Positions 1 to 64,000 of a DNA stretch of 64,000 bases are shown here, piece after piece. Where the stretch lies: the sequence record OM319461.1; one strand, written 5' to 3'. The position numbers and the translations under genes are program-made. The notes beneath the pieces were generated by a model. It worked only from the letters and a program-made list of their open reading frames with translations. It searched no databases and was not told the origin of the DNA. Within the stretch, counting starts at the first letter, position 1. Each line of letters begins with the position of its first letter.

Positions 1-1038
1 ATTCTTATTAATAGACGGAAGATCCAGAGCCATCATCGTAGCCGCCTCATCCTGTCCGTCTTTTATTTTTTGCTTCTCCACCTTCTTGGACCAGATGATC
101 TGTTTGTCACCAGCCAGTTCAGTAGCAGAATCAAGAATACCATCACCGAATAATTTACCATCTACTAACAGACGTATGTTGCCATACTCCATGTCATCAA
201 GACTATTCTTGATTACCTGTATGGCAGGGTCCATATCCAACCCTACTAGATCAAGGGTAACAAATGGAGTTGCATCGTCGTTCACGATAAACTTAGAAGC
301 TACCGCATTCTTCTCCGGAGTCACAATCATCTTGAAGATGCCTTTGGCTTCTTCTTCATTATGACTCAGACGATCAGGTGAACCCTGTGCAAAGATCTTG
401 CCGTAGTTGGATGAACTATGGATATGGCCAACAGTGATAAACCAATTAACAATAGACTCGTAGTTACTTGCCTTGTGATGATCACGCATGATTCCATTAG
501 GCAACTGATGACCAAACATCCCGTGCATTATTGCGATGTCTACGGAATCCAATCTTTGTTGGCGCATTAACTCCCTGACTTCCTGCCAAGTTTGATCTGT
601 TTCTCCACGCCATTCATCCGGAACATAAAGTATATTGATTCCGAACTCTTCCTCGTGGTCGATCTTTAAAACGTCAATGTATCGCAAGTCACAGCCCTTT
701 TCACCCAAGGCATTATTGATCGTCACAATAAGCTGCGATTGGTTTCGGTCATGAGATGGAGTACCTTCTAAGACTCTGAGGCGGACACCGCGTTCCTTTA
801 GCATACTTAGCCAATACATCATGAAATCCATTACCGCATAGACTTCGTTATCGGCCAAGGTGCGCAGTCTATCAAACAAGTCACCTGCCACCAGGATATA
901 GTCGAGTTCTCCAGTCAGATCATTGTCCGGAAAGAATCGATTGATCGTAGCAAGTAGTCTACTGATAGGTACACGCGGATGACAAAGGTGCACGTCGGAA
1001 ATCGTAGCAAATGCTAGATCACCAATCTGCTTCCTCAT
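1..1038 (-). CDS. SbcD/Mre11-like metallophosphoesterase nuclease (runs off the window start, partial)
   Basis: Read manually from ATG at 1038: MRKQIGDLAFATISDVHL...VAGDLFD...EGTPSHD...IMHGMF...VGHIHS. These are the calcineurin-like phosphoesterase motifs; the frame is open to base 1. Confidence 0.85.
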   Translation of the reverse strand, partial: MRKQIGDLAFATISDVHLCHPRVPISRLLATINRFFPDNDLTGELDYILVAGDLFDRLRTLADNEVYAVMDFMMYWLSMLKERGVRLRVLEGTPSHDRNQSQLIVTINNALGEKGCDLRYIDVLKIDHEEEFGINILYVPDEWRGETDQTWQEVRELMRQQRLDSVDIAIMHGMFGHQLPNGIMRDHHKASNYESIVNWFITVGHIHSSSNYGKIFAQGSPDRLSHNEEEAKGIFKMIVTPEKNAVASKFIVNDDATPFVTLDLVGLDMDPAIQVIKNSLDDMEYGNIRLLVDGKLFGDGILDSATELAGDKQIIWSKKVEKQKIKDGQDEAATMMALDLPSINKN

Positions 1039-1495
1039 AGGCAGCTGGTCTATTGTTTTGAGCACCAGACTCTCCTTCTTCGCTATCTGTTTTTGGTAAG
1101 TATCCGTAACGCGTTAGGATGAATTTCCATGCGTCTAGATCTTCCTGTGGTGGCTCTGACGCGTCGATTACTTCGCGCAGTGCACTTACCGCACCATTAA
1201 GGAACGCAGGGTTACGCTTGTGACGTGTGTCCTCTAATCCCTTGTTGATGATATTACCCATGTTCGTACCGACCTGGGTTTCAGGAGTATAAACAAGTGG
1301 CGGTACACGATAAAGTACTTTTGAATGATCTTCATCGTCAACTACTTCTACTGCCAGTGTCGGCTGTATTGCAACTTCTTCCACCCAGCGCATGCGGCCG
1401 TTTGGATTTTCGTTATCAAGTAGAAGCGGCAGATAGTTCTTTACGAAGTTGTGTTCGTTTATCTGAGGAACATCTTCAAAATTTTCAGGTTTCAT
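1019..1495 (-). CDS. Hypothetical protein, jumbo-phage core region
   Basis: ORF track 1019..1513; start moved to ATG 1495, which follows GAGG; overlaps its neighbours in operon fashion. Confidence 0.7.
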   Translation of the reverse strand: MKPENFEDVPQINEHNFVKNYLPLLLDNENPNGRMRWVEEVAIQPTLAVEVVDDEDHSKVLYRVPPLVYTPETQVGTNMGNIINKGLEDTRHKRNPAFLNGAVSALREVIDASEPPQEDLDAWKFILTRYGYLPKTDSEEGESGAQNNRPAAYEEADW

Positions 1496-1496
1496 A

Positions 1497-1898
1497 TTAA
1501 CCTCTCGTAGCATTGGTAATGCGAGTTAATGTTTTATCTGGGTCAATGCGGAGTACTTCAGACAACTGGTAGGACTGGCCACCGTGTGTTATTCGTGCAG
1601 ATAGCTCGATAGTGTATCTTGCTGACTCATGCGAATCAACGTCACTCACTATTACCGAAGCACCTTCTGGGAAATACGCTCGTAGGTATTCACCGAACTG
1701 TGATTCCATTTGGCGTATGAACTCTTTTGGTTCATTACCATAAAGTCCGGTCAGATATTGAAAAGAAAAAACATTGCCCAGGCCTTTGCCCTGCTGGGCT
1801 GTGGCTGTATATGCCTGGATAAAAAGCATACGCAAAAGGTCTTCAGGGTCTTTGACCACATTCTTTGCACCAAGGTGCAGAACAACGGGTTGTTTCAT
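1497..1898 (-). CDS. Hypothetical protein (133 aa)
   Basis: ORF in a co-directional operon, tightly packed with neighbours. Confidence 0.7.
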   Translation of the reverse strand: MKQPVVLHLGAKNVVKDPEDLLRMLFIQAYTATAQQGKGLGNVFSFQYLTGLYGNEPKEFIRQMESQFGEYLRAYFPEGASVIVSDVDSHESARYTIELSARITHGGQSYQLSEVLRIDPDKTLTRITNATRG

Positions 1899-1931
1899 AG
1901 AGGGTCCTTAAAAGGCCCCGAAGGGCCTTAA

Positions 1932-2543
1932 TTACATTAGGTCGTTTTCTGGTGAAGTCAGGTCGTAGTCTGTCTCGTCGATCATCCATGCAGCAGTTGT
2001 CATCAACACAGCTGCATTTCGTTTCTCTGAGATAGATAGGTCTTGTTCTTCTTTGTGTGACTCGTAGTACCAAGAAGCTTGAGAACGAGTTGTTCCGTCT
2101 TCTTGAGTGCTAGTTTGAACCACACCACTGGTGAACGCACGGTAGTCGTAGTGAGTACGACCGATGCCAGTAGGAGAAGCATCGACATAAAGATCACCAT
2201 AACCACGCAAGTTGCCTGCTTGGTATTCCTCACGGATTACTGGCGTTGCCATGATTACGCGACGTTCTTTTGAGTTGGCATGCTGGAAGTCACCTAAGGT
2301 AACTAACAAGCGCATTGGTTCTGCTTGCAGGATTACTTCATTTTTAGCACGCATCGAATCGATGATCTTGGCTGTTGTGCCGAAGTTTAGATCATGGAAT
2401 TTTTGCTGTACTTGTTGAAGAATACCTGTTGCTGCCACGGCAGTACCTACATATGATTGGTGAATCTGCTGGATAGCATTTTGCAATCCAGTCGATGGCT
2501 TACCAAACATAGAGGCGATTGCCATGTTGTGGGACATCATCAT
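1932..2543 (-). CDS. Conserved phiKZ-like hypothetical protein (203 aa)
   Basis: ORF with AGAGAG RBS, in the position usually found downstream of nvRNAP beta' in Chimalliviridae. Confidence 0.7.
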   Translation of the reverse strand: MMMSHNMAIASMFGKPSTGLQNAIQQIHQSYVGTAVAATGILQQVQQKFHDLNFGTTAKIIDSMRAKNEVILQAEPMRLLVTLGDFQHANSKERRVIMATPVIREEYQAGNLRGYGDLYVDASPTGIGRTHYDYRAFTSGVVQTSTQEDGTTRSQASWYYESHKEEQDLSISEKRNAAVLMTTAAWMIDETDYDLTSPENDLM

Positions 2544-2589
2544 GGGGTCTTCTCTCTTTTTGCTTTCAACACAAGATTGTGCTGAGGCG

Positions 2590-2745
2590 TTATAAATAAA
2601 GGACTAGGCCTTCATGTGTGATTTGAGGAACTGTGGTTTTACCAAGAATTAANTCCTGTGANTCNTCNTGNCGATANAGAGTACCNCCAAGGAANGGNGA
2701 NGATTTNGCATCNGCNAGNATNANCTTAACCTTNTCACCNCTCAT
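2590..2745 (-). CDS. Unlisted 51-aa protein (MxGxKVKxILADAKSSPFLGGTLYR...HEGLVLYL)
   Basis: Below the ORF-track cutoff; 17 of its 18 N bases fall at codon position 3 in this frame; overlaps the stop of the upstream ORF. Confidence 0.75.
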   Translation of the reverse strand: MXGXKVKXXXXDXKXXXFLXGTXYXXXXSQXLILGKTTVPQITHEGLVLYL

Positions 2746-3112
2746 GCGCTCNGCAGNTATNTCTGACTAGNGGCTCNCGGTNNTTNCCNTGCATNAGNGT
2801 AACCATCATNGANGTNTCNTCTANCCANCTNAGNCCTTCNAANTCANNNAGNCCATCTTGAGACTCCATGGCANNNATNNCTGGATTNTATACCATNANN
2901 GTNANNGNATCNGTACGNGCCATCATCATNGTNACAATGANCTTTTCNACACCNTTCCANTTNCCAACCAACATNNNATCNGTATTNGTNGTNAGTTCNT
3001 TCATGCGCTCNGGNAGNTTNTTNCGNGCCCACNCACTNACTTTNTCGTTCTTAAGTGCATTGGTCCANGANGNCAANANNTTGGCNTTGTCTAAACTAGA
3101 AAGCTTGAACAT
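2735..3112 (-). CDS. Hypothetical protein (125 aa, N-rich)
   Basis: Open frame through the ambiguous region; TCTATATAAC promoter-like motif upstream at 3146-3155. Confidence 0.6.
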   Translation of the reverse strand: MFKLSSLDXAXXLXXWTNALKNXKXSXWXXXXXXERMXEXXXNXDXMLVXXWXGXEKXIXXMMMXRXDXXXXMVXNPXXXAMESQDXXXXXEXXXWXXXXXMMVXXMXXXXXEXLVRXXCXAHEX

Positions 3113-3157
3113 ANNATGTTCCTNNTGTGGTTTNAATACANNGTNGTTATATAGAGA

Positions 3158-3544
3158 TCACTTTGCGTTCATTGCATCNGCGATCNGNNTNAANANCTGG
3201 AANNCCNNNNNCATNANTNNCATNGGTGGGTAAAANCCNTAGCCATCNTCNNCNGGGAAGAAGTNNGTNTGNCNGTATTCNCCNACAGTNAANTTNCCNN
3301 NGNAGATCNCTTCNACTTCTGTTTGAGNNTGNANCATACGNGCATTCTGATCTNNNGTCATTNNTTTNGCTTCNNCATCNNANGGNGANGANTCAAANCN
3401 CAATNNNGNNAAGTNGAANNNNCCANNNTCNACNTNCGNGAAGTCGAACCANATNTCATGGTTGTGNTCATAAAATGTGAANGACGTGTGTTTCTTNGGN
3501 TCNAGTNTTTCTTTGTTNNNGAANNTNANTTCTGANCGNAGCAT
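3158..3544 (-). CDS. Hypothetical protein (128 aa, N-rich)
   Basis: Open frame, follows a terminator-like hairpin near 3575-3597; many ambiguous bases. Confidence 0.5.
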   Translation of the reverse strand: MXXSEXXFXNKEXXXXKKHTXFTFYXHNHXXWFDFXXXXXXXFXXXXLXFXXXXXDXEXKXMXXDQNXRMXXXQTEXEXIXXXXXTXXEYXXXXFFXXXDGXXFYPXMXXMXXXFQXXXXIXDAMNAK

Positions 3545-3603
3545 GNGNNATTNCTCNANTAAAAAATAAGNTAAGNGANGAGGGGTTTTACCCCCTCCTC
3601 NTT

Positions 3604-3795
3604 TTAGATTACCATNACTTCACTTGCNATGAAGTTGGCGATTGTTTGNACAGTNGGACTAGGTAAGTCAGCGATGTGNCGAATAGTACCAGGNTTNANN
3701 GTATCNTGGATACCGTANTGTGGCGCTAGTGTTTCGAANCCATCAGCTGTNGCATTATCNAGGATAAGCTCACCAGTCATCATGTCGCCNTCNAA
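3604..3795 (-). CDS. Non-virion RNAP beta' N-terminal subunit, exon 2 (phiKZ gp56.1-like)
   Basis: Begins TTN GAN GGC GAC ATG (F-D-G-D-M) immediately after a G at 3796, completing the NAD|FDGD active-site motif. Confidence 0.85.
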   Translation of the reverse strand, partial: XXGDMMTGELIXDNXTADXFETLAPXYGIXDXXXPGTIXHIADLPSXTXQTIANFXASEXMVI

Positions 3796-5128
3796 CGGNG
3801 TCTTCACATAGGTCGTTAATCTATGCAGTTCTCTTATGAACTTCTCCAGGNTTTCACTGGACGCCGAGACTATATCAATCCTCGGGNNTAAGACTTCTTC
3901 AGTCAACCCGAGGCGTGTGCNTTTGGNNGCCACTTGGCCNCTACAGGGNGCAGAATCCCTTAGTCGTTGAACCTTTACCATATNTATCNTCACNGATATA
4001 CNTAGGCACTTGGCTGCTNGAANTGTCCATTATCAAAANCCTTAGGCTCTCACCATAGNNCATCCCAACGTCTTTTCTGACTTTCGTCACCNTTGCCGTN
4101 TATCCTTTCGGATTCCGTTTTGGTGNTGGGCTTTAGACTTTACCAGCAATTAACACACTCTCACCCGTATGTCACCATANGGGCGGACTTACAATTTAAA
4201 NTTCCANNCNTTGAAAGAAGNNTTTTCTCTTCTTCATCCTANNNAGTCGNNTNCCNTTNATCTTNGTTTTCNNTATNANNTCNCGAATACTNNTNCCAGN
4301 GANNTCNNNGCNNGTNCTCATNAACCANGCANTNATGTCNTCNNNNGTNCNNTGATTNTNCCTGAANNNTTCAGGAAANTCACCNTCNAGACTAAANAAG
4401 AAACCNCNNGTNGGGTANTCCTTGCCTTTCTTTANTACNCGCTTNATNTTTGANTTNGGTACATNTATCTGTCTNGCNANNGANGCNACATTGANATCNA
4501 CANANANNTTTCCTGTNTCNATNTGNTTAGNATANACAGAATCAGTTACCNNNAANGTNCCNGGANTNACTCNNTCTTCTANNTTNGGCANTTGNACGAT
4601 AAATGACTATCGTTCTCATACCANCCNGAAACNNTCANNTGATATGAAAGCTNNGCNGNAGANANACCNATCTTTATCNGANGTNNCNTTNANNCCNTCN
4701 GANTTAAACCAAATNTNNTTGNCTTTNTCNAAAACNTCCAAGGACTTCATTTCNGTCCTNAGNCCCANNNNATANGCATGTAGAAGATTNCCNCNATANG
4801 NNGTNNANTCNAAATTNNTNGCATNNGGNTTNTGNTTNTCNCCATNTANATGATTNACNACCTTNAANNATNACTGGNTCTGGATTTATNACCCANGATT
4901 CNGCAACNAGACGATGNANNANAATNGTCTTGNTCGNCATCNGGNGAGGNNAGAGTNAGATACCANTTTTCCTTNGGTGGATTGATACTCTNCTTCTTGT
5001 TTNNNNTNCAGNTTATAGACNNTTCCNCANNCANNNANNGCNAGNGAAGGATGNTGNNNNGANCGTCTGAAAATCATGCCGTTNATCANGATTTCCATNN
5101 ANCCTCCTGAGAGGTATTGNNTTANTTT
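3796..5128 (-). mobile_element. Group I intron 1 (in the nvRNAP beta' DFDGD motif)
   Basis: Minus strand: P AATTGCTGG (4151-4143), R TTCAACGACTA (3971-3961), S GATATAGTC (3876-3868), terminal G at 3796, IGS GTCCGC at 4188-4183; splicing restores the motif. Confidence 0.88.
4189..5098 (-). CDS. Intron-encoded HNH homing endonuclease (apparent frameshifts; artefact or pseudogene)
   Basis: CAGGAGG RBS then ATG at 5098; fragments HRLVAESW.INP and KVVNHxDG.K.N are HNH-like but lie in shifting frames in an N-dense region; TAA at 4189-4191 abuts the IGS. Confidence 0.65.
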
Positions 5129-6463
5129 GTCTGCNTTTGGNCCNTTAATGGATATGACAGAGATCTTTATATCGTCTCGTGACAAACCAACGATGCGGAA
5201 ACGCTGAGTCGATAGACGGTCCAATGANGGATAACGNGTCAGTGTGGTGATAANACCACGACCTTTTCTTACCGAGCGAGTTGTCAATGTACAGCCGATC
5301 TCTGCTTCAATAGGTGAAACTTCATTCGGCTTGAGTGGAGGAGTCTCATCAATGAGATCTTCCAGGATGCGCCATAGTAGTGGATCACGATCCTTGGCAT
5401 GTTCATTGACATACGACATTGCTCTGGAAAGTGAGAAACCATGCTGTCTAACAAGTCGTCGTACTACGACGTGCTGGAGACAAGACAACATTTGGTTATA
5501 TGGCACAATCAACGTATCGTACTCATGTGGCTCATGGCGAGAAGTAATGATACCACGGTACGAGAAGTTTAGACGGTTACCATAAAGTACACGACGCAAC
5601 CAGCCAGGCTTACCAGACAGAACATTAGTTACTACATTCTGATAGTATTCACCTAGGTTAACCATCACTGACGTAAAGCGTGCTTCTAGTCGAGTAATGT
5701 CACGTTCTTCTTTAATCCCTGCTGCTGTGAAAGCTGCTTCTACCGCAGAGTCAATTGTCTGGTCGTAATACGTACCGACAGAAGTCTCTTCGATAATCAT
5801 TGCTACTTTACTTGGCAATGGGATTACACGTGTAAAGATTGCGTTGCGATACTTTTGAACGAACAATTGAAGTTCTAAGCGACGCTGAACATTGGTAATG
5901 TTCTTCAGTATGATCTTATCCAAGATAACATCAAAGTTTTCAATCACACTACGCAAGCCACGACGAATTCCTAGGTTATGGAAACCTTCGATAATACGAG
6001 TTGTCTTACAGTTAGCACGGTTAGAGGAAACTTCTGGCGTTACCTTGTTTGGGTTACACATCCACTCGAGGCCACTGAACTTACGATGCGTTAGTGGCTT
6101 ACTTAACATTACCCATGCAAGGGGCATGAAAAGAAATTCGATTTCATGTGGGGCTGCAATCCAAAGATCGGACTGGATAGCGCGTAAGTTTGGGGAAGCG
6201 ACGACTTGTCCACAAACATCACATTGAATACCTACTTGGTGTGCTTTATTGTATTTACCACACAAACAACGAGGACGGTTTTCCAAGACGTCTGTTGTAG
6301 AACATGTGGTTACAGTCAAGCTCTCCAGGAAGCGTTCATCATCTTTCGTATCTACCGACAGTTCATTTACAATGATAGGCGGAGTCTTCAAAGCATTGAA
6401 TTGCTCTTCGAAGTTTACCGGTCGGAATACAAGGCCCTTTTCTTTCAGTGTTGGTTTTGTCAT
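5129..6463 (-). CDS. Non-virion RNAP beta' N-terminal subunit, exon 1 (phiKZ gp55-like)
   Basis: Zn finger RCLCGKY...CDVCG; WLRRVLYGNRLNFSYRGII resembles RpoC [20 protein letters not shown]; ends P-x-A-D; lies directly downstream of chimallin. Confidence 0.9.
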
Positions 6464-6505
6464 TACTATCTCCTCGTTGACAAAAATAAAAATTAAAAGA
6501 ATACA

Positions 6506-6532
6506 TGCCCAGTAGCACGGGGCTACTGGGCA
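6506..6532 (-). terminator. Rho-independent terminator after chimallin
   Basis: 11-bp stem TGCCCAGTAGC/GCTACTGGGCA followed by a U-rich run on the minus strand. Confidence 0.8.
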
Positions 6533-6555
6533 AGGTATTAGTTAATCAACACTTA

Positions 6556-8493
6556 CTAGATGTAGATGTGACCAGGGATGTGGTTACCGAATTGGCTACC
6601 TGCTGCACCAACGTTTGCACGGAACACATTGTTAACTACGTTACCGTCAATTGCTTGACCGTAAACGAAGCCGCTTGCTAGCTGGCTGATGATTTGAGTA
6701 TCAACTAGACCACGTGGGTTCATGTTGATGCCCGCAACAGACATAGCAGCTGCCATGCGTGGACCTAGCTCAGGGTTGAAGAATACACGGATGTATAGAG
6801 TATCGAAGTTACCTTCAGCCGATGGCTCAAGAGCAACGATATCTTTACGACGACCGTCTAGACGTTCTAGACCTTGAGCACCGTCAGTTGCACCAGGGAT
6901 GAATGATTCAGAGAATGCATTCACTGGAGAATCGATTGATGCTGCTTGCTCTTTAGCTGCTGCTACTGCAAATAGCGTATCGATGTGACGGATGTCAGAT
7001 GGAGAACCATCAGGTAGGTTGTATTCACCACCGTGAACGATAACTGTGTTAGCTTGGACAACTTCTTTGTCTTTAGCTTGAGCCCACTGTTTAGAGAACT
7101 CACCGCCAGTCATTGCGTCGAACAGGTTGATCAATGCATCGTTAGCGCCAGATACACGTTTAGCCGCAGCTAGGAATAGCTGTTGAGTCCAAGATTCAGC
7201 AGTACCGATACCGATGTCCATTGCTAGTGTCATTGAGTTATGCACGAAGTATGCGTCACAGAATGCACGGAATGTAACAGAGTCAGTAGAAGAAGCTGCT
7301 TGAGTGTACTCAATCATTTTTGGCTTAGGAGTAAACTGAACACCAGCACCAGCGTATGGTTCGTATTGGTAACCTAGTACACCTAGATCACGAGAGATAG
7401 GACCACGCTTAGCAGGGTTAGCGAAGATTGATTCCCAGTTACGACCAGATGCCAACAGAGTTGTAGACATTAGACCGATTACTGGAGTTAGTGGGTTTTC
7501 GATAGTTACACGTGCACAAGACTCAGATGCATCAACACCTGTTAGTACTAGTAGCGCATGGTTTTCTGGACGAGCGCCATTGTGCATCATACCTGGTTGC
7601 ATTTGTGGCATGATGCCAGGAGTACGGATAGTATCGAACTTAACTGCTGTACGAGAAAGTAGAGCAGACATACCGTCGTCATGTGGGTCGAAGCTGTTGT
7701 TCTTACGCTCTGAAGCGCGAACTGTGATAACTGCGTCACATGCTGTTGCACGGCCATTGCTCATTACAACGTTTTGACCAGGCAGGATTTCTGTGTCAAC
7801 GTCAACTTGAACTTCTTGGCTCTTGAACAGAGACACGTCAACCAAGTTAGCAGGGTTTGCTTTAGACTTGATTGCGTTTGCTGCTAGGTTGTAGATGCGC
7901 TCAACGTTACCTTCTTCAAGGATTGGTTGGTTCTTACCTACAGCGTAGAAGTGTACAGGCACAACTGCTTCACCAGCTACTTGGAATTTCTCTGCTAGGA
8001 AAGCACGTACTTTACCGATGTAGCGTTCGTTCCAGCATTTAGATACTGGGAAGTCGATTGTGATTTTCTTACCGCCGCCTGCGAAGTTTTTGTTAACTAG
8101 CTCTTCGTGTTGACGCATTGGAGCGTAAAGAAGTGCTTCAGGTAGAAGTGCGTAGAAGAAAACACGAGACTGAACTTTCTTAGCGTATACCATGATAGGT
8201 AGAGCTAGATCAGCTGGCTTAGCGTGGAAGAACTTAACTGCGTCTGCGCTACCGTCGCCTTTTTGGATTTCTTCAGTCGCTTCTACGAACTTAGCGAATG
8301 TACCTTCACCTAGAGAAGATACTTGAGTGTGACCGAATGCTGCAAGCATAGACTTGAAGCCGCCAGTTTGTTGTGCAGTTTGTTGTGGTTGAGCTGCTGC
8401 TGGAGCTGCTTGAGTTTGCACTTGTGGCTGAGCTACTTCTACTTGAGTTTCAGCTGATTTGTTTTGTTGTGCGTTTGGTGCTACGAATGTCAT
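6556..8493 (-). CDS. chmA: Chimallin (phage nucleus shell protein)
   Basis: 645 aa with a disordered Q/A-rich N-terminus; diagnostic synteny (DNA pol - opposite-strand core gene - ChmA - nvRNAP beta'). Call rests on size and synteny, not on alignment. Confidence 0.8.
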   Translation of the reverse strand: MTFVAPNAQQNKSAETQVEVAQPQVQTQAAPAAAQPQQTAQQTGGFKSMLAAFGHTQVSSLGEGTFAKFVEATEEIQKGDGSADAVKFFHAKPADLALPIMVYAKKVQSRVFFYALLPEALLYAPMRQHEELVNKNFAGGGKKITIDFPVSKCWNERYIGKVRAFLAEKFQVAGEAVVPVHFYAVGKNQPILEEGNVERIYNLAANAIKSKANPANLVDVSLFKSQEVQVDVDTEILPGQNVVMSNGRATACDAVITVRASERKNNSFDPHDDGMSALLSRTAVKFDTIRTPGIMPQMQPGMMHNGARPENHALLVLTGVDASESCARVTIENPLTPVIGLMSTTLLASGRNWESIFANPAKRGPISRDLGVLGYQYEPYAGAGVQFTPKPKMIEYTQAASSTDSVTFRAFCDAYFVHNSMTLAMDIGIGTAESWTQQLFLAAAKRVSGANDALINLFDAMTGGEFSKQWAQAKDKEVVQANTVIVHGGEYNLPDGSPSDIRHIDTLFAVAAAKEQAASIDSPVNAFSESFIPGATDGAQGLERLDGRRKDIVALEPSAEGNFDTLYIRVFFNPELGPRMAAAMSVAGINMNPRGLVDTQIISQLASGFVYGQAIDGNVVNNVFRANVGAAGSQFGNHIPGHIYI

Positions 8494-8561
8494 CGTGGAC
8501 TCCTGGTTTCTTTGTGGTTAATCAATTCGAATTGATTGGTTTAATGTTCCAATCCATCATT

Positions 8562-8571
8562 GTTATATAGA
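8562..8571 (-). promoter_or_regulatory. Early-type promoter motif TCTATATAAC upstream of chmA
   Basis: Variant of TCTATATTAC repeated before several operons; phiKZ early consensus is TATATTAC. Confidence 0.6.
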
Positions 8572-8642
8572 AATCAATATTTCTTGAAATCAACTCTAAA
8601 GGGGGTGGTAATCACCCCGTACTGGTTTCCCAGTACGAGTGT

Positions 8643-8655
8643 CATACTATTAGGT
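8643..8655 (-). promoter_or_regulatory. Late-type promoter motif ACCTAATAGTATG
   Basis: Identical 13-mer at 22430-22442(+); near-identical copies in the 18-19 kb array; ends in TATG like phiKZ late promoters. Confidence 0.55.
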
Positions 8656-8830
8656 ATAAACACTAGTAAGTTTTACTGGGAGATTCATTATCGAAAGAGA
8701 TCGACTGATCACTTCCTATATAATGGAGATAGAGTGTTAATTTTGAAATACATATTCATAAACATCTGGGTTATATAGATATCGGCTTTTCTTGAAATCA
8801 AATTAAATAGAGGATTAACAGGAGGAAACT

Positions 8831-9895
8831 ATGTACAGCCTCATTAACAAAGACATTACTCTATCTCGAGGTACAAAGGTCAATCCACATGTATCTCGAC
8901 TTGTGGCTCAACATAAGACAAACGTTGAGAAACAGATTGCATGGTATAAAGAGAACTACCAAGAAGTTAATGGGCGCAACCCACTTGTTCGTTTAGCTTA
9001 TGGTATTCTATCTTATCGTCAAGACAATGCGATGCTTGCCTATCAGACTGCAAAAACATTCATGCAGGAACTCATCAGCCCAATTGGCTTTACGTCAGAT
9101 GTACATGAAGGCAAAGTCCACTATGAGTTCTTCGGTGAAACACCTACGGCTATCCTTGCCCTGGATCGTTCCAATCCAGCTGAAGTATTCGTGTCGAGTA
9201 ACAACTATCAAACCTTACGTCCTGTAAAGGTAGTCCATGTTCCGAGTGCAAAGGATAATCTATTGCGTCCGGATCTTGCCGAGCACGAAACTGGCTTTGG
9301 TCTCATTACTGTCGATGTTCCATTGTTTGCAATGGGTCTTGCACAGTGGATGAAGCAAAACATGAAGAAGGACCCAGACAAGCGAGAAGGTGTTGAACAA
9401 TTCATTGGTCGTTGGGTATTGCCGAATGCAATGTATGGTCAAGCAGATAACTATCCCTTGGCTGTGCTAGAAGCAAAAACTTTTGAAGCGTGCGAAAGTA
9501 GCTCGAAACAAATGCTTCCTGATGTTGGCAAAGACTTCTTTAAATATCTGAACGAGTTTAAAGATGAACTAAATGCAGCAAACACAATAGAAGATGTTCT
9601 TAAGACTCTACCAGCTGTTTTCAAGAAGACTCAGTTCGATGCGATCTTATTTCCTCGTGGCTATGTTCCAAAGCAAAGTCACTGGGCAAGAAGTTCTGCA
9701 TTCCTGCGTCCATTAAAGATAGCAATGGAAATCGCAACAGATAACCAAGATGGACGAGCACTGAAGAATAAGTTCAAGCGCGAGCAGCGTCGCATGGACC
9801 AAGAGAAAACATATGACTCACTGGATGACACACTAATGTCAACCGAGTTATCTCTTTATCGCCTAGATATCCAATTCATGTTCGAAGCAATGTAA
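8831..9895 (+). CDS. Conserved Chimalliviridae core protein (phiKZ gp52-like)
   Basis: 354 aa, AGGAGG RBS, opposite strand between chmA and DNA polymerase as in phiKZ. Confidence 0.65.
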   Translation: MYSLINKDITLSRGTKVNPHVSRLVAQHKTNVEKQIAWYKENYQEVNGRNPLVRLAYGILSYRQDNAMLAYQTAKTFMQELISPIGFTSDVHEGKVHYEFFGETPTAILALDRSNPAEVFVSSNNYQTLRPVKVVHVPSAKDNLLRPDLAEHETGFGLITVDVPLFAMGLAQWMKQNMKKDPDKREGVEQFIGRWVLPNAMYGQADNYPLAVLEAKTFEACESSSKQMLPDVGKDFFKYLNEFKDELNAANTIEDVLKTLPAVFKKTQFDAILFPRGYVPKQSHWARSSAFLRPLKIAMEIATDNQDGRALKNKFKREQRRMDQEKTYDSLDDTLMSTELSLYRLDIQFMFEAM

Positions 9896-9908
9896 AAAAA
9901 AAAAGAAT

Positions 9909-9932
9909 CTCTGTCCCCATCGGGGGACAGAG
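9909..9932. terminator. Bidirectional terminator
   Basis: CTCTGTCCCC/GGGGACAGAG stem with A-run on the left and T-run on the right, between convergent genes. Confidence 0.8.
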
Positions 9933-9939
9933 GTTTTTA

Positions 9940-12111
9940 TTAAAGCTCTACAGGGAAGAACAATGCTTTCTCTGCTTCTTCTTTGCTGTACAAGTCAGAG
10001 TAGAAACGAGTATTGCGTTTGTTAAGTGAGTATAGACCGTAACATTCACAAGTGATGTAGAAAGCATCTGTCATCGTACGTAGGATTTTACGTTCATCGA
10101 TGATGCTTCTAAGTTCAGATGGAATCTTACCGTCTGCCAATAGCTCGACAGGTACCAACAAGTTAGTGTAACCTTTTGATGCCTTACCCCATTCCTCAGC
10201 ATGACGCATTAAAGCTTTGCCCATCGTATCGTCAAGTTTAGAAGCATACTCAAGTAGCTTTTCTTTCTTGTCGATAGTTACTGGGATTTTCACACACTGC
10301 ACAGGCAGCTGTTCAGCTTGACCATACTTAGGACCAAACACCGTATTCCATAGTTCGATCTTCTCGTAGTTAGAAGACTCAGGACGAGCATATGTTTCTT
10401 TTGTCTTAGCCTGCTCATAACGATAGAACGTAGCACCACCAGAACGAATGTCCTCGAGTACATCATGTTCAACCATCGCAATAGGAGCAATGATATTCAT
10501 CGGAGTCAGGTTATTACCCTTACCTATCTGATCCATAATGTTTAACTGGTAATCTTCCAGTACCTTACGGATTTTAGGTGGCAGCTTAGAGTTCTTAAGG
10601 TTTACGCCTTTGATCTCTGTTTTGTTCTTTCCGTATACTTGACCTTCACATGCAGAGATGATTGCCATGTAGTGTTTTGTACGCGTTGTTACTACCATCA
10701 CTGGGAAGTAGAACTCGTTCTTCATCGTACAACGGAAAAGCGCATTACGTTCTACACCTACCTGTGCACAAAGCATACCAAGGTTGTGTGCGATATTCTG
10801 AGAAGCAAAGTAAGTCGTGATTGCCGCTACAGATACCATCTCCGGTGTGTTAACCAAAGAGTTACAGAACCATTGACATTGATGCTGTGTCGTAAAGATA
10901 GACGAGTCAGTATCCGATGCTACCACACCGTCACGCAGCATACTAGGGAAGCTATGCAAGTGAGCAGGATAGTTAAGAGTAGTGATGAACGCCTTAACAA
11001 AGTCAGAGTATTCAGTAAAGATATGGTACACATGTTTCAGACGAGAAGCCATGAAGCAGTATAGCTCAGGTTCCTCTTTCATTACATTGCGTAGTTCTTT
11101 ACCTTTCATCTCTTTCGATGTCAACATACCAGCAAGTGCCAATAGGTCATCATCTGCCGACTTCATGAACTCAACCGAATCATCAAACGACATGATGTTT
11201 GATGGCTCTTGCATTAGACGTTCGTACATCTGACGCATGAACAGGTTGTTGTAAATCGTTAGTGCTTTGATATCACCACACATTGCGATGATTGCACGTT
11301 CAACCGGAGTAACACCTTCGATGAACTCACGTAGTGAAGCTTCTTCAGCTGCATCTTCCCAGTACTTACGAGTAGAGCGCAGAACTTGCTCGAACACTTC
11401 TTCAGCAGTAGGGATATGTAAGTCGTACTTAACGATGGCGTTGTTGACTAGAGCATAGTCAGTATTGCGGACAAGGTAAACCAAGTTCTCCATTGTAACT
11501 TTAGGGCTAAAGTAATGACGGTTAGACGCAAGCATCTTCTCGTTAATAGAGTTAGCCGTAGTCGTAATCGTACGACACAGTGACGTTAGTGTTGTGTGTG
11601 CACTAGCGTAGTACAATGGGTTATGTGGAGATGAAGTAGCACCAGAGATCGAGTTGTTACGGATTTTGTAGTTGGCCTGCAATAGGTCACAGAAATCTGC
11701 ATATACTTGGTCGCCGTTTTGTTTTGCTACCTGACCTGCCTTTTTAACCTTTTTACGCAAGCCCAAGTTAACGTCGATAAAATCAGCAACGAATGCTCGG
11801 TGGACTTCTGGGTTTGCATAGGCAATAAGGTTAGGTGCCAGAATATGTGAGTTGTTACTAACCCAATCAAGATAGCTCACGAGATCACCGCGAGACTTAA
11901 CACGGTCCTGCATAACTTTGCGACGGAGCATGTTCATTGTCGGTGACTTTGGTTTAAGCTCCAAACGTTCGACAATAGCTTCTGCCTTTTCTAGGGGCAT
12001 GTTTCGTTTCACAGACAGATACTTAGCCTGTGACTTCTTGTAGTTACCTACCAAGTCCAAATCACGCTGGTATGCGTCAAGTGGTAAAAAGAATGGGTTT
12101 TGGAAGGACAT
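9940..12111 (-). CDS. Family B DNA polymerase, catalytic part (phiKZ gp50-like)
   Basis: Motifs YKIRNNSISG (KxxxNS) and VASDTDSSIF; no exonuclease domain evident, consistent with the split phiKZ-type polymerase. Confidence 0.88.
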   Translation of the reverse strand: MSFQNPFFLPLDAYQRDLDLVGNYKKSQAKYLSVKRNMPLEKAEAIVERLELKPKSPTMNMLRRKVMQDRVKSRGDLVSYLDWVSNNSHILAPNLIAYANPEVHRAFVADFIDVNLGLRKKVKKAGQVAKQNGDQVYADFCDLLQANYKIRNNSISGATSSPHNPLYYASAHTTLTSLCRTITTTANSINEKMLASNRHYFSPKVTMENLVYLVRNTDYALVNNAIVKYDLHIPTAEEVFEQVLRSTRKYWEDAAEEASLREFIEGVTPVERAIIAMCGDIKALTIYNNLFMRQMYERLMQEPSNIMSFDDSVEFMKSADDDLLALAGMLTSKEMKGKELRNVMKEEPELYCFMASRLKHVYHIFTEYSDFVKAFITTLNYPAHLHSFPSMLRDGVVASDTDSSIFTTQHQCQWFCNSLVNTPEMVSVAAITTYFASQNIAHNLGMLCAQVGVERNALFRCTMKNEFYFPVMVVTTRTKHYMAIISACEGQVYGKNKTEIKGVNLKNSKLPPKIRKVLEDYQLNIMDQIGKGNNLTPMNIIAPIAMVEHDVLEDIRSGGATFYRYEQAKTKETYARPESSNYEKIELWNTVFGPKYGQAEQLPVQCVKIPVTIDKKEKLLEYASKLDDTMGKALMRHAEEWGKASKGYTNLLVPVELLADGKIPSELRSIIDERKILRTMTDAFYITCECYGLYSLNKRNTRFYSDLYSKEEAEKALFFPVEL

Positions 12112-12292
12112 GAGAATTCTCCTTTTAGACTATCCTATTATCAGGGTCGGTCGAAAAAGAAAAAAAAAAGAAAAAGGATGAGTCGGGTCCCAACACCCGA
12201 CTCATCCTCTCACCACCCCAATGGAACATCTTTCAATGTTCCGCAGCATAGATTACTCGCAGCACTCTTTGCTATACTATTGGGGATGCATG

Positions 12293-12709
12293 TTATTCTT
12301 CCAAGATAGAAGTAATTACGATTCCGAACTGGCCAAGGTACGTACGGATATCTTCTTCAGAAATCTTAGTACGGTCCCAGTTACGACCTTCAATGCGGAA
12401 TCCACGTTGGGTTACTTCTTGTAATGTAGATTCGATTATCCACTGTTTAGCGACATAGACACCTGTGCCTTCTGTCGTCATGACTAATACGAATTCACAT
12501 TCACGATAATCCACCGGAGTGGAAGCTTTGTTTTCTTCTGGCAATAACTGATAGATCGCCTGATGGTACGCACGCATTTCATTAGCATTTGGTACAGCGT
12601 AACCTTTAAAGGTACCGTAAACCTCGCCAACAATAGACGTGCGACTATCTACTTCACCATAGAGAGAGAATTGGAGTTTCTTTCCAACGGTGATTTCACT
12701 GAGTCTCAT
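12293..12709 (-). CDS. Hypothetical protein (phiKZ gp49-like position)
   Basis: 138-aa ORF with AGGAG RBS upstream of the DNA polymerase. Confidence 0.65.
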   Translation of the reverse strand: MRLSEITVGKKLQFSLYGEVDSRTSIVGEVYGTFKGYAVPNANEMRAYHQAIYQLLPEENKASTPVDYRECEFVLVMTTEGTGVYVAKQWIIESTLQEVTQRGFRIEGRNWDRTKISEEDIRTYLGQFGIVITSILEE

Positions 12710-12726
12710 TATACGTCTCCTCTTAA

Positions 12727-13077
12727 CTATAAGATTATACGCAAGGCTTTTGGCTCTAGGAACTCAATGTGGCGCACACTCATCTTATCTAGACAGATAC
12801 CTAGATCTTCTTGAATGAGCCCTTTGATCTCTTCGACAACATCGATCATCTTCAATTCAAAATCAGTTTCGACATCATCGTAGTTACCATCTGCTATTGC
12901 TGCATAGTAGTCTCGGATAATCTCATTGGCAATAATGAGCTCCATCAACATATTCAGGTTGTCCATATCTACAACTTCTGGACCACCGTGAACGTATTCA
13001 ACAATACCTTTTAGTAACACTTCGATCTTTGGTGAGAAGACAACAAAAGATGTTTCTTTGTTTACTCTCAAATCCAT
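12727..13077 (-). CDS. Acidic hypothetical protein (116 aa)
   Basis: Tightly packed minus-strand operon ORF. Confidence 0.7.
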   Translation of the reverse strand: MDLRVNKETSFVVFSPKIEVLLKGIVEYVHGGPEVVDMDNLNMLMELIIANEIIRDYYAAIADGNYDDVETDFELKMIDVVEEIKGLIQEDLGICLDKMSVRHIEFLEPKALRIIL

Positions 13078-13424
13078 ACTAGGTTCCTCTCATTAAACCG
13101 TGCATCATACACATGGAAATACAAGCTGCCTGCTACTTCTTCCACAAAACCCAAATCCAAGAATTCTAATCCGGGCAAGCCAACCAAGCATTCTCTGCCT
13201 ATCCGCTTAAGCCCCTCTATTAGAAAAGTATTGGGTGTCCGCACGTAGTCATTACTATATTGGATCGTCCCGTTACCATGGATGGAAAAACTAAGGGCAT
13301 GTTTAAAGTAGGCATCCATTGTGATGCGCTTGTGTAGATTGTAAGTTACGTAATCTCTTGCTGCTGCTTCATATAGGCCGTCAGAGTAACTGACTACCTG
13401 ATTTAGGTGCTTCATCAATATCAA
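13068..13424 (-). CDS. Hypothetical protein (118 aa)
   Basis: Overlapping operon ORF. Confidence 0.65.
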   Translation of the reverse strand: MILMKHLNQVVSYSDGLYEAAARDYVTYNLHKRITMDAYFKHALSFSIHGNGTIQYSNDYVRTPNTFLIEGLKRIGRECLVGLPGLEFLDLGFVEEVAGSLYFHVYDARFNERNLVWI

Positions 13425-13734
13425 ACCTTAGTGTCTCATAATCATGCATTGAGACACGGACAATTAGATCCCGGTCACGATAGCTACTCACTCGGAATAG
13501 TCTCGCGGCCTCTTCACCTAATTCGGTTGATATAGACGTAAATGAATCAGCAAGATCTTCGAACTGTTCTGGCTCTATATCCATGTTGCTTATATGTTGC
13601 ATTGTATGAAAATCATCACCATGGCTTGAAAAATACTCACCGGCCCAGGAGGCCAGTGAGTTATCAAACAGCGGGTCCGATGGTGCAAGGTAGTCTGAGA
13701 GATGCGGTACTGGTAACAGGACTGTCCGGTACAT
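13381..13734 (-). CDS. Acidic hypothetical protein (117 aa)
   Basis: Overlapping operon ORF with GGAG RBS. Confidence 0.65.
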   Translation of the reverse strand: MYRTVLLPVPHLSDYLAPSDPLFDNSLASWAGEYFSSHGDDFHTMQHISNMDIEPEQFEDLADSFTSISTELGEEAARLFRVSSYRDRDLIVRVSMHDYETLRFDIDEAPKSGSQLL

Positions 13735-14077
13735 GACAATACTCCAAGGTTATCATTATTACCTCTGGTTCCAACAGGATAAGCTTTAAGTCACCCTCGC
13801 CATTAGTTAACTCCCAGGAAGTAGCCAGGGCAGTTAGGTCCTCTTGATTTAAAGAAGAGCGAAAGATTTCATAAAGCTCATGTACGTACTCCTCATAGTC
13901 TTCCCCAAATAAAGGAAAGGCTATGGGATGGCAAGCCTCGTTGATGGTAGTCGAGTCAACCGATTCAATCATTCCTCGGATGATGATCTCTGACATCTCT
14001 ATCATTTCGTGGTTTGCCGTACCCAAGAAAGCAGAGGCATTTTCCATTCGGATTACAACCGTCTTGCTTATATTCAT
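13664..14077 (-). CDS. Acidic hypothetical protein (137 aa)
   Basis: ATGA-coupled to the upstream ORF. Confidence 0.65.
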   Translation of the reverse strand: MNISKTVVIRMENASAFLGTANHEMIEMSEIIIRGMIESVDSTTINEACHPIAFPLFGEDYEEYVHELYEIFRSSLNQEDLTALATSWELTNGEGDLKLILLEPEVIMITLEYCHVPDSPVTSTASLRLPCTIGPAV

Positions 14078-14655
14078 ACAAACTTCACCATCACTGTATC
14101 AGGACCAATAGGATCAACTCCCATACCTCCGACATAGTTCCTAGGCAGAGCATGGAAAGGAATAATCGTACGAGTCATGATATCCCAAAGGATGGCTTTG
14201 TATAACTCCATCTTTTCTTCGGCAGCCTGACAGGTACGACACACTCGACCCATCGTACACGCACAGAAGGTTTCTGTAAATGTAGGACAGCAGTCTTCCG
14301 GCATGTAGTTCTCGGCCAGGTACTCAACCAGATCTTCGACACGTAAACTTCCATCCATATCCGCCGTACTAGGAAGGATATTTTGGAACGTACATTGTAG
14401 GATCAGGCCTTCACTTGGTGACTCGGCTACTGAACGACAAGCGAATGACAATACCGCCACTAGGGCACGTGTACACAATTCTGCGTTGTAGTTCATCGAC
14501 ATCATGATATCAGTAGCGATCATTACTGAAGGGTACTTGAGCTGAGCCGGAGTAGTCGCAGGCTGTGGTGTCTGTGCCAAAGGAGCACCAGGTGACACGG
14601 CGATGTTTGATAGTGTACTCACTGGAGTCACTTTATTGATTTGGATGTTTTGCAT
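14074..14655 (-). CDS. Hypothetical protein with Cys cluster (193 aa)
   Basis: TAATG-coupled; contains CC-x7-C-x-C-x5-C-x2-C. Confidence 0.7.
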   Translation of the reverse strand: MQNIQINKVTPVSTLSNIAVSPGAPLAQTPQPATTPAQLKYPSVMIATDIMMSMNYNAELCTRALVAVLSFACRSVAESPSEGLILQCTFQNILPSTADMDGSLRVEDLVEYLAENYMPEDCCPTFTETFCACTMGRVCRTCQAAEEKMELYKAILWDIMTRTIIPFHALPRNYVGGMGVDPIGPDTVMVKFV

Positions 14656-15113
14656 TATACGTATCTCGCTTGTACTTCTTCTGCGGTGATTTGAGTTTGA
14701 ACTTGGTGGATCACATCGTTTTGATATGCTTGGTTCACCGTTTGCTCAATCACAAAATCAGTATCAGAAATCATATTCACAACTTGGAATTCTCTTTGAT
14801 CGATTGTTCTGATTGTATTTGCGACAATACCAGAGAACATACCGACAATACCTTTAGCTAGCCATACGGCATGTTGGGGTGTTAGCTTTAGGTATTCGAA
14901 CTCAGTATAGAGCATGTTGTTGGCTGGATAAGTTTCTTCCACAACATCCATGCCTGCGATGTAGCTTTGGAACATATCACGAACAATATCGGCACAGTCA
15001 GAATAATGTACTTCTTCTGATTCGAGTTCGTTCATGACAAGCGAGAGTTGAAACTGTAGCCAACAGGCTACAGGATGCAAAGAATAAGTCACGGCCATTG
15101 TTGGGTTTGGCAT
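14655..15113 (-). CDS. Hypothetical protein (152 aa)
   Basis: Operon ORF with GGAG RBS. Confidence 0.7.
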   Translation of the reverse strand: MPNPTMAVTYSLHPVACWLQFQLSLVMNELESEEVHYSDCADIVRDMFQSYIAGMDVVEETYPANNMLYTEFEYLKLTPQHAVWLAKGIVGMFSGIVANTIRTIDQREFQVVNMISDTDFVIEQTVNQAYQNDVIHQVQTQITAEEVQARYV

Positions 15114-15122
15114 AACTATCTC

Positions 15123-16085
15123 CTAGTTTTTCTTTTTCTTAGATGCTTTTGGGGCAGATGAAGTATTAAGGAAGCCTACGATCGTTTCCTCTGATACTAC
15201 ATGGATCCCACGAGCTTGTGCGTTTGCTAATGACTGGCGATCTACCGGAGTCAGAGTTTCTAGACGACTGGCTACAATCAAATCCGTTTGGGCGGACAGA
15301 TGCGAGGTCGGGTTTGCCCCAAGTCCACGTAAAACAGATTTCATACCAGAATGATCGAACTCGTGTTCGCCAATCAAGTTAAAGCCGATAACACACACTT
15401 CACGATCTTTAAGGATGCGGGACGATACTTGAACCGGACTTGTGATGTAGGTATCCAGGTCAACATCAGTACCAAGATGATGTGGGCGGATGTAAAGACC
15501 ATCTTCGTCCAACTTCATCATTTCCCATTCGATGATTCGGAAGTCGCCTTCGTTCTTACAAACAAGTCGTCCTTCTTCATTCTCATGAGTAGTCCATAGA
15601 TCAGTACAAGGACGTCCAGTAAAGCCATAGACTTCATCGTAGATCTCGAGCGTGAGTTCACGGAAGAACAATTTGTATTTTACAATATGTTCACGCAGGC
15701 GGATTTTGTTCGCTTTGAGATTGTCCTGATGCTGTTGGTTCATCTCGCTTACTGTGATGCCAGATGGAGCATAGTACTCTTTAAACCATTCGTCACGGGT
15801 GATCTCAACGATTGCATCCAAAGCAGAATCCAGGAGATCTTCTGCCTTCAGTGTACTACACAGACCAGGGATACCAGCATTGAGTGCATTAACGAACGCA
15901 TCTTCATATGTGGTACGAACATAATCATAAATAAAGCGCACGTCCCAGTGGATGTTTTGAGCATCGGTGTACTCAGTAGGGACATGAGGGATTTTACCTA
16001 ATAGCTCAACGGCCTTAGCTCGCCAATCAATTGTTATTTCTTTGAATTGATCAACATGGTTGGTCGGTTTCTTTTGGTTAGTCAT
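15123..16085 (-). CDS. Protein with C-terminal BRCT domain
   Basis: C-terminal VCVIGF...LRGLGA...TDLIVA...AQARGIHVVSEE matches the BRCT pattern of NAD-dependent ligases; N-terminal 230 aa unassigned. Confidence 0.7.
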   Translation of the reverse strand: MTNQKKPTNHVDQFKEITIDWRAKAVELLGKIPHVPTEYTDAQNIHWDVRFIYDYVRTTYEDAFVNALNAGIPGLCSTLKAEDLLDSALDAIVEITRDEWFKEYYAPSGITVSEMNQQHQDNLKANKIRLREHIVKYKLFFRELTLEIYDEVYGFTGRPCTDLWTTHENEEGRLVCKNEGDFRIIEWEMMKLDEDGLYIRPHHLGTDVDLDTYITSPVQVSSRILKDREVCVIGFNLIGEHEFDHSGMKSVLRGLGANPTSHLSAQTDLIVASRLETLTPVDRQSLANAQARGIHVVSEETIVGFLNTSSAPKASKKKKN

Positions 16086-16402
16086 TATACTTCTCTCAAA
16101 ATGATGGTTTCGAAATCCAGCAACTCCAACTTCAAAGGTTTGTCCGCAAGGGGACGTTCAGTGATTTGGATTTGCAAATCCGCTACATAAACACTGAGGT
16201 CATTATAAGTCTTTGACAACAATGCGAATCCATCTGTACAAATAGATTCGTCGGTAGCAAGACGGCGTCCCGTCTGCCTTTCAATGATTGCCAGAACCCA
16301 TGCCAAAATCATATCCGGATAGTCGGGATCTTTCACATCCTCGACTACTTCTTTGAAATCCTCAAAGAACCCGGCATCGCCGATAGTATAAATTGCGTCC
16401 AT
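16085..16402 (-). CDS. Acidic hypothetical protein (105 aa)
   Basis: First gene after the TCTATATTAC motif; TAATG-coupled to the next gene. Confidence 0.7.
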   Translation of the reverse strand: MDAIYTIGDAGFFEDFKEVVEDVKDPDYPDMILAWVLAIIERQTGRRLATDESICTDGFALLSKTYNDLSVYVADLQIQITERPLADKPLKLELLDFETIILREV

Positions 16403-16435
16403 AGTTTTTTCCTTAGAAGATTAAACACCATCGTG

Positions 16436-16445
16436 GTAATATAGA
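16436..16445 (-). promoter_or_regulatory. Early promoter motif TCTATATTAC
   Basis: Exact copies at 22388, 26651 and 63693, each just upstream of a minus-strand operon. Confidence 0.7.
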
Positions 16446-16544
16446 TTACAAATTAGCTTGGGATTTGGCCTCATGAGCCGTATTATATAGAGTCTTTACA
16501 TACTATTGACTCGGTATGTCCATTTGTACAAAAGAGGGCCAACA

Positions 16545-17309
16545 ATGTCATACAACAGCTGCATCGCCTTATGTGTTCAACGCATTATGGCGGATATCGA
16601 CAAGAACATTCTAGCGCGTGCGTTTAAACCACAATCGCAATGGAGTGCGTATGATACATATAACTTGGAATACTATATTGAACAAAAGGTCGTACGTGAT
16701 TACTTGATGGTTGATCTTAACTTAGTCAGCGGTCAAAGCGAAACCATTCCTGTACATGATCTTCCTTATCAGCAGATCAATAATGCACATGTCTTCAAGA
16801 TTCCTACAAGTCGAACTCACGGCCGCCGCATAACGGCTGTACATAGTTTGGAAATGGACAATGACGACATCGGTATGGCACAGGGTGGTTTGTCTGCTAT
16901 TGTCGGTGAGGCTTCGATGGGACCACGTGGTACAGGTACTGCTCGAGCAGAGCTTGTTGCTCCGAATACCATTGCTGTTTACGAATGGAGTCTGGGATGG
17001 AGAACATTTGTAAGATGTCAACTTGCCCACGATGACAATCTAGGGAACATTAATCCGCGCTTCCAAAGATCAATTGCACAATTGGCAGTCCTGGCTGCTA
17101 AGCATCTGATTAACGTTGAGCTTGCAGGTAGTGTCGGCGATGGTGATGGTTGGGGTGGTGCGCCTTCCTCATATATGCGTCAGATTATCGACGAGTATGC
17201 TGGTGCTAAAGACATCTACGAAGAAGAACTGAAGAAGATCCCTGCCAAGGCAATCATGAACGATCGTAAAACATATAATCGTATTTTGCGTTTAGGTATT
17301 ACACGATAA
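16545..17309 (+). CDS. Probable virion structural protein (phiKZ-like)
   Basis: ORF track 16506..17309; start moved to ATG 16545 after AAGAGGG; structural call is from resemblance and position only. Confidence 0.55.
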   Translation: MSYNSCIALCVQRIMADIDKNILARAFKPQSQWSAYDTYNLEYYIEQKVVRDYLMVDLNLVSGQSETIPVHDLPYQQINNAHVFKIPTSRTHGRRITAVHSLEMDNDDIGMAQGGLSAIVGEASMGPRGTGTARAELVAPNTIAVYEWSLGWRTFVRCQLAHDDNLGNINPRFQRSIAQLAVLAAKHLINVELAGSVGDGDGWGGAPSSYMRQIIDEYAGAKDIYEEELKKIPAKAIMNDRKTYNRILRLGITR

Positions 17310-17318
17310 ATAAGAAAC

Positions 17319-17343
17319 CCTATCCCCCGTAATGGGGGATAGG
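17319..17343. terminator. Bidirectional terminator
   Basis: CCTATCCCCC/GGGGGATAGG stem between convergent genes. Confidence 0.75.
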
Positions 17344-17354
17344 AGTATCTATTT

Positions 17355-17744
17355 TTAACCCACTTGCTCAACCATGAGGTCATGCGATTTTAAAGCTGCT
17401 TTAATTCGCTGATATGGCTTTTCCATTTCTGGTAAGCCTCTACTCATAAGGACTTGGTATCCTTCGCGATAAGCGGCTTCCAATTTACTTAGACGGTTAC
17501 TTGATAGCTTACGACCTGTTGACGTGACATGATCGCGTGCATAAATAGTAAACAAAGCGATGTAAAGATCTGCCTCTCCTATCTCAGCAGGAGGTGCTTT
17601 CTTCTTCTCGAGTATCTCTTCTACGTTTTCCATGTGCTGTTGGTTAACTTCATCCCTTTTCTTACTGACAGTCCAGTAAGATGCTAACGCAACTAAGCCT
17701 ATCACCAACGCGAGAGCAATATAACCGTAACTTGTCATGGCCAT
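17355..17744 (-). CDS. Membrane-anchored hypothetical protein
   Basis: N-terminal hydrophobic helix YIALALVIGLVALASYW followed by basic residues. Confidence 0.7.
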   Translation of the reverse strand: MAMTSYGYIALALVIGLVALASYWTVSKKRDEVNQQHMENVEEILEKKKAPPAEIGEADLYIALFTIYARDHVTSTGRKLSSNRLSKLEAAYREGYQVLMSRGLPEMEKPYQRIKAALKSHDLMVEQVG

Positions 17745-17792
17745 TCCTCTTGTTGTTATAATCTATATTGGTTGTTGTTTTTGTTTTTAGTC

Positions 17793-18074
17793 TTAGAGAC
17801 TGCAAGCTTTATCTCGGCATACACGCTTGATGTCATCGTCACTGATGCCTGGAACCAACTTATTACCCAGCCCATTGGATCGTCTTACTTGTGCGATCTG
17901 TTGAATCTTCTTCTCTGCTGCATCGGGTTGCCATTTATGGGTGGCCAATGAATGGAGTTTACCCAGCGTTGAAGTTTTCTCAGATTCACACTCTCGTAAA
18001 ACTGACTTTCTTTCCATAGAAATTATGAGCCAGCTAAAGCCGATTAAAGCTGCGAATAGTATCGGTGTACCCAT
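17793..18074 (-). CDS. Membrane-anchored hypothetical protein
   Basis: N-terminal hydrophobic helix ILFAALIGFSWLIIS; GAGGTAGG RBS. Confidence 0.7.
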   Translation of the reverse strand: MGTPILFAALIGFSWLIISMERKSVLRECESEKTSTLGKLHSLATHKWQPDAAEKKIQQIAQVRRSNGLGNKLVPGISDDDIKRVCRDKACSL

Positions 18075-18164
18075 ACTTCGCCTACCTCTTATTAACTAAT
18101 ACGATTGAAGGAGTAACTTTAATTAACTAAAATTATACCCATAGGATTCGCTGTCATGAATGAA

Positions 18165-18285
18165 AAGAAAAAAAAAATAAACTATAACCTCCCACCCCGA
18201 AGGGCAGGAGGAATAGCAAGAGAGAACCTGAATGAATCCAGGTGTCCAATCCCGACCAAAGAATTGGATGCGTCACTTAACCATA
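18165..18285 (-). ncRNA. Candidate small RNA, array unit 5 (about 120 nt)
   Basis: ACCTAATCTTATG at 18294-18282; two hairpins (TCCAAT/ATTGGA, CCTG/CAGG); C/U-rich linker; terminator 18211-18188 plus long U-run. Confidence 0.6.
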
Positions 18286-18302
18286 AGATTAGGTGACCGA
18301 AT

Positions 18303-18595
18303 AAAAAATAAGATAAGGGGGTAGGGGCAACACCCCTACCACCATCGATGTTTAGGGACCAACTCATCCCGAGTCAATCCGTAACGATACAAACGTTATG
18401 AAATTTAAAAAAGCAGTAACTATTAAGCATTGTGCTTGTGGACCCTAAGGAAAGTCCGAAGGTAGGACAACACGAGAATGTCATCACAACTCACTTAACC
18501 CATGGTAACAGGACATGACCATTTAGAAGTAAGTCAGCTTTATTGAGGTTAATCATTAAAAGCTTAAGTTCAACAACAAAGGTTTCTTTGCTATA
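18303..18595 (-). ncRNA. Candidate small RNA, array unit 4 (about 290 nt, may be two RNAs)
   Basis: TAATCATATAG at 18601-18591; terminator GGTAGGGG/CCCCTACC 18340-18320 plus U-run; no ORF. Confidence 0.5.
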
Positions 18596-18613
18596 TGATT
18601 ACACTAGGCGGTT

Positions 18614-18785
18614 AAAAAGAAATTCACCCTCCCACCAAAGGCAGGAGGGTAGCTCTAGGAATCATTATGTCTAATATCAGAAAGCCACCACCACGATCAG
18701 AGGAGTGAACAGTTTTCCAAACGATGACGTGCCTAACCAATTAGGCAAGCAGAAAAAGCAGAAAGAGATCAACACTTTTACTATA
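18614..18785 (-). ncRNA. Candidate small RNA, array unit 3 (about 170 nt)
   Basis: ACCTAATAGTATA at 18794-18782; GCCTAA/TTAGGC hairpin; CACTCCTCT; terminator 18650-18626 plus U-run. Confidence 0.6.
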
Positions 18786-18804
18786 CTATTAGGTAGAAAC
18801 AAAC

Positions 18805-19117
18805 AAAAAGAATAATTAGCTTCCCCGCCATAGGCAGGGAGGCTTCACACTCTTAACGGTTTCGTTGCAGATCATAAGGTAAACTGCAATGGGTCAATCT
18901 CATGCAGATGACTTTAGAAGGCAGCCTCCCAACCATAGGAAAGGAGGCATCACAACTAAAACAATCTAAATTGGAGGCTTCACTCAAACAATTACCAAAC
19001 AGGTAAGAAATTAGAGAGACTATCATGCGACAAAGGTACAGGATACCAATGAACAATGAAAATGACTTAAGGAGATTCATCAACACTTAGGAGAGTAATT
19101 AATGTACTGAAGTCATA
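18805..19117 (-). ncRNA. Candidate small RNA, array unit 2 (about 310 nt)
   Basis: ACCCAATAGTATG at 19126-19114; multiple CTCC motifs; three GTGA(A/T)GCCTCC repeats; terminator 18843-18819 plus U-run. Confidence 0.6.
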
Positions 19118-19149
19118 CTATTGGGTGTGGTTGTTTTTTTTTAACGACA

Positions 19150-19270
19150 AAAGAAAAATACCTACCCCCTCCCGTTTGGGAGAGGGATGGTAGTTCAGAG
19201 GAGATAGACAACACAGAGACTACTCGCCAGTCTACTGCATTCACGCCGTCGTCATAACATGATTGTCTAC
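19150..19270 (-). ncRNA. Candidate small RNA, array unit 1 (about 120 nt)
   Basis: ACCCAATTGTGTAG variant at 19280-19267; closing stem TAGACAA/TTGTCTA; TCTCCTCT; terminator 19193-19161 plus U-run. Confidence 0.5.
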
Positions 19271-19379
19271 ACAATTGGGTATAATCCTTTTGAACTTTCT
19301 TCAGGTCTTATGGGGACAGGCTTCAGCACCATCTGATCAAAAATAACCAGTTGATTAAATTATTTGACACGAGCTTATT

Positions 19380-20600
19380 ATATCTTTTACTTATATCTTT
19401 AGATATAATTAGGAAAAAGATATTAATAACAGATTAAAAGAATATAAAGAGAGGTCCATTTACTTTATCTAAAGATAAAGATAAATATAATAACGCGCGA
19501 GAGCGCGTGGTTATTTTTCTCATAAAAATGATTTTTGAAGATTTCTCCCGTGAGGGAGGAATCATGATTATTTATATCTTTCGTAGATTCTAAGGATTCT
19601 AGGGATTGAATCATTTTGAACATCTCATGGGTATTATGTAGTAGAATCTCGTGATGTGTAACTTCATCTTAGTAAAACTAGATACAATATCATAATCTAA
19701 CTTAACTAACATGAATTTATAACATATCATAATTTTATTGCACTATGTGGTAAGGTTATTCTTATTCTACGACACAATATATTAAGATCTTTTGAATTTT
19801 ACTATGAGCCTTTAAATCTTAACAAAGTTTCTATTTTGTTTGCTTCTCTTAAAGGACTTAGTTAAAACTTGTGTGAGTTAATTCAATCATTAACTCCTTA
19901 GAGCTCCTGTATGGTTCTCTAAGACAATTATCCATTTCTATCTGATGCATCAATCAGATACAATAAGTTAAACTTCCTCATGGGTTATGTGGAAGCTAGT
20001 CGAACTTATATAGCTAAGTGATAACTTTCACAGAAGTTATCGGTATCAGATAAACTCATCTGATCCAGAACAACTCAATACTACCGAATTAACATTAAAA
20101 AATTCCCCAGTATCCAGAGTTATCCACATCGATGTATCCACCTCTCCCCTTAACGGGGGAGGGAGTGGGTATATCTCCGTCTACGAGCAAATAGCATATC
20201 CCTATACACGAAAATCACCAGATTTCACATAGAGACAAAAATAATAATATCTCCAGCTCTTTCGAGCCAGATGAAAAAAAAAATCGAAAATTTTTATATT
20301 AGCTTGTGGTTGTTGCTTATATCTTCTTCCCTATGCTTCTCTATCGATGATAGTCTAATGACATAGCTAGCTACTAGTTCTCATCTATCTTACATCTAGA
20401 TGAATCCTATCTATCTCTGTCTAGTCTTTCTATCTCTATCTCCCTATTATCTCTTTCTAAGATATACGCAAAAAACCCCCTCCCAGACGGTTCCCCCTTT
20501 CGAAAACTAAATCATTAGATTTAACTGTTTTTTATGATTTATAATTGAGAGAAAGAAAAAAAAAGAATAAGTACAGGAGAGAGGATAACCCCCTCTCCAT
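19380..20600. other. AT-rich ORF-free region, candidate replication origin
   Basis: No ORF of 60 aa or more; many TATCT/AGATA repeats, palindromes (19489-19515, 20140-20170), homopolymer tracts, one perfect TTATCCACA. Confidence 0.45.
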
Positions 20601-20604
20601 AGTC

Positions 20605-20955
20605 TTACAAGGCCAGATGTATAGATTCCTCAGGTAGATCATCGAATAGCTTACGATAACCTCGATTCAGATACCATCTACGAAAGTATCGATTCTCATC
20701 TAGGTTACGTGCAGCAGCTAACGAGTAGACAAACATCGTCCAGTCAGATAGCTTACCCTGTTTAGCATAGTCGATTAGCATCTCTGAGTCGACAAGCTCA
20801 CGATGGAACTCGGTAAACTCAGCCAGTAGCTTACTGTCGTAAGTATCGATACCTTTGTCATATGCAGTCCATCCGAAGATGATTGCTATTAGGCTACCCA
20901 ATACTGTTAGATCTAGATTGGTTAAAACATGTAGAGGATCAAAGAACATCTCCAT
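20605..20955 (-). CDS. Membrane-anchored hypothetical protein
   Basis: Hydrophobic LTVLGSLIAIIFGWTAY; GGAG RBS. Confidence 0.7.
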   Translation of the reverse strand: MEMFFDPLHVLTNLDLTVLGSLIAIIFGWTAYDKGIDTYDSKLLAEFTEFHRELVDSEMLIDYAKQGKLSDWTMFVYSLAAARNLDENRYFRRWYLNRGYRKLFDDLPEESIHLAL

Positions 20956-21289
20956 TGTCTACTCCTGGTACGTTAGTTAGTTTGTTGAATTCACGTGAGA
21001 AGATCCGTACGGCTATCTGAGGGGATTTCATCTCACGAGGTATGAGGTTGTCAGGGTACTGATCTAAAAACTGCTTATGGAGCTTTAGAGCGCATTCTCG
21101 ACCATGTGAATAAGCATCGTTACGATGACTAGCGTCAGCTAGATCACGAATAAGATCTACGAACTCGTGATTCCATCGAAGGATAAGACGACGCTGTCTC
21201 TCAGTCAAGAAGCGAACATAAATAAGGTCACCGAAGATACCGGTGAACATAAGAACTAAGATTGCGATGTCGAACATGTTAAACTCCAA
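20939..21289 (-). CDS. Membrane-anchored hypothetical protein (paralogue of 21279..21584)
   Basis: N-terminal TM helix; motif LHKQFLDQYPDN. Confidence 0.7.
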   Translation of the reverse strand: MEFNMFDIAILVLMFTGIFGDLIYVRFLTERQRRLILRWNHEFVDLIRDLADASHRNDAYSHGRECALKLHKQFLDQYPDNLIPREMKSPQIAVRIFSREFNKLTNVPGVDNGDVL

Positions 21290-21584
21290 AGTAATGTTCT
21301 TGACGTTTGTCTATAAACTTGCTGAAGCTGAAGTTACGTACAAACGGGTTATTAGGATACTGATTGAGGAACGAAAGATGAATTGTCCTAGCAGCCTCTG
21401 CTGCGGCTTTTGGGTCATCTGTCTTGATGGCGTACTCGCGATAAGCCTGACTCATGCGTTGGACCATGTAGACACTTTCACCATTGCATGAATCAGATTG
21501 TACTTGTGGCCAGATCTTTATTCCGCACCAAACAGCAAGAATGATGAGGGTCCCTATTGCGGTGGTAGCAAGAATAACTTCCAT
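21279..21584 (-). CDS. Membrane-anchored hypothetical protein (paralogue of 20939..21289)
   Basis: N-terminal TM helix; motif IHLSFLNQYPNN. Confidence 0.7.
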   Translation of the reverse strand: MEVILATTAIGTLIILAVWCGIKIWPQVQSDSCNGESVYMVQRMSQAYREYAIKTDDPKAAAEAARTIHLSFLNQYPNNPFVRNFSFSKFIDKRQEHYFGV

Positions 21585-21719
21585 CAGTTCTTCTCCACGG
21601 TTTTGGCATTATGGTCAACTACCCAGCATGAGGCACAAGAGCCACACGTGAAGATTTCCTTGTCTCCCGCATCCATCGAGTCCGTTAACTTGGCTGTGCA
21701 GTTAGGACACTTGTTCCTT

Positions 21720-22346
21720 TTAATCAGCTGATAAGCAGCTTGCATCATTTGTACTATAGACATGGTGTTTCTCCCAGTGGTATTTTAGTGGAAAGGCATC
21801 GTCCGACAGAGGGATAGAAACCACGATTAGGTTTTCCTCTACTGGCACAGATGCCGAATAACGGTTTGTTGGATTACCATCGCCTTCTTCGGCAATGGCT
21901 TTGGTATAGTTGTGCAGTAGACATGATACGGCATCGGTATCAATATCTTGTTCCATTGCCTCTGTGATCTCTTTGTCGAGCACAGCAAAGTAACGACATT
22001 GGATCTCTGGGATGTCAAGTGCATCCATCACATCAAATGAGCCTTCCTGGTTTAACCGTAGACGACTCATGTTAGAGCAATTGGTTTTTACTAGCTTAGC
22101 GCTGTAATAACGATACCCAGTCCAGCGAAGAAAATCTTCCTCTTCGTTTTCCGGACGACCGGTCACAAGATATTTCACTAGTGGACCGATATGGTGGACG
22201 ACGAGATAAAGCGGAGTATCCGACTTACGACGCGCGAGTAATTGGAGTAGAAACGAAACAGCCTCTTCCTCATGGTAGAAAGTAGCTTCTAGGTTTGTAT
22301 TGAAGTGTAGGCCAGTAGGCATTGTTTTGAATGTAATGTCTTCCAT
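21720..22346 (-). CDS. Hypothetical protein (208 aa)
   Basis: AAGGA RBS; first gene after the early motif at 22388. Confidence 0.7.
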   Translation of the reverse strand: MEDITFKTMPTGLHFNTNLEATFYHEEEAVSFLLQLLARRKSDTPLYLVVHHIGPLVKYLVTGRPENEEEDFLRWTGYRYYSAKLVKTNCSNMSRLRLNQEGSFDVMDALDIPEIQCRYFAVLDKEITEAMEQDIDTDAVSCLLHNYTKAIAEEGDGNPTNRYSASVPVEENLIVVSIPLSDDAFPLKYHWEKHHVYSTNDASCLSAD

Positions 22347-22387
22347 TGGTTTATTCCTTTTTGGTTTTAATGCATCAATCTACATTG

Positions 22388-22397
22388 GTAATATAGA
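22388..22397 (-). promoter_or_regulatory. Early promoter motif TCTATATTAC
   Basis: Exact repeat of the motif upstream of a minus-strand operon. Confidence 0.7.
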
Positions 22398-22438
22398 GCT
22401 GATCCTCCAATGAAAAAAAAAACAACCATACCTAATAG

Positions 22439-22691
22439 TATGCACAACTCTGCCTGAACGATTACGTTTCGTGTGGAACTCCAAATGAAAGTGTGCATTG
22501 AATGTGAGTCATAGAGCTACACCGTAGGACTATGCATGCCGAGCTGCTTAATCGAATCACATCGACCCTGGGACTTTACCCCAGTAAGTTGACGTGTGTA
22601 GGTTTTGACCTCGCTCGTTGAATTGCCCGAGAGGGCAGGTAGGTACGGACGGCCCTTGTGGGTCGTCCGTGCTCTATACCTCTATTTTTTA
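22439..22691 (+). ncRNA. Structured RNA upstream of TROVE gene (Y RNA or leader candidate, about 250 nt)
   Basis: Starts at the TATG of ACCTAATAGTATG; stems ATGCACA/TGTGCAT, CACATCGAC/GTTGACGTGTG, GAGA-tetraloop hairpin 22623-22637; strong terminal hairpin 22642-22673 plus U-run. Confidence 0.65.
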
Positions 22692-22704
22692 TTGAGGACT
22701 TGTT

Positions 22705-24255
22705 ATGAACAAAAATAAAATCACCCAGACTCTTTTCGAAAGCGAAGTAGAATTAAGTACTTTGCTGGATTCCCTTAAGGAACGCAATGTGATCAGTCTC
22801 GAGACTACACTTAAGCGCATTCTATTGACGGGCACGAATGGTCATGTGGCATCTATCGATTGTGGCGATCAAGTTTATTCCGACGTAGCCTTCAATGGTT
22901 ATGAAGAACAGATCAAGCAACGTGGTAGAGAGATCACTAGTTTTGTTACATCCCAATCATATCCTTTTACAAAAGAAACAAAAGCAAATCGATTATTCGT
23001 CTTGGCAAAAATCGCCGGTAACACAGACGACTTCGAAGCGAGTAGTTATGCATTGAATACAGCAGTTGATCTCTGTATGGATGCTGAAGACATACTTCGC
23101 TTTGCATGTTTCATTTCATACTATCGTGGCTTTGGCCGCATGGTTAAGAAAGTACTTAGCCGTTGGTACCTTGAACGAGATCCTCGTGACTTGTTGTGTG
23201 AGGTATTGGCATGTAAGAAGGTAACGGTACAGTTCGATGAAAAACCGATATCATTTAGCCACCGTAATCTTGTACGTCGTTTGTTTCTGCGTGGCAGTGA
23301 TGACTTACAAGACGCATGTCTGCGAATTATCAAAGGATACCGTGGAGACGCCTCAGAGATCCCTCAGCGCTTCTTGACCCTACAAGAGGTGTTAGGCCTT
23401 AACTTATGTACTAAAGGCTCTGTGGAGACCGCTGCGAAGATCATAGAAGGATTACCTTTTGATCATACCGTATATCCGAAGAAGTTCTTGTACTACACGG
23501 AAATAATGAGTGCTTTGTTTTATGGCAAGCATGTCACTCCTGAGAAGTTCCTTGACTTCGTGAAGATTGATCCGACATTCGAATTCTTAGATGACCGATT
23601 GGCAGATCGCTTTATTCATATTGTCGGCGGATGGCTTCGTGACCAACGCATCACTCCAGTAGATCTTTTAATCTATCGTGAGCTACTCGATGCTGATCGT
23701 TTCAAAGAGACACGTAGACTATTGCTTCGTCGCTATGAAGAAGTCGAGTATCCAGAACGTGGTGTGGAAAACAATGTAGTATTCCTTTACCTCAACTGGG
23801 ATCAGATCAACCGAGAAGTTGTTGCTAATGCACTTGATCGTGCCAAGTCACTTCGCTGTATGTTGGTCATCGTTGGTGAGGGTACATTTGTATTGGATCC
23901 TAAGGACGTAACCCTGGATGCATTATGTAAGCACCTGTCAGTTGTTGAAAAGGATCATGTCATAATGCCTTCTATGTCGTTTATTCAGATTCTGATGACA
24001 CAGCCGGTTGCCTATGACAACGTAGTTATCTATGAGCATCGTCCTGTAGTTAAGTCAGACCATTATCGTAAAGGCTTCCTAGACGCCCTGGATACGTATT
24101 TGACTGGTCGTAACCCATTGACCAAGATAATCCACCAAACGGCCGTAGAGGACGCTACAGTGATTCTGGATGAACCACGACATGCTGGTCTACTCACAGT
24201 AAAAGGACTAGGTACACTACAAACTAAGATTGTAGATATCTTCCTTGGAAAATAA
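22705..24255 (+). CDS. Divergent Ro60/Rsr-like TROVE-domain protein
   Basis: RGFGRMVKKVLSRWYLERDPRDLL...FSHRNLVRR resembles the TROVE GxGR...WY...SHRDLLRL signature; alpha/beta C-terminal domain in the vWA position but lacks DxSxS. Confidence 0.7.
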   Translation: MNKNKITQTLFESEVELSTLLDSLKERNVISLETTLKRILLTGTNGHVASIDCGDQVYSDVAFNGYEEQIKQRGREITSFVTSQSYPFTKETKANRLFVLAKIAGNTDDFEASSYALNTAVDLCMDAEDILRFACFISYYRGFGRMVKKVLSRWYLERDPRDLLCEVLACKKVTVQFDEKPISFSHRNLVRRLFLRGSDDLQDACLRIIKGYRGDASEIPQRFLTLQEVLGLNLCTKGSVETAAKIIEGLPFDHTVYPKKFLYYTEIMSALFYGKHVTPEKFLDFVKIDPTFEFLDDRLADRFIHIVGGWLRDQRITPVDLLIYRELLDADRFKETRRLLLRRYEEVEYPERGVENNVVFLYLNWDQINREVVANALDRAKSLRCMLVIVGEGTFVLDPKDVTLDALCKHLSVVEKDHVIMPSMSFIQILMTQPVAYDNVVIYEHRPVVKSDHYRKGFLDALDTYLTGRNPLTKIIHQTAVEDATVILDEPRHAGLLTVKGLGTLQTKIVDIFLGK

Positions 24256-24264
24256 ACCAAATAG

Positions 24265-24368
24265 TATGGCTTTTTAAAAAGCTTCGGGACAGAGTAAGTG
24301 AGGGCTTACTGGTTCTTCTATTTGGTTAAGATACTATTTCTTCCCGCCCTTCGGGGTGGGTATTTTTT
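24265..24368 (+). ncRNA. Candidate small RNA downstream of TROVE gene (about 100 nt)
   Basis: ACCAAATAGTATG at 24256-24268; hairpins GCTTTT/AAAAGC and AGTAAG/CTTACT; UUCG terminator 24343-24360 plus U-run. Confidence 0.5.
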
Positions 24369-24431
24369 TTTTCGCCAAACAAAAAAAAAGAATAAAAGAT
24401 AAGCCTACTCCCCGAAGGGAGTAGGGCTTTA

Positions 24432-25466
24432 TTAGAACTCGATCTCGTCGAAGTTGATGTCGTTTTGTAACGGTGTTTGTTGCTGCGGCGCTTCTTGATG
24501 TTGAGGCTGTTGCTGCTGCGGTGCAGAATTGAACTCATCAGTTTGCTGCTGTGGCTGTTGCGCTGGAGCTTGGCTTTGACCTGAGTTTACAGATGGAATA
24601 GCCGCTGGCGGAACATAAGCAATACTTTCACGAATAGAGAATGGACCAGCTGAGATAACTGCGCCACGGAAACCATCGCGTGATTGCTCATTGATTTCTT
24701 TCATTACTTGGAATTCTTTCGGTGCTAGACAGCGCTTCATGAATTCAGGTAAGTTGTCGTACTCGGCAACCATGTTAACTTCATTGTTCTTGACTTTAAC
24801 TTTGCCTTTCTTAACAAGACCGTATTGACGACCATCTAGATCCATACCAAAGTCATGCGAGTACGTACGGAAACCGTAGTCTACAAAATCATCTGGTAGA
24901 GCAGAGTATGCCATAAACATTAGGAAGTCAATGCTTACTTTTGACAAGCGGTTAGCAGGACCATCAGGAACTAGCTCGGCCATGAACTTGTTAGCTGGTT
25001 TTACTTCCATGCCGTTGTAGGCATTAAGAATACGGCGGTGTTTGTCGATCACGTAACGTGTGTAACAAGGAATGTGACGGAAGTCTGTCTCTTCGCTGTT
25101 ATGGATCCACATGATAGGTGAACTGTACTTAGCGTGATAGAAGTTACTTTCGTAGTTCGTATCAAACTTTTCTAGACGTGGGAATTCCGGATGAGTGTGG
25201 TGAATACCAAACTGCATTGTGTTGTACATTGCTGCTACTGGAATCGGTAGAGGTGTACGACTTGGATCGCCATCTAGAACAATCGTTTCTTTAGAAACTT
25301 CAGTACCGCGTGTACCGTAGTCACGTAGAGCTGCTTTGTTTTCGTGTTTGCATGCTGCTTCGATAAGAGGGTGAAGTTCATGCTCGCGTGCTAGTTGAGG
25401 ACGAGGTTTAGGTTGAAAGCCACCACCACCGCCTCCGCGGCGACCGCCACGATATCCATAGGACAT
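24432..25466 (-). CDS. Putative nucleic-acid-binding protein with RGG N-terminus and SSB-like acidic tail
   Basis: MSYGYRGGRRGGGGGG start, P/Q-rich linker, ends NDINFDEIEF; own terminator 24404-24425. Confidence 0.6.
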   Translation of the reverse strand: MSYGYRGGRRGGGGGGFQPKPRPQLAREHELHPLIEAACKHENKAALRDYGTRGTEVSKETIVLDGDPSRTPLPIPVAAMYNTMQFGIHHTHPEFPRLEKFDTNYESNFYHAKYSSPIMWIHNSEETDFRHIPCYTRYVIDKHRRILNAYNGMEVKPANKFMAELVPDGPANRLSKVSIDFLMFMAYSALPDDFVDYGFRTYSHDFGMDLDGRQYGLVKKGKVKVKNNEVNMVAEYDNLPEFMKRCLAPKEFQVMKEINEQSRDGFRGAVISAGPFSIRESIAYVPPAAIPSVNSGQSQAPAQQPQQQTDEFNSAPQQQQPQHQEAPQQQTPLQNDINFDEIEF

Positions 25467-25543
25467 GTTGATTCTCCTGACAGGTTAAATATTTTAAAAG
25501 GGGAGACGCAGCTCCCCGCATATAATTTATCAAAAAAGAAAGA

Positions 25544-25864
25544 TTAAATGTAGACCTGCCCAGAAGCGGGCAGCACGGTGTGATAAAGACTCGCCATTGA
25601 GGCAACTTCTTTGTTTGCATCCATCTGTAGAGTTTCCAATTGCTCTAGGTTAGCCGCAACTAACTGTCGAACAATCGGATCTTCGTGAATAGATAATGCT
25701 TGGTAATCCTCTGGACCTTGAATTGAATTCTCTAGGAATAGAGCTTCTAGTTCTTCTGCATTAGAATAACTATTGAGGCCGATGCGTTGGTGCAAACGAC
25801 CTCTCCAAAAGAAGTGTTGTCCTACAATGACGAGTGGATGGTTTTTTACAATTGCGCGAATCAT
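25544..25864 (-). CDS. Hypothetical protein (106 aa)
   Basis: Operon ORF; short HEAT/LRV-like segment EDPIVRQLVAAN. Confidence 0.65.
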   Translation of the reverse strand: MIRAIVKNHPLVIVGQHFFWRGRLHQRIGLNSYSNAEELEALFLENSIQGPEDYQALSIHEDPIVRQLVAANLEQLETLQMDANKEVASMASLYHTVLPASGQVYI

Positions 25865-25865
25865 C

Positions 25866-26567
25866 TTAGTACCTGTTAGTTACGTCGATGTCCCCTTTGA
25901 TTTCTATGCCTGTGAGGTCTTGATTCAAAACGTCCTCTAGATAAATATCGGCGTCGATAGAATGTACGTTAGTCATATCGAATAGAAAGGGACCATACAA
26001 CTTTAAAGTTTTTCCTTCTATTCTAATTCCTGCGTCTGTCTCTTTTGAAGACAAGTCAGGTTGAGTAACTGTAATGTAGCTTAGTAAATCTATCTTCGGC
26101 GATTCTTCCGCAGACACAATGAGGTCTTTGCGCAGGTCTTCTTCTGACTTAACAAAGATCGTCAGGTTGGCCATCATTTTCGAGTGACGCTTTTTCTCCT
26201 GATAGTATTCGAAGCTTGCAGGATCCATAAAGAAGTCACAACGAGGTTGACGCATCTTTGCAACAATCGACATGTCCGAATCGATTAGCGTGATGCCTCC
26301 TTCAAACAGACAATCTGACATTGTGCTGATGATTGAGTTAACAATAAACACACGACCACTACAGCGCCAGTTACGACGAATGCGCAATGGGTCAGTAGTA
26401 TCAAAGCCGACAAAGATGATGTCGCCATTGTGTGGCGGTATTGAGTAATTCAAGTCCTTCAGCATCTGTGGATTGATAATGATTGTCTTGCCGTTAGCAC
26501 ACCCAGTTTCTATAGTCTCGAGAAAATACTGACATGTATAGTCTCTTTCCTTATTAATGTTAAACAT
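25866..26567 (-). CDS. Hypothetical protein (233 aa)
   Basis: First ORF after the early motif at 26651. Confidence 0.7.
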   Translation of the reverse strand: MFNINKERDYTCQYFLETIETGCANGKTIIINPQMLKDLNYSIPPHNGDIIFVGFDTTDPLRIRRNWRCSGRVFIVNSIISTMSDCLFEGGITLIDSDMSIVAKMRQPRCDFFMDPASFEYYQEKKRHSKMMANLTIFVKSEEDLRKDLIVSAEESPKIDLLSYITVTQPDLSSKETDAGIRIEGKTLKLYGPFLFDMTNVHSIDADIYLEDVLNQDLTGIEIKGDIDVTNRY

Positions 26568-26650
26568 GTTATATACCTTTGATTATTAAATAAATTATTG
26601 ATAGACCCAACATAGGCCCATTGATAATTCATCTGTGAATCATCATGTAG

Positions 26651-26660
26651 GTAATATAGA
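26651..26660 (-). promoter_or_regulatory. Early promoter motif TCTATATTAC
   Basis: Exact repeat; a divergent late-type CTAATCATATAG lies at 26682-26693(+). Confidence 0.7.
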
Positions 26661-26723
26661 CTTCACAATACATTGAGAAAACTAATCATATAGTAAAACA
26701 CGTAGCCAAGACGAGGAGATATC

Positions 26724-27938
26724 ATGGCTTATTCTTCCATTCGTGCAGTGTTCGATGATTTCAGTAACCTGACCGTAGATAAAAACTTTATCCAAAAACT
26801 TACGTTTTATGTTTACGGATTCATCAACAAAAACGAAACCCATACTGCTCACTTTGGTAGTAACCTGGTGGGTGTTCGTCCTGTCCGTTATGTAGATGCC
26901 GATGCGATTCGCTGGCTAGAAGACATACTGGGCATTGACGAGAAACGTGACTGTCAGCAGGCATTGTTCACTGTAGATCACGTAGAAAAGAATCACCGCG
27001 TTCGCAGTGACATCGTCAACCTGTCTTTCATCTATATAATGCATCGTATCGCAACTTCTAAGTTAGATCAAAAGACAAAAGATGAAGCGCTAATACTTAC
27101 GATCATCATGAATCTGTCAAAGCACATGTGTTCACTTCTATCGCATCGTTTTAAATTCCCAAGTGATGAAATCATCGCACAACAACTATATGAATCGCTC
27201 GATAACAAATCGCATCTAAAGCGCTACGGTAGTTGGTTTAACATGATGCGTAATACGGCCCTGGAAATGCTGGAGCCTAAGGGTATTCATACTGCACGCA
27301 AAACATGGCAGACGATGGCCCGCGACAAAGATGTGCTCTACATGTGTGGGGATATACAGGACCGCCTGGCCGGTCAGATTAACCTATTGACAGAGAAATA
27401 CCATGAAATCAAGAATAACTCAGATCGCCTTACCCTTAATTCTCCAATCAACAGTATTGAAGGTGAAGCAGTTCTCGCTGAATTCATTTCAAAGGAACGG
27501 CATCTTGTTAAAGACATGCTCGAAATTGCCAAAGATCCCCGTGACTTTATTCGCGATGAATTAGTCGACGCAACATTAGAGATCATCTCGACAGCAGAAG
27601 AAACGCATTTCCGTAAAACCCTAAACTACCTAGCGGATAATATTTCGGCAGTGCCTGCTTATCAGGAAACAGTCTCTAAGCTAGTTGTCTTTATTCTTAC
27701 CGAAGCACGCCAAGGTCGCATCAATCTAAACCAAGCATCAGAAATCATTGGTCGCTTGCGTTCTACGATGCGCTCGTCTCGTGTCAAGAAGAAAGATGCA
27801 CTGGAGCTCAAAGAGATCTTCCGTACTTTGGTAGAGGATGCGATTCCTACTGCCCGTGACCCAATCAAGGTCGCTACTCAGATTGCCGTGATGATTTATA
27901 TTGCATTGCGCATGCTGACAATCAATCGTTACCGATAA
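26724..27938 (+). CDS. Virion structural protein (phiKZ gp32-like)
   Basis: 404 aa, HFGSNLVGV motif, convergent with the terminase. Confidence 0.55.
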   Translation: MAYSSIRAVFDDFSNLTVDKNFIQKLTFYVYGFINKNETHTAHFGSNLVGVRPVRYVDADAIRWLEDILGIDEKRDCQQALFTVDHVEKNHRVRSDIVNLSFIYIMHRIATSKLDQKTKDEALILTIIMNLSKHMCSLLSHRFKFPSDEIIAQQLYESLDNKSHLKRYGSWFNMMRNTALEMLEPKGIHTARKTWQTMARDKDVLYMCGDIQDRLAGQINLLTEKYHEIKNNSDRLTLNSPINSIEGEAVLAEFISKERHLVKDMLEIAKDPRDFIRDELVDATLEIISTAEETHFRKTLNYLADNISAVPAYQETVSKLVVFILTEARQGRINLNQASEIIGRLRSTMRSSRVKKKDALELKEIFRTLVEDAIPTARDPIKVATQIAVMIYIALRMLTINRYR

Positions 27939-27985
27939 AAATAAATAAGCTCCCCCTCCCGAAAGGGAGAGGGAGTATTATTGTT

Positions 27986-30175
27986 TTAGCCTGCACGGCG
28001 GAAGCCGTATGGATTTGCATTTCCGTGACGCTTAAGTTTTTGTTTCTTAAGAGCCTTCGACAATGATTTATGTTCCGCTTGCTCTTGACGAGAACGAGAC
28101 ATAAGTTCTTCCATAACCTTATCGGCATCTGAATCATCAAGCTTGCGAGTAAGTTTTGCAATCTTCATTTCGGCAGTGCGACGAAGTATTTCATTACCTG
28201 CCACATCCAGTTGCTCTTTAAGGAAGTTGATTTGTTCCATAATCTGTTCTTGTTCTTTGCGGTGTGCAATTTCTTCTTTAGAAACTGTAGCACCTTGCTC
28301 AGATACAAGAGATTGAACTAGACCAGGCTCAATGCCATAGTAAGTCAAATGAATAGCTTTCGTAGCGAACCAGTGTCCCATTAGCCATGAGATTACCATA
28401 TCGTCATTGCCACCAACTTCGTGGTCGATACGGTTGTTACGAATAACAAGAGAACGAATCTGACGAGATAGGTCAGTAGAAGCAATAAGGTGACCGGTTG
28501 TCTTGGCTGCACGTTGGAATACTTCCCCGTATAGTGTTAGACGTGATTTGCCAGTCGTCATAAAACCAAATTTCTTCTTGTAACGCTCGTAGAACGATTC
28601 TGTTACTAACCCTTGGCGTTCACGTTCCTCTAGTTCTCTCCATGCCTTCTCGTTGACTGTGCGGTCATTTACGATGTAGTTAAACATTCTTCTGAATGGA
28701 TTGATACCCATAGCGATCATCTTGATTGCCAATGCATCAAAGATACCTTGTGCAGACATCTTGTTTTCCATGATGAGTGTAACGCGATCGTATGCAACCA
28801 ATAGACGGAATAACCAATCGTGGTAACGGTACAATGAACCTTCGTTGATATCTGAGGAAGCAATAACTTCCATTGTTTTCAGATCCATGATGGTCATTGA
28901 GTTCGCATCGAGTCCACTCATGTTCGCCGTATCGAGAGTCATTATATAACGACCTGTGGCCATACGTCGTGGAATCTCATCTTTAGGAATATACCAATGA
29001 AGCATGTAGCCTTCTTTGGATACTTCTGTGTATTGTGGGTCCCGTTCTGATTGTTGGATGATTTCCAACAGATGAGGATCTAGAGGTGACTCAGCAGAAC
29101 CAAAGGTCCACTTGTTTAAGTAATCTCGTTCCGCGTCCTCACGAGGACCACGGGCGTTCGCAATCTTGTTACGTAGCCATTCAATGGACTTGCCGATTTG
29201 TAGAGCAGAGAACGTACCATTGATCATCAAGATGTCTTTGTTGCGTGAGTTAACACGAACCATCTCTTTCGCAGACTCTTTGCCTGCACAATCAAGTAGC
29301 TTCTCATTCCAGTACATACCGTCATGAATAAGATCGTACATGTACTTACCTTCTTTCGAGTCTCGTTTACCAGCTGTTGTAGTAAACAAGTTCCCCATGA
29401 AGGTCCCGCGTTTCTCAGCCCAGTCACGTGCTGCACCGGTCGAACCAAGTGCTACCGGAAGACTGATTTCAATGTTAGGACAGAACGGACCCTCATCCAC
29501 CTGGATACAAGGTGAGGTAAGTCCACGACCAGCGTTGTGTGCTGCGTCTTTATCTTTCTGTGCTACTGATGTTAGGTATTCTGTACCCAATGCATTACAA
29601 GCCAAACGTTCTTGGTTGTCTGGGTCAACCCCAGGCTGGAAGAAGTTTAGATAGTCTGGCAATAGGTCACGGATTTCTTTTAGACGCTTAACGTTGGCAT
29701 TACGTAGCTTGTTCGAGTGAGTGAACAGCTGGATAACGGTGTTGTTACCTGCAATGTGCAATAACCAGTTGTTGAGTACGTCGGCCCCTACTGACTTACC
29801 ACACTGACGAGGCATGATGTTAGCATAGTCAAAGCCATTAAGGAAACACCACATCATTGCAACGTTGGCACGGTTAGCTAGATAAGGTGTCGGTTCCGGG
29901 GAACCAGAAACGGGAACGCGTGCAATTTCGCGTAGGTAATACCAAGGATTGTATTTTGTTTCGTCAGCAATCCTGATTTTCATTTCTAAAGATAGGTTAG
30001 GGTCAAACGGGTCAACGCCTTGTAATTCCGGCTGATAGAGGGCTAGCGGGAACATACAGTTAACAATACCCATCTGGCGATAAGTTTCTGCTAACTCTAA
30101 GAAGGACGTATTTGTCGTTTGGGTATCAACGATCGCTCGTGGATATCTTTGCCAATCGGACAAATAAAGAATCAT
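27986..30175 (-). CDS. terL: Terminase large subunit
   Basis: Walker A MPRQCGKS, Walker B IQVDEGPF, nuclease YIMTLDT and DDMVISWL. Confidence 0.92.
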   Translation of the reverse strand: MILYLSDWQRYPRAIVDTQTTNTSFLELAETYRQMGIVNCMFPLALYQPELQGVDPFDPNLSLEMKIRIADETKYNPWYYLREIARVPVSGSPEPTPYLANRANVAMMWCFLNGFDYANIMPRQCGKSVGADVLNNWLLHIAGNNTVIQLFTHSNKLRNANVKRLKEIRDLLPDYLNFFQPGVDPDNQERLACNALGTEYLTSVAQKDKDAAHNAGRGLTSPCIQVDEGPFCPNIEISLPVALGSTGAARDWAEKRGTFMGNLFTTTAGKRDSKEGKYMYDLIHDGMYWNEKLLDCAGKESAKEMVRVNSRNKDILMINGTFSALQIGKSIEWLRNKIANARGPREDAERDYLNKWTFGSAESPLDPHLLEIIQQSERDPQYTEVSKEGYMLHWYIPKDEIPRRMATGRYIMTLDTANMSGLDANSMTIMDLKTMEVIASSDINEGSLYRYHDWLFRLLVAYDRVTLIMENKMSAQGIFDALAIKMIAMGINPFRRMFNYIVNDRTVNEKAWRELEERERQGLVTESFYERYKKKFGFMTTGKSRLTLYGEVFQRAAKTTGHLIASTDLSRQIRSLVIRNNRIDHEVGGNDDMVISWLMGHWFATKAIHLTYYGIEPGLVQSLVSEQGATVSKEEIAHRKEQEQIMEQINFLKEQLDVAGNEILRRTAEMKIAKLTRKLDDSDADKVMEELMSRSRQEQAEHKSLSKALKKQKLKRHGNANPYGFRRAG

Positions 30176-30221
30176 GGGTTCTCCTAGAATATCTCTCCCT
30201 CCTTGGAGGGAGAGGTTATTA

Positions 30222-31883
30222 TTATACTAAGTCTGCTTCAGTCATTAGTGGACTGTGGCCCAACACGCCATATTCCGAACCGTCTCTGAACAACCAAACA
30301 ATCGTAACTGTTTTGTGTGGCTCAAAGGCAGGAATGCCGGAAAGCATATCGATCTCATCGTTCCAACGACCAACTTCGAAGATCTCTGATTCAAGTCCAT
30401 CATAAACATAACGGAAGTGTGTCGGAGTAACAGGCGCAACAAGTGCACTCGTATCGAAGATTGGTTCGATCGTATGGTAAAGCTGATGTAGCCAGTTATC
30501 GACAGAGCCACGGTCATTACCAAAGTGAATTCGGTTATTGCCGCGAACTGGTTGACCGATGCCCGGACCAATGGATGCTTGAGCATTAAGGCCAAAGCGG
30601 TTGTTGCCGTCGGTGTTGTAATCGATAACCCATGGGTCTTTCTCAAGAATGCCAGGCAGGTTAACCGTAAGCAGAATTCGCTCGGTGAATACAAAACCAG
30701 GATAAAGTCCAGGTGCTACCTTATCTAGTTCTAGCATACAGTCGAGGATCTGTTCCGCACCGTAGTTGGTAGGTTCAAATGTAACACCACCAGCTTTACG
30801 TACAACAACTGAATCCGTAACATCGATATCGACGTCACGCTCAACACTACAAAGACGGAAGTTGATTTTGTAACCACGTGCCACATCAATAAACTCAGGA
30901 ATCAAGTATAGTTTCAATCCGTATGAGTTTTCTTTGTAGATGTTTTGTAGACGATAGTGTTTAACGAGATGCGGTACCGTACCAACTGCATTGACGTAAG
31001 GTTCATTGCTGTCAGGGAAGTACATCAACGCGAACTGTTGTGGTTTGATTGCCTGAGTATAGTTAACATCAGACAAGCCACGTAGTACACACTTGTTACC
31101 ATCAATGTCAATTTCTTTTGATGTGCCATCTGCATAATGCAGGATAGCTTTTGTCAAAGAACTTGCAAATGGAATGTTCAAGTCGTTCTTAATCAATGTA
31201 CGATCGATAGGGTCGATCAAATCTGATTTGAGGCTGACACCCGTCAAGCTGTTGTCGTTCTGGCTGGCAGGTCGAATCGCCGCACTTTCTTCAACAACAA
31301 AAGTACGCTTACCGATTGGACGGTCGTCCTTGTTGAATACCACGCCAGTAACGAATTCGTTTTGGCGCAGAACAACTTTTGTGGTAAACGGCTTAGGTCT
31401 TTGAATTACGGAGCCAGGGTAGATCTCTTCCAGCTCTACCTTGTTGTCAACAATAGTATCGCCAACGTAAACCTGACTCACCACTGTACCGCCAGTGCTT
31501 ACATCCGTACCTTTAAAGAACACCATGTATTCACCCGCTGTGTCCATGATAGGATAACTTGTATCCACTACCATTTCATACGGGTTCTTTGTGGTATCGT
31601 AAAAGATAGGAGTTGTTAGTGATGGCTGGTATTCACTGATCGCCGTGATGATTGAATCGTTTTGAGCACTTAGACTTGGGTCTCGCTGCCATCTGAAAAG
31701 CAACTCGAGTTGTGGGATGCCGATATTGTCAACTACTACAACTGACCAAATGCCAGTTTCCAAGTTAACGACTAAGTCACCTACACTAGGCCAGACTTGG
31801 TGGCCTGTCTCCACGCCACCAAAATACATCTGGTCCCAAGACCATACTCGAAACCGTTGGTCTTCTGGTCTTAAAAGAGCCAT
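30222..31883 (-). CDS. Virion structural protein (phiKZ gp26-like)
   Basis: 553 aa, conserved order gp28-gp27-gp26-terminase. Confidence 0.7.
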   Translation of the reverse strand: MALLRPEDQRFRVWSWDQMYFGGVETGHQVWPSVGDLVVNLETGIWSVVVVDNIGIPQLELLFRWQRDPSLSAQNDSIITAISEYQPSLTTPIFYDTTKNPYEMVVDTSYPIMDTAGEYMVFFKGTDVSTGGTVVSQVYVGDTIVDNKVELEEIYPGSVIQRPKPFTTKVVLRQNEFVTGVVFNKDDRPIGKRTFVVEESAAIRPASQNDNSLTGVSLKSDLIDPIDRTLIKNDLNIPFASSLTKAILHYADGTSKEIDIDGNKCVLRGLSDVNYTQAIKPQQFALMYFPDSNEPYVNAVGTVPHLVKHYRLQNIYKENSYGLKLYLIPEFIDVARGYKINFRLCSVERDVDIDVTDSVVVRKAGGVTFEPTNYGAEQILDCMLELDKVAPGLYPGFVFTERILLTVNLPGILEKDPWVIDYNTDGNNRFGLNAQASIGPGIGQPVRGNNRIHFGNDRGSVDNWLHQLYHTIEPIFDTSALVAPVTPTHFRYVYDGLESEIFEVGRWNDEIDMLSGIPAFEPHKTVTIVWLFRDGSEYGVLGHSPLMTEADLV

Positions 31884-31894
31884 TGGTTTTTCCT

Positions 31895-34540
31895 CTATAG
31901 GTTATTGTAGATTTTCTTCGTGGCATGCAGACGCATGTCTTCGTGGAAGTTATCTACTGTGTTCGCGTCACCGATGTCAAGGTATTGTGGTAAAACACAA
32001 CGACCATTCAAATAAAGACGGTTGACGATGTCAATGAATTGGTGTTCAGCAACAGTAACACCTATACGAGCACGACCACCGTGTGCTGCTACTTCGATGT
32101 ACGTGTGCTCTAGGGCTTTGTTACTGATGTCGATATCGAGTAGTTCTCGATAAGGCTGGAACTTAACTGCCGCTGCTAGGTCCGATAAACCAACATCTGG
32201 AATAACGAGTCGACCAGTAAGGATATCATCGATGATTGTCCTAAGAACAATACTCACCACAGTATGCTTGACTTCTATGACAACAGGAGGTAACTTCGAA
32301 GTATCCGGAGATGGATAGTACTCATCCAGTGCAAGTCTAGCAAACTCGTCAGTCTGTAGGGCCTCTGTTTGAGTTTCGGTAATTGCCTCGATGTCTTCTA
32401 GTCCCATGTGGTTTGTATGGTCATCGATGCCAAACAAAGCACCTTCACGATAACTAGAGTCTAAGCGATCATTAAAGTTATGTGCTAACTTGTAACCAGA
32501 GTCAAAAACTACTTTGTTTTCATCTACCAAGCGACCGTTGACAATGAAGTCACGGTTTCTATGGAGCAGTGGACGGAAACCATTTTTGGTGGTAATCAAA
32601 CCACGCTCGATGAAACCAACTTCTGGATCAGCGTTAAAGTTAGGAGCACCATGGGCCAAGATAATAACTTTGTTCTCGCCGCCTTTGTCTGCATATTCGA
32701 CACTGTTGATGTAAACCTGAGGAAAACGAATTTCGTAATCCACACCATAAACCAACATACGGTTATTCAAAAAGACATAGTAGTGACCGAAGTCCAAACC
32801 AGTATACGTCGTACTGTAGTCATCGAACATGTCCAATGGCTTACCCAGATCAACCGAGTCGATCGAGTATTCACGGTAAACGTAGTGGTCTGCTACACGC
32901 TTGCGTCGCTCATAGTTAAGAAACGCAGAGTTCCAGTTGGCCTTACCATCTTTTAAAAAGAAGTCTTTGCCTAGTCGCGCCATTGTCCAAACTTTGTTGT
33001 TTGGAGATTTATAATAGCGTTCTTCGTACCATGTAGTTACTGGATCGTCAATGTAATCGGAAAACTGATCTAGATCAGAAGCACTGAATACCTGCTTGCC
33101 AGGAATGGTACGAATCAAGTCAACCTCTGCGTCAGGGTAGTAACGCAACTGAATGTGTCTATCCACCCACGGTTTAACTCGAAGCAAAATGCCTTCCTTA
33201 TCAAACTCAAGTAGTAGCCCGCCATCAACCATCGAAGGAGGAATGCGGAAAATACCATCTCGGATTTTGTAAGGCTGATTAGAGTAGTATTGGTTTCCGT
33301 AGAAATTAAAGATGTTTTTCAGTGGGTAATCCCATTGCTTCAGTGTAAATGCAAACTGCATAAAATCAGAAGCTTCTAGGTTAGCCGCCGTCCAATGATC
33401 AAACTCAGCTGACTCCAGTCCCTTAAGAATACGAATGCGTTTATCATGAGGGATAATAAAGAAGTCATGGAGATTTAATCCATCTTTAAACAGGAACTCA
33501 GGACGATCCGGTTCTCTTAGAATCATGCGGATTTTCGTGTTACCGAAATCATCTACAAAACCATGAGATTGGAAAAGCTCGATTAGATACTTTTCATCCA
33601 TCGAGTAATCGTTCGTGGTTACGTTGCGGATGTCACCGATTTTGGCTTTTGGAATGTAGACGCCTTTGTCATTGGCAGGAGTAGTCTTTTGATCCTCGAC
33701 CAAAAGAAACTCAATGTCGTCATTCCATTGGATGCCCAATCTTAATTCTTCTGGTACGGGCAATAAAAGTTTGCGTCGACCAACATCAAGTTCGGAAAAG
33801 AAGTAATGGGCCCCTTTCAAATCAATGTCGAAACATTCTCGAATGGAACTGTCGTGATAGATGTTAAAGCAATCACCTGTCCGAATTTCAGGAACATTAG
33901 GATTCGTAACATAGTAACCATTACGAAAGATCATGATTTGTTCAGCAGGATAAGCTGTCGCGTACTCGTTATATTTTGATATGACTTCACCACCTGTAAA
34001 ATCATCACCAACGACACCACTAAAGGAACGAATGCCTATAGCCTCTTTACCTGCTTTTGTAGTAAAGAACCACGCGTTGGAGTAGAAACGAATTACAAGA
34101 TCTTGTTTGAAGTCATAAGTCCCTTTAAGGTTGTCGATTTCTACAGCAAAGAATAAAGCGCCGGTTTCAATGCGGCGCAACCACACCTTCGTTAAAGGAA
34201 GTAGTCTCTGCTGGATGTATGGAAACGCTAACATGTCTTCACCTTGCACAACGTCCTCAAGACGCTGCCAAGATAATAAACTGTGATCTTCAATACCTAG
34301 TCGTTTAGACCATGTCCCACCAAGAGAATAATAAACAAAGTATTTATCAGCTACTGGTTTGGCCAGGTTAATGTAAGGAAGATCTAGGTTTCCTCGTGTG
34401 CCGCGTGCCGGAGAAAGGCGGGTTAGTTTAAACACCGCCTGTCTATCTTCAGCCTGGTTGGCCCACATCAAATCGATTGCTGCATTTCGAACAACCGTTT
34501 GAACAAGGTTAGCCACGGGCAATTGCCTTGTGCACGCCAA
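31895..34540 (-). CDS. Baseplate/virion structural protein (phiKZ gp27-like)
   Basis: 881 aa, synteny. Confidence 0.7.
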   Translation of the reverse strand: MACTRQLPVANLVQTVVRNAAIDLMWANQAEDRQAVFKLTRLSPARGTRGNLDLPYINLAKPVADKYFVYYSLGGTWSKRLGIEDHSLLSWQRLEDVVQGEDMLAFPYIQQRLLPLTKVWLRRIETGALFFAVEIDNLKGTYDFKQDLVIRFYSNAWFFTTKAGKEAIGIRSFSGVVGDDFTGGEVISKYNEYATAYPAEQIMIFRNGYYVTNPNVPEIRTGDCFNIYHDSSIRECFDIDLKGAHYFFSELDVGRRKLLLPVPEELRLGIQWNDDIEFLLVEDQKTTPANDKGVYIPKAKIGDIRNVTTNDYSMDEKYLIELFQSHGFVDDFGNTKIRMILREPDRPEFLFKDGLNLHDFFIIPHDKRIRILKGLESAEFDHWTAANLEASDFMQFAFTLKQWDYPLKNIFNFYGNQYYSNQPYKIRDGIFRIPPSMVDGGLLLEFDKEGILLRVKPWVDRHIQLRYYPDAEVDLIRTIPGKQVFSASDLDQFSDYIDDPVTTWYEERYYKSPNNKVWTMARLGKDFFLKDGKANWNSAFLNYERRKRVADHYVYREYSIDSVDLGKPLDMFDDYSTTYTGLDFGHYYVFLNNRMLVYGVDYEIRFPQVYINSVEYADKGGENKVIILAHGAPNFNADPEVGFIERGLITTKNGFRPLLHRNRDFIVNGRLVDENKVVFDSGYKLAHNFNDRLDSSYREGALFGIDDHTNHMGLEDIEAITETQTEALQTDEFARLALDEYYPSPDTSKLPPVVIEVKHTVVSIVLRTIIDDILTGRLVIPDVGLSDLAAAVKFQPYRELLDIDISNKALEHTYIEVAAHGGRARIGVTVAEHQFIDIVNRLYLNGRCVLPQYLDIGDANTVDNFHEDMRLHATKKIYNNL

Positions 34541-35450
34541 GTACGTCGATACGTTTGCGTTTCTGTGTCTCTACTGCTTGACCGATACGAGAACGACGGT
34601 AAAGAGGAGTTACAGATGCAATAGCTATCATCGATGTAAGGATGGCAGGATGTTGCACAGCGTTCATAGAAAGCATCGCAGCATTGTCACCCATCCAGCT
34701 ATTGGTGGATAGCGTAGCCATTGTAGCGCCATCTAGAGTAATCGCTTTTGTGTCCACGATCATGTTCATTGCACGACACATGATGTCAAGTGAACTTCCG
34801 TGAAGACCACGACCATAGCCGAAGGCATCGTTAAGTGCTTCGATAACAACTGGTAGGTTGTCACCTTCAAAAATAGAATTAACAACAATCGATGCTGTGT
34901 TTAGTCGAGAAGTTAATAGTCGACGATAGCCATTGATTAGCTCTTCGGTTTCTGTGCCTGGTTCACCTTGAGAGGTGATTGCACAATACATGTACAAACC
35001 AAACAACAATTCAAATTGTGCTTGTTGAACCGGAGTTAAAGATGCGTTAGTGCGAAGTAAACCGCCGACCCAATCCATATACACTGAAACAAGAGGTAAA
35101 CGAATACCAGTATAAATAGAAGGTTCTTCATACCAAACTCTCACTGCACGTGCACGTTCTACTGCTAAATTGTATTGCACAGGGTTGTGTCTACGGTTCG
35201 CATTTTCGTATGGACGAGCATCGATGATGTAAATAGTTTCACTGCCGACTTTCATATCAATGACCATGTTCCAGTTTGGAATTTCACTGTCTTTGATGTC
35301 TGGTCGAACTTTGTAAAGTTTGAAGTCTGAAACTTCAGGAACAGGGATAAACATCCCGTTGTCTAGCATGAGTGCCTCTTCGGCCATGCGCTTGACCTCG
35401 GCGATTTGTTTGCCGAAAGCAGAGTTCACTCGTGTAGTAAGAACATTCAT
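34509..35450 (-). CDS. Virion structural protein (phiKZ gp28-like)
   Basis: 313 aa, divergent from the sheath gene as in phiKZ. Confidence 0.65.
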   Translation of the reverse strand: MNVLTTRVNSAFGKQIAEVKRMAEEALMLDNGMFIPVPEVSDFKLYKVRPDIKDSEIPNWNMVIDMKVGSETIYIIDARPYENANRRHNPVQYNLAVERARAVRVWYEEPSIYTGIRLPLVSVYMDWVGGLLRTNASLTPVQQAQFELLFGLYMYCAITSQGEPGTETEELINGYRRLLTSRLNTASIVVNSIFEGDNLPVVIEALNDAFGYGRGLHGSSLDIMCRAMNMIVDTKAITLDGATMATLSTNSWMGDNAAMLSMNAVQHPAILTSMIAIASVTPLYRRSRIGQAVETQKRKRIDVLGVHKAIARG

Positions 35451-35668
35451 TTTTGTTCTCCTGGGTTAAAATCAAAATAAGCTTATTTGTTTAGGATGTT
35501 TTTTGTAACCTAGATCAATCCAATTGTATAGGTCTTGTCCCCGTTTCAGCTTAGGCTTAGGAGACAGGGACATCCTATTCGATTCGTCCTAAGCGTTTCG
35601 AATCTGCTGAGAAGCAGAGGTTTAAATTTAAACGAAATACCTCAAATAGAATTCTAGAGGAAACAATA

Positions 35669-37699
35669 ATGGCACAATTTACTTTAGCTACGCCACGCGC
35701 ATACTTGGATGGTTTCAAGGATGAGTCAATCGGCGAAACTCCAGTAGAACTTCAAGCCATCCCACAAAACTGTCCGCTTTACTTTATCATGGCTCCAAAA
35801 GGCCGTGCTGGTATTCAGTTTGGTGCAGGTGCTCACCTTACAAAAATGTACGGTAGCAAGGCGTTTGAAGAAACAAGTAAGTTCTACTCTCACCAAACTC
35901 ATTTGATGACAACGACTACTGGCGCAGGTCAGCTTGTTGCAACAAAACGTTTGTTCGCTGACGACGCTCGTGCTCCGGTAATCTGTATCGGTGTAGAAGT
36001 TGTTGAAAACGAAAACGTAGTTTGGGAACTATTGCCTAACGGTCAATACAAACTAGATATCAACGGCAAGCGTGTTGATTCAGGTACAACTCAAATGGGT
36101 TACCTGGCACGTGTTGTTCGCATGACTGGCGTTGATATGTACAACTGGAACAAGCAAGTCGTAAGTGACGGCACTTGGACTGGTAGCACAGGTAAGACTT
36201 CTAAGATCTACCCTGTAATGGCATTCATCGGCGAAGTCGGCGAAGACGGTAACAACGTTGGTTTCCGTCTATCTCAAGAAAGCTCTCTTTCTGCACAGCC
36301 TTCTTCTCTGTTTGCACAACGCGATCAAGAAGCAATCCTTTACCGCTTCTCTTGGATGAAGCGCGCTAAAGTTGGTGCAACTCCGGTGATCCAAAAATCA
36401 CTTTTGTCTGCTGACTCAATTGACTTCAGCTTCAAGCCTGGCATGACAAACATCAAGACCAACCAAGTTTACGATTACCGTAAGCTTCAAACACAGTGGG
36501 AAGATACTACCGCAGGTAATATCCCTCGCTTCGGTCCTGTACAGAATGTACATTTCTACAATGCATTTATCGACCAACTACAAGAGCTGCTTTACGCAGC
36601 AGAATCTGCGGTAGCTGGTACTAAGGTAAAAGCTAAAGAAGAAATGAACATCTTCGGTGAGCTAGATTACGAAGGTCGTGCTTACTCTACTCTTCAAGCT
36701 GGTCCTGTTGTAGACAACAGCCTAGTTATGGATGGTATCACAACTAATTACCTACAAGGTGGTCTAGACGGTACTGTTTCTGAAGAGAAACTAGATGAGC
36801 TTGTTAAAGCTTACCTAGAGGGCGACTGGAATGATTCAGAAGAACCTTTGAACTCTTGGGCAGATTACCCATTCAGTGGTCTTCAAGATTCAGGCTTCTC
36901 ACTAGAAACCAAATACGCTTTCCTTGACTGCATGTCTAAGCGTGACGACATCACTGTTGACGTTTGTACGTTTATTGCAGCTGAGCCTGAAAATGATTTG
37001 GCTACTGAACTGGCAATCGGCCAAGCACTTGTTGCTCGTGGTCTATTGAACCCAGAGTCAATCATTCACGGTACACAAGCATGTCGCTTTAGTGTTTGGG
37101 GCTCTGAGGGTCAAGCAGCATCGTCTATCTATGGTCGTCGTTGTTCTTCATTCGTTGACGTGGCGAAGAAATTCGCTGAGTTCGGCGGTGCAGGTTCTGG
37201 TTTCCTTAACGCACAGCGTGACTACACAGATCGTACTCGTAACTCTGTTTCAGAAGTTGTTAAGCTTACTCATACGTTTAAGCCTGACGAGCTACAAGAT
37301 CAATTCTGGGCAACTGGTATTAACTACCCTCAGAAACGTTCTATGTCTGATGTATTCTGGGCAGCATACCAAACTGGCTACGAAGAAGATACGTCTGTAC
37401 TTAACGGTCGTCAATACGTTAACATCCTAACGTACTTGAAACGTCTAGCACGTTACCACTGGTCTATCAACACAGGTTCTACTGGCCTGACAGAAGACCA
37501 ATTCAAGTTGCGTTCTGATGATGACTGGGCTGAACTGATCGAAGGTCGTTTTGCTGGTAAGATGGTAATTAGCGGTACAACCGTTATTACTCCAGACGAC
37601 AGTCTACGTGGCTTCTCTTGGGCGCTGGACATCAATGCAGCTGCGGATCCAATGCGTACTGTTGGCCAATACAACATTACCGTTAACCGCCTTTCCTAA
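35669..37699 (+). CDS. Tail sheath protein (phiKZ gp29-like)
   Basis: 676 aa; ATPRAYLDGFKDES start; C-terminal sheath-like fold region; followed by the tube gene. Confidence 0.85.
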   Translation: MAQFTLATPRAYLDGFKDESIGETPVELQAIPQNCPLYFIMAPKGRAGIQFGAGAHLTKMYGSKAFEETSKFYSHQTHLMTTTTGAGQLVATKRLFADDARAPVICIGVEVVENENVVWELLPNGQYKLDINGKRVDSGTTQMGYLARVVRMTGVDMYNWNKQVVSDGTWTGSTGKTSKIYPVMAFIGEVGEDGNNVGFRLSQESSLSAQPSSLFAQRDQEAILYRFSWMKRAKVGATPVIQKSLLSADSIDFSFKPGMTNIKTNQVYDYRKLQTQWEDTTAGNIPRFGPVQNVHFYNAFIDQLQELLYAAESAVAGTKVKAKEEMNIFGELDYEGRAYSTLQAGPVVDNSLVMDGITTNYLQGGLDGTVSEEKLDELVKAYLEGDWNDSEEPLNSWADYPFSGLQDSGFSLETKYAFLDCMSKRDDITVDVCTFIAAEPENDLATELAIGQALVARGLLNPESIIHGTQACRFSVWGSEGQAASSIYGRRCSSFVDVAKKFAEFGGAGSGFLNAQRDYTDRTRNSVSEVVKLTHTFKPDELQDQFWATGINYPQKRSMSDVFWAAYQTGYEEDTSVLNGRQYVNILTYLKRLARYHWSINTGSTGLTEDQFKLRSDDDWAELIEGRFAGKMVISGTTVITPDDSLRGFSWALDINAAADPMRTVGQYNITVNRLS

Positions 37700-37753
37700 T
37701 GCGAGGGGCCTAGCCCCTCTCTAAAAAGCTTAGTTAAATAGAGGAAACCCAAA

Positions 37754-38620
37754 ATGGCTGAAGCACTTTTGAATGCCGAGAACCCGCTATCTGCACATAC
37801 TCGTGTGATGGATATCAGTACTGGTTCTCAGCTAGGTCACATGCAAGACCCAGAGAACTGGACTAAGGCCGCATTCTACATGCGACCACAAGTTATGCCA
37901 GTTCTTTTGCAGGCTCCACTTGGTTTTAAGTGGTTGCCAGACGGCGCTGGTATGACCAAGCGTCTTAAAGCTTTGGTGGAAACCAAGGCAAAATCAATCA
38001 CCGGTCTAAACTCAACACTTACTGCTGAGTTTGAAGAGATCCAGGTTAGTAAGTCAGGTGAAATGCATCAGACGCTAACAAAGGTAAGTCGTGAACGTTC
38101 TAATCCGAACTTTGTTTGGAACGAATACCGCGGTATGCCTATCTACAAAGACTTGTCTCGCTGGATGATTGATCTAATGGAAGATCCGATGACTGGAGCT
38201 CCTGGTGTAATCAAGTACCAAGCTTATGCTGACGACGGTTACCCTGAACTGCTTGATCATCTGACTTCTATGATTGTGTTGTTCATTCAACCGAACCACA
38301 ACCTAACTGGCGTTGACTTCGCGTACCTATGTTCTAACATGAAACCAATTTCGATTCCTAACGAAGCGGCATTGGAGTACGGCACGGCACGTACAGCTGT
38401 AGAGCACGCAATTGACTTTACTGCACTTACACTAACAAGTGACCAAGTTGTAGCAGTTGCTGATCTAGCTAAAGCGTACCTAGATTCGATCAATAAGCAA
38501 GGTTACTCTCCGGCAGCACTTAAGCCGTTCATCTCTCAAATCAACCCTGATCTGATGGAAGACGCAACAGGTGGTGTAGGTCTACGTGGCGGCGCTCAAG
38601 CCGTAGCTGACAACCTTTAA
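37754..38620 (+). CDS. Tail tube protein (phiKZ gp30-like)
   Basis: 288 aa, LLQAPLGF and ERSNPNFVWNEY motifs, directly after the sheath. Confidence 0.8.
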   Translation: MAEALLNAENPLSAHTRVMDISTGSQLGHMQDPENWTKAAFYMRPQVMPVLLQAPLGFKWLPDGAGMTKRLKALVETKAKSITGLNSTLTAEFEEIQVSKSGEMHQTLTKVSRERSNPNFVWNEYRGMPIYKDLSRWMIDLMEDPMTGAPGVIKYQAYADDGYPELLDHLTSMIVLFIQPNHNLTGVDFAYLCSNMKPISIPNEAALEYGTARTAVEHAIDFTALTLTSDQVVAVADLAKAYLDSINKQGYSPAALKPFISQINPDLMEDATGGVGLRGGAQAVADNL

Positions 38621-38717
38621 TCTTGCCACGGGCTAGCTGTTCGCTAGCAACGTTGGTGAAAAAAAAAATAAGACAAGATAGCCCTCCTGCCCGAAGGCAG
38701 GAGGGTGTCTTTATTTT

Positions 38718-39728
38718 TTAAAAGTAAAACTTGGCGACAACTGATTCTTTTTCATCTAGTGACCATTCTTTCGTGTACTGCATTGTACGGTTACGGATAG
38801 TTAGACTGTAAAGAGCACCATCATCATTAAATTGATACTCGAATTTAAAGATAAGTGAATCGCGCTTTGTTGTCGTTGCTTCTAAATACGTAGCGGCAAG
38901 TAACTTCTCTTTACCTTCGGTATAGTAGAATCTTGTCAGATCAGTATCATCTCGTTTTATATCGAGTGCAAGACCAAGGTTATTGTACTCAGTGATGACA
39001 TCCTTGCCTTTGAGTTTCGGATGTACCGAATCAGATTTTGTACGGATGAATCTACGGTCATCGAAAGTACTGACGGTTGTTTCAACACGCGGGAGGTGTG
39101 GCACATGTAGCTGGTACTCTTTGCGTGATGCCGCAGGGTTGTCCGCAACAACCTTGGTGATAAGAACTTCTGGAGTCTTTTCGATTTTGTTTTCACCGTT
39201 TTCGGAGTACCAACGTCCAGTAATTGCATGGGCACCAAACGACGATGTTTCAACCCAATCTCCAATTTCTTTCTTAGGGTGCATCCCAGTATCGTCATAG
39301 TCGAGGTACAAGCGTTCTCTTGTATAGTCTTCTAATTCAAATACTTCTTGCGCTACACGAGTGCTGTGCTCCATGACTAGTTCTTGATGGTCGGCAAGTA
39401 CCTTGTCAAGACTTGGCAATATCCCGCCGAGAGACATATGCTCGCGTGCCTTTGCTTGTAGTGTGTCAGTATTAATGTCCTTTGTCACAAGACAAAGTGT
39501 ATGACTGCGCGCAGTGACAACATATAGTCTGTTGATGCCATAGTCCATTTTTGTGCGAACTATCGCAGACTGATCTTTAACTGGTTTCCACCCCCAAGCC
39601 TCTAGAAGTTGGCTCTTAAAGATCTGTTCCCATGTCAGTGTTTCTGACTTTACAAGTCGGTCAACAAGTACCGCTGTTTCAGTAGGAATGTTAAGAATTT
39701 CAGCTAGGTTTAATTCACGAGTAAACAT
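38718..39728 (-). CDS. Hypothetical protein with beta-rich C-terminus
   Basis: ORF track 38718..39833; likely start ATG 39728 after GGAG. Confidence 0.7.
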   Translation of the reverse strand: MFTRELNLAEILNIPTETAVLVDRLVKSETLTWEQIFKSQLLEAWGWKPVKDQSAIVRTKMDYGINRLYVVTARSHTLCLVTKDINTDTLQAKAREHMSLGGILPSLDKVLADHQELVMEHSTRVAQEVFELEDYTRERLYLDYDDTGMHPKKEIGDWVETSSFGAHAITGRWYSENGENKIEKTPEVLITKVVADNPAASRKEYQLHVPHLPRVETTVSTFDDRRFIRTKSDSVHPKLKGKDVITEYNNLGLALDIKRDDTDLTRFYYTEGKEKLLAATYLEATTTKRDSLIFKFEYQFNDDGALYSLTIRNRTMQYTKEWSLDEKESVVAKFYF

Positions 39729-39774
39729 AATGGGTTCTCCATACAATGGCAGGTTCTCTACCAAAGGTTTAAAA

Positions 39775-40200
39775 AAATAAAAATAATGAGAATAGGCCCA
39801 TATCCAAAGGAGACGGGCACTCACACGTTTCATAGCTTTTGTAAGGTCAATGACTCTTAAAGAAACGAACTACACGCTAGGACGCTTCCCGAAGAGAAAT
39901 TGAGCCACTTGCCTGAGACAGAGTGGCGTTCACACATTAAATGCTAAATTGCTTCTGTAATGTAATCCAGAAGTTAATTGGAAAGTGCGCTGATGCGCGA
40001 GTATTACCATTTGGTAATTAGGTAAAGAGACATAGCCATCGGGAGGAGACTTAATTCCTGAGGCCAAAAGTTTTACAATCGTAACATTCCGCTAGATTGA
40101 AGATGCCCGAACATCTCAGTTACACATATCGTTTCTAACAACGTTGGTTAGCTATGTCTCTTAAATCGTAATAATCAGAGGCCATAAATCATGACCTCTT
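39775..40200 (-). ncRNA. Candidate structured ncRNA locus (about 425 nt)
   Basis: 12-bp long-range stem AAGAGACATAGC/GCTATGTCTCTT (40162-40151 with 40036-40025), at least six further hairpins, terminal hairpin plus U-run at about 39818-39770. Confidence 0.55.
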
Positions 40201-40211
40201 GTTATTAAGAC

Positions 40212-40301
40212 TTAGTCGGCAAACATGCCGTCTTCGTAGTCTGCTTCTTCTGGATCATCAAACGCTAGGTTTGGATCGCATTCGTAATCTTGATCTTCCA
40301 T
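40212..40301 (-). CDS. Unlisted 29-aa acidic peptide MEDQDYECDPNLAFDDPEEADYEDGMFAD
   Basis: TAATG overlap with the stop of the upstream ORF; codon-like periodicity. Confidence 0.65.
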   Translation of the reverse strand: MEDQDYECDPNLAFDDPEEADYEDGMFAD

Positions 40302-40621
40302 TATGCTAGTAGACCTTCATACTTTGCCAGCTCGACTTTCTGTGCTTCGATCTGTGCCTGTACTGTAACAGTAGTTGCACGTCCATTGTTTCCAGGAATC
40401 TTTTCGCGTTTAACACGACCAGGGAAACGTTTGCCGAGCTCAGCCAACTTGAATGAGTTCTTGCAAAGCTCTGCAAGCATGCCTACCAATACACGATCCA
40501 CTGATGGGTCTTGCTTAGGTTGCTTGTGAACAAAACGAGGACTATTGCGATGCTCATCACGAGGTGCTGAACGACGACGATCACCAAAAGTACGACGGCC
40601 ACGGCCATAAAGAGTAGTCAT
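40301..40621 (-). CDS. Basic protein with Arg-rich N-terminus
   Basis: GRGRRTFGDRRRSAPRDEHR; GGAG RBS. Confidence 0.7.
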   Translation of the reverse strand: MTTLYGRGRRTFGDRRRSAPRDEHRNSPRFVHKQPKQDPSVDRVLVGMLAELCKNSFKLAELGKRFPGRVKREKIPGNNGRATTVTVQAQIEAQKVELAKYEGLLA

Positions 40622-40666
40622 AATAAAAATCTCCAGATTGAGTGTGTGATAAATTGAGGGTTGGTA

Positions 40667-41095
40667 TTAAGCGTCTGATTCTAGATCGCCAGCGCCAAAG
40701 TCCATACCAGCGACAAGGTCGGTAGCGTAAGACAGAACATCGTCTTTGCCATGCGAGACAATATTGAACGCTGTAACCGAATAGCCGTTTTTAGTTTCGC
40801 CGGCAATTTCAATTTCTTTGTCTACTGTGTGTTCGATTGAGCCACGGGTAGTTTCAAAGTGCGTAGTGATGTGATCTAGATTGTTTTCAGCCATAACTCG
40901 TGCAGATGCAATAAGTGATGCCGCACCAAAGTCAGCCACAAACTCTTCTGCTTTTTCCAGAGTAGCCATTGAAAGACCTTCTGGTAGAACCGACTCCATT
41001 ACTGACTTGTCACCGCTAACGTGGTTACCTGTGATAGTCACGTTCTTTTGTACAGTTTCAGCCATGGTGTTGATCATATCGAATTTAGAAGACAT
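40667..41095 (-). CDS. Hypothetical protein (142 aa)
   Basis: AAGGA RBS; downstream of TCTATATAAC at 41186-41195. Confidence 0.75.
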   Translation of the reverse strand: MSSKFDMINTMAETVQKNVTITGNHVSGDKSVMESVLPEGLSMATLEKAEEFVADFGAASLIASARVMAENNLDHITTHFETTRGSIEHTVDKEIEIAGETKNGYSVTAFNIVSHGKDDVLSYATDLVAGMDFGAGDLESDA

Positions 41096-41252
41096 GTGTA
41101 TTCCTTTTAATGAATGGTTAGTTGCACACTATTGTGCATGCATGTAAATATCAACAATTAGAGTTTAACAACCCTATGCACTTCAGTTATATAGAAATGA
41201 AAAAGCTTTGAAAATAAGATACGGGGCCGAAACCCCGTATCTTTTATTATTA

Positions 41253-41513
41253 TTATTGTGTTGCCAGCTTTAACCATCGGTTACCAGCAGCATGTATAAA
41301 GATCTGTACGATTTCAGGTAAGTCCTGTTCTTGTGCAGAGTTACGTGCTGTTTCCCAGTTGGTTAGGTCGACCTTGACGTTGTTAGTACGCAGTACGTTT
41401 TCAGCAATAAGGTCCAAAGACTTTGTGGACTTAGCTCGCTGTAAGAATACCTCGCAATCTTTTGCGGTACTTAATTTTTTAAGATAGCGACATTTTGTCA
41501 CAAGATGTGGCAT
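41253..41513 (-). CDS. Hypothetical protein (86 aa)
   Basis: TAATG-coupled to the protease; terminator at about 41220-41241. Confidence 0.7.
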   Translation of the reverse strand: MPHLVTKCRYLKKLSTAKDCEVFLQRAKSTKSLDLIAENVLRTNNVKVDLTNWETARNSAQEQDLPEIVQIFIHAAGNRWLKLATQ

Positions 41514-42334
41514 TAGAAAAGATCCGTCGCATGTAGTGACAATAGCTCTACTTTGTTCCAGCCAAGTTCATCTTTGATCATGGTGGTTGAAACGGCTTTC
41601 GAGTCTTCGATGCCAGTTAGACTAGATAGGTGATCTGCTACAGCTGCTGCTGCATTCAAGTCTTCTATAGAGAACTCAAGTTCAAGCAGAGAATCCATGC
41701 CTGCGTTGTCCACATAGCCTTCAGTATCAAACTGTGCTGGGGAATTGTACTTCGTGCACAAGTCAACGCCTGGTAGGTTAACGTAGTCCCATGTAAAGAT
41801 CGTGTGGATCTCTTTCTCAAGACGCATGTTGCCATCTGGGCCTTTGCGTTCATGGCGCTTAGACGCAGAACGAATCGAGAACGAACAGTTTTGTTCATCG
41901 TTACCGAATGCAGACTCCAGACAAGAAGCATAAGGACCGAAAGGTTTAACCCAGCCCATTGCTAGGACAACGTCGTTTCCTTCGTGGTCTTTTGCATGTT
42001 TAAGAACGATGTCTTTGATGTGGTGTGACATGTGCTTTTCCGTAATCGTACGAAAACGGTTAACAAATGACTGAACGCTTTCACCCGGTTGTAATGTAGG
42101 ATGTCCCCATTCACCGTAAAGGTTACGCTCACGTGCACGCGTCATCAACTGAGAGGAAGCCTTAAATAGGTTTTCTAGCTCTCGAGTAAATTTGTAATAA
42201 GCTCGACCGTCTCCGCGGTTCGAGTAGTTAAACGCACTAAGGGTTACTAAACGATAGCCCTTACTGTCTGTTTGTAATTCAGAAGCTTGTTGTACGTTTA
42301 GTACGTCACTTCCGAAGTATGCAATATTATCCAT
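41513..42334 (-). CDS. Prohead (head maturation) protease (phiKZ gp175-like)
   Basis: LYGEWGHP and CSFSIRS catalytic motifs, TWDYVNLPG. Confidence 0.88.
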   Translation of the reverse strand: MDNIAYFGSDVLNVQQASELQTDSKGYRLVTLSAFNYSNRGDGRAYYKFTRELENLFKASSQLMTRARERNLYGEWGHPTLQPGESVQSFVNRFRTITEKHMSHHIKDIVLKHAKDHEGNDVVLAMGWVKPFGPYASCLESAFGNDEQNCSFSIRSASKRHERKGPDGNMRLEKEIHTIFTWDYVNLPGVDLCTKYNSPAQFDTEGYVDNAGMDSLLELEFSIEDLNAAAAVADHLSSLTGIEDSKAVSTTMIKDELGWNKVELLSLHATDLF

Positions 42335-42342
42335 GCCAACCT

Positions 42343-43071
42343 CTATGAGATAAGTATTTGCTCTACTTCTTCGATGTTTTCCGACGGGTTAACTAATGCA
42401 GAGTTAAAGCCCTGTGCCAGATAAGAACCAAGCAAACGCGTGGTTGTGTTATCGGCAACATAAGCAACGGAACGTAGAGCGATGCGGTCTACCTTCATTG
42501 CGTGGAAATCACTTTGCTTCTTATATAGTTCACGAGCCGGTTGTGTTCTATCTTGCGTCGCACGAGTTGTGGTAGCATTATAGATACGAAGAAGAGAGTA
42601 GTTTGTTTGTAGGTCAACGCCAGTAAACTCTTTGATTGAGTCAAGTAGCTTACATTGGTCGATGTTGTCCATGTATGGAGGAATTCGGTTTTTGGTAACG
42701 AACTCATCGTAAATCTCGAACGCCAGAGAAGAACGCTGAACAAGATTAAGGTTTGGACAAATCACGTCACCTTTTTCCCAAGTGAGTTCATAGTAATCTA
42801 CTTGGTTGATTTTGGTGATCGTTGAACCTGCCGGAGTCAAAGGTATGATTGAACAGATAGAACATACGTCCCATGTCCCGTCTTCCAATACAACCACGAA
42901 GATAGCGACTGTATTAAAACGTTCATCAAGATTACCAAGCTTACCACCTAGATAGCGCTTAGGAAAAAGAATTCTGATTTTTTCTTTAGCAATCCATTTA
43001 TGATATTTTGTTTCTTCATGGATGGCCGCCATAACTTTATCGCGATTTCTTTTCTTTTGATCAAATTCCAT
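42343..43071 (-). CDS. Conserved core protein (phiKZ gp176-like)
   Basis: 242 aa, synteny between gp177-like gene and protease. Confidence 0.7.
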   Translation of the reverse strand: MEFDQKKRNRDKVMAAIHEETKYHKWIAKEKIRILFPKRYLGGKLGNLDERFNTVAIFVVVLEDGTWDVCSICSIIPLTPAGSTITKINQVDYYELTWEKGDVICPNLNLVQRSSLAFEIYDEFVTKNRIPPYMDNIDQCKLLDSIKEFTGVDLQTNYSLLRIYNATTTRATQDRTQPARELYKKQSDFHAMKVDRIALRSVAYVADNTTTRLLGSYLAQGFNSALVNPSENIEEVEQILIS

Positions 43072-43125
43072 CGATAAATCCTTAAAAGGAAAATGCGACC
43101 AGGATTACCCCAGCCGCATCCTTTG

Positions 43126-44616
43126 TTAACCTACAGAGACAGGAGTACTGAGCTCATTGCCAACGCTAAAAGGTTGGGTAATGGTTTGCTTAGCCATAAA
43201 GCGAGCAAGCAGACGTGCGATGCCAAACTCAAGAGCTTTTTGTAGTGATGCATCTTCGTTGCCGTCACGCTCTAGGTAGTTTTGCATTTCTGTGATTACC
43301 ACTTCGGCATCAAGACCACGACCGATTGTTTTACATACAGCGCGTGTCACATAAGCTACGTCTGTTGTCAACTGATCTTTACGTGCATGGTTGAAGTACT
43401 CGCGTACAGCAGCAACATCATCGCGTAGTGATTCTTTTGCTGTTTCTGAGCGCTCTGCTTCTGAGTTAAGATGACGAACGATTGCACTTTCTGTGATGCG
43501 TTCGATTTGTGACTCTGAAACAGTACGTGAAATCACTGACGCTTTCTTCATTGCGAAGTTGTAACGATCAACAAGTTCTTTCGGATCTTTGATCTCGCCA
43601 TTAAGAACATTTGTCGCAGTAGTGCCGTAAGCAACAAGAGCACCGAGAACCAACTCTTTTGTATTCTCTTCAGCTTCGACCCATTTCATGTAACGAGCTT
43701 CGTCAGCATGAACGATCTTTTTGTTTTCAGTACCAAGGAATACGCGTTCGTTCTTAGCTTCACGAGCAAGGTAATCCATGCGTTGGTTAACTGCCCATTG
43801 GTAAGAAGAAATAGCACCTGCTAGTTCAACACGCTCATTTGCATCTAGTGCATCAGGCGATACTAGTGGATGGTTACCAGCACGAACACCACGCAAGAAC
43901 ATAAACGTCAATAGGTCACTGTGCTCTAGATAAGCAGACATCAAACCGATACGCTTTGGCTCTAGGAAGATAACGCCGCTTACTTCAAAGCCAGTGTCAA
44001 CATAGCTCTTTTCGTTGCCCACGTACGCTTCGTTTGATTTAGTTACGAGAGCTGCAAGTTCAGTATTGATTTCAGCAGAAGGTGTCTTCATTGTTTCGAT
44101 AAGCTGTGGAACAGTTAGATCAGAAACAAGTTTGCGAAGCAGTGAACCACCGATAGACTTTTTGCGTTGTTCACGAAGACTTGGGTTTTTAACTGCCTGC
44201 TCTAAATAAGAACTAGAGTAAACGTTTGGAAGACGATGTAACTGAACACCAAGACCTAAAGCATTTTGCTCTGCGATCTCAATACGAGCACGTGTAATTT
44301 CACTGCGGATTTCACGAACTAGAGGATTGATCTCTTCTTGAATAAGACGTAGTGTTTTACGCTCAAGAACACTCTTCAAGTTGTGTGCAAGTACCGCTAC
44401 TTCTTCACCGTGATCATGTGGGTTCAGAGCATGTGGAGCCGAGGCAGACATAATTGCATCAGCACCTTTGTTGCGGAATTCTGCTTCAGTAATGCCACTT
44501 AGAGTAGTCACAAGAGCCGCAAGCGGAGATGCTGGGATAGCAGAAAGAACTAAACCGCGTGCACTAGCATTGCCTGCAACTACCATGCCTTGGGCAGTAC
44601 TATGTGAATTAAGCAT
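43126..44616 (-). CDS. Conserved core/virion protein (phiKZ gp177-like)
   Basis: 496 aa, synteny downstream of vRNAP beta. Confidence 0.65.
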   Translation of the reverse strand: MLNSHSTAQGMVVAGNASARGLVLSAIPASPLAALVTTLSGITEAEFRNKGADAIMSASAPHALNPHDHGEEVAVLAHNLKSVLERKTLRLIQEEINPLVREIRSEITRARIEIAEQNALGLGVQLHRLPNVYSSSYLEQAVKNPSLREQRKKSIGGSLLRKLVSDLTVPQLIETMKTPSAEINTELAALVTKSNEAYVGNEKSYVDTGFEVSGVIFLEPKRIGLMSAYLEHSDLLTFMFLRGVRAGNHPLVSPDALDANERVELAGAISSYQWAVNQRMDYLAREAKNERVFLGTENKKIVHADEARYMKWVEAEENTKELVLGALVAYGTTATNVLNGEIKDPKELVDRYNFAMKKASVISRTVSESQIERITESAIVRHLNSEAERSETAKESLRDDVAAVREYFNHARKDQLTTDVAYVTRAVCKTIGRGLDAEVVITEMQNYLERDGNEDASLQKALEFGIARLLARFMAKQTITQPFSVGNELSTPVSVG

Positions 44617-44794
44617 TGTGTTCTCTCCGATTGATAAGTTCTTGGTTGTATTCAGCAGCAGCGATTTGTGCTACTGATTCCATATCGATCTTGCCAAGGT
44701 AGCCACCTTCCATCTTTTGCATGGTTTGGCACACAAGATCAATAGCTGCAACAGCAACTGTTGCATTTTGTTTTCTTATTTGATCTGTTAACAT
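44609..44794 (-). CDS. Small hypothetical protein (61 aa)
   Basis: GGAG RBS, overlaps the next gene. Confidence 0.6.
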   Translation of the reverse strand: MLTDQIRKQNATVAVAAIDLVCQTMQKMEGGYLGKIDMESVAQIAAAEYNQELINRREHNA

Positions 44795-44892
44795 GTTAAA
44801 CTCCAGTTTGTCCTTCTTTTGCCAATGCGCTTTTGGCTAGGACGCTGATTTATAGAAAAGGGCGCGTACGCCCTATCCTATTTGTGCTGCTT

Positions 44893-46023
44893 TTACTTCT
44901 TTGGCCCGTTGACTAGGATGTCCATTGCCATTTCAGTAACGCGAATCATCGTGGTATTCACAGTACCTTGTTTGATAGGTGAACCTACGATACGGTCGTT
45001 TACGGAACGATAACCAAAGATAACATCTAGCTCTTTTCCGTCCATGGTTTGGTTAACACCATCCAGTGTACCGCCTGGAACAGACTTGAGCTGGTTACCC
45101 ATCGCATGTTTATCACCGATAGAGTGAGGCAGCAGGCTATCGATAAAGATAGAGATTACCATCGTACCTTCGATTACTTTCTCACCACTTACGAAAGTAG
45201 CACGAGAGATCTGTCCGGTCTTGGCAATACGTCCACCCATTTCACGAGCATGTTTTGCACGTCGTTTGTTATCGGCTTCAATGATTGTGCGTAGACTAGG
45301 ACTGAAGTCTTCAAGCTTACCATTGTAAACAACTTCGATTCGCGTAATCTTACCTTGCTTACCAGCAGTCGGGTTAGAGCCAACTAGTTTATCAAGAGCA
45401 GCAAGAGAAGCATCTGTATTAGCAATGCCTTCTGTACCGCCTTCAAGAATACGACAAAGAATCGTATCGTCTTCTACATCAGTACCAACTTCTAACAAAC
45501 CTTCGACTGATTGATCTGCACGAATCAAAAGACCTTTTTCTTTTGAAGTCCATGTACTAAGTTTCTTAGTAACACGTGGACCGATGCGAGAACCATCTTC
45601 TAGGGTATCATTGTTTTCCATTAGTGCCGTGCGGAACATTGCACCAGTCTTCATAACTACGTTACGAGGACTAAAGAAGTCACGCTCAAAGAAGCCAACG
45701 TTCCATGCAAGAATGTCACCGGCTACAAATGTATCGCCAGCTTTCAAATCAGTTTCGAAGTGATGAGGAATAGCTTTACCTTCGGCCTTGCCGTGGATAA
45801 TGCCAATCTCAAAACCTTTCGTAGAACCGTCTTTGTATTCTAGTTTCATGTAACGATCATCGATCTTCGCAATCTTGCCTTCCTGTTCCGCCTTAACAAC
45901 ATACAGTGAACCAAGACGCGATGCAACAACTGCATCATAACCAGTGCGACACGGCATTACGTCGTAGCCAATGGCAGGAGTAAATGCTGACATCTGAACT
46001 GACCCTAAATTCTGTCGCTTCGC
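44893..46023 (-). CDS. Virion RNAP beta subunit, exon 2
   Basis: Starts GCG AAG CGA after terminal G 46024; spliced HHDD|AKRQNLGSVQ resembles RpoB EHDDANRALMGANMQ; also GDKHAMGNQLKSV. Confidence 0.9.
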   Translation of the reverse strand, partial: AKRQNLGSVQMSAFTPAIGYDVMPCRTGYDAVVASRLGSLYVVKAEQEGKIAKIDDRYMKLEYKDGSTKGFEIGIIHGKAEGKAIPHHFETDLKAGDTFVAGDILAWNVGFFERDFFSPRNVVMKTGAMFRTALMENNDTLEDGSRIGPRVTKKLSTWTSKEKGLLIRADQSVEGLLEVGTDVEDDTILCRILEGGTEGIANTDASLAALDKLVGSNPTAGKQGKITRIEVVYNGKLEDFSPSLRTIIEADNKRRAKHAREMGGRIAKTGQISRATFVSGEKVIEGTMVISIFIDSLLPHSIGDKHAMGNQLKSVPGGTLDGVNQTMDGKELDVIFGYRSVNDRIVGSPIKQGTVNTTMIRVTEMAMDILVNGPKK

Positions 46024-47462
46024 CAATATCTTCAGGAAGTTCGTTAAGCTTCCCCTGTTTATACAGCTCTGTCATTACAACAGAAAGTAACAGCGCGACT
46101 CACTGTTACGTTGAGACTATATCATACCTGCTTCACTATTACCGCTAACAGGTTCCTTCCGCTTCCATTTAAGGGATTCAATACCCACCCACTTGGGCCG
46201 TACTCTACTCGCTTCTTCATTGTGGTATTTCTCCACAAATCTGCTTTCGATAGTCGTTGAACTTTCCTCGTATCCGTAGACTTAGAGGCTTAGCTGCGCT
46301 AGGGACTTGATGTCCGATTTTCCCAGGTAAAGCATTCTTACGTTGTCTTCTCTATTTCTAGGAAGGATAGTAGCTTTACTTTTAACAGGAGGTTCCCGCA
46401 ATTCAAAAGGATTTAAAGACGACCCGTGTTTTTTCTATCACTATAAAAGCAATAGGTACAGTTGTCGAAAATTCTTTCACCCTTTGTTTTACATCTGTAG
46501 AACAAAGTAGTTTTATTTATTTCCAGGGTCTCATAAGCGTCCTTGGCCGTGAGAAAGATTGTCTCTTTGCCAATATCCATATTTTTGACTATGACCACTC
46601 TCTGTGATGTACAGCGCTCATAATCTTCATATGGATCTTCAAAAGTTCTCCAGTCTTCATCGCCGAGCTTAAATTGCAGTAGCTTGGTGGTGGTTAGCTG
46701 GTGACCTTTCTTTAGCCATTCGCTTATGTAGGTAGGAACAATATCGAAAAAACTAGCAGCCTCGTTGATCTTGGAAAATTCAAAAATCTCTCCAGTCAAA
46801 ACTTTCTTGACGCAGATCTTTTTGGTATTACCAGGAGTCATCGTTTTAGTATTCTCGGTCCATTTTGGTTTTTCTAAAACCAAAGAATATTGTTTCTGTT
46901 CTGGCCAGATAGTCCCTTCGGAAAACTGGACCCGATATTTTATTGCCTCGTATGACATATCCAAGCATACTCCAGCTTCTTTGAGACTTGGATAAAAATC
47001 CACTTCCCCTGTTGAAGCGTCCCTAACTAAGACTGGCTTACATTTGCTGCTTAACTTGTTAAGTCCAGCATGATGACAGTTTTGTTGTGGAGTAGCCCAC
47101 TCTAGGTTGTCGAGGAAATCATCACCCTTTATTCCATTCTTGTGGTTAACATATTTTTCTTCTGGGTTGGCAATTGGCTTAAATGTCAAGCACATTAATC
47201 GATGTCTGCCGATAGTCATCGTATCGCCTTTGTCATTACGTAGACGATAGTGACAATACCCAGCCGGGTTTATCGAACCACTAAGTTCCTTTGTGGTAAT
47301 CGAACTGTAGACAGTGCCGTCTTCATCGATACCATAATCAGGATATCCTGGAATCTGGAAATATTTTAAATTTTCTCTAAGTCTAATCATTTTTCAATGT
47401 CCCAAAATTATTACCATGTAATTAGGGGTATAAACTTAGTTTTTGTACAAGCACCCTTATTG
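46024..47462 (-). mobile_element. Group I intron 2 (in vRNAP beta)
   Basis: 5' exon ends in U (GAT 47463); IGS GTCGTC at about 46423-46418 pairs exon GACGAT; P AATTGCGGGAA, R TTCAACGACTA, S GATATAGTC. Confidence 0.92.
46413..47390 (-). CDS. Intron-encoded HNH homing endonuclease (NUMOD4-HNH-NUMOD1 type)
   Basis: IPGYPDYGIDEDG; HRLMCLTF...VNHKNGIKGDDFLDNLEWATPQQNCHHA; repeated F.S..EAA units. Confidence 0.9.
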   Translation of the reverse strand: MIRLRENLKYFQIPGYPDYGIDEDGTVYSSITTKELSGSINPAGYCHYRLRNDKGDTMTIGRHRLMCLTFKPIANPEEKYVNHKNGIKGDDFLDNLEWATPQQNCHHAGLNKLSSKCKPVLVRDASTGEVDFYPSLKEAGVCLDMSYEAIKYRVQFSEGTIWPEQKQYSLVLEKPKWTENTKTMTPGNTKKICVKKVLTGEIFEFSKINEAASFFDIVPTYISEWLKKGHQLTTTKLLQFKLGDEDWRTFEDPYEDYERCTSQRVVIVKNMDIGKETIFLTAKDAYETLEINKTTLFYRCKTKGERIFDNCTYCFYSDRKNTGRL

Positions 47463-50279
47463 ATCGTCATGGTGCATCGCAGGTAGCAATAGACCAGTGG
47501 TTGACAGTACAGAGGTAGCGCCATCACGTTCAAAGTCGAATGAACCATGCATGCCACGTTGGTTGCGGATCTTCGTATTAGGCGGAGCAAAGGTACGGAT
47601 ACCTACTTTACCCGAGTCAGGTGTATCTGCCGAGAAACGACCAACATCTTCTTTGTGGAAAACACGAGAAGACTTAACCAGAGTTTCTGCCGCACGACCA
47701 CCTTCACCAGATAGTGAAACCGCTTCTAGTTGTTTAAGAGTATGAACAGGGTTTAGTTCTTTAACTAGCTGACAAGTACTGTCAGAAGTAACCGCTGTCC
47801 AGACGTCACGAGGGCCAACATAAACCGGATGTAATGAAGGGTTAGGTTTGTTACGTTGTTCACGTACTGCCTTAACCATTGCCGAATAAACGAATCCAGG
47901 GATACGCTCTAGTCGACGCTCGCGCATGAAGTTAGGGTCTGTTTCATCTGGGAACTCATCGTTGGTAACCAGCTCAGAACAACGAACATACAGATCAAGA
48001 ATGTCTGTTGGTTCTTTCATCTCTTCCAATACTTCTTTTGTAATTGGGTCGACGAAAAGTTCTTCGATTAAATCGATTTCGTTCAGATGGTAGTTACCAA
48101 GACCAAGTGACTTGAAGATTGGTGTGTACGAATCACGTTTGTTTAGGTCACCCGCATTGAAGCCTTTGAGGATATCGTCAGCCACAGTAAAGCCAGCAAT
48201 GATGAATTCAGCTGTCTTATTAGGGAACGTAAAGTGATAGCGGTAATCAGCAAACGTAATAGTAAACTCATTGTCTTTTGCCGTAGAGCGAACGTTAGAT
48301 GGTTCGTTGCGGTATTTTACATTTAGCTTACGCAGAAGCTTTGTAAAGGACATAGAGTACGCCAGAAGAATACCGATAGGTACACGCTTGCCTTTTAGGT
48401 TCTTAAGCTCTGAGAACTCCTGAGGACGTTTGCCCCATCCACCACCAATCGCTTCCATGAAGTCACCAACCGGTTCAGACTTCTTAGGTTGATGTCGATG
48501 CACGACGTCATTCATGTCAATCGTGAATGCCCAGTCTTTGTTCTTACCGATTAGGACATGACCATTCTTTTCATATTTCTTGATTGCGCCCTCGCCAAAG
48601 AACTCATCGCGATGGACATATTCAAAGTAATACGTAATACCTTTTGACTTGAATTCAGAAATGGTTTGCATTACAGCGGTATAAGCACGTGGCAATTGAA
48701 TCTTCTTCGGAATATGGTTCTCACCAAAGCGGATGTTTTGAACACGACTATCGTCTGAAAGCAAACCAGCAGAACGAATGTTCTTTTCAACCCAGGCCGA
48801 GTAGTTGTACTTAACTAACTCAGAGCGCTGAATGAATAGCTTACCAAAGTAAGAAGTCAACGCCGCACGATGTGGATGTGTCTTACGAATCGGTACGTCC
48901 ACCTTTTGGCTATCAAGTGCGTATCTCACTCCGTCGGCCTTGAATGTACCGTCTTCGTTTACATTGAATAGCTCGATTGGTAAGGTAGTAGACTTACCAT
49001 TAACCGGCAGTAGCTTAACCTTCAGAGTCATCGCGTCATTCAATGCATCGATTTTGTCTTCTTTCTTGATGTCTTGAATCATTACACCAGCAGCAGAGAA
49101 ATGCTGTAACATATTCAAGATGTCTGCTTCATAGAGACCTGACTTAACATAGTCGGCATAAAGAGAGTTAGTCGATGCATTCAACGCATGTGATGGAACC
49201 GACAATGGGTTAACAGAGGAAACAAGACGCTCTTTAACCTTTGTCATTTCCGGAGTAATCTTCGATGCTTCTTCGATGGACTTAGAAGTATCAAAGGGAT
49301 TAGGCAATTGCTTTGTTCGTTGTTGAACATTGATCATTGCACGTGCTTGACTAGGAGTCAGTTTACCTGCTTCTGCTAGTGAAGATACTTTGCGAATAAG
49401 GCTATTTGGAGTGCCAGGAAGAATCTGTTCCTCGCTTGTGATATCCGGGCCACTTGTATCTTCATCTGCCAATGCGTCATTATCACCGCCAGGACGCGTA
49501 GCAAGTGTCTTCTCAAACATGTCATAGATCTTAGTGACTTGTGACTCACCGCGCTCTATGAGTTGTTGTGCTGATAATACAACACTGTTACGACCTTCGG
49601 TAATAACAAACCAAACACGCTTAGGCTCAACCAGCTTTAATACTTCGGCCTTGCCTAGCATTAAGTTACGTAGTTCACGTAGCCAAAAGTGACCTGACTC
49701 AGTGAAGTCATCCATTAAGTCACGCGGTAGTCCATCTTCAGCCTTTTTGAAGTTAGCTTCGGTAGGCAGGTTTGAAGGGAACTTGATTGGGATGATGTGG
49801 TTACGCAGATAGGTCTGGTCGTTGACTTGTGCAACAATAGCAGTTGTTAGGTTACGCCATTCGTCATAGAAACGACCAACTGAGTTAGTGTAACGGAACA
49901 TACGAGTAAGTAGACTATAGTCCACAACGGCCAGTTCTCTTTCGCGGGCAATTGCGCGATCGACTGTGCCGAAGTATTGCATCCCGCGTTGACTAGCACG
50001 ATAAGCTTTAATTAGACTGCTGGTATTCGAGTTGATTTTCGAGTAGTTACCAAACTTACCATAACCTTCGGTACTAAAGGCAATTCGTGCGCTGCCTTCT
50101 TCTTTTTGTAGTAGGGGATGACTACCACGAATACCGATATCTGCTTGAGAGTCACTGATGTGGTGAATCAAAGCACCCAGCGGCAACTCAATTTCCCATG
50201 CATCAATAAGTCTCGGTGTAGATAAAGAAGCGCTGAGTCGATGCTCATACTTCTTTACAAATGATTCTAGTTGTAACAT
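47463..50279 (-). CDS. Virion RNAP beta subunit, exon 1 (phiKZ gp178-like)
   Basis: RFSADTPDSGKVG resembles RpoB CPIETPEGPNIG; ends MHHDD at the splice site. Confidence 0.9.
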
Positions 50280-50287
50280 TTTAATTC

Positions 50288-50455
50288 CTATTCGTTACCA
50301 GTCATAAATGACAGCACCCATTCGGAAACGTCATCGAATGATTTAACGGTTAGACCACCATTAGGAGATAGATAGTTTTTCCAGCTTCCCATTAGTTCGT
50401 CTACTTCTTGTACAGAGTCACGACTCCACACGTAGTTACATGACAACATGTCCCC
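50288..50455 (-). CDS. Virion RNAP beta' subunit, exon 2 (55 aa, unlisted)
   Basis: GGG GAC ATG TTG after terminal G 50456 gives GDMLSCNYVWSRDSVQEVDELMG...MTGNE*, completing GADFD|GD. Confidence 0.88.
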   Translation of the reverse strand, partial: GDMLSCNYVWSRDSVQEVDELMGSWKNYLSPNGGLTVKSFDDVSEWVLSFMTGNE

Positions 50456-51849
50456 CAACATGTTAGTTCGACTATATCATCACTCTAACCTTACTCACTT
50501 CTTCAGTGCTAATTAGAGGCTCCGCACTTCGCCGCCTGTGATAGGACTTACGCTACTCTACTCACTGCCCGAAGGCGCTTTCGATAGTCTGTGAACACTG
50601 ACCGTATCTTGTCATCTCGACAATACTTAGGCCCATAGCTGCTGATACCCACTCTTTTGGTCACTTAGTGCTATTAACACATATGACAATAGAAATATCT
50701 TTTCTGTCTTTAGACGACCGTTGCCGCATATCCTTTCGGATTCCGTTTTGGTTATTTCTATAGTGTGTGACGTCCCAGCAATTCACGGAGTTTTATTTCG
50801 ACAGGGATTTTTAGTATGTAACTATAAAATTTTTGTATTTGCCAGTTTTGGCTATGGCGGTTTTTACATTCGTGGTGGACCTTGATTTCCCACCAGTAAA
50901 AACGTAAAAGGCATAGAGACTAGGAAACGTAAACTCATTACCCTTCTCATCAATTGCCTTGACTACTTTTTTGTTTGACCTATCTTCTTTGGCTACTCTT
51001 TCTGGCGTCCAAATTTCCCATTCGGTAATGTCTTTTTTGTACTTGACTGAAAACGAACCAATTGGAAACTGGTCTTTTTCGCGTAGTCTTTTTCGCAGTA
51101 CAACAGACGAAACTTTTAACTCTCGCTGAGCAGCGGACACAGATTTAAATTCTAAAATTTTTCCTGTGTTAATGTCTCTCGCTAAAACAGAGTCAAAAAC
51201 TTTTTTCCGTGGTAGTTCTTTTGCCGTTACGTACTTGGTGTCTTTTAATGTTTCAAAATCTCTGGGATCACAAACATATTTAAAGACATATTTGCCTTCT
51301 GGATCAACGTGTCCGTATTTTAACCAAGTTCTAAACTTAGTCGGTGGCCATTTGAAGAAGAGTGCAGCACGAGTAAGAGATTCAAAAATAAACTCTCGAC
51401 CGTCTTCAAGTGATTTTATTTGTATGTCGATGGCGTCCTTATTGAGATCGGTCAAAATCGCATGGATATTGTTTTCTCGTTTGGTGAGCCATTCCAAATT
51501 TACACTTCTTGGGTCGGTTTTATCGCCATTGATGTGATTAACAACCATTTCCTCGTGATTGGGTGGTGGATTGTTATGTGTCAATGCAATGAGTCTATGC
51601 AAACGAACTATGGCATAACCGCGCTTGTCATGTTTTATGCGAAGCACAGGATAACCAGCGTCATTTACGTAGGTTTTTAGTAAATTTCCAGTAGTCTTAT
51701 TTTTTATGACGCCATCGGCGTCAATAACATAGCCAGTGTAGTCTGGTATTTCTTTGGCATTCATTCTATATCTTTTAACTCTTTGTTATAAGTCCATGTG
51801 ACTAGACTCAACTATAAAGTTGTTAATAGATATGCTCGTCCCAGGTTAA
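50456..51849 (-). mobile_element. Group I intron 3 (in the vRNAP beta' DFDGD motif)
   Basis: IGS GTCGAAAT (50802-50795) pairs 8 nt with exon ATTTCGAT (U.G at the splice site); P10 TCCCT pairs the 3' exon; P AATTGCTGGGA, R TTCACAGACTA, S GATATAGTC. Confidence 0.93.
50811..51764 (-). CDS. Intron-encoded HNH homing endonuclease
   Basis: IPDYTGYVIDADG; LHRLIALTH...VNHINGDKTDPRSVNLEWLTKRENNIHA. Confidence 0.9.
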   Translation of the reverse strand: MNAKEIPDYTGYVIDADGVIKNKTTGNLLKTYVNDAGYPVLRIKHDKRGYAIVRLHRLIALTHNNPPPNHEEMVVNHINGDKTDPRSVNLEWLTKRENNIHAILTDLNKDAIDIQIKSLEDGREFIFESLTRAALFFKWPPTKFRTWLKYGHVDPEGKYVFKYVCDPRDFETLKDTKYVTAKELPRKKVFDSVLARDINTGKILEFKSVSAAQRELKVSSVVLRKRLREKDQFPIGSFSVKYKKDITEWEIWTPERVAKEDRSNKKVVKAIDEKGNEFTFPSLYAFYVFTGGKSRSTTNVKTAIAKTGKYKNFIVTY

Positions 51850-53325
51850 ATCGAAATCAGCACCTAGGCCGGAGAGGAACGATGGATGAACTGCCATTGA
51901 TTCGTAGAACGACATGCCTGGTTTCGGATATTCCAAAACCTCGTTGTCAGTTTCTGCCCAATTGTCATCTAGTTGTTTTAGACGATACCCCGTGTTCGTG
52001 GACTTGATGTAGATTTCACTCGGGTAGTTTGAGCCAAGACCAGTTACAGGATATCGTGTATTGAACACACGAACGTTAGGCATGATCTCCGCACAATGAA
52101 GATAGAACATTTCTACCCATGTCATCGGAGATACGTTTTCTTTCGGATAGCCTTCAGGTAACTCATCAATAGAGTTCATAACCTTGAAGTACTTGTCATC
52201 GCGATAGATAAGTTTGAGATAGTAGCCGTCAACCATAATAGGTTTGTGACGAGACTTCGCATTCTTAAAGCCGTTGATCAATTTTTCACGGCCTTGCTTA
52301 GTGCCCCATTTATCGCGCTGTTTTGGCGATACCACAGTATCTTCTGCTTTCCATGTGTCCCGATTGATAAGACTAACCGTTTGGTCAATGTTTTCAATAA
52401 AGTCAGCAAGGAAGCCTTTAGGCAATTTGTTCAATGCAAGAATTGGTTCCACACCTTTCATGAATTGGAACAAGCCGTTGATCGTTGTACTCAAATCAGG
52501 TTGTCGTACGTCACCCAAAAACTCAGAACCGGTTTCCATCGAAGTAAGTACGTTACGAGTAGTACCAAATACACGACGAGAACCAAACTTACCAGATAGG
52601 AAGCCTTTCTTACCTGCTAGGATATTGATGATGTATTCTGAGATGCCGTTGATAGCAATCTGAACCGAACGGCGCGGGCCATCAAATAGTGGGCTGTTCT
52701 TGTCATCCAGTCCAACTGGAATGGCATTCGTTGCAGAGATAGCTTTTCGGTACAGAGGACCGATCTCTTCTTCTACTGGGCGACCAGACGCTTCGTCGAA
52801 CTGGACGTCACGAAGACCAGCCGGTAAAACAGGAAGAAAGTCTACTAGTGCTACCGAACGATACTCTTCGAGTACTTCGATGCGGAGCTGACGTTCTTTT
52901 GACTCGCCTTGTTTAAATTCGAGTTCATTGAAGTGACTCAAGAAAAAGCTAAAGCCAGTTTGACCATCTAGGATGCCTTCTTTAGAACGAACGAAATCTT
53001 TTTCTTTTTCGTCCCATACGGCATATTCGCGACCTAGGATAATGTCAGTATAAAGAGACTTAAGGCGCTTAAGTTCTTTAAAGTAAATTGGGTTGAATAC
53101 AGGAACTTTCAAGTCAATGTAACTACGACGTTTGTCGCGTTGTGGTGTTCCTTGTTGACCAAAGATCAAGGTGGAATATAAACCATCTTGTTGAAAGTCT
53201 GAGGACAAGTGATCCATCGTAGACAAAGAACGAACTGGTAGTAATGTTTTCAGTCGTCCTCTGCTATTATCCAACAGAGATATGTTGAATGGGATCTGTC
53301 TCAGTTTAAGAGACGCTTTTGGCAT
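51850..53325 (-). CDS. Virion RNAP beta' subunit, exon 1 (phiKZ gp180-like)
   Basis: Start moved to ATG 53325 after AGGAG; GKFGSRRVFGTTRNVL; ends LGADFD. Confidence 0.9.
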
Positions 53326-53391
53326 TGGTATAACTCCTGGTTTTCGAAGCGGCCAAATCAAATAGACCGTACACAATTAAAGGGGAATGTC

Positions 53392-56300
53392 GTGAGCGAA
53401 TTCAATCTCGATGATGACGACCTAGATATGGACGACTTGTGGGACGACGATTTCGGAATCGATGATATCGATGAAGATAAGCGCCAACCCATCGAAGCAT
53501 TGTTTGACGGTGCTTTAGAGTCTGTCCTTGATCGTGACATGCAAGCCGATGTGGCTCGCATCGTTCTAGAAAACTCTTTGCCTGAGGGCTATGGTACCGC
53601 ACTTACTTCAGTTCGCAATTTGACAAGAGATGCAACATCTCTATACAATGACACGAAGAAGCAACTGAAAGGTCCATTTGATGCAATTCGAAAAGACTTG
53701 GCTCAGATGGCAGAAGAAAGCAAAAAAGAAACCTTTATGGGTTTCAAGATGGATTCCATCGCTAGCTTTCTAAGACCAGAAGACGAAGAGACTCGTTCTA
53801 ATTTAACATCCCAGAATCCGCAAGACAACGCAGTCGATGCGGTACTCAATTCCATCTTTACTCGTGAAAACGAAAAGAAAGAACAAGATGCCAAGTTACT
53901 TGAAACCGAACTCGTAGCAGGTAGACAAAATACAAACGCAGTTGTGGCTGAACTGAATCGACTTACGTCTTTCCAAGACTCGATTCAATACAACTACATG
54001 CGTAAGTCATTAGAACTACAGCAACGTATGTTCTTCGGTCAACAAGAGCTTGTGGCTACAACAAAGGCTTTTGCTGCGGATAGCGTATCAAGCAATAAAG
54101 CTTTAATTAAGAATACCTCTTTGCCAGACTTTGCAAAACAAACTCTGATGGAAGGCTATTCTGAAGAAGCACAGAATCGAATCTTTGGCAAGGTATCTGA
54201 AAAGGCAACTGACTACTTCCGTAATTTCGGAGGTAGACTACAAGAGAATATTCAAAACCGCTTGAATGAACTCGTGGGCAATGTAGTTGAGTTTGCCGAG
54301 GCAATCAGTGAAGCTACCGGTGCTATGAGTGGCATGGGTGATGAAATCAACCCAATGGAACTCGTTGGCGGCATGGGCGTCTCCATGACTGCCGAATTTG
54401 CCGGCGAGGCACTGGGGGATAAATTCCGTCGTGTACTTAACAAGTATCCGAAGATTGCCAAGTATGGACAAGAACTCGCGTTCTATGCTGAAAACTATCC
54501 ATCCGAACTTCAGGAAGCTCTTGATAATTGGGATGGTGGTTTCCCAGAGGAGGTTGTTGAGAAGTTCCCATTCTTAGGCCGCATTCGTTCAGAAGCAATG
54601 GCAGATGAACTACGTGCGCTTATTCCGCGAATGGACGATATCTCTCTGGGTATCAACAACAACCTAGCCGGAGATGGTGCAACAAAAGAACGCTACTTCG
54701 ACGAAATAACTCGTAAGTCTATTATTGAAATCATTCCTGGGTTCCTTTCTCGAATCCTTGAACAAACAATGATCTTTAATAATGGGCCTGGTGTTGAACG
54801 CGTGGTTTACGATGTAAATACCGAGACGTTTACGACTGAGAGCGAGGCAGCTCAAACTGCTCTCAAAATGATTCAGGGATCAGCAGGCAAGACAAAACGC
54901 GAACAAGAGTTGGAAGTAATGAAGCTCTTGAACGGTGGTCGTCCTATGGATCCTAAGGTCATCGATAGTCTCATTGGTACGATCAAAGAGTTTCGTGAAG
55001 CAGGTAAGGAAATCAATGCCTTTAGCATTGTCGACCATTTCTACGACACCGGCAATGACCGCATGGGTAAACGTATTGACCAAGCCTTAACAAGAGCTTC
55101 GGAAGATACTGATGGTCAGAATGATATCATTGATCGTCTAGCCGCTGGTCAGGATTCCGGCCTTCGTAAGACAATGATTGCCAAAGACGCACTGCGTCGA
55201 ATCAATCCTCGTGCAGATGCTGTTTCGAAAGAAGCATTGAATGCACTAGAGCTTTGGTTTACTGACAATGCACTTGAGTCAACTCGTCCTAAGTTCGAAG
55301 AGATGGCGGATGCATTTGCACGCCGTGGTTTTGGACCAGAGATTGCCGAAGAAATCCAGAAGGTAGTCGACAGCTCAGAAAACAACCAACGTGAAAACGA
55401 TCGTATCATTGCCAAGGCAGCTCGTGAGACAGGTGATGTTTTCCACGATATGCAAAATCAAATCAATCGTCTGTACGCAGCTGGTGCGTCTGATACGCTG
55501 CAATCAACTGGGATCATTACACGCAACCAGAATTTGCGTGGACGAAATGAGATTCGCGATGACCTCATGTTCGGTGAACAGAAAACACCAGAACGAATGG
55601 ACAACCCATTCGAAGAGATGCAGTCTGCTGGACGTCGCCCGACAACAGCACAGCGCAGTGAGATGGACTATACTCCGTCAGGTGCAGCTACTGCTTTCGA
55701 TTTTTGGAAAATGTTTACTGTTGTCCGTGACAAGGTCGAGGGTGTCCCGGTTCATGTCGTAAGTCAATTTGGTCGCACTCAACCAGAAGTGGATACTGGT
55801 GCACCTGTTGCTCCGACTGATGATGGTTGGCGCAATAACATGTTTGGTATGGTTGAACGTGGCTTTGTCACACAGGCTGAATTACTGAACATGATTCTGC
55901 AAAAAGACCTTACTGTGGAAGTACAAGCACCAGAAGGACTGATGAGTAAAATCATCGGTGGTGGTTCTGCTGTTACTTCTGCCGGCTTGAATTTATTGAG
56001 CAGCTACACAACTGGCGTTTATAAGATGACAGCGGCTGGTATTGGTGCAGGCGGTAATATCATTGGTGGTGGCTTAAATGCAATGGGTGGTGCTCTAGGT
56101 ATTCTGGGTGATCGCTTTAGACCACGCGATATTTATGTCGCAGGTAGCACCACTCCAGTTATCAACATCGGTGACCTTAAAGCAGGTCGCTTTATCGATG
56201 AAAACTCCGGCAAGCCAGTACGCAGTATAAAGGACATTACCGGTCGAGTAATCGATGCAGATGGTAATGAAATCATTTCTGCCGAAGATGCGTCCAAGAA

Positions 56301-59187
56301 CCTTTATGATCGCCAAGGCACTAAGTTGTCTGCATTAACAAACATCATCGGCGGTGGTCTTAATATGATCGGCGGTGCAATGGGGATGCAATATCGAATG
56401 GCATTCGCAGCTATGCGCGCAGCAGTAGGTGTTCCTGTTAAGCTACTTAACAAGATGCTGGATCGACCACGTGACGTATTTGTAAAAGGTGAACCAGAGA
56501 TACCTGTTCTGTCAGCACTAATGATGAAGCAGGGTGGCTACTATAGTGAAAATGGCACGCCGATTACAAAGCCGTCTGATATCGATGGTCAGGTATTTGA
56601 TAAACAAGGCAATATTGTTCTAAGTCACCAACAAATCCTTCGTGGACTTGTTGACCGTTTCGGTGTACCTATTGATGCTAACCGTGCTTTCCAGTTAGCG
56701 AAGAGAAGTGTGCAGTTGGGCTGGAGTGCTGTTAAAGGCTCTATAGGCCTCGGTGTTGCCGCTGTTAAAGGTGGCGTGGACATTGGCCTTGCTTTAACCA
56801 AAGGTGCCGTTAAAATGCCGCTGGCGGTCCTAGACGCTATCCGCGGAACAGGCCCGAGTACCGGAATGAGCGAAACCGGTGGTCAAGAGGCAATGGCTGG
56901 AAGAAGCGAACAATACCTGCATGGCATCCTAAGCTTTATGATGGAACGTTGGCCTATTGGTACGGCTTCTCCTACTGAAACTTTATTGCAGACTTTGGTT
57001 GACCAAGGTAAGCCTAAAGAGAAAGCAGGAGACCTAGATGGTGATGGTGATCGTGACAATTCATTGATGGATCGTATCCAACGTAGACGCGAAGGTGCAT
57101 CTACCGAAGACGTAGAACAGATTGCTAAAGAAGAAGCCAAAGACGATGATAGCCCATGGGCTAAGTTGTTGATGGGACTTAGTGTAATCGGTACGAGTCT
57201 AAGTGGTTTGGTCGGCACGGCTAAGGCCTGGATGGAACGCATGTTCATGGCTAAGACAGCAAACAGCATTGCTGATGGTCTTGGTGATGCAGCAGATGTT
57301 GCAGGCGACATGGCTGGACGTGGACGCAAAGCCGGCAAGGTAGGTAAGCTGGGTAAACTAGGCAAGTTCGGTGGTGCAGCCATCCGTGGTGCAAAAGGTT
57401 TGATTGGTGCTGCTGGTACACGTATTGCTAAAGCGGTAGGTGGACAAATAGTCAAGAAAGGTTTGCTTGCAGCGGGTGGTGCGGTACTTGGTGGTATTGC
57501 TGCTCCTGCACTCGCGGCAGCTGGTGCGGCTTGGACGGTTTGGGAAATCGGAGAATACTTCTATGAACGCTCTGATGCAGAAGAACTAGAAAAGCTACGT
57601 TTTATGCAGTATGGTCTTGATCCTGAAAATGGAGATTACCTTGCAGCTATTCGTAATACAGAGAAAGTGCTATACAAGTCCGTCAGTAAAACTGGTATGA
57701 AGCTAAAAGTGAATACAAGTGATATTGACTGGGAAACAATCGCCGACTTCTGGGGCGTGAGTATGGACAACCGTGCGGAGATCGGTAACTTTGCTGATTG
57801 GATTCGCATGCGTGTTGCTCCTGTACTATCGCTTCATGCTAAGGCTGTTTTTGAAATTGACCGTAAGTTAGATCTTTTTGATATTGACGACGAGATCGAT
57901 GACAAAGACATTATTCGTTTCCTTAAGAAAGTAAATGCATTCTCTGGCAAGCAGCCATTGCAGTATCTTGGCTCGGCCGCTCCGATGATTGACCGTCTAT
58001 TGTCAGAAGCAGAAGTTAAAATCTACCACGACAGCTTGATTGCGAAGTACTCTGATAAAACAGACGTAACGAAACAAACACGCGAAGCTGGTAAGACTTT
58101 AAAAGAAGCACACAACGACAGCACGGCAGCTCAGTCTAATAGTGCAGCTTATCGTGCTTACGCAGAGGCAGAGAAAGCCAAACTAGCAGCCAACAAAGTC
58201 GACGATGTTCCAATCGTGGCTTCCAAAAATAATCCACAAACAAAAGCCGCACAAAAGACTTCCCTGGAAACACTTCGTCAAGGAGTAATGTCCAAAGAAG
58301 AACAATTCGGCGGTAAGAAGATAAAACTTATCAAACCATGTGGCGGACGATTAACCTCTCCGTTTGGTATGCGTCCTGTTAATGGACGTCAACACATGCA
58401 CAAAGGTGTCGACTGGGCAGACTACGAAGGTTCTCCTATTGTAGCCGCAGCCGACGGTATTATAATGCGTCGCGAATACAGTGAGTCTTACGGCAAGTGT
58501 ATTTACATCCGACATCCTGGTGGTTGGCATACTCGTTATGCACACCTTCATAGCTTTGCTTCGGGAGTCGGAAAAGGCGATCGTGTTAAGCAAGGTGACT
58601 TATTAGGGACAATGGGTAACACGGGCCATTCTCGTGGTGTACACTTGCACTTCGAACTGCGCGACGGTATGTGGAATGATACTAATGCTTATGACCCACT
58701 TAAATACATCGTCAATGGCTCGAAAGAAGCTCAACAGGCGAAAACTCAAGAGCGCGACATACGCAAAGAACAGAAGGCGGATCCGGAGAAGTCGATAGAA
58801 GGGATCGATACAATCGAGACTGCGGCTAATCCAAATGCAATGCCGGAAGAAGTCATCAAGAAAACCGATGATAATAAACGTGCATTCATGCCAACTCAAA
58901 TTGCGAAAGAAACGCTCGATACCGCACAGCGAGATGCAACCAACAAGCAATTGGCCAACCTGGGCAATGCTACTGGTAAGTCTACTGCTGAACTCAAAAC
59001 ACAGACTGGTCATTTGGAAACTATTGCCAATAAGCAAGATGAGTTGATTAAAGCAATCGGCTTGTTGACTGAGGCAATCCAGAACAAAGAACCTGTTGTG
59101 ATTGATGGCGGTAACGCAAGTAAAACGAAGTCCAAGAGAACAGGACAGTCAGCTAACCTGACTCCTGTGGTAAACTTGGGTAGTTAA
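53392..59187 (+). CDS. Large tail protein (phiKZ gp181-like) with C-terminal M23 peptidase domain
   Basis: 1931 aa, helical and Gly/Ala-rich segments; HKGVD...YAHL...HLHFE M23 motifs at about 58330-58670. Confidence 0.85.
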   Translation: MSEFNLDDDDLDMDDLWDDDFGIDDIDEDKRQPIEALFDGALESVLDRDMQADVARIVLENSLPEGYGTALTSVRNLTRDATSLYNDTKKQLKGPFDAIRKDLAQMAEESKKETFMGFKMDSIASFLRPEDEETRSNLTSQNPQDNAVDAVLNSIFTRENEKKEQDAKLLETELVAGRQNTNAVVAELNRLTSFQDSIQYNYMRKSLELQQRMFFGQQELVATTKAFAADSVSSNKALIKNTSLPDFAKQTLMEGYSEEAQNRIFGKVSEKATDYFRNFGGRLQENIQNRLNELVGNVVEFAEAISEATGAMSGMGDEINPMELVGGMGVSMTAEFAGEALGDKFRRVLNKYPKIAKYGQELAFYAENYPSELQEALDNWDGGFPEEVVEKFPFLGRIRSEAMADELRALIPRMDDISLGINNNLAGDGATKERYFDEITRKSIIEIIPGFLSRILEQTMIFNNGPGVERVVYDVNTETFTTESEAAQTALKMIQGSAGKTKREQELEVMKLLNGGRPMDPKVIDSLIGTIKEFREAGKEINAFSIVDHFYDTGNDRMGKRIDQALTRASEDTDGQNDIIDRLAAGQDSGLRKTMIAKDALRRINPRADAVSKEALNALELWFTDNALESTRPKFEEMADAFARRGFGPEIAEEIQKVVDSSENNQRENDRIIAKAARETGDVFHDMQNQINRLYAAGASDTLQSTGIITRNQNLRGRNEIRDDLMFGEQKTPERMDNPFEEMQSAGRRPTTAQRSEMDYTPSGAATAFDFWKMFTVVRDKVEGVPVHVVSQFGRTQPEVDTGAPVAPTDDGWRNNMFGMVERGFVTQAELLNMILQKDLTVEVQAPEGLMSKIIGGGSAVTSAGLNLLSSYTTGVYKMTAAGIGAGGNIIGGGLNAMGGALGILGDRFRPRDIYVAGSTTPVINIGDLKAGRFIDENSGKPVRSIKDITGRVIDADGNEIISAEDASKNLYDRQGTKLSALTNIIGGGLNMIGGAMGMQYRMAFAAMRAAVGVPVKLLNKMLDRPRDVFVKGEPEIPVLSALMMKQGGYYSENGTPITKPSDIDGQVFDKQGNIVLSHQQILRGLVDRFGVPIDANRAFQLAKRSVQLGWSAVKGSIGLGVAAVKGGVDIGLALTKGAVKMPLAVLDAIRGTGPSTGMSETGGQEAMAGRSEQYLHGILSFMMERWPIGTASPTETLLQTLVDQGKPKEKAGDLDGDGDRDNSLMDRIQRRREGASTEDVEQIAKEEAKDDDSPWAKLLMGLSVIGTSLSGLVGTAKAWMERMFMAKTANSIADGLGDAADVAGDMAGRGRKAGKVGKLGKLGKFGGAAIRGAKGLIGAAGTRIAKAVGGQIVKKGLLAAGGAVLGGIAAPALAAAGAAWTVWEIGEYFYERSDAEELEKLRFMQYGLDPENGDYLAAIRNTEKVLYKSVSKTGMKLKVNTSDIDWETIADFWGVSMDNRAEIGNFADWIRMRVAPVLSLHAKAVFEIDRKLDLFDIDDEIDDKDIIRFLKKVNAFSGKQPLQYLGSAAPMIDRLLSEAEVKIYHDSLIAKYSDKTDVTKQTREAGKTLKEAHNDSTAAQSNSAAYRAYAEAEKAKLAANKVDDVPIVASKNNPQTKAAQKTSLETLRQGVMSKEEQFGGKKIKLIKPCGGRLTSPFGMRPVNGRQHMHKGVDWADYEGSPIVAAADGIIMRREYSESYGKCIYIRHPGGWHTRYAHLHSFASGVGKGDRVKQGDLLGTMGNTGHSRGVHLHFELRDGMWNDTNAYDPLKYIVNGSKEAQQAKTQERDIRKEQKADPEKSIEGIDTIETAANPNAMPEEVIKKTDDNKRAFMPTQIAKETLDTAQRDATNKQLANLGNATGKSTAELKTQTGHLETIANKQDELIKAIGLLTEAIQNKEPVVIDGGNASKTKSKRTGQSANLTPVVNLGS

Positions 59188-59229
59188 AAGAGGGCTTCGG
59201 CCCTCTCTTATTTTTAGACTGGAGTAATT

Positions 59230-61254
59230 ATGGCGGAAGAAACAACTGCCAGAGGCAGAGATACTGCCTGGGTACGACAGGCTTTCTTTAAACGTGGCGG
59301 TAACCGTGGTTATGCGGGTAAGGCCTTGGGTGGTGCTGGTACAAACAGTGCAGATATCAATAGTAGCTATAACTTTTATGATACCACTCTGGGCGGAAAC
59401 CGTGTACTTAACCCACCTCCACAGTTCTGTCGTTGGAGTGACCCAAAGGTGAATACTATCGCCTCCGGATGTCGTTCTATGGGACAGGGATATAAAGAAG
59501 CCATCGACGACAACGCTCAGCGAATATCATTGCAGTTCGGTATACCAAAGTACAACTCAATGACTTCGTTTATGTCAAACTTCTATAGTCCTGCTGCGGC
59601 AGCTATGGCAAAATATGGTACGGTCAATGGCAGTGTCTTCCACTCCATTGGCTATACAGCAGGTGTATTGTTTACTTTACCTCTGCAAACATTCTTTGGT
59701 ATAAACCACTTAGTCAACCGAATCTCTGCTGCAATCAGTGGTAACCCTTATAGTAAGTTTTATTACATGCAACCAACAATGGCTCTCTATTGGAATGCCG
59801 TGGCGTTGATGTTTAACAAACTTGCTGTAGACATGGGCGTGATGGATCCAGTGGCAGCCGATGAAATCAAGGATGGCAAAATCGCACTTGGGGGTCAAGC
59901 ACCAAGCAAGGTAGATGAACTACAGCGTCTTTTACCAGATGTTTTCCTTGGCGGCGGCGGTGAAAACGAAAGTGGTTCAGCATACATTGATGTTAAGGCA
60001 ATTGCGTCTCGTTCACAGCGAATGGCCAACCAGTTTAACGAAGCACTCTATGAATTAGAGAATGGCATCAGTACGACCGGTGAACAAGCAAGAGAACAAT
60101 ACGTCAATGGATTAAAGAACCTCGGTAGAGAAAACGCCCTGTCGAATGAACGTCCACAAACTCATACGCAATCTATGAATGAGTATACCGGATACTTCGG
60201 TACCGACAACTTAAATAATGTCGAGGCTGAAAACCAACAGGCATTGCAGGCTGCTAAGGATCGTAATACCGGTGCCGTGGCACAAGACGGTGGTCCGGCA
60301 GTTGAAAAAGAACAGAAAGTCTGGAATGACTTGGATAGTCTTTGGAAATACATGAAGGCCGACTTACAAGAAGGTTCTGCGTTTGTTAGTTTCCATGTAG
60401 ACAAGACTGGACCGATCAGCCATTCGTTCAGCAATACAACCAAAGAAGCTCCGTTGAAAGAGACGGCCAATGGTGTTGCACAACAAGCACGTGATATCCA
60501 GATCAGTATGTTTGGTGGTAACATCGGCGATAACGTTGTCTTCAATGCAATGGAGAGTACAGTAGGTGCAATCAAGGATTTGGTTGCAGGTGCGGTAAGT
60601 TCTATCGGTATTGGTTTAGAAGGCGCTTTGTCTGGTGCAATGATGGACATGTCAGATGTCTATGATAATAGCTCGGCAGAAATAGCAAGCCAAGATTACT
60701 CGATGACTTTTGCCACTCCGTATGGTAACAAGTTCTCGATCTTGACTCGTGTGTATCTCCCACTATGTTGTATCTTGGCAGGTGTATTGCCTCGTCGCTC
60801 TGGTAAGAACTCTTACGTACAACCATTCCTATGTCGTCTTCATTCTCAAGCATTTGAGGATATTCGCCTGGGTATTATTAGCAGTGTTAACATTGAACTA
60901 GGTACGTCAAACATTGGACGCCAAATCAACCAATTGCCAACGGCCATCAAAGTAACGATGACTGTTGAGAACATGGATAAGATGATGTCTGTTCCATTGA
61001 GTGACAGTGTATTAGATAGCATCACAAGCTTCTCTGCTTTTGATGAAGATACTACATTGACCGACTTCCTTGGTTCATTGGCCGGTGTAAGTATGTACGA
61101 CCAATACTTTGCTGTCCCACGATTGAAACGCGCATGGAAGAAGACGGTTGCGGATTGGAATACCTTTGCGTCACCAACATACTTCTCACAATGGTTTGCT
61201 GGTACGATACCAGGGAAAACCGTTTCGGCATTCTTGAAAGCCGGAGATATTTAG
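59230..61254 (+). CDS. Baseplate hub-like virion protein (phiKZ gp182-like)
   Basis: 674 aa, YDTTLGGNRVLNPPPQFCRWSD motif, directly after the gp181-like gene. Confidence 0.75.
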   Translation: MAEETTARGRDTAWVRQAFFKRGGNRGYAGKALGGAGTNSADINSSYNFYDTTLGGNRVLNPPPQFCRWSDPKVNTIASGCRSMGQGYKEAIDDNAQRISLQFGIPKYNSMTSFMSNFYSPAAAAMAKYGTVNGSVFHSIGYTAGVLFTLPLQTFFGINHLVNRISAAISGNPYSKFYYMQPTMALYWNAVALMFNKLAVDMGVMDPVAADEIKDGKIALGGQAPSKVDELQRLLPDVFLGGGGENESGSAYIDVKAIASRSQRMANQFNEALYELENGISTTGEQAREQYVNGLKNLGRENALSNERPQTHTQSMNEYTGYFGTDNLNNVEAENQQALQAAKDRNTGAVAQDGGPAVEKEQKVWNDLDSLWKYMKADLQEGSAFVSFHVDKTGPISHSFSNTTKEAPLKETANGVAQQARDIQISMFGGNIGDNVVFNAMESTVGAIKDLVAGAVSSIGIGLEGALSGAMMDMSDVYDNSSAEIASQDYSMTFATPYGNKFSILTRVYLPLCCILAGVLPRRSGKNSYVQPFLCRLHSQAFEDIRLGIISSVNIELGTSNIGRQINQLPTAIKVTMTVENMDKMMSVPLSDSVLDSITSFSAFDEDTTLTDFLGSLAGVSMYDQYFAVPRLKRAWKKTVADWNTFASPTYFSQWFAGTIPGKTVSAFLKAGDI

Positions 61255-61295
61255 ACAAGCCCCTTCTCCCTTTCGGGAGAGGGGGCATGCTTTTT

Positions 61296-62390
61296 TTATC
61301 TTGTTTCGTGAAAACGAATGGTTGGAAAATCACGATAAGCAACTTCCTTCCAAGGAAGAGTAACTGGATGAAACATGTCAGCTACAATACCGATCGGCCA
61401 ATAGGTAGGGTGATATGCCATGAGCATTGCGAAGTCACGTGGAACTTCACGCAAGTACTTCGTAGACAACACTTGACCATTTGCCGTATTCTGATAAAAC
61501 CAGTTCGGATGGATTTCAGTAAGAATATCGGCGATGCGTACAGCTTCCTCTTCGTAGTCTTTCGGACTCAGGTTGCGATTGATCTTGTATCCAGAAATCG
61601 TACCCTCCAAAACAGCAGCTCTATCGTCTGCACCGAAATACTCTTTAGCCTTGTAGATCCAATCTTGAACAAAATCAAAACGCTGCATGATAGCAGCTAC
61701 TCGGCTTGCTCTTGCTAGAATCTTACCAATCGTACCGTCTGACAACAAACCACCACTAAGGCCATCAACAATCGATAATGCTTGTTCCCATAGACTACAG
61801 CGAAGTAGATCTTCTAAGTCATGTAATAGAATAGCACCTTCCCAATATTCGGAATCAGGATAATTACCACCGTATTGATTACCTAGCTCACCACAGATGC
61901 CTTTACAAAAGTCACATTCGAAACCTAGTGATTCTGCCAGATATGACATGTTGTCAAATACACCAGTAAGAAAGTCATTGCCTATCTTTTGCCAGCGACT
62001 AGGAGATAGAATACTACGGATCTTTCTCAGTCCTTCTGTCAAGGTGGCGATATCGTAGGTAGCCATAAGTTTGTCTAACATAGCACCTGGAGGAATATTG
62101 GACTTCAGGATACGAATGGTTTCAAGTAAGTTTTCACTTGAGCCGATGTTCTTTAGTTTGTCTAGCCCGCCGGCAGTATCAGAGATAACACCAAGAATCT
62201 CTTTTGATGGACCGAGACTCAAAACATCTGATGGAACATCTGGGAAAACAGAAGATAAAGAAAAATCACCTTCTGGTAAAACGTTTTCTAAAAATGACTT
62301 TACTGCTTCCTCATTATAGATGTCAGGAACAAGTGCGGTATCTTTAGGGTCGTTAGAAAAGGTGCTCTTACTTAGATCAGCCTTTGCCAT
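61296..62390 (-). CDS. Probable virion protein (364 aa)
   Basis: GAGG RBS; convergent on terminator 61260-61286; function inferred weakly. Confidence 0.55.
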   Translation of the reverse strand: MAKADLSKSTFSNDPKDTALVPDIYNEEAVKSFLENVLPEGDFSLSSVFPDVPSDVLSLGPSKEILGVISDTAGGLDKLKNIGSSENLLETIRILKSNIPPGAMLDKLMATYDIATLTEGLRKIRSILSPSRWQKIGNDFLTGVFDNMSYLAESLGFECDFCKGICGELGNQYGGNYPDSEYWEGAILLHDLEDLLRCSLWEQALSIVDGLSGGLLSDGTIGKILARASRVAAIMQRFDFVQDWIYKAKEYFGADDRAAVLEGTISGYKINRNLSPKDYEEEAVRIADILTEIHPNWFYQNTANGQVLSTKYLREVPRDFAMLMAYHPTYWPIGIVADMFHPVTLPWKEVAYRDFPTIRFHETR

Positions 62391-62488
62391 GGTTAAGTCC
62401 TCGTTGGTTGAAAATAGTTCTATCTAATTTGAGAAAAAAAAAAGAAAGCTGAGTGCACAGGACCCCGTGAGGGGCCCTGTACTTTGTT

Positions 62489-63148
62489 TTAAGGTTTCTT
62501 TATAACTAATTGGATAGAGATGGGCACCTTTGGTGCAGAACGCTTGTACACGGTGATAGAGAACTTAATTCCATCGAAGTCATGAATCAACAATCCTTTG
62601 TAGAATGAGTTCCAAGTTAATGCTTCCGCATCTAAAGAACGAGGCAAGTTAGAAACCGCATCTACTTCAAGTCCTTCGACTTCTTTGCAGTATTGGCGAT
62701 ACTTGTCTACGTGTTCTTTCCAGTTCTCAGTACAGTGAGGAAACTCCTTAATCATCTTCAGCCATAAAACTTTAAGATAGCGACCGCCCTTTTCATCAAA
62801 GGTAGGTGGAATCTCAATCTCTAGTGTTTTCTCGACACCGTCTTTAACAAGGTCAAGAGAGATCATTGTTTTATGGAAGTTAAAAACACTAATACCACGA
62901 CAAAGGTTTTTAAAGGTAACTTCTTCACAAGCCAGACGTTTAGGCAGATTGCCCTTTAGATTGGTTGCTTCTTTTTGACCTTTGAAATCCCTTGCTTTAG
63001 AAATATAAGTAGTTAAAAGAGTATCCCATCCAGATGGTGGTACTTGTAGCTGAAACAACAGATAGCGCCAAGCGCGTGCAAGTACATGGTTCGTCGAAAC
63101 GACGTGTTGGATGTCTTCTTTTAACAGATCATAAATGTGGGTATTCAT
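62489..63148 (-). CDS. Hypothetical protein with internal two-fold repeat (219 aa)
   Basis: Two similar halves ending GNLPKRLACEEVTFKNL.RGI and SNLPRSLDAEALTWNSFYKGL. Confidence 0.7.
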   Translation of the reverse strand: MNTHIYDLLKEDIQHVVSTNHVLARAWRYLLFQLQVPPSGWDTLLTTYISKARDFKGQKEATNLKGNLPKRLACEEVTFKNLCRGISVFNFHKTMISLDLVKDGVEKTLEIEIPPTFDEKGGRYLKVLWLKMIKEFPHCTENWKEHVDKYRQYCKEVEGLEVDAVSNLPRSLDAEALTWNSFYKGLLIHDFDGIKFSITVYKRSAPKVPISIQLVIKKP

Positions 63149-63150
63149 GA

Positions 63151-63663
63151 TTACCTTTGTTCGATTATCAAGTTAGCGATAAGCTCCAAGTCGTCACATA
63201 GGGGCTTCAACATTCTTTCGTTGTGGCGAGTCAATTGATTCTTTTCTAGTACAGCAGCTAGGCCACAGAGAGATTCTTGTATCTGCTCAAAATGTGTTTT
63301 GGAGTCTTCTTCCTCTTCGTCTTGTTTTCCACAGACATAGCTGAAAGCATTTATTGTTTTTAAATGCGATGCATCCCCGATAGCAAGTTTGCGCTTATCG
63401 AGCAATGCCAGCCGAGTTAAGTCAAGACATTGAATCAACTCTTGTGGACTATAGTGCCATAGTGGATTGCTCTCACATAGCTTGGAAGAATTAACATCTT
63501 CTGATTTTAGCGAACCCAAAACTTTTGACATGTTTCGAATGTATTCCCCTGATTGAAAGAGGGCTCCATTCGTGTCATATTTTTCTTCTGTCAGCCACAT
63601 TCGATAGTGGGCGACAATCAGTCTAACCTTAGACCTTATCTTTTTTAAATAAACCACAGTCAC
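63151..63663 (-). CDS. Hypothetical protein (170 aa)
   Basis: GTG start after AAGGAG; early motif at 63693. Confidence 0.7.
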   Translation of the reverse strand: MTVVYLKKIRSKVRLIVAHYRMWLTEEKYDTNGALFQSGEYIRNMSKVLGSLKSEDVNSSKLCESNPLWHYSPQELIQCLDLTRLALLDKRKLAIGDASHLKTINAFSYVCGKQDEEEEDSKTHFEQIQESLCGLAAVLEKNQLTRHNERMLKPLCDDLELIANLIIEQR

Positions 63664-63692
63664 TCCTTAGTTAATGCTACTATATCACATTG

Positions 63693-63702
63693 GTAATATA
63701 GA
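63693..63702 (-). promoter_or_regulatory. Early promoter motif TCTATATTAC
   Basis: Exact repeat, preceded and followed by the same context (…CAATG) as 22388. Confidence 0.7.
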
Positions 63703-63738
63703 TTTTAAGACAGACTGAAACTTACGAGGTAATTAACA

Positions 63739-64000
63739 ATGTCAGATACTACAGACCAAGATGTAGGCAATCCAGCATTGCCGCAAGATGACGAGATGAT
63801 TGATATTATTCAACAACGTCGTTATCAAATGATCTTGGATGGCCATGCACCGGATAAAGATTTTCTTCAGCTGCTAAAGCATACGGCTGATACTTCAATG
63901 GCGAGAAAACGTCTTCAATCAGATAATGAAAACTCTGAGAAGGACCGCGCTACCATTCAAGCGATTGCTGCAAACCTACGTCAATCAAACCAGAATCCAT
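63739..64000 (+). CDS. Hypothetical protein (partial, runs off the window end)
   Basis: GAGG RBS; MSDTTDQDVGNPALPQDDEM... open to the window end. Confidence 0.7.
   Translation, partial: MSDTTDQDVGNPALPQDDEMIDIIQQRRYQMILDGHAPDKDFLQLLKHTADTSMARKRLQSDNENSEKDRATIQAIAANLRQSNQNP

What the first reader, a model, noticed from the sequence alone, without database searches (positions are those of the whole stretch)
18165..19280. Tandem array of about five autonomous small-RNA genes with anti-Shine-Dalgarno motifs
Seen: 1.1 kb without credible ORFs is tiled on the minus strand by repeated [promoter motif - 120 to 310 nt - GC hairpin + U-run] units. Each promoter-like motif (ACCCAATTGTGTAG 19280, ACCCAATAGTATG 19126, ACCTAATAGTATA 18794, TAATCATATAG 18601, ACCTAATCTTATG 18294) sits at a unit start; the last four lie within about 10-35 nt of the preceding U-run. 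The same motif precedes the sheath operon and the TROVE-linked RNAs. The RNA bodies have internal hairpins, C/U-rich linkers with CUCC/CUCCU (UCUCCUCU, CUCUCCU, AUCUCCU, CACUCCUCU) and shared short boxes (AAGUGUUGAU in units 2 and 3; GGUUAAGUGA in units 4 and 5). Inference: a phage-encoded battery of late trans-acting sRNAs that occlude ribosome-binding sites of host or phage mRNAs, or bait an RNA-binding protein. I know of no described equivalent in nucleus-forming phages.
Basis: partly seen in the sequence, partly recalled or inferred. Interest (0 to 1): 0.88.

Follow-up and report, generated by a model that had tools for sequence, protein, structure and literature searches.

The report
Conserved small-RNA gene array, jumbo phage
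A nucleus-forming Vibrio jumbo phage carries five back-to-back short genes, each with its own phage promoter and terminator, that encode no protein. The same kind of array (3-7 units) sits at the same genome position in five related phage lineages, so these are very probably real small regulatory RNAs whose function is still untested.

Summary
Window 18165-19280 (minus strand; Vibrio phage C-ZP2022, a chimallivirus) is tiled by five units of promoter motif, then a 103-301 nt body, then a GC hairpin with a U-run. A sixth copy of the promoter drives the next protein gene.

The promoter motif (AATnnTRTR, often ACCYAATnnTATG) ends in the TATG element of phiKZ late promoters. It also precedes the chimallin, DNA polymerase, sheath and Ro60-like genes.

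The same promoter/terminator alternation (3-7 units) occupies the syntenic gap in pir03, sm033 and three metagenomic contigs.

- No unit has a conserved ORF or one preceded by a Shine-Dalgarno sequence.
- Unit 1 is orthologous in all lineages. It has a covarying 7-bp stem, an invariant GACGACG loop, an exposed UCUCCU and a terminator.
- The last unit keeps an exposed UUCUCUYUU.
- CUCCU is about 4.7-fold enriched in the unit bodies.

The CCUCC/GGAGG hairpins are this phage's ordinary terminators. The two "shared boxes" are at chance level. Ribosome-binding-site occlusion is only an inference, and my target predictions are weak.

Verdict: a real, conserved, clade-specific battery of sRNA genes, a new variant of phage-encoded sRNAs, with an unproven mechanism.

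The parts
19267..19280 (-). Promoter motif of unit 1 (ACCCAATTGTGTAG). The inferred start site is about 19268.
   Evidence: conserved in pir03
19150..19268 (-). Unit 1 RNA (about 117 nt). Hairpin H1 at 19262-19240 has an invariant GACGACG loop. A second hairpin follows, then an exposed AUCUCCUCU (about 19205-19197), the terminator hairpin 19186-19165 and a U-run.
   Evidence: Fold z = -3.3. Orthologues in six genomes; the H1 stem has 7 bp, 4 of them with compensatory changes. A covariance model of H1 hits once per genome, E 2e-7 to 4e-5, and these are the training sequences. CUCC unpaired with P = 0.91.
19114..19126 (-). Promoter motif of unit 2 (ACCCAATAGTATG).
18800..19114 (-). Unit 2 RNA (about 310 nt). 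Exposed CUCUCCU and AUCUCCU lie near the 5' end. An internal CCUCC/GGAGG hairpin at 18947-18925 has no U-run. The terminator hairpin is at about 18846-18817, with a U-run that starts 4 nt after the stem.
   Evidence: (z = -3.6). The 3' 170 nt are 95% identical to pir03.
18782..18794 (-). Promoter motif of unit 3 (ACCTAATAGTATA).
18612..18782 (-). Unit 3 RNA (about 170 nt), with CACUCCUCU at about 18708-18700 and the terminator at 18651-18625.
   Evidence: (z = -2.5); 93% identical to pir03
18591..18601 (-). Promoter motif of unit 4 (TAATCATATAG). This is the weakest match; pir03 has TAATGATGTAG.
18300..18592 (-). Unit 4 RNA (about 290 nt). It has several hairpins and no CUCC motif. The terminator is at 18340-18320.
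   Evidence: z = -3.5. Against pir03, the hairpin at RNA positions 109-126 has 5 changed pairs, all still paired, and the terminator stem has changed pairs that keep pairing, though its outermost predicted pairs break.
18282..18294 (-). Promoter motif of unit 5 (ACCTAATCTTATG).
18165..18282 (-). Unit 5 RNA (about 118 nt): two hairpins, an exposed GUUCUCUCUUG (18227-18217), the terminator 18211-18188 and a long U-run.
   Evidence: z = -3.7; 98% identical to pir03. The same layout and the UUCUCUYUU motif occur in the last units of sm033, L012 and L008.
18140..18148 (-). Sixth copy of the same promoter core (GAATCCTATG). It drives the 93-aa gene 18074-17793.
   Evidence: the equivalent is present in all relatives
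19281..20604 (-). Adjoining AT-rich non-coding zone upstream of the array. It has no promoter of the array's type. It holds a conserved G-rich element (20497-20476), the conserved GGATAACTCTGGATACTGGGG (20125-20105) and TAGA/GATAG repeats. Whether it belongs to the array is unknown.

Best explanation
Shown or strongly supported (about 0.85). The region is a battery of five independent genes for structured, non-coding small RNAs (about 115-310 nt). Each has its own phage promoter of the TATG class (by analogy, the non-virion RNA polymerase of middle/late infection) and its own intrinsic terminator. The locus is conserved in a clade of nucleus-forming Vibrio phages. It evolves by gain, loss and divergence of units (3-7 per genome), while the first and last units are kept.

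Inferred (about 0.4). The RNAs act in trans by base pairing. They use pyrimidine-rich segments held single-stranded just upstream of the terminator (UCUCCU in unit 1, UUCUCUYUU in the last unit, CUCCU in many others). These are complementary to the AGGAGA-type Shine-Dalgarno regions of this phage's mRNAs, and of host mRNAs too. Pairing would modulate translation initiation or mRNA stability late in infection. The invariant AAGACGACG loop of unit 1 would be a second contact, to an RNA or a protein.
For: Anatomy. Promoter motifs and terminators alternate perfectly.

Promoter class. The same motif precedes chimallin, DNA polymerase, the sheath gene and the Ro60-like gene. It ends in the TATG of phiKZ late promoters (PMC4666361). 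The early-type motif CTATATTACC is absent from the array.

Non-coding. No conserved ORFs and none preceded by an SD, against SDs at 37 of 56 real genes. No tRNA and no Rfam family.

Conservation. The same architecture fills the syntenic gap in pir03, sm033 and three Logan contigs whose Ro60-like protein is 38-41% identical.

Purifying selection. Units 5, 3 and the 3' part of unit 2 are 98%, 93% and 95% identical between C-ZP2022 and pir03. Third codon positions of neighbouring genes are 60-87% identical.

Structure.
- Fold z-scores run from -2.5 to -3.7.
- In H1 of unit 1, 4 of 7 pairs show double compensatory changes around an invariant loop.
- Against pir03, 22 changed pairs keep pairing and 21 break.
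- Paired positions change 9.5% and unpaired positions 16.3%.

Mechanism.
- CTCCT is 15 against 3.2 expected in unit bodies, and GAGA is depleted.
- The CUCCU of unit 1 is conserved and unpaired in all lineages.
- Phage SDs are AGGAGA/GAGGA.
- CUAUCUCCUC of unit 1 in C-ZP2022 is complementary to GAGGAGAUAG. The core GGAGATAG lies in 5 of 287 translation-initiation regions, two RNAP subunit genes among them.
- The translation-initiation region of the 404-aa gene next to terminase ranks 1, 1, 1 and 3 among 23-27 local genes for the cognate unit-1 segment in four genomes.
Against: There are no expression data for any of these phages. Start sites, ends and timing rest on analogy with phiKZ.

The pyrimidine-rich stretch next to a terminator and U-tail is also the classical Hfq-binding module. 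It need not be a seed.

Several units lack CUCC altogether: unit 4, unit 5, and units 4 and 7 of sm033.

Over all units the motif is not significantly more accessible than background (p = 0.08).

Target prediction is weak. Genome-wide in C-ZP2022 the 404-aa gene ranks only 14 of 265. Cognate seeds beat non-cognate seeds in only 2 of 4 genomes. After correction for multiple testing the sRNA/target co-variation is not significant. The host genome could not be searched.

RNAs made inside the phage nucleus would have to be exported to meet ribosomes.
Confidence: 0.42

Rival explanations
1. The RNAs work by binding protein (as sponge, decoy or cofactor), not by pairing with mRNA. They would bind or titrate Hfq (terminator hairpin + U-tail + upstream U/C-rich stretch), the phage Ro60-like protein encoded 3.4 kb away, or another phage or host RNA-binding protein. 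The invariant AAGACGACG loop of unit 1 would be a protein recognition site.
For: An invariant 7-9 nt loop on a covarying stem is typical of a protein or RNA docking site. In L008, L011 and L012 the motif is present twice in unit 1.

Every unit ends in hairpin + U-run preceded by a pyrimidine-rich single strand, which is the Hfq-module layout.

The neighbouring 516-aa protein has a Ro60/Rsr fold by Foldseek: the top 10 hits are all Ro60/TROVE, E = 1e-10, though TM is only about 0.25. It is flanked by two further conserved sRNA-like units. All promoter-to-terminator non-coding units of the 288-kb genome except a 56-nt one at record 250151-250206 lie within 12 kb around it.
Against: No Y-RNA hallmark is present: 5' and 3' ends do not form the closing stem, and there is no Rfam Y_RNA/YrlA hit at E <= 1.

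The two units that flank the Ro60-like gene are better candidates for its partners.

There are no GGA-loop repeats of the CsrB type.

Binding cannot be tested in silico.
Confidence: 0.3
2. The whole 2.5-kb non-coding zone (18075-20604) is a cis-acting DNA region, such as a replication origin or a packaging/regulatory region. The short strongly transcribed units would serve mainly to activate or prime it, as transcription does at T4, T7 and lambda origins, or to insulate it. The RNA products themselves would matter little.
For: The adjoining zone is AT-rich (33% GC at 19-20 kb). It holds TAGA/GATAG-type repeats, a conserved G-rich element and a conserved 21-mer that contains the window's only perfect DnaA box. 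The G-rich element and the repeats persist in a more distant relative that has only about one unit (L143).
Against: RNA-level covariation and invariant loops show selection on the transcripts. sm033 and L012 have full arrays but only a short upstream zone without the 21-mer. One DnaA box in 128 kb of sequence (both strands) is about what chance gives.
Confidence: 0.1
3. The units are evolutionary debris: promoter-terminator cassettes duplicated in tandem (decayed morons), transcribed or not, with no function of their own.
For: The number of units varies from 3 to 7 and most bodies are not alignable between lineages. Terminator hairpins are homogenised within a genome. The 5' half of unit 4 and the middle of unit 2 evolve at about the neutral rate.
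Against: The first and last units are retained over deep divergence with covarying stems and invariant motifs. Units 5, 3 and the 3' part of unit 2 are more conserved than synonymous sites. CUCCU is enriched and GAGA depleted.
Confidence: 0.08
4. The units are mRNAs for micro-proteins.
For: GenBank annotates tiny ORFs here: CZP2022_217 and _218, and 15 ORFs of 29-63 aa in pir03. Mechanical ORFs of up to 77 aa exist.
Against: No ORF is preceded by an SD. None is conserved between C-ZP2022 and pir03 (the 77-aa ORF breaks up), let alone in the other lineages. Indels are not in multiples of three. The annotated ORFs lie on inconsistent strands.
Confidence: 0.03

Closest known systems
sRNA candidates of the nucleus-forming phages phiKZ and 201phi2-1 (ONT-cappable-seq, Grad-seq; PMC10914365, PMC11512511)
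   Same: Same virus family. Short (<250 nt) structured transcripts, delimited by a phage promoter and an intrinsic terminator, of unknown function. One of them is conserved across genera by position.
   Different: Most of those arise by premature termination in 5'UTRs; only 3 in 201phi2-1 are intergenic. They are scattered, not arrayed. At the syntenic position next to gp42, phiKZ has no array. Here 3-7 autonomous units lie head to tail. Unlike those candidates, none of these has transcriptomic support yet.
Hfq-dependent trans-acting sRNAs of Gammaproteobacteria, including multi-copy families such as the Vibrio Qrr1-5 (from my own knowledge)
   Same: Size is about 100-300 nt. Each has its own promoter, 5' hairpins, a single-stranded U/C-rich stretch, and then a Rho-independent terminator with a U-tail. 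Several sRNAs are present per genome.
   Different: The Qrr genes are paralogues with a shared seed, dispersed in the genome and dependent on sigma-54. Here the bodies are mostly unrelated, sit in tandem, and use a phage RNA polymerase promoter. Hfq binding has not been tested.
C/U-rich anti-Shine-Dalgarno sRNAs such as S. aureus RNAIII and RsaE, and B. subtilis RoxS (from my own knowledge)
   Same: Exposed pyrimidine-rich motifs (UCCC/CUCC) complementary to SD sequences. The proposed mode of action is occlusion of the ribosome-binding site.
   Different: In those RNAs the motifs sit in hairpin loops and their targets have been validated. Here the motifs sit in linkers next to the terminator, and no target is validated.
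Y RNAs bound by Ro60/Rsr (bacterial YrlA/YrlB next to rsr)
   Same: Small non-coding RNA genes clustered near a Ro60-like gene. The phage protein has a Ro60 fold.
   Different: The array RNAs lack the closing stem between the 5' and 3' ends, and no Rfam family matches. The two units directly flanking the Ro60-like gene are likelier Y-RNA analogues.

Membership tests
phiKZ-type late (nvRNAP) promoter | 5'-TATG-3' overlapping the start site, with +1 = G (PMC4666361) | tested here: inconclusive
   Units 2 and 5 have TATG, units 3 and 4 have TATA(G), and unit 1 has TGTA(G). The motif is extended upstream (AAT-N2) in this clade, unlike phiKZ. Start sites have not been measured.
phiKZ-type late (nvRNAP) promoter | Found upstream of late or structural genes and distinct from the AT-rich early motif | tested here: met
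   It precedes the sheath gene (35522-35530), and also the chimallin, DNA polymerase and Ro60-like genes. The early-type motif CTATATTACC occurs 4 times upstream of other operons and never in the array.
Intrinsic (Rho-independent) terminator | GC-rich hairpin followed directly by a U-run | tested here: met
   In unit 2 the U-run starts 4 nt after the stem, so it may be weaker. Stems covary between genomes.
Any curated RNA family (Rfam 15), including Y_RNA, tRNA, tmRNA, 6S and riboswitches | Covariance-model score at or above the gathering threshold | tested here: not met
   No hit in the whole window at the gathering threshold. In 17900-24600 the only hit at E <= 1 is a Leu_leader match at E = 0.23, outside the array. 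ARAGORN finds nothing.
Hfq-dependent sRNA | 3' module: hairpin, U-tail of at least about 6 U, and an upstream U-rich single strand | tested here: met
   Predicted structures of units 1 and 5 and their orthologues. This is a resemblance only.
Hfq-dependent sRNA | Binding to and dependence on Hfq; validated seed-target pairing | not testable with these tools
   Needs co-IP or RIL-seq in infected cells.
Y RNA (Ro60 partner) | Stem formed by the 5' and 3' ends that carries the Ro-binding helix | tested here: not met
   In all units the 3' end is a local terminator hairpin. There is no Rfam hit.
Protein-coding micro-gene | A conserved ORF with a ribosome-binding site | tested here: not met
   against the control.

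The most novel reading that the evidence does not exclude
A clade of nucleus-forming Vibrio jumbo phages maintains a fast-evolving, multi-gene sRNA locus. Its products, made by the phage's own RNA polymerase, carry exposed anti-Shine-Dalgarno segments matched to the phage's own extended ribosome-binding sites, for example GGAGAUAG at RNAP subunit genes. The phage would thereby reprogram translation of selected phage and/or host mRNAs late in infection. This would be the first dedicated riboregulator battery described in a chimallivirus.
Probability: 0.25. Interest if true: 0.8.

Novelty: new variant of a known kind. Interest (0 to 1): 0.62.

Why it matters
Phage-encoded regulatory RNAs are barely explored. 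In nucleus-forming phages only scattered candidates, mostly 5'UTR-derived, are known, and none has a function.

A conserved locus of 3-7 autonomous sRNA genes gives a defined target that can be deleted. It could show what non-coding RNAs do in a phage that separates transcription (inside the phage nucleus) from translation (in the cytoplasm): whether such RNAs are exported, whether they tune translation of phage RNAP or structural genes, and whether they engage Hfq or the phage's Ro60-like protein.

The promoter and terminator consensus derived here also improves annotation. It removes about 17 spurious tiny ORFs in two GenBank records. It also gives compact phage-polymerase promoter/terminator parts.

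Tried and rejected
1. Searches for more relatives.
- Single-protein and profile searches of IMG/VR with the Ro60-like and 93-aa proteins found nothing.
- The terminator pattern in IMG/VR gave three unrelated single terminators.
- The unit-1 pattern GTAAGACGACGAC-N15-45-TCTCCT gave 2 IMG/VR and 120 metagenome hits. None had a promoter plus terminator or a closing stem, so all are chance.
- The 93-aa protein has only the pir03 homologue.

2. All-against-all local alignment of units. The significant scores come from the terminator hairpins. Bodies are not alignable by sequence apart from the orthologous first, last and second units seen by eye.

3. MAFFT alignment of unit 1 misplaced sm033, and for H1 it put the gap outside the loop. 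I therefore used a manual structural alignment. The covariance model built from A5 only re-finds its own training sequences, and no copy turns up in L142 or L143.

4. The shared boxes GGUUAAGUGA and AAGUGUUGAU are at chance level.

5. Complement of the unit-1 loop (CGTCGTCTT). The apparent excess in the window most likely reflects GAC-GAC codon runs, which I did not check. It points to no convincing target.

6. I considered resemblance to CRISPR repeats, ToxI-type antitoxin repeats and pieces of 16S rRNA, by eye and from memory only. Matches were at most 6-8 nt, so I dropped them.

7. Calling the 320-aa neighbour PhuZ. It has no Pfam or PHROG hit. It sits at the gp43 position relative to phiKZ. 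A more distant relative has a weak Tubulin/TubZ hit at that position. I left this open.

8. Pfam and PDB sequence searches did not confirm 'TROVE'. Only the fold search did.
Full report
IDENTITY OF THE WINDOW. The window is 100% identical to Vibrio phage C-ZP2022 (OM319461.1, 287,943 bp; window position x = record position x + 186,000). It is 88% identical to Vibrio phage vB_pir03. It encodes a chimallin-type nuclear shell protein (6556-8493), pieces of multisubunit RNA polymerase, DNA polymerase, terminase and tail sheath.

THE OBSERVATION.

- ACCYAATNNTRTR occurs 6 times in 64 kb against 0.25 expected (0 of 100 shuffles). Four are in the array, one lies 150 nt upstream of chimallin, and one lies 263 nt upstream of the Ro60-like ('TROVE') gene.
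- The core AATNNTRTR has 27 hits. Seventeen of them are in the 14% of the window that is intergenic, oriented towards DNA polymerase, the operon starting at 16402, the gene at 26724, the sheath gene and others.
- Genome-wide there are 97 hits, 36 of them in the 9% of the genome that is intergenic.

Each unit ends in a strong GC hairpin plus a U-run. The scan of 16-22 kb found 21 terminator-like sites against 4.4+-2.2 in shuffles. Promoter and terminator alternate without exception. A sixth promoter (18148-18140) directly follows the unit-5 terminator and drives the 93-aa gene at 18074-17793.

The non-coding zone is larger than reported (18075-20604). Its upstream 1.3 kb is AT-rich and has no promoter of this type.

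WHICH PROMOTER CLASS.

The motif ends in TATG, TATA or TGTA. In phiKZ, late promoters recognised by the non-virion RNA polymerase are defined by 5'-TATG-3' with the G as +1 (PMC4666361, PMC7598289).

A different, AT-rich 10-mer, CTATATTACC, occurs four times exactly. All four are intergenic and upstream of minus-strand operons (16444, 22396, 26659, 63701). A one-mismatch copy lies upstream of chimallin. This fits the description of early vRNAP promoters in such phages (PMC7598289).

The array contains only the TATG class. 'Late' (or middle/late) is therefore a reasonable inference by analogy. It is not a measurement.

NOT PROTEIN-CODING. I listed every ORF of 12 codons or more in all 28 units of the six genomes.
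- None is conserved.
- The 77-aa GTG ORF of unit 2 breaks up in pir03.
- Only two starts have a chance AGGA upstream. In contrast, 37 of 56 real genes have an SD, typically AGGAGA or GAGGA.
- Indels between C-ZP2022 and pir03 are not in threes.
- The tiny ORFs annotated in GenBank (two in C-ZP2022 and fifteen in pir03, on both strands) are inconsistent between the two records.
- There are no tRNA or tmRNA genes and no Rfam family, even at E <= 1.

COMPARATIVE EVIDENCE.

tblastn with flanking proteins found vB_VpaM_sm033. Its Ro60-like protein is 36% identical by tblastn (38% in the alignment), and its gp42-like protein is 63% identical. Protein searches found three further lineages in Logan assemblies: L008, L011 and L012, with Ro60-like proteins 38-41% identical.

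All keep the gene order, and all have a gap without ORFs upstream of the 91-95-aa gene. In every gap the minus strand shows the same perfect alternation of AATnnTRTR motifs and hairpin/U-run terminators. There are 7 units in sm033, 3 in L008, 4 in L011 and 4 in L012, and the gene's own promoter follows each time.

A more distant relative (L143; its 404-aa protein is 57% identical) has only about one unit. BONAISHI, the Yong phages and phiKZ have none at this position, although the Yong phages use the same promoter motif. The array is therefore clade-specific.

ORTHOLOGOUS UNITS AND RNA STRUCTURE.

Most bodies are not alignable between lineages; the local-alignment signal comes from the terminators. 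The first unit, however, is clearly orthologous in all six genomes. It consists of:
- a hairpin H1 with the invariant loop core GACGACG (AAGACGACG in four lineages);
- a variable middle part;
- a single-stranded YCUCCU;
- a terminator.

In a manual structural alignment, the 7-bp H1 stem is paired in 38 of 42 cells. Four pairs show double compensatory changes (UA/CG, CG/AU, AU/CG, AU/UA), including a U-A to C-G switch between the close pair C-ZP2022 and pir03. A covariance model of H1 finds one site per genome (E 2e-7 to 4e-5; these are its training sequences) and nothing else below E = 0.38.

The last unit (C-ZP2022 unit 5, sm033 unit 7, L012 unit 4, L008 unit 3) keeps its size (101-133 nt) and its layout of two hairpins, a single-stranded (A/G)UUCUCUYUU and a terminator. 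The stems differ in sequence. Unit 2 of sm033 and unit 2 of L012 share their 5' end and the box GCACAAUAUAUUGGGAAAGCC.

All five C-ZP2022 units fold better than dinucleotide shuffles, z = -2.5 to -3.7. Part of this comes from the terminators.

Between C-ZP2022 and pir03:
- paired positions change less often than unpaired ones (9.5% against 16.3%);
- 22 changed pairs keep pairing, 4 of them through double changes, and 21 break, mostly among long-range predicted pairs;
- one unit-4 hairpin has five changed pairs, all still paired;
- nucleotide identity is 98% for unit 5, 93% for unit 3 and 95% for the 3' part of unit 2, against 60-87% at third codon positions of neighbouring genes. The 5' half of unit 4 and the middle of unit 2 drift.

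Taken together, I hold it as very likely (about 0.85) that these are genes for functional structured RNAs.

THE ANTI-SD CLAIM.

First, the CCUCC in the hairpin arms is generic. CCTCCTGCCTTCGGGCAGGAGG also forms the bidirectional terminator between convergent protein genes at 38683-38704. Other terminators of the window are of the same C/U-arm, GGGAG-arm type (27975, 30191, 61259). Terminator hairpins are homogenised within each genome and differ between genomes, which points to duplication or gene conversion.

Second, the shared boxes are at chance level.

A real signal remains. In unit bodies without terminators (23 units, 2,820 nt), CTCC occurs 20 times against 8.1+-2.8 and CTCCT 15 times against 3.2+-1.7 (0 of 500 shuffles for each). 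GGAG is as expected, and GAGA is depleted (3 against 12.2). In unit 1 the motif is conserved in position and predicted unpaired, P = 0.86-0.91. Over all units, accessibility is not significantly above background (0.54 against 0.43, p = 0.08), and eight units have no CUCC at all.

The same layout (U/C-rich single strand, hairpin, U-tail) is the textbook Hfq-binding module. The motif could therefore serve protein binding and not pairing.

TARGET LEADS (WEAK).

I scored duplexes between the single-stranded segment of unit 1 and translation-initiation regions. The 404/405-aa gene next to terminase (window 26724-27938; PHROG 2921, function unknown) ranks first in L008, L011 and sm033, and third in C-ZP2022, among 23-27 local genes.
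- It is not the strongest SD for a 16S tail (ranks 18, 14, 7, 8).
- Fully shuffled seeds put it first in only 1-12% of trials.
- The two bases after GGAGA co-vary with the sRNA: UA/UA, CA/UG, AG/UU.

However, genome-wide in C-ZP2022 this gene ranks 14 of 265. The best sites are initiation regions carrying GGAGATAG, which occurs in 5 of 287 regions, including those of an RNAP beta' gene and an RNAP beta gene. Cognate seeds win in only 2 of 4 genomes. After allowing for about 25 genes tested, the co-variation is not significant. The host genome could not be searched. I report this as a lead only.

CONTEXT.

A genome-wide scan of C-ZP2022 for promoter-to-terminator units outside ORFs finds only the following:
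- the leader of the DNA polymerase gene (record 198177-198273);
- the array;
- one unit upstream and one unit downstream of the Ro60-like gene;
- one 56-nt unit at record 250151.

Apart from that last unit, this kind of RNA gene is confined to a 12-kb zone. The two units flanking the Ro60-like gene are conserved in all six genomes.

The Ro60-like protein has no Pfam or PDB sequence match. An AlphaFold model (pLDDT 72.6, pTM 0.49) has Ro60/Rsr/TROVE structures as its ten best Foldseek hits, E = 1e-10 to 1e-6. These include a Ro60 from a Thermus phage. The TM-scores are low (about 0.25), so only the fold assignment is supported, not the domain arrangement.

COMPARISON WITH WHAT IS KNOWN.

ONT-cappable-seq and Grad-seq have reported sRNA candidates in phiKZ (17, derived from 5'UTRs) and in 201phi2-1 (11, of which 3 are intergenic). 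One is conserved by position upstream of a tail gene. None has a function (PMC10914365, PMC11512511, PMC13282480). The paper describing pir03 mentions no promoters, terminators, non-coding or intergenic regions, or sRNAs.

A head-to-tail battery of autonomous sRNA genes, conserved in position and variable in copy number, is not described there. I classify it as a new variant of a known kind (phage-encoded sRNAs), not as categorically new.

VERDICT. The sRNA-gene array is real with high probability. The mechanism (SD pairing against protein binding) is open, and I prefer pairing at about 0.4. Interest is 0.62.

Noticed in passing
window 22430-22700 (+) and 24260-24370 (+): The Ro60-like ('TROVE') gene 22705-24255 is flanked by two more promoter-to-terminator non-coding units. 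The upstream one is about 250 nt, with the boxes ATCGAGCTG and CCTCGCTCRTT and a GGACGGCC/GGTCGTCC terminator. The downstream one is about 95 nt; its promoter begins immediately after the stop codon, and it has a 5' hairpin and a GGUUAA box. Both are conserved in all six related genomes. They are plausible Y-RNA analogues, but Rfam does not recognise them.
   Followed up: partly
window 22705-24255 (+): The protein annotated as 'TROVE' has no Pfam hit (E <= 0.01) and no PDB sequence hit. Its AlphaFold model, however, matches Ro60/Rsr structures as the top 10 Foldseek hits (E = 1e-10; TM only about 0.25).
   Followed up: yes
window 12281-12111 (-): The DNA polymerase gene has a leader made of a promoter (CCAATAGTATA, 12283-12273), a strong 17-bp terminator hairpin with a U-run (12211-12172), and then the ATG at 12111. 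This is the premature-termination type of 5'UTR sRNA or attenuator described for phiKZ.
   Followed up: no
window 16444-16435, 22396-22387, 26659-26650, 63701-63692 (all -); 8778-8769 (1 mismatch): An AT-rich 10-mer, CTATATTACC, recurs upstream of minus-strand operons and of chimallin. It is probably the early (virion RNAP) promoter of this phage. Chimallin and the operon starting at 16402 carry both promoter types.
   Followed up: partly
window 19281-20604: An AT-rich 1.3-kb non-coding zone lies upstream of the array. It has a conserved G-rich element GGGGGAACCGTCTGGGAGGGGG (20497-20476, also in sm033 and L008, and degenerate in L143). It has TAGA/GATAG repeats at about 20460-20370. It also has a conserved hairpin followed by GGATAACTCTGGATACTGGGG (20125-20105; also in pir03, L008 and L011), which contains the window's only perfect DnaA box (20120-20128). 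It could be an origin or a regulatory region, or could hold further RNAs with a different promoter.
   Followed up: partly
window 38683-38704: CCTCCTGCCTTCGGGCAGGAGG, the hairpin typical of the array units (and identical to four sm033 unit terminators), also serves as a bidirectional terminator between the convergent genes 37754-38620 (+) and 38718-39833 (-).
   Followed up: yes
L008 6991-6801, L011 6967-6667, L003 6431-5543: Terminator hairpins are nearly identical within a genome and different between genomes: UCUCCGG-UGUAGG-CCGGAGA in L008 and L011, and CCUCCUGCC-UUCG-GGCAGGAGG in sm033. In unit 3 of L011 the loop is the reverse complement (CCUACA). This suggests cassette duplication, gene conversion or inversion.
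   Followed up: no
window 18156-18296 (+), 19465-19614 (-); L002 6624-9081: GenBank annotates two tiny ORFs in this zone in C-ZP2022 and fifteen in pir03 (29-63 aa, on both strands). They are not conserved between the two records and are probably spurious.
   Followed up: partly
window about 2740-5260: Ambiguous bases (N) are scattered through this stretch of the deposited genome. They affect several ORF starts.
   Followed up: no
window 15123-16085 (-): This 320-aa protein has no Pfam or PHROG hit. BONAISHI annotates a 'tubulin-like protein' at this position, and a distant relative (L143) has a weak Tubulin/TubZ_C hit there. Relative to phiKZ, however, the position corresponds to gp43, not to PhuZ (gp39). 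It may be a very divergent PhuZ.
   Followed up: partly

What the first reader, a model, noticed from the sequence alone, without database searches (positions are those of the whole stretch)
22430..22704. About 250-nt structured RNA with its own promoter and terminator directly upstream of the TROVE gene
It starts at the TATG of a perfect late-type motif and folds into several stems, including a bulged helix CACA[..]UCGAC/GUUGA-CG-UGUG capped by CUGGG/CCCAG, a GAGA-tetraloop hairpin and a long terminal stem with U-run ending about 14 nt before the ATG. Y RNAs are typically encoded next to rsr, so this is a candidate phage Y-like RNA. It could alternatively be an attenuator that gates TROVE expression. 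No tRNA-like T-loop was identified.
Basis: partly seen in the sequence, partly recalled or inferred. Interest (0 to 1): 0.8.

Follow-up and report, generated by a model that had tools for sequence, protein, structure and literature searches.

The report
Conserved structured RNA before phage Ro60 gene
A roughly 250-base structured non-coding RNA sits just upstream of a very divergent Ro60/TROVE gene in a Vibrio jumbo phage, in the slot where a related phage carries two classical Y RNAs, so it is probably a new kind of partner RNA for that protein.

Summary
Window 22442-22690 (+) lies between a phiKZ-type late promoter motif (CTAATAGTATG, 22432-22442) and a 19-pair hairpin plus U tract that ends 15 nt before the ATG of a 516-aa gene. 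I confirmed that gene as a remote Ro60/TROVE homologue. The window is Vibrio phage C-ZP2022.

The RNA folds far better than shuffles (z = -4.0). It is 90% identical to phage vB_pir03, against 68% at third codon positions of the gene. None of the 27 differences breaks a predicted pair, and three are full compensatory pairs. Four more phage lineages, whose protein is only 36-41% identical, keep the same modules:
- invariant blocks CGAGCUG and CCUCGCUCRUU forming a helix with a bulged pyrimidine;
- a variable long hairpin;
- a small hairpin;
- a covarying terminator.

It is not a member of any Rfam family. It has no tRNA-like domain, no GNCGAA motif and no stem joining the 5' and 3' ends.

In Vibrio phage BONAISHI the syntenic Rsr-type gene has two YrlA Y RNAs in this same upstream slot. 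Phage Yong XC31 lacks the gene and lacks both kinds of RNA.

Best reading: a new Y-RNA-like partner, with TROVE expressed by terminator read-through. A purely cis-acting leader is the main rival. A second conserved ~105-nt RNA unit follows the stop codon.

The parts
22386..22397 (-). Context only: an early-type promoter motif (TCTATATTACCA read on the minus strand) for the leftward operon. It is not part of the RNA.
   Evidence: It is invariant in all homologous loci. In the window it recurs only in this orientation, 34-91 nt upstream of minus-strand gene starts, and in two places no plus-strand gene is available for it to serve.
22432..22442 (+). Late-type promoter motif CTAATAGTATG. The inferred transcription start is G22442.
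   Evidence: Nine of 15 near-matches in the window lie in intergenic DNA and point at a downstream gene or RNA unit. In phiKZ the late promoter is TATG with the G as +1 (PMC4666361). The phage group encodes multisubunit RNA polymerases. The start site itself is inferred, not shown.
22442..22496 (+). 5'-terminal hairpin domain (GCACA/UGUGC closing stem), present only in C-ZP2022 and pir03.
   Evidence: Folds. The domain is absent from L003, L006, L007 and sm033.
22507..22534 (+). Conserved AGUCA block (22507-22511) and the hairpin CAUAG/CUAUG (22510-22514 with 22530-22534).
   Evidence: AGUCA is invariant in 5 of 6 sequences and reads AGUCU in sm033. There is a compensatory A:U to G:C change at 22513/22531.
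22538..22546 (+). Block C: the 5' strand of helix P1, G-C-[C bulge]-G-A-G-C, followed by a conserved UG.
   Evidence: CGAGCUG is invariant (UGAGCUG in sm033). The pair just outside the bulge is C:G, U:A or U:G depending on lineage (read directly from the sequences). The GAGC/GCUC core pairs in all six sequences.
22547..22608 (+). Its sequence is not conserved, but the structure is.
   Evidence: All six sequences form a stable hairpin at this position, with z from -2.1 to -4.6. Compensatory change at 22560/22594.
22609..22619 (+). Block D, CCUCGCUCGUU: a conserved single-stranded CCUC followed by the 3' strand of P1 (GCUCGU).
   Evidence: It is invariant apart from one R position and occurs only once in the 64-kb window.
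22625..22636 (+). P3: the small GAGA-tetraloop hairpin.
   Evidence: A hairpin is present at this position in all six sequences, with different sequences. There is a compensatory C:G to U:A change at 22626/22635 between C-ZP2022 and pir03.
22637..22690 (+). P4: the terminator hairpin (22637-22681) and U tract (22685-22690).
   Evidence: On a model-fitted alignment, 94% of cells pair. The covariation score is 0.356 against 0.205 in shuffles (0 of 500 as high), and controls with the partner slid by 1-3 columns pair only 36-54%. Seven of 20 pairs show compensatory changes.
22694..24255 (+). Ribosome-binding site GAGGA (22694-22698) and the 516-aa divergent Ro60/TROVE gene (22705-24255).
   Evidence: Family profile against PDB: the only hit is Xenopus Ro60 1yvp (E = 0.045, collinear). 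Profile against 1.8 billion proteins: 238 hits; the eight I checked in NCBIfam included six Rsr-family proteins, and the two closest intermediates matched nothing. The AlphaFold model's top Foldseek hits are Rsr 2nvo (E = 3e-9) and Thermus phage Ro60.
24258..24372 (+). Second unit (RNA-D): late-type motif CAAATAGTATG at the stop codon, then about 105 nt with two hairpins, a single-stranded UUCUUC...UGGUUAA stretch, and a terminator (24343-24360) plus T10.
   Evidence: z = -3.97. It is 99% identical to pir03. The motif abuts or overlaps the stop codon in all 8 lineages. Thirteen of 16 pairs covary. A covariance model finds it at the cognate site in distant locus L008. No plus-strand gene follows it.

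Best explanation
Window 22442-22690 encodes a discrete structured non-coding RNA (RNA-U) that occupies the 'Y-RNA slot' of a highly divergent phage Ro60/TROVE gene.

Proposed mechanism:
1. Inferred: the phage's non-virion RNA polymerase starts at G22442 of a TATG-type late promoter.
2. Inferred: most transcripts end at the 19-pair hairpin and U tract, releasing a ~250-nt RNA.
3. Inferred: the remainder read through, and these are the only visible source of TROVE mRNA. RNA and protein are therefore made together, in a ratio set by the terminator.
4. Inferred: the RNA then binds the Ro60-like ring. The most likely docking site is the invariant core, helix P1 (5'-RY[C]GAGC / GCUCRU-3' with a bulged pyrimidine) together with the conserved unpaired UG and CCUC.
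5. By analogy with Y RNAs (established knowledge, not tested here), the RNA would gate the ring or tether it to other factors.

Shown here: structure, conservation, covariation, synteny with YrlA, and co-occurrence with the gene.
Not shown: transcription start and end, binding, and function.
For: 1. Real structured RNA. z = -4.0. It is 90% identical between C-ZP2022 and pir03, against 68% at third codon positions of the adjacent gene. Of 27 differing columns, 17 are unpaired, 6 make up 3 compensatory pairs, 4 are one-sided changes that keep the pair, and none is disruptive. L003 against L006 gives 3 compensatory, 4 one-sided and 0 broken.
2. The same modular architecture and invariant blocks occur in six sequences whose protein is only 36-41% identical. 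A covariance model scores them 79-126 bits.
3. Terminator covariation exceeds both the shuffle and the slide controls.
4. The neighbouring gene is a true, if remote, Ro60 homologue.
5. In phage BONAISHI the syntenic Rsr-type gene has two YrlA matches (E = 3.5e-12 and 2e-5) in its upstream intergenic region, on the gene's strand.
6. Yong XC31 keeps the synteny but has no TROVE gene, no YrlA and no RNA-U.
7. More distant TROVE relatives (L008, L010) also carry late-type-motif-to-terminator structured units directly upstream, with z from -2.5 to -5.2.
8. Precedents: Y RNAs are encoded next to Ro60 in more than 250 bacteria and phages (PMC4201824). Thermus phage phiLo Ro60 binds two RNAs encoded upstream of its gene (PMC12135203).
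9. No conserved ORF. Two single-base indels separate C-ZP2022 from pir03 in the 5' domain.
Against: - No expression or binding data exist.
- It fails every sequence and structure criterion of the known Y RNA families.
- At 184-252 nt it is about twice the usual Y RNA size.
- Its 5' and 3' ends do not pair with each other.
- The terminator sits 4 nt before the ribosome-binding site with no promoter in between, which equally fits a cis-acting leader.
- Other late-type motifs in this phage are also followed by structured RNA and terminators ahead of unrelated genes (12273 minus strand, z = -5.3; 8643 minus strand, z = -3.2). 5'UTR-derived terminated RNAs are common in jumbo phages (PMC11512511). 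Part of the architecture may therefore be generic.
- Only six distinct sequences, about five lineages, are available.
- The structures used for the substitution counts were derived from the same sequences.
Confidence: 0.5

Rival explanations
1. Purely cis-acting leader or attenuator. The element exists to control how much TROVE mRNA is made, through regulated termination at the hairpin and U tract, possibly with autoregulation by TROVE binding its own leader. The terminated fragment would have no function of its own.
For: The terminator ends 4 nt before the ribosome-binding site, and no other promoter motif lies between it and the ATG. This arrangement is kept in all eight lineages. Conserved blocks in a leader are typical of protein-binding leaders (general knowledge). 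Premature-termination units in 5'UTRs are common in jumbo phages.
Against: No conserved antiterminator was found. When the 3' strand is withheld, the terminator's 5' strand pairs with different partners in different lineages. Its complementarity to upstream segments is no better than shuffles (z from -1.6 to +1.9). The alternative long-range fold in C-ZP2022 is not conserved. In BONAISHI the same slot holds bona fide trans-acting Y RNA genes.
Confidence: 0.25
2. Generic structured 5' UTR of a late transcription unit. Hairpins and a leaky terminator after late promoters would be a house style of this phage, for example for RNA stability or timing, with no specific link to TROVE.
For: Late-type motifs at 12273 (-) and 8643 (-) are also followed by strongly structured RNA, one with a very strong terminator, ahead of unrelated genes. 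The ORF-free stretch at 18.1-20.6 kb carries 14 terminator-like hairpins against 2.0 expected from shuffles.
Against: Sequence blocks that are invariant across lineages whose protein is only 36-41% identical, and unique in the window, are not expected of a generic leader. Other late leaders are unstructured (16499 minus strand z = +1.0; 18782 minus strand z = -0.2). The element co-occurs with the TROVE gene and is absent from Yong XC31.
Confidence: 0.12
3. The real Ro60 partner is the downstream 105-nt RNA (RNA-D, 24268-24372), which is in the Y RNA size range and stands alone. RNA-U would then be only the leader.
For: RNA-D is the best-conserved feature of the locus, 99% identical to pir03. 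It has its own late-type motif at the stop codon in all 8 lineages and its own terminator, with no gene after it. It is detectable by covariance model even in distant locus L008. It is absent from BONAISHI, which has YrlA instead.
Against: RNA-D has no 5'/3' terminal stem if it starts at the TATG G, no CGAA-type motif and no Rfam match. The two RNAs need not be alternatives: known systems have two Y RNAs. A closing stem that includes the stop-codon region would instead make it a 3'UTR element.
Confidence: 0.2

Closest known systems
YrlA (Rfam RF02553), the bacterial and phage Y RNA-like RNAs encoded next to rsr
   Same: It is encoded directly upstream of, and on the same strand as, a Ro60/TROVE gene. 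In the related phage BONAISHI two YrlA copies occupy the syntenic slot. It is a structured RNA with conserved blocks.
   Different: There are no tRNA-like T and D arms. The GNCGAAN0-1G motif is absent; the nearest sequence is GCCGAGCUG. The covariance model gives no match even at E<=10, while the controls do match. It is about twice as long.
Yrl1 and Yrl2 of Thermus phage phiLo (PMC12135203)
   Same: A phage Ro60 with non-coding RNAs encoded just upstream of its gene, recognised from context rather than by a family model. Those RNAs bind the phage Ro60 in vitro.
   Different: The phiLo RNAs were picked by a CGAA motif in a bulge flanked by a stem joining the 5' and 3' ends. RNA-U has neither. 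The conserved CGA here reads CGAG and sits in an internal helix.
Metazoan Y RNAs (Rfam Y_RNA family)
   Same: A conserved helix carrying a single bulged pyrimidine next to CGA. This resemblance is recalled from knowledge of the GGUC[C]GA helix and is a lead, not a test.
   Different: Y RNAs are 80-130 nt with the Ro60 site in the stem formed by the 5' and 3' ends. Here the helix is internal, the RNA is 184-252 nt long, and no Rfam family matches.
5'UTR-derived small RNAs made by premature termination in jumbo phages (201phi2-1 and phiKZ; PMC11512511)
   Same: A promoter followed within 250 nt by a terminator ahead of a gene, with conserved structure among related phages.
   Different: Those RNAs have no known protein partner. 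This one is tied to a gene whose relatives are defined by binding such RNAs.
Protein-binding autoregulatory leaders with intrinsic terminators (ribosomal-protein leader type)
   Same: A structured leader with invariant blocks and a terminator abutting the ribosome-binding site of an RNA-binding protein gene.
   Different: No conserved alternative (antiterminator) pairing was detected.

Membership tests
YrlA (RF02553) | Match to the family covariance model | tested here: not met
   No YrlA or Y_RNA match at E<=10 in 22250-22800, at E<=1 in 17700-26800, or at E<=0.1 in six homologous loci. Positive controls do match: phage Ghost at E = 3e-5 and BONAISHI at E = 3.5e-12 and 2e-5.
YrlA (RF02553) | tRNA-like domain with T and D arms | tested here: not met
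   ARAGORN finds nothing in the window or in 7 loci. T-loop patterns are absent from all upstream RNAs.
YrlA (RF02553) | GNCGAAN0-1G motif near the 5' end (PMC4201824) | tested here: not met
   No exact match in any upstream or downstream RNA. CGAA is not conserved. The conserved block is RYCGAGCUG.
YrlA / bacterial Y RNAs | Encoded within a few kb of a Ro60/TROVE gene | tested here: met
   It ends 15 nt before the ATG of a confirmed remote Ro60 homologue. The slot is syntenic with the YrlA pair of BONAISHI.
Y RNA (general definition) | 80-130 nt, with a long stem formed by the 5' and 3' ends that holds the Ro60 site | tested here: not met
   The length is 249 nt here and 184-252 nt in relatives. 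The 5' end forms a local hairpin and the 3' end is the terminator hairpin.
Y RNA (general definition) | Conserved bulged helix recognised by Ro60 | tested here: inconclusive
   A conserved helix with a bulged pyrimidine exists (P1: invariant GAGC/GCUC, with the flanking pair C:G, U:A or U:G). Its sequence is not the GGUCCGA type, and binding is untested.
Y RNA (general definition) | Binds the Ro60 protein | not testable with these tools
   This needs a gel shift or pull-down experiment.
Transcription attenuator / regulatory leader | Intrinsic terminator between the promoter and the regulated ORF, with no other promoter | tested here: met
   The hairpin and U tract at 22637-22690 precede the ribosome-binding site at 22694, and no late-type motif lies in between. 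One TATG at 22531-22534 is not conserved in pir03.
Transcription attenuator / regulatory leader | Conserved mutually exclusive antiterminator structure | tested here: not met
   Pairing partners of the terminator's 5' strand differ among lineages. Duplex energies are no better than shuffles.
Ro60/TROVE protein (the neighbouring gene) | Homology to Ro60/Rsr across the HEAT-repeat ring and the vWA domain | tested here: met
   The profile hits Xenopus Ro60 only. Six of the eight profile hits I checked match NCBIfam Rsr at E 1e-70 to 1e-130. Foldseek's top hits are 2nvo, 9kop and 9l5y. The model confidence is modest (pLDDT 68, pTM 0.45). The single sequence fails NCBIfam, PHROGs and PDB searches.
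phiKZ-type late promoter | TATG with the G as +1, upstream of late genes | tested here: inconclusive
   The motif is present and is enriched in intergenic DNA pointing at genes. L003, L006 and sm033 carry variants that lack TATG (TTTA: AATAGTTTA in L003 and L006, AATTATTTA in sm033). No transcription start data exist.

The most novel reading that the evidence does not exclude
A clade of Vibrio jumbo phages (C-ZP2022, pir03, sm033 and uncultured relatives) has a Ro60 protein so diverged that family models miss it. That clade has replaced the tRNA-mimicking YrlA partner with two new RNAs flanking the gene. On this reading RNA-U is a new class of Ro60-associated RNA without tRNA mimicry, which also serves as the terminator-based device that sets the protein-to-RNA dosage.
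Probability: 0.35. Interest if true: 0.7.

Novelty: new variant of a known kind. Interest (0 to 1): 0.6.

Why it matters
Ro60 and its Y RNAs are conserved from bacteria to humans, yet how the RNA partner evolves, and what the pair does in viruses, is poorly understood. This locus offers a natural comparison within one syntenic slot: a classical Rsr with two YrlA RNAs in BONAISHI, a strongly diverged TROVE with unrelated structured RNAs in C-ZP2022, pir03 and sm033, and nothing at all in Yong XC31. If RNA-U binds the protein, it would show that Ro60 rings can change to a partner lacking the tRNA-like module. It would also give a compact, mutable system for asking which RNA features the ring really needs and what a jumbo phage gains from it late in infection. 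It adds one, probably two, unannotated RNA genes to these phage genomes, which are being considered for aquaculture phage therapy.

Tried and rejected
- Rfam at gathering and at permissive thresholds on the window and all loci found no family. A weak HgcC match (E = 6.4) was dismissed as chance.
- ARAGORN found no tRNA-like gene.
- Protein-guided scans of viral and metagenome contigs for more TROVE relatives confirmed none.
- DNA-pattern scans for more RNA-U copies in viral and metagenome contigs returned only GC-rich chance matches. None had the neighbouring early-type promoter motif, and only one of 120 had a U tract.
- A second profile search did not enlarge the close family.
- The RNA-U covariance model does not find the upstream RNAs of the distant relatives L008 and L010, the BONAISHI intergenic region, or any paralogue in the window. 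Those RNAs are either unrelated or diverged beyond recognition.
- Searches for a conserved antiterminator were negative.
- The long-range fold in the C-ZP2022 single-sequence MFE (22504-22531 pairing with 22587-22614) was rejected as the native fold. It is not reproduced in pir03 or the other lineages and conflicts with the conserved P1 helix.
- I considered reading GGTAATATAGA as a rightward promoter feeding the RNA, and rejected it on the orientation and gene-start statistics.
- A small-ORF explanation was rejected because of frame-breaking indels and the lack of any conserved ORF.
- Pairing between RNA-U and RNA-D, or between RNA-D and the TROVE ribosome-binding site, was looked at by eye only and was not robust.

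Full report
**Identity of the window.** The region is 100% identical to Vibrio phage C-ZP2022 (OM319461.1; window position 1 is record position 186001) and 84% identical to Vibrio phage vB_pir03. These are 286-288 kb jumbo phages that encode multisubunit RNA polymerases. The finding lies in a 358-nt intergenic region between a leftward gene (21720-22346, minus strand) and a rightward 516-aa gene (22705-24255) annotated 'TROVE containing domain protein'.

**Checking the observation.**
- CTAATAGTATG at 22432-22442.
- The CACAUCGAC / GUUGACGUGUG helix capped by CUGGG/CCCAG.
- A GCCC-GAGA-GGGC hairpin at 22625-22636.
- A 19-pair terminal hairpin at 22637-22681, a U tract at 22685-22690 and the ATG at 22705.

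The plus strand folds at -96.2 kcal/mol against -76.3 +/- 5.0 for dinucleotide shuffles (z = -4.0).

**Is the neighbour really a TROVE gene?** Single-sequence searches fail in NCBIfam, PHROGs and PDB. Profile and fold evidence supports it:
- A profile of five family members hits only Xenopus Ro60 in the PDB (E = 0.045, residues 34-169 collinear with 31-173).
- Against 1.8 billion representative proteins the profile collects 238 hits. Of the eight I checked in NCBIfam, six match the Rsr model at E 1e-70 to 1e-130, and the two closest intermediates match nothing.
- An AlphaFold model of modest confidence (pLDDT 68, pTM 0.45) shows a helical-repeat region followed by an alpha/beta domain. Its best Foldseek matches are Deinococcus Rsr (E = 3e-9) and the Thermus phage phiLo Ro60.

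The label is correct, but the protein is a very divergent member.

**Conservation of the RNA.** Between C-ZP2022 and pir03 the putative RNA is 90% identical. The TROVE coding sequence is 84% identical, and only 68% at third codon positions. Mapping the 27 differing columns onto the two-sequence consensus fold gives:
- 17 in unpaired positions;
- three complete compensatory pairs (22513/22531 A:U to G:C; 22560/22594 C:G to G:C; 22626/22635 C:G to U:A);
- four one-sided changes that keep the pair;
- none that breaks a pair.

Two single-base indels argue against coding.

Protein searches gave homologues 38-41% identical in uncultured-phage contigs, with the same gene order. They also gave sm033, 36% identical by tblastn, whose upstream sequence is the same as that of contig L009. 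Their upstream regions share:
- invariant blocks: AGUCA, CGAGCUG, CCUCGCUCRUU and the terminator core GGAYGGCC/GGUCGUCC;
- the same order of modules.

The stretch between CGAGCUG and CCUCGCUC has no sequence conservation, yet it forms a stable long hairpin in every lineage (z from -2.1 to -4.6). L003 against L006 repeats the substitution pattern: 3 compensatory, 4 one-sided, 0 broken. On a model-fitted alignment the terminator and P1 pairs are 94% paired. The covariation score is 0.356 against 0.205 in shuffles (0 of 500 as high), and slid controls pair only 36-54%.

**The conserved core.** GAGC of block C pairs with GCUC of block D in all six sequences. Reading the flanks, the nucleotide just 5' of GAGC (C in five sequences, U in one) is best left bulged. 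The next two positions then pair in all six sequences, as C:G, U:A or U:G and then G:U or A:U. This gives a helix 5'-RY[Y]GAGC / GCUCRU-3' with a bulged pyrimidine, bordered by conserved unpaired UG and CCUC. That resembles the bulged helix of Y RNAs only loosely. I treat the resemblance as a lead, not a test.

**Promoter and terminator.** Near-matches to AATAGTATG are concentrated in intergenic DNA and point at downstream genes or RNA units: 9 of 15, although intergenic DNA is a small fraction of the window. By analogy with phiKZ, whose late promoters are TATG with the G as +1 (PMC4666361), I infer a start at G22442. The 5' hairpins of both RNA units begin exactly there. The invariant GGTAATATAGA 36 nt upstream is best read on the minus strand, as the promoter of the leftward operon. 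No other promoter-like motif lies between the terminator and the ATG, so TROVE mRNA is inferred to arise by read-through.

**Comparison with known families.** No Rfam family matches at any threshold I could use. The test can detect phage Y RNAs: the YrlA model finds one upstream of the Ro-like gene of Mycobacterium phage Ghost (E = 3e-5). There is no tRNA-like gene, no GNCGAAN0-1G motif and no conserved CGAA. The ends do not pair with each other.

**The key comparative result.** In Vibrio phage BONAISHI the syntenic gene is an Rsr-type Ro60 (NCBIfam E = 1e-70; 22% identical to the C-ZP2022 protein, E = 2e-15). Its 764-nt upstream intergenic region carries two YrlA matches on the gene's strand (E = 3.5e-12 and 2e-5). 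Neither is annotated in the record. Vibrio phage Yong XC31 keeps the flanking genes but has no TROVE gene, no YrlA and no RNA-U. The slot upstream of this gene is therefore a Y-RNA slot in this phage group. The divergent-protein clade fills it with a different structured RNA. More distant members (L008, L010) also have late-type-motif-to-terminator units there, with strong structure but unrelated sequence.

**Mechanism.** I favour a discrete non-coding RNA that partners the Ro60-like protein and is co-expressed with it through a leaky terminator (confidence about 0.5).

The main rival is a purely cis-acting leader. Against a classical RNA switch, I found no conserved antiterminator. Protein-dependent control cannot be excluded.

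A generic 'house style' leader is a weaker rival. Two other late-type motifs in the window are also followed by structured RNA, one with a strong terminator. Premature-termination RNAs are known in jumbo phages. However, unique invariant blocks and co-occurrence with the gene argue for a specific role.

**A second element.** Immediately at the TROVE stop codon lies another late-type motif. In the eight lineages it abuts or overlaps the stop codon in different registers. About 105 nt of structured RNA and a strong terminator follow it, and no gene comes after. It is 99% identical between C-ZP2022 and pir03 and is detectable by covariance model at the cognate position in distant locus L008. It may be a second partner RNA, as known systems usually have two.

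**Limits.**
- Only six distinct RNA-U sequences, about five lineages, are available.
- The consensus folds used for the substitution counts were derived from the same sequences.
- Promoter and terminator function are inferred by analogy.
- No transcript or binding data exist.

Noticed in passing
window 24258-24372 (+): A second conserved RNA unit sits right at the TROVE stop codon: a late-type motif, two covarying hairpins, a single-stranded pyrimidine-rich stretch plus UGGUUAA, and a strong terminator. No gene follows it. It is 99% identical to pir03 and present in all 8 lineages.
   Followed up: partly
window 24313-24318 versus 22694-22698, and the equivalent sites in L003, L006, L007 and sm033: The single-stranded stretch of the downstream RNA reads UCUCC where the TROVE ribosome-binding site is GGAGA (4 lineages), and UCUUC where it is GAGGA (C-ZP2022, pir03). 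This could be anti-Shine-Dalgarno pairing, but it rests on a single evolutionary event and could be chance.
   Followed up: no
window 18100-20600: A stretch of about 2.3 kb is almost free of ORFs. It has 14 terminator-like hairpins against 2.0 expected, mostly on the minus strand, and late-type motifs at 19122 and 18790 (minus strand). Many 100-nt bins are 85-97% identical to pir03. It may be a cluster of small non-coding transcription units. The same gap exists in L003 and L006.
   Followed up: partly
window 12124-12281 (-): A late-type motif lies just after the stop codon of the upstream gene. It is followed by about 110 nt of strongly structured RNA (z = -5.3) with a very strong terminator, ahead of the next gene. 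The design resembles the two TROVE-flanking units.
   Followed up: partly
L138 (Vibrio phage BONAISHI, MH595538.1) 8441-8552 and 8635-8754, minus strand: Two YrlA-type Y RNAs (Rfam RF02553, 59 and 36 bits, both below the family's gathering score of 69) lie upstream of the 'RNA binding protein' ORF49c. Neither is annotated in the record.
   Followed up: yes
window 3146, 8562, 8770, 16436, 22388, 26651, 41186, 63693: GTWATATAGA recurs, always on the plus strand, so it reads TCTATATWAC on the minus strand. It lies 34-91 nt upstream of minus-strand gene starts and is probably the early-type promoter of this phage group. It is invariant in all homologous TROVE loci.
   Followed up: partly
window 22497-22531 with 22587-22623: In C-ZP2022 alone, the single-sequence minimum-energy fold pairs the AGUCA region with block D. 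This excludes helix P1. The alternative is not conserved in other lineages.
   Followed up: partly
window about 3100-3200: The deposited sequence contains runs of ambiguous bases (N) here.
   Followed up: no
L009 1154-2651: In this Logan contig the TROVE gene is split into two overlapping ORFs. The same gene is intact (516 aa) in phage sm033 (L137 6146-7696). The split is a frameshift or an assembly error. I did not read through it.
   Followed up: no
L008 2410-2590: A distant relative has two promoter-to-terminator structured units in tandem upstream of its TROVE gene, within a 664-nt intergenic region. This echoes the pairs of Y RNAs seen in other systems.
   Followed up: partly

What the first reader, a model, noticed from the sequence alone, without database searches (positions are those of the whole stretch)
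22705..24255. Ro60/TROVE-like RNA-binding ring protein in a nucleus-forming phage
TROVE signature segments are recognisable, but the C-terminal domain lacks the vWA MIDAS DxSxS, so it is a divergent version. Established: bacterial Rsr binds Y RNAs, partners with PNPase, and is often linked to RtcB RNA repair. Inference: the phage may encode its own RNP for RNA quality control, tRNA-repair support or evasion of RNA-targeting defences, which still reach mRNA exported from the phage nucleus.
Basis: partly seen in the sequence, partly recalled or inferred. Interest (0 to 1): 0.72.

Follow-up and report, generated by a model that had tools for sequence, protein, structure and literature searches.

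The report
Divergent phage Ro60 with flanking RNAs
A giant Vibrio phage that builds a nucleus-like shell encodes a real but strongly diverged copy of the Ro60 RNA-binding ring protein; the protein had already been reported in a sister phage, and what is new is that it has lost its metal site and is flanked by conserved small structured RNAs unlike the usual Y RNA partners.

Summary
Window 22705-24255 (+) is an intact 516-aa ORF of Vibrio phage C-ZP2022 and a true, very divergent Ro60/Rsr homologue. Pfam TROVE misses it. A profile of its clade retrieves canonical TROVE+Ro60-vWA proteins, matches them at hhalign E=1e-28 over residues 29-512, and two AlphaFold models hit only Ro60/Rsr structures first.

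All five MIDAS ligands are lost across the clade, and so are the counterparts of Ro60 K170, R174 and H187. The phage encodes a chimallin homologue, so "nucleus-forming" has genomic support.

The identification is not new: GenBank calls it "TROVE containing domain protein", and Misol et al. 2020 reported the 89%-identical vB_pir03 ORF as Ro60-related.

New here:
- In the related phage BONAISHI the syntenic gene is a canonical, MIDAS-bearing Ro60 preceded by two YrlA-like RNAs.
- In the divergent clade that slot holds a conserved, strongly structured ~250-nt promoter-to-terminator RNA (22443-22693) with no YrlA features.
- A conserved ~100-nt unit follows the stop codon.

Best reading: a co-diverged phage Ro60-RNA particle, by analogy with Thermus phage phiLo Ro60-Yrl-PNPase. 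RNA binding and function are inferred, not shown. No RtcB link was found.

The parts
22387..22397 (+). Promoter-like motif P1 (GGTAATATAGA). It is the first half of a module found before every + strand unit in these phages.
   Evidence: 5 matches in the window against 0.97 expected. Same position in all related loci. A promoter role is inferred, not shown.
22434..22442 (+). Second promoter/5'-end-like motif (AATAGTATG), at a fixed 43-46 nt after P1.
   Evidence: Fixed spacing in all 8 loci and in BONAISHI. Function is inferred.
22443..22693 (+). Conserved, strongly structured non-coding RNA between the promoter module and the RBS; a candidate partner RNA or leader. Sub-elements:
- conserved block at 22506-22517
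- invariant helix GAGC (within 22539-22546) : GCUC (within 22609-22619)
- small GC hairpin 22623-22638
- long terminator-type hairpin 22638-22680
- U-tract 22681-22693
   Evidence: Fold z-score -4.3 here and -5.2 in L003, with 0 shuffles as stable. Covarying pairs. 88% identity between C-ZP2022 and vB_pir03 against 68% at third codon positions. Single copy. No Rfam match. Coordinates.
22694..22699 (+). Ribosome-binding site (GAGGAC), 5 nt before the ATG.
   Evidence: Read from the sequence. GGAG-type at the same place in the orthologues.
22705..24255 (+). Ro60/Rsr-like gene, 516 aa, intact (CZP2022_224).
   Evidence: dN/dS 0.107 against vB_pir03.
22753..23742 (+). Alpha-helical repeat (TROVE/HEAT-like) region, residues 17-346, with a clade-specific beta-hairpin insertion at residues 172-185.
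   Evidence: Secondary structure of both AF2 models. hhalign alignment.
23773..24204 (+). vWA-like alpha/beta domain, residues 357-500, without any MIDAS ligand.
   Evidence: Generic vWA domains follow the Ro60 hits in Foldseek.
24260..24372 (+). Conserved downstream small unit, about 100 nt: a block-2-like motif (24260-24268) right after the stop codon, a small covarying hairpin, a TGGTTAA segment, then an intrinsic-terminator hairpin (24343-24360) and T-run. It is either a second candidate small RNA or the 3' UTR.
   Evidence: Same layout in all 8 divergent-clade loci. Terminator scan. Fold z-score only -2.1. BONAISHI has only 35 nt here.
24404..24425 (.). Hairpin that serves as terminator of the convergent - strand gene (24432..25466). 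It marks the 3' border of the locus.
   Evidence: covarying stem.
6556..8493 (-). Context: chimallin (phage-nucleus shell) homologue, 645 aa, annotated only as hypothetical.
   Evidence: Pfam PF25677 Chimallin_Phikzvirus, 31.9 bits (gathering score 27), residues 9-514 against model positions 5-507 of 627.

Best explanation
The ORF encodes a functional, highly diverged orthologue of the Ro60/Rsr ring protein: an alpha-helical TROVE ring closed by a vWA-like domain. It has been inherited vertically at a fixed genomic position in a clade of Vibrio chimalliviruses.

The ancestral state, kept in BONAISHI, was a canonical MIDAS-bearing Ro60 whose gene is preceded by two tRNA-like YrlA-type Y RNAs under the same promoter module. 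In the C-ZP2022 / vB_pir03 / sm033 / metagenomic sub-clade both partners changed together:
- The protein lost the MIDAS metal site and the counterparts of Ro60 K170, R174 and H187.
- The YrlA RNAs were replaced by a different structured RNA of about 250 nt, made from the same promoter module and ended by a terminator-type hairpin. The protein can therefore be translated only from read-through transcripts.
- A second unit of about 100 nt follows the gene.

Most likely the protein binds one or both of these RNAs to form a phage-specific ribonucleoprotein in the host cytoplasm. By analogy with D. radiodurans/Salmonella Rsr-Y RNA-PNPase and with Thermus phage phiLo Ro60-Yrl, that particle would engage host RNA-decay machinery such as PNPase and modulate RNA turnover during infection.

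Shown: homology, fold, loss of MIDAS, purifying selection, synteny, conservation and structure of the flanking RNAs, and YrlA at the orthologous site in BONAISHI.
Inferred: transcription of the RNAs as discrete species, protein-RNA binding, and the PNPase or host target.
For: Homology and fold:
- Clade profile: 238 hits, and 36/38 sampled hits are TROVE+vWA_Ro60.
- hhalign E=1.1e-28 over residues 29-512.
- AF2 pLDDT 86.5, pTM 0.85. The clade-only model has pLDDT 82.1.
- Foldseek top 13 hits are all Ro60/Rsr, with 2nvo at TM 0.69/0.72 and 0.58/0.60 for the two models.

Functionality: dN/dS 0.107 at dS 0.71. The gene is intact in 8 syntenic loci.

Ancestral state: the BONAISHI protein passes Pfam TROVE and vWA_Ro60 and matches Rsr at E=3e-55. 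Two same-strand YrlA matches lie upstream, at 59.3 and 35.8 bits, behind the same P1/block-2 module.

Upstream RNA:
- Fold z-scores -4.3 and -5.2, with covarying stems.
- More conserved than synonymous sites.
- The neighbouring upstream gene is divergent, so the terminator-type hairpin can only end a transcript started at this locus.
- L009 has two tandem promoter-to-terminator units.

Downstream unit: conserved in 8 loci.

Precedent: phiLo Ro60 binds two Yrl RNAs encoded upstream of its gene and attenuates host PNPase (PMC12135203). Y RNAs lie within 4 kb on the same strand as Ro60 in 254 bacteria and 22 phages (PMC4201824).
Against: No experiment shows that these RNAs accumulate or bind the protein.

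The upstream RNA fails every sequence criterion of YrlA/Y RNA:
- No Rfam hit even at E<=10 on the isolated region.
- No T-loop module and no GNCGAAN0-1G motif.
- No tRNA-like call by ARAGORN.
- At about 250 nt it is about twice the usual Y RNA size.

The counterpart of H187, whose mutation abolishes Y RNA binding in mouse Ro60 (PMC11277228), is Phe in C-ZP2022. The K170 and R174 counterparts are Ala and Val. Canonical Y RNA recognition is therefore unlikely to be retained.

Only about 4-5 independent RNA sequences exist, so covariation has little statistical power, and most of it sits in terminator hairpins. The covariance model of the core does not detect the upstream RNAs of L009, L010 or BONAISHI. 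Both BONAISHI YrlA matches are below Rfam's gathering score of 69. No phage-encoded PNPase, RtcB or ligase partner was found nearby.
Confidence: 0.6

Rival explanations
1. The upstream structured element is a cis-acting leader, not a trans-acting partner RNA. The terminator-type hairpin just before the RBS would work as a transcription attenuator or translational operator that sets, or lets the Ro60-like protein itself feed back on, expression of the ORF. The downstream unit would simply be the 3' UTR and terminator. The protein would then act on other RNAs, phage or host.
For: The hairpin and U-tract end 12-25 nt before the RBS in all loci, and no promoter-like motif lies between them and the ATG. 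The invariant, non-covarying GAGC/GCUC blocks look like a protein- or factor-recognition site. The element does not resemble any Y RNA. The downstream unit folds only modestly better than shuffles, z = -2.1.
Against: The positionally orthologous region of BONAISHI contains bona fide Y-RNA-like genes. L009 has two tandem promoter-to-terminator units, which is typical of small RNA genes rather than one attenuator. The downstream unit begins with its own copy of the block-2 motif, conserved in all 8 loci. The two readings do not exclude each other: a terminated leader can be both.
Confidence: 0.25
2. The protein is a neofunctionalised Ro60 derivative that no longer works as a Y-RNA-bound RNA chaperone. 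It would use the ring/vWA scaffold for something else, for example protein-protein interaction at or in the phage nucleus. The flanking RNAs would be ordinary UTRs.
For: It has lost MIDAS and the K170, R174 and H187 counterparts. A clade-specific beta-hairpin is inserted at residues 172-185. New clade-invariant motifs appear, such as DDLQDAC and EPRH. It escapes both the Pfam and NCBIfam family models.
Against: The basic RGFGR..KK..WY helix and the S-H-R block are retained. The ring and vWA architecture are kept in both models. MIDAS has no established role in RNA binding by Ro60 (PMC12135203). The flanking non-coding DNA is more constrained than synonymous sites, which ordinary UTRs rarely are.
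Confidence: 0.13
3. The TROVE resemblance is spurious: a helical-repeat protein matching by composition, named by annotation transfer only.
For: Single-sequence searches are negative or marginal. Pfam gives no hit, NCBIfam Rsr gives E=0.012, and PDB phmmer gives none. The GenBank name was copied from vB_pir03.
Against: hhalign E=1.1e-28 is co-linear over about 480 residues. 36/38 profile hits are canonical Ro60. The model built without any canonical sequence still hits only Ro60/Rsr at E about 1e-12. The syntenic BONAISHI gene is a canonical Ro60.
Confidence: 0.02

Closest known systems
Thermus phage phiLo Ro60 (phiRo60) with Yrl1/Yrl2 (Hu et al. 2025, NAR, PMC12135203; PDB 9KOP, 9L5Y)
   Same: A phage-encoded Ro60 ring protein with candidate partner RNAs in the non-coding region directly upstream of its gene, on the same strand. 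Foldseek match E=2.5e-7, TM about 0.5-0.6.
   Different: phiLo Ro60 keeps a metal-binding MIDAS site, with Ca2+ bound by D322, S324, T391 and D416. Its Yrl RNAs carry the CGAA motif in a 5'/3' stem. Here MIDAS is absent, the RNA has no such motif, and the host phage is a chimallin-encoding jumbo phage. Binding to RNA and PNPase is demonstrated for phiLo and untested here.
Vibrio phage BONAISHI ORF49c 'RNA binding protein' with two upstream YrlA-like RNAs
   Same: Syntenic orthologue in the nearest recognised chimallivirus. It has the same promoter module and the same order: non-coding RNA region, then the Ro60 gene.
   Different: BONAISHI's protein is canonical. It passes Pfam TROVE (53 bits) and vWA_Ro60 (89 bits), has all five MIDAS ligands, and has K-Y..R and H-P. 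Its RNAs match Rfam YrlA. It shares 22% identity with the C-ZP2022 protein. It has no downstream unit, with only a 35-nt gap.
Bacterial Rsr (D. radiodurans 2NVO; Salmonella Rsr) with Y RNA/YrlA and PNPase (RYPER)
   Same: Best structural match, 2nvo at TM 0.69/0.72. Same domain order and length. A non-coding RNA is encoded next to the gene on the same strand (PMC4201824).
   Different: About 15% identity. Scores 14 bits against the NCBIfam Rsr cut-off of 900. No MIDAS, no tRNA-like Y RNA, no rtcBA operon context.
Vibrio phage vB_pir03 ORF 64 (QNI21009, 'TROVE containing domain protein'; Misol et al. 2020, PMC7765460)
   Same: 89% identical orthologue in the same position. It was already described as a structural homologue of Ro60-related proteins.
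   Different: The paper did not note the loss of MIDAS or the flanking RNAs. Its annotation places three tiny ORFs over the structured leader.

Membership tests
Ro60/Rsr (TROVE + vWA ring proteins) | Sequence homology to the TROVE domain and the Ro60-type vWA domain over the full length | tested here: met
   hhalign 99.8%, E=1.1e-28, residues 29-512 against positions 36-530. 36/38 profile hits carry PF05731 + PF25045.
Ro60/Rsr (TROVE + vWA ring proteins) | Passes the curated family models (Pfam TROVE PF05731, vWA_Ro60 PF25045, NCBIfam Rsr NF041674) | tested here: not met
   No Pfam hit at E<=10. NCBIfam Rsr gives 14 bits against a cut-off of 900. The same holds for P0003-P0008 and sm033.
Ro60/Rsr (TROVE + vWA ring proteins) | Helical-repeat ring closed by a vWA domain (fold) | tested here: met
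   This rests on predicted structures only. Foldseek's top 13 PDB hits are all Ro60/Rsr for both models. The size of the central cavity could not be measured with these tools.
Ro60/Rsr (TROVE + vWA ring proteins) | MIDAS motif DxSxS...T...D in the vWA domain | tested here: not met
   All five positions are replaced in all 8 divergent-clade proteins. BONAISHI keeps them.
Ro60/Rsr (TROVE + vWA ring proteins) | Residues tied to Y RNA binding (H187; also K170 and R174, whose role I cite from my own knowledge of Stein 2005 and Fuchs 2006, which are not held in the library) | tested here: not met
   By hhalign and MAFFT, H187 corresponds to F194, K170 to A167 and R174 to V/P. Numbering was read from the human chain. 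The H187S phenotype is from PMC11277228. Alignment at 15% identity leaves some uncertainty.
Ro60/Rsr (TROVE + vWA ring proteins) | Binds Y RNA and/or misfolded RNA | not testable with these tools
   Needs binding or co-purification data.
Y RNA / YrlA (Rfam RF02553, RF00019), for the upstream RNA 22443-22693 | Encoded on the same strand within 4 kb of the Ro60 gene | tested here: met
   It lies directly upstream on the + strand. The criterion is from PMC4201824.
Y RNA / YrlA (Rfam RF02553, RF00019), for the upstream RNA 22443-22693 | Match to the Rfam covariance models | tested here: not met
   No YrlA or Y_RNA match at E<=10 on the isolated region. None in the window at gathering score or at E<=5. 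None in L009, L010 or L013. The positive control, BONAISHI, gave 59.3 and 35.8 bits.
Y RNA / YrlA (Rfam RF02553, RF00019), for the upstream RNA 22443-22693 | tRNA-like module (T and D arms) | tested here: not met
   No GTTCRA T-loop in any divergent-clade core leader. ARAGORN finds nothing.
Y RNA / YrlA (Rfam RF02553, RF00019), for the upstream RNA 22443-22693 | GNCGAAN0-1G motif in the Ro60-binding stem | tested here: not met
   Absent from all divergent-clade leaders and present once in BONAISHI's region.
Y RNA / YrlA (Rfam RF02553, RF00019), for the upstream RNA 22443-22693 | 80-130 nt, with a long stem formed by the 5' and 3' ends around a large internal loop | tested here: inconclusive
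   The upstream RNA is about 190-250 nt and folds as a series of hairpins plus one conserved long-range GAGC:GCUC helix. The downstream unit is about 100 nt but folds as three hairpins. The transcript ends are unknown.
Chimalliviridae (nucleus-forming jumbo phages) | Chimallin (ChmA) shell protein | tested here: met
   Window 6556-8493 (-): PF25677 at 31.9 bits against a gathering score of 27.
Chimalliviridae (nucleus-forming jumbo phages) | Split multisubunit RNA polymerases and a divergent family-B DNA polymerase | tested here: met
   divDNApol PF20286 at E=4e-191, window 9940-12111. The multisubunit RNAP genes are reported for vB_pir03 (PMC7765460) and were not re-tested here, as they lie outside the window.
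Chimalliviridae (nucleus-forming jumbo phages) | PhuZ tubulin (not obligatory in the family) | tested here: inconclusive
   The syntenic 322-aa gene of L009 has weak Tubulin/TubZ_C_2 hits. The window's own 320-aa ORF (15123-16085) has no Pfam or PHROG hit.
Chimalliviridae (nucleus-forming jumbo phages) | A phage nucleus seen in infected cells | not testable with these tools
   It has been shown for other Vibrio chimalliviruses (PMC10587174), not for C-ZP2022.

The most novel reading that the evidence does not exclude
The C-ZP2022 clade may represent a co-evolved swap of both halves of a Ro60 ribonucleoprotein. The Ro60 would have discarded its metal site and its canonical Y-RNA-contact residues. 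It would be paired with a new class of Y-like RNA that has no tRNA mimicry and is recognised through the invariant GAGC/GCUC-flanked helix. Nucleus-forming phages would use this particle in the cytoplasm to shield or sort their exported transcripts from host exoribonucleases or RNA-targeting defence.
Probability: 0.3. Interest if true: 0.65.

Novelty: new variant of a known kind. Interest (0 to 1): 0.45.

Why it matters
Ro60-Y RNA particles are conserved from bacteria to humans, where Ro60 is a major lupus and Sjogren autoantigen. How the protein and its RNA partner co-evolve, and what the MIDAS site is for, remain open questions.

This phage lineage offers a natural before-and-after pair in the same genomic slot. 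BONAISHI has a canonical Ro60 with tRNA-like YrlA RNAs. The C-ZP2022 clade has a MIDAS-less Ro60 with a different structured RNA. Comparing the two could show which protein surfaces and RNA features are really needed for particle formation.

It would also be the first look at a Ro60 system in phages that separate transcription (inside a protein shell) from translation and RNA decay (in the cytoplasm).

The basic observation, a TROVE protein in this phage group, is already in the databases and the literature, so the gain is incremental unless RNA binding is demonstrated.

Tried and rejected
- Single-sequence searches (Pfam, PHROGs, PDB phmmer) were negative or marginal. Only profiles worked.
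- Searches for more relatives in IMG/VR and JGI metagenome contigs found none. The RNA analysis therefore rests on about 4-5 independent sequences. L008 proved to be essentially sm033.
- Rfam scans of the window, the isolated leader and the intermediate loci found no Y RNA.
- I first took the two upstream conserved blocks (GGTAATATAGA and AATAGTATG) for parts of the RNA. They are general promoter-type modules of all + strand units, so I rejected that reading.
- I first equated Ro60 H187 with the S-H-R histidine (H186). Counting along the human chain showed that H187 is the His of LRLxHP, which aligns to F194, so I corrected this.
- A covariance model of the RNA core found no paralogue and no relative in L009, L010 or BONAISHI. 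Its marginal hit before the DNA polymerase gene is only the terminator of the preceding co-directional gene.
- Neighbouring genes gave no functional hint.
- The RtcB or tRNA-repair link was rejected for lack of any such gene reported in vB_pir03.
- Two papers I wanted were not held: Stein 2005 and Sim 2020.

The motifs I searched came from tool output or from a paper.
Full report
**1. What is there**

The window is Vibrio phage C-ZP2022 (OM319461.1, 287,943 bp, host V. parahaemolyticus). Window coordinate = record coordinate minus 186,000. An intact 516-aa ORF lies exactly at 22705..24255 on the + strand. It is a lone + strand gene between - strand genes. GenBank already names it "TROVE containing domain protein", a name transferred from the 89%-identical vB_pir03 protein.

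**2. Is it really Ro60/TROVE?**

Single-sequence tests are negative or marginal:
- Pfam TROVE gives no hit.
- PHROGs gives none.
- PDB phmmer gives none.
- NCBIfam Rsr gives 14 bits, E=0.012, against a cut-off of 900.

The family is tiny. A word-indexed search of 5.8 billion proteins found five members. A profile of those five hit *Xenopus* Ro60 as its only PDB match, at E=0.045.

The exhaustive profile search of 1.84 billion representatives settled the question. It gave 238 proteins at E<=1e-3, and 36 of 38 sampled distant hits carry Pfam TROVE plus vWA_Ro60. Profile-profile comparison with those canonical proteins gives 99.8% probability and E=1.1e-28, co-linear over residues 29-512.

An AlphaFold2 model (pLDDT 86.5, pTM 0.85) hits only Ro60/Rsr structures in its top 13. 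These include *D. radiodurans* Rsr 2nvo (TM 0.69/0.72), human Ro60 9nen (0.66/0.68), *Xenopus* Ro60 and Thermus phage phiLo Ro60. Generic vWA domains follow.

That alignment contained canonical Ro60s, so I re-predicted from the divergent clade alone (8 sequences; pLDDT 82.1, pTM 0.57). The same 13 Ro60/Rsr hits came back at E about 1e-12.

The gene is under purifying selection, with dN/dS 0.107 at dS 0.71 against vB_pir03.

**3. What is unusual in the protein**

A column-by-column comparison gives these results:
- Every member of the divergent clade has lost all five MIDAS ligands (DxSxS...T...D). The clade is C-ZP2022, vB_pir03, three metagenomic proteins, sm033 and the two bridge proteins P0007 and P0008.
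- The canonical K-Y-x-x-R is lost. These are K170 and R174 in human numbering, counted.
- The His of LRLxHP is lost. This is H187, whose mutation abolishes Y RNA binding according to PMC11277228. It is Phe194 in C-ZP2022.
- A beta-hairpin is inserted at residues 172-185.
- Retained: R38, G43, the basic RGFGR..KK..WY helix (141-155), the S-H-R block (185-187) and G501.

**4. Phage context**

The window encodes a chimallin homologue at 6556-8493 (-), above Pfam's gathering score, and a divergent family-B polymerase. vB_pir03 has multisubunit RNAPs and is closest to BONAISHI. BONAISHI is placed in Chimalliviridae. "Nucleus-forming" is thus supported genomically but has not been observed for this phage.

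No tRNA, RtcB or RNA ligase is reported for vB_pir03. The conserved neighbours have no recognisable function.

**5. Distribution and synteny**

All relatives sit in the same slot of syntenic jumbo-phage genomes: DNA polymerase ... DUF7484 ... this gene ... 405-aa gene ... terminase. tblastn against 50,697 phage records adds vB_VpaM_sm033 (36% identity) and BONAISHI ORF49c (22% identity), both syntenic. None was found in IMG/VR or JGI metagenome contigs.

**6. The key comparison**

BONAISHI's protein is a canonical Ro60. It passes Pfam TROVE (53 bits) and vWA_Ro60 (89 bits), matches Rsr at E=3e-55, and has all MIDAS ligands.

Its 765-nt upstream gap contains two same-strand matches to Rfam YrlA. 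They score 59.3 bits (E=8e-13) and 35.8 bits (E=5e-6). Both are full-length with T and D arms, and both are below the gathering score of 69. They lie behind the same promoter-type module as in C-ZP2022. This matches the published rule that Y RNAs lie within 4 kb on the same strand as Ro60 (PMC4201824).

**7. The flanking RNAs in C-ZP2022**

Upstream of the ORF lie 358 non-coding nucleotides. Two conserved blocks there are general modules found before every + strand unit: GGTAATATAGA at 22387, and AATAGTATG at 22434, always 43-46 nt apart. For other genes the ATG follows within about 60-100 nt of the first block.

Here an extra element of about 250 nt intervenes (22443-22693). The evidence that it is a selected, structured RNA:
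- It folds far better than shuffles: z = -4.3 here and -5.2 in L003.
- It keeps an invariant GAGC:GCUC helix around a variable hairpin, then a small GC hairpin whose sequence differs completely between loci.
- It ends in a long terminator-type hairpin with six double-sided compensatory pairs, followed by a U-tract.
- It is 88% identical between C-ZP2022 and vB_pir03, against 68% at third codon positions.

The upstream gene is divergent, so this terminator can only end a transcript started at this locus. By contrast, the hairpin before the polymerase gene is just the previous gene's terminator. L009 has two tandem promoter-to-terminator units.

The element is single-copy. It matches no Rfam family. 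It lacks the T-loop and the GNCGAAN0-1G motif. A covariance model of it finds nothing in L009, L010 or BONAISHI. Those intermediate loci also lack YrlA.

Downstream, right after the stop codon, lies another block-2 copy (24260-24268). A covarying hairpin, a TGGTTAA segment and a terminator (24343-24360) follow it. All eight divergent-clade loci have this layout, and BONAISHI lacks it.

**8. Interpretation**

The best reading (confidence 0.6) is a co-diverged phage Ro60-RNA particle. Protein and partner RNA changed together after the split from the BONAISHI lineage. The particle probably acts on host RNA decay, as shown for phiLo Ro60-Yrl-PNPase (PMC12135203).

Rivals:
- The upstream element is a cis-acting attenuator or operator (0.25). 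This does not exclude the best reading.
- The protein is neofunctionalised and no longer an RNA chaperone (0.13).
- The resemblance is spurious (0.02; effectively refuted).

Transcription, RNA binding and target are all inferred.

**9. Novelty**

The identification is already in GenBank and in Misol et al. 2020. TROVE proteins in some jumbo phages are noted by Iyer et al. 2021. A phage Ro60-Yrl RNP has been characterised by Hu et al. 2025.

Not previously described, as far as the held literature shows:
- the complete loss of MIDAS and of the Y-RNA-contact residues in this clade;
- the YrlA pair in BONAISHI;
- the conserved non-YrlA RNAs flanking the divergent gene.

I therefore rate it a new variant of a known kind, of moderate interest.

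Noticed in passing
window 18100-20620: A 2.5-kb stretch almost free of credible genes, with many terminator-like hairpins, mostly on the - strand: 20 in 17800-24800 against 4.0 expected. Block-2-like motifs lie on the - strand at 18783 and 19115, which suggests a row of small transcription units. vB_pir03 annotates 16 tiny ORFs there. Only short islands are conserved in the distant loci.
   Followed up: partly
window 8562, 8770, 16436, 22388, 26651, 41186, 63693 (+ strand): A bipartite promoter-like module, GTWATATAGA-N13-TTGA, followed about 44 nt later by AATAnTAT(G/A). It precedes every + strand unit and is conserved at the same sites in all related loci. It is probably a phage-RNAP promoter class, but that is not established.
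   Followed up: partly
L012 (BONAISHI MH595538) 4452-4571 and 4654-4765, + strand in the locus: Two tandem, unannotated YrlA-like (Y RNA-like, tRNA-mimic) RNAs directly upstream of ORF49c 'RNA binding protein', which is a canonical Ro60. They score 35.8 and 59.3 bits, both below Rfam's gathering score of 69.
   Followed up: yes
window 6556-8493 (-): A chimallin (phage nucleus shell) homologue, annotated only as 'hypothetical protein' in C-ZP2022. Pfam PF25677 gives 31.9 bits against a gathering score of 27.
   Followed up: yes
window 2653-5254: 465 N characters are scattered singly through this stretch of the window. The cause (masking or the deposit itself) was not examined.
   Followed up: no
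L002 (vB_pir03) 8915-9224: Three tiny annotated 'hypothetical protein' ORFs (30-36 aa) lie over the structured leader and are almost certainly spurious calls. C-ZP2022 annotates nothing there.
   Followed up: partly
L008 (Logan ERR12141278 contig, sm033-like): The Ro60-like orthologue is called as two ORFs (165 and 344 aa), i.e. one break. I did not examine whether this is real or an assembly error.
   Followed up: no
window 15123-16085 (-): A 320-aa ORF syntenic with an L009 gene that has weak Tubulin/TubZ hits, so it is a possible PhuZ. The window's own ORF gives no Pfam or PHROG hit.
   Followed up: partly
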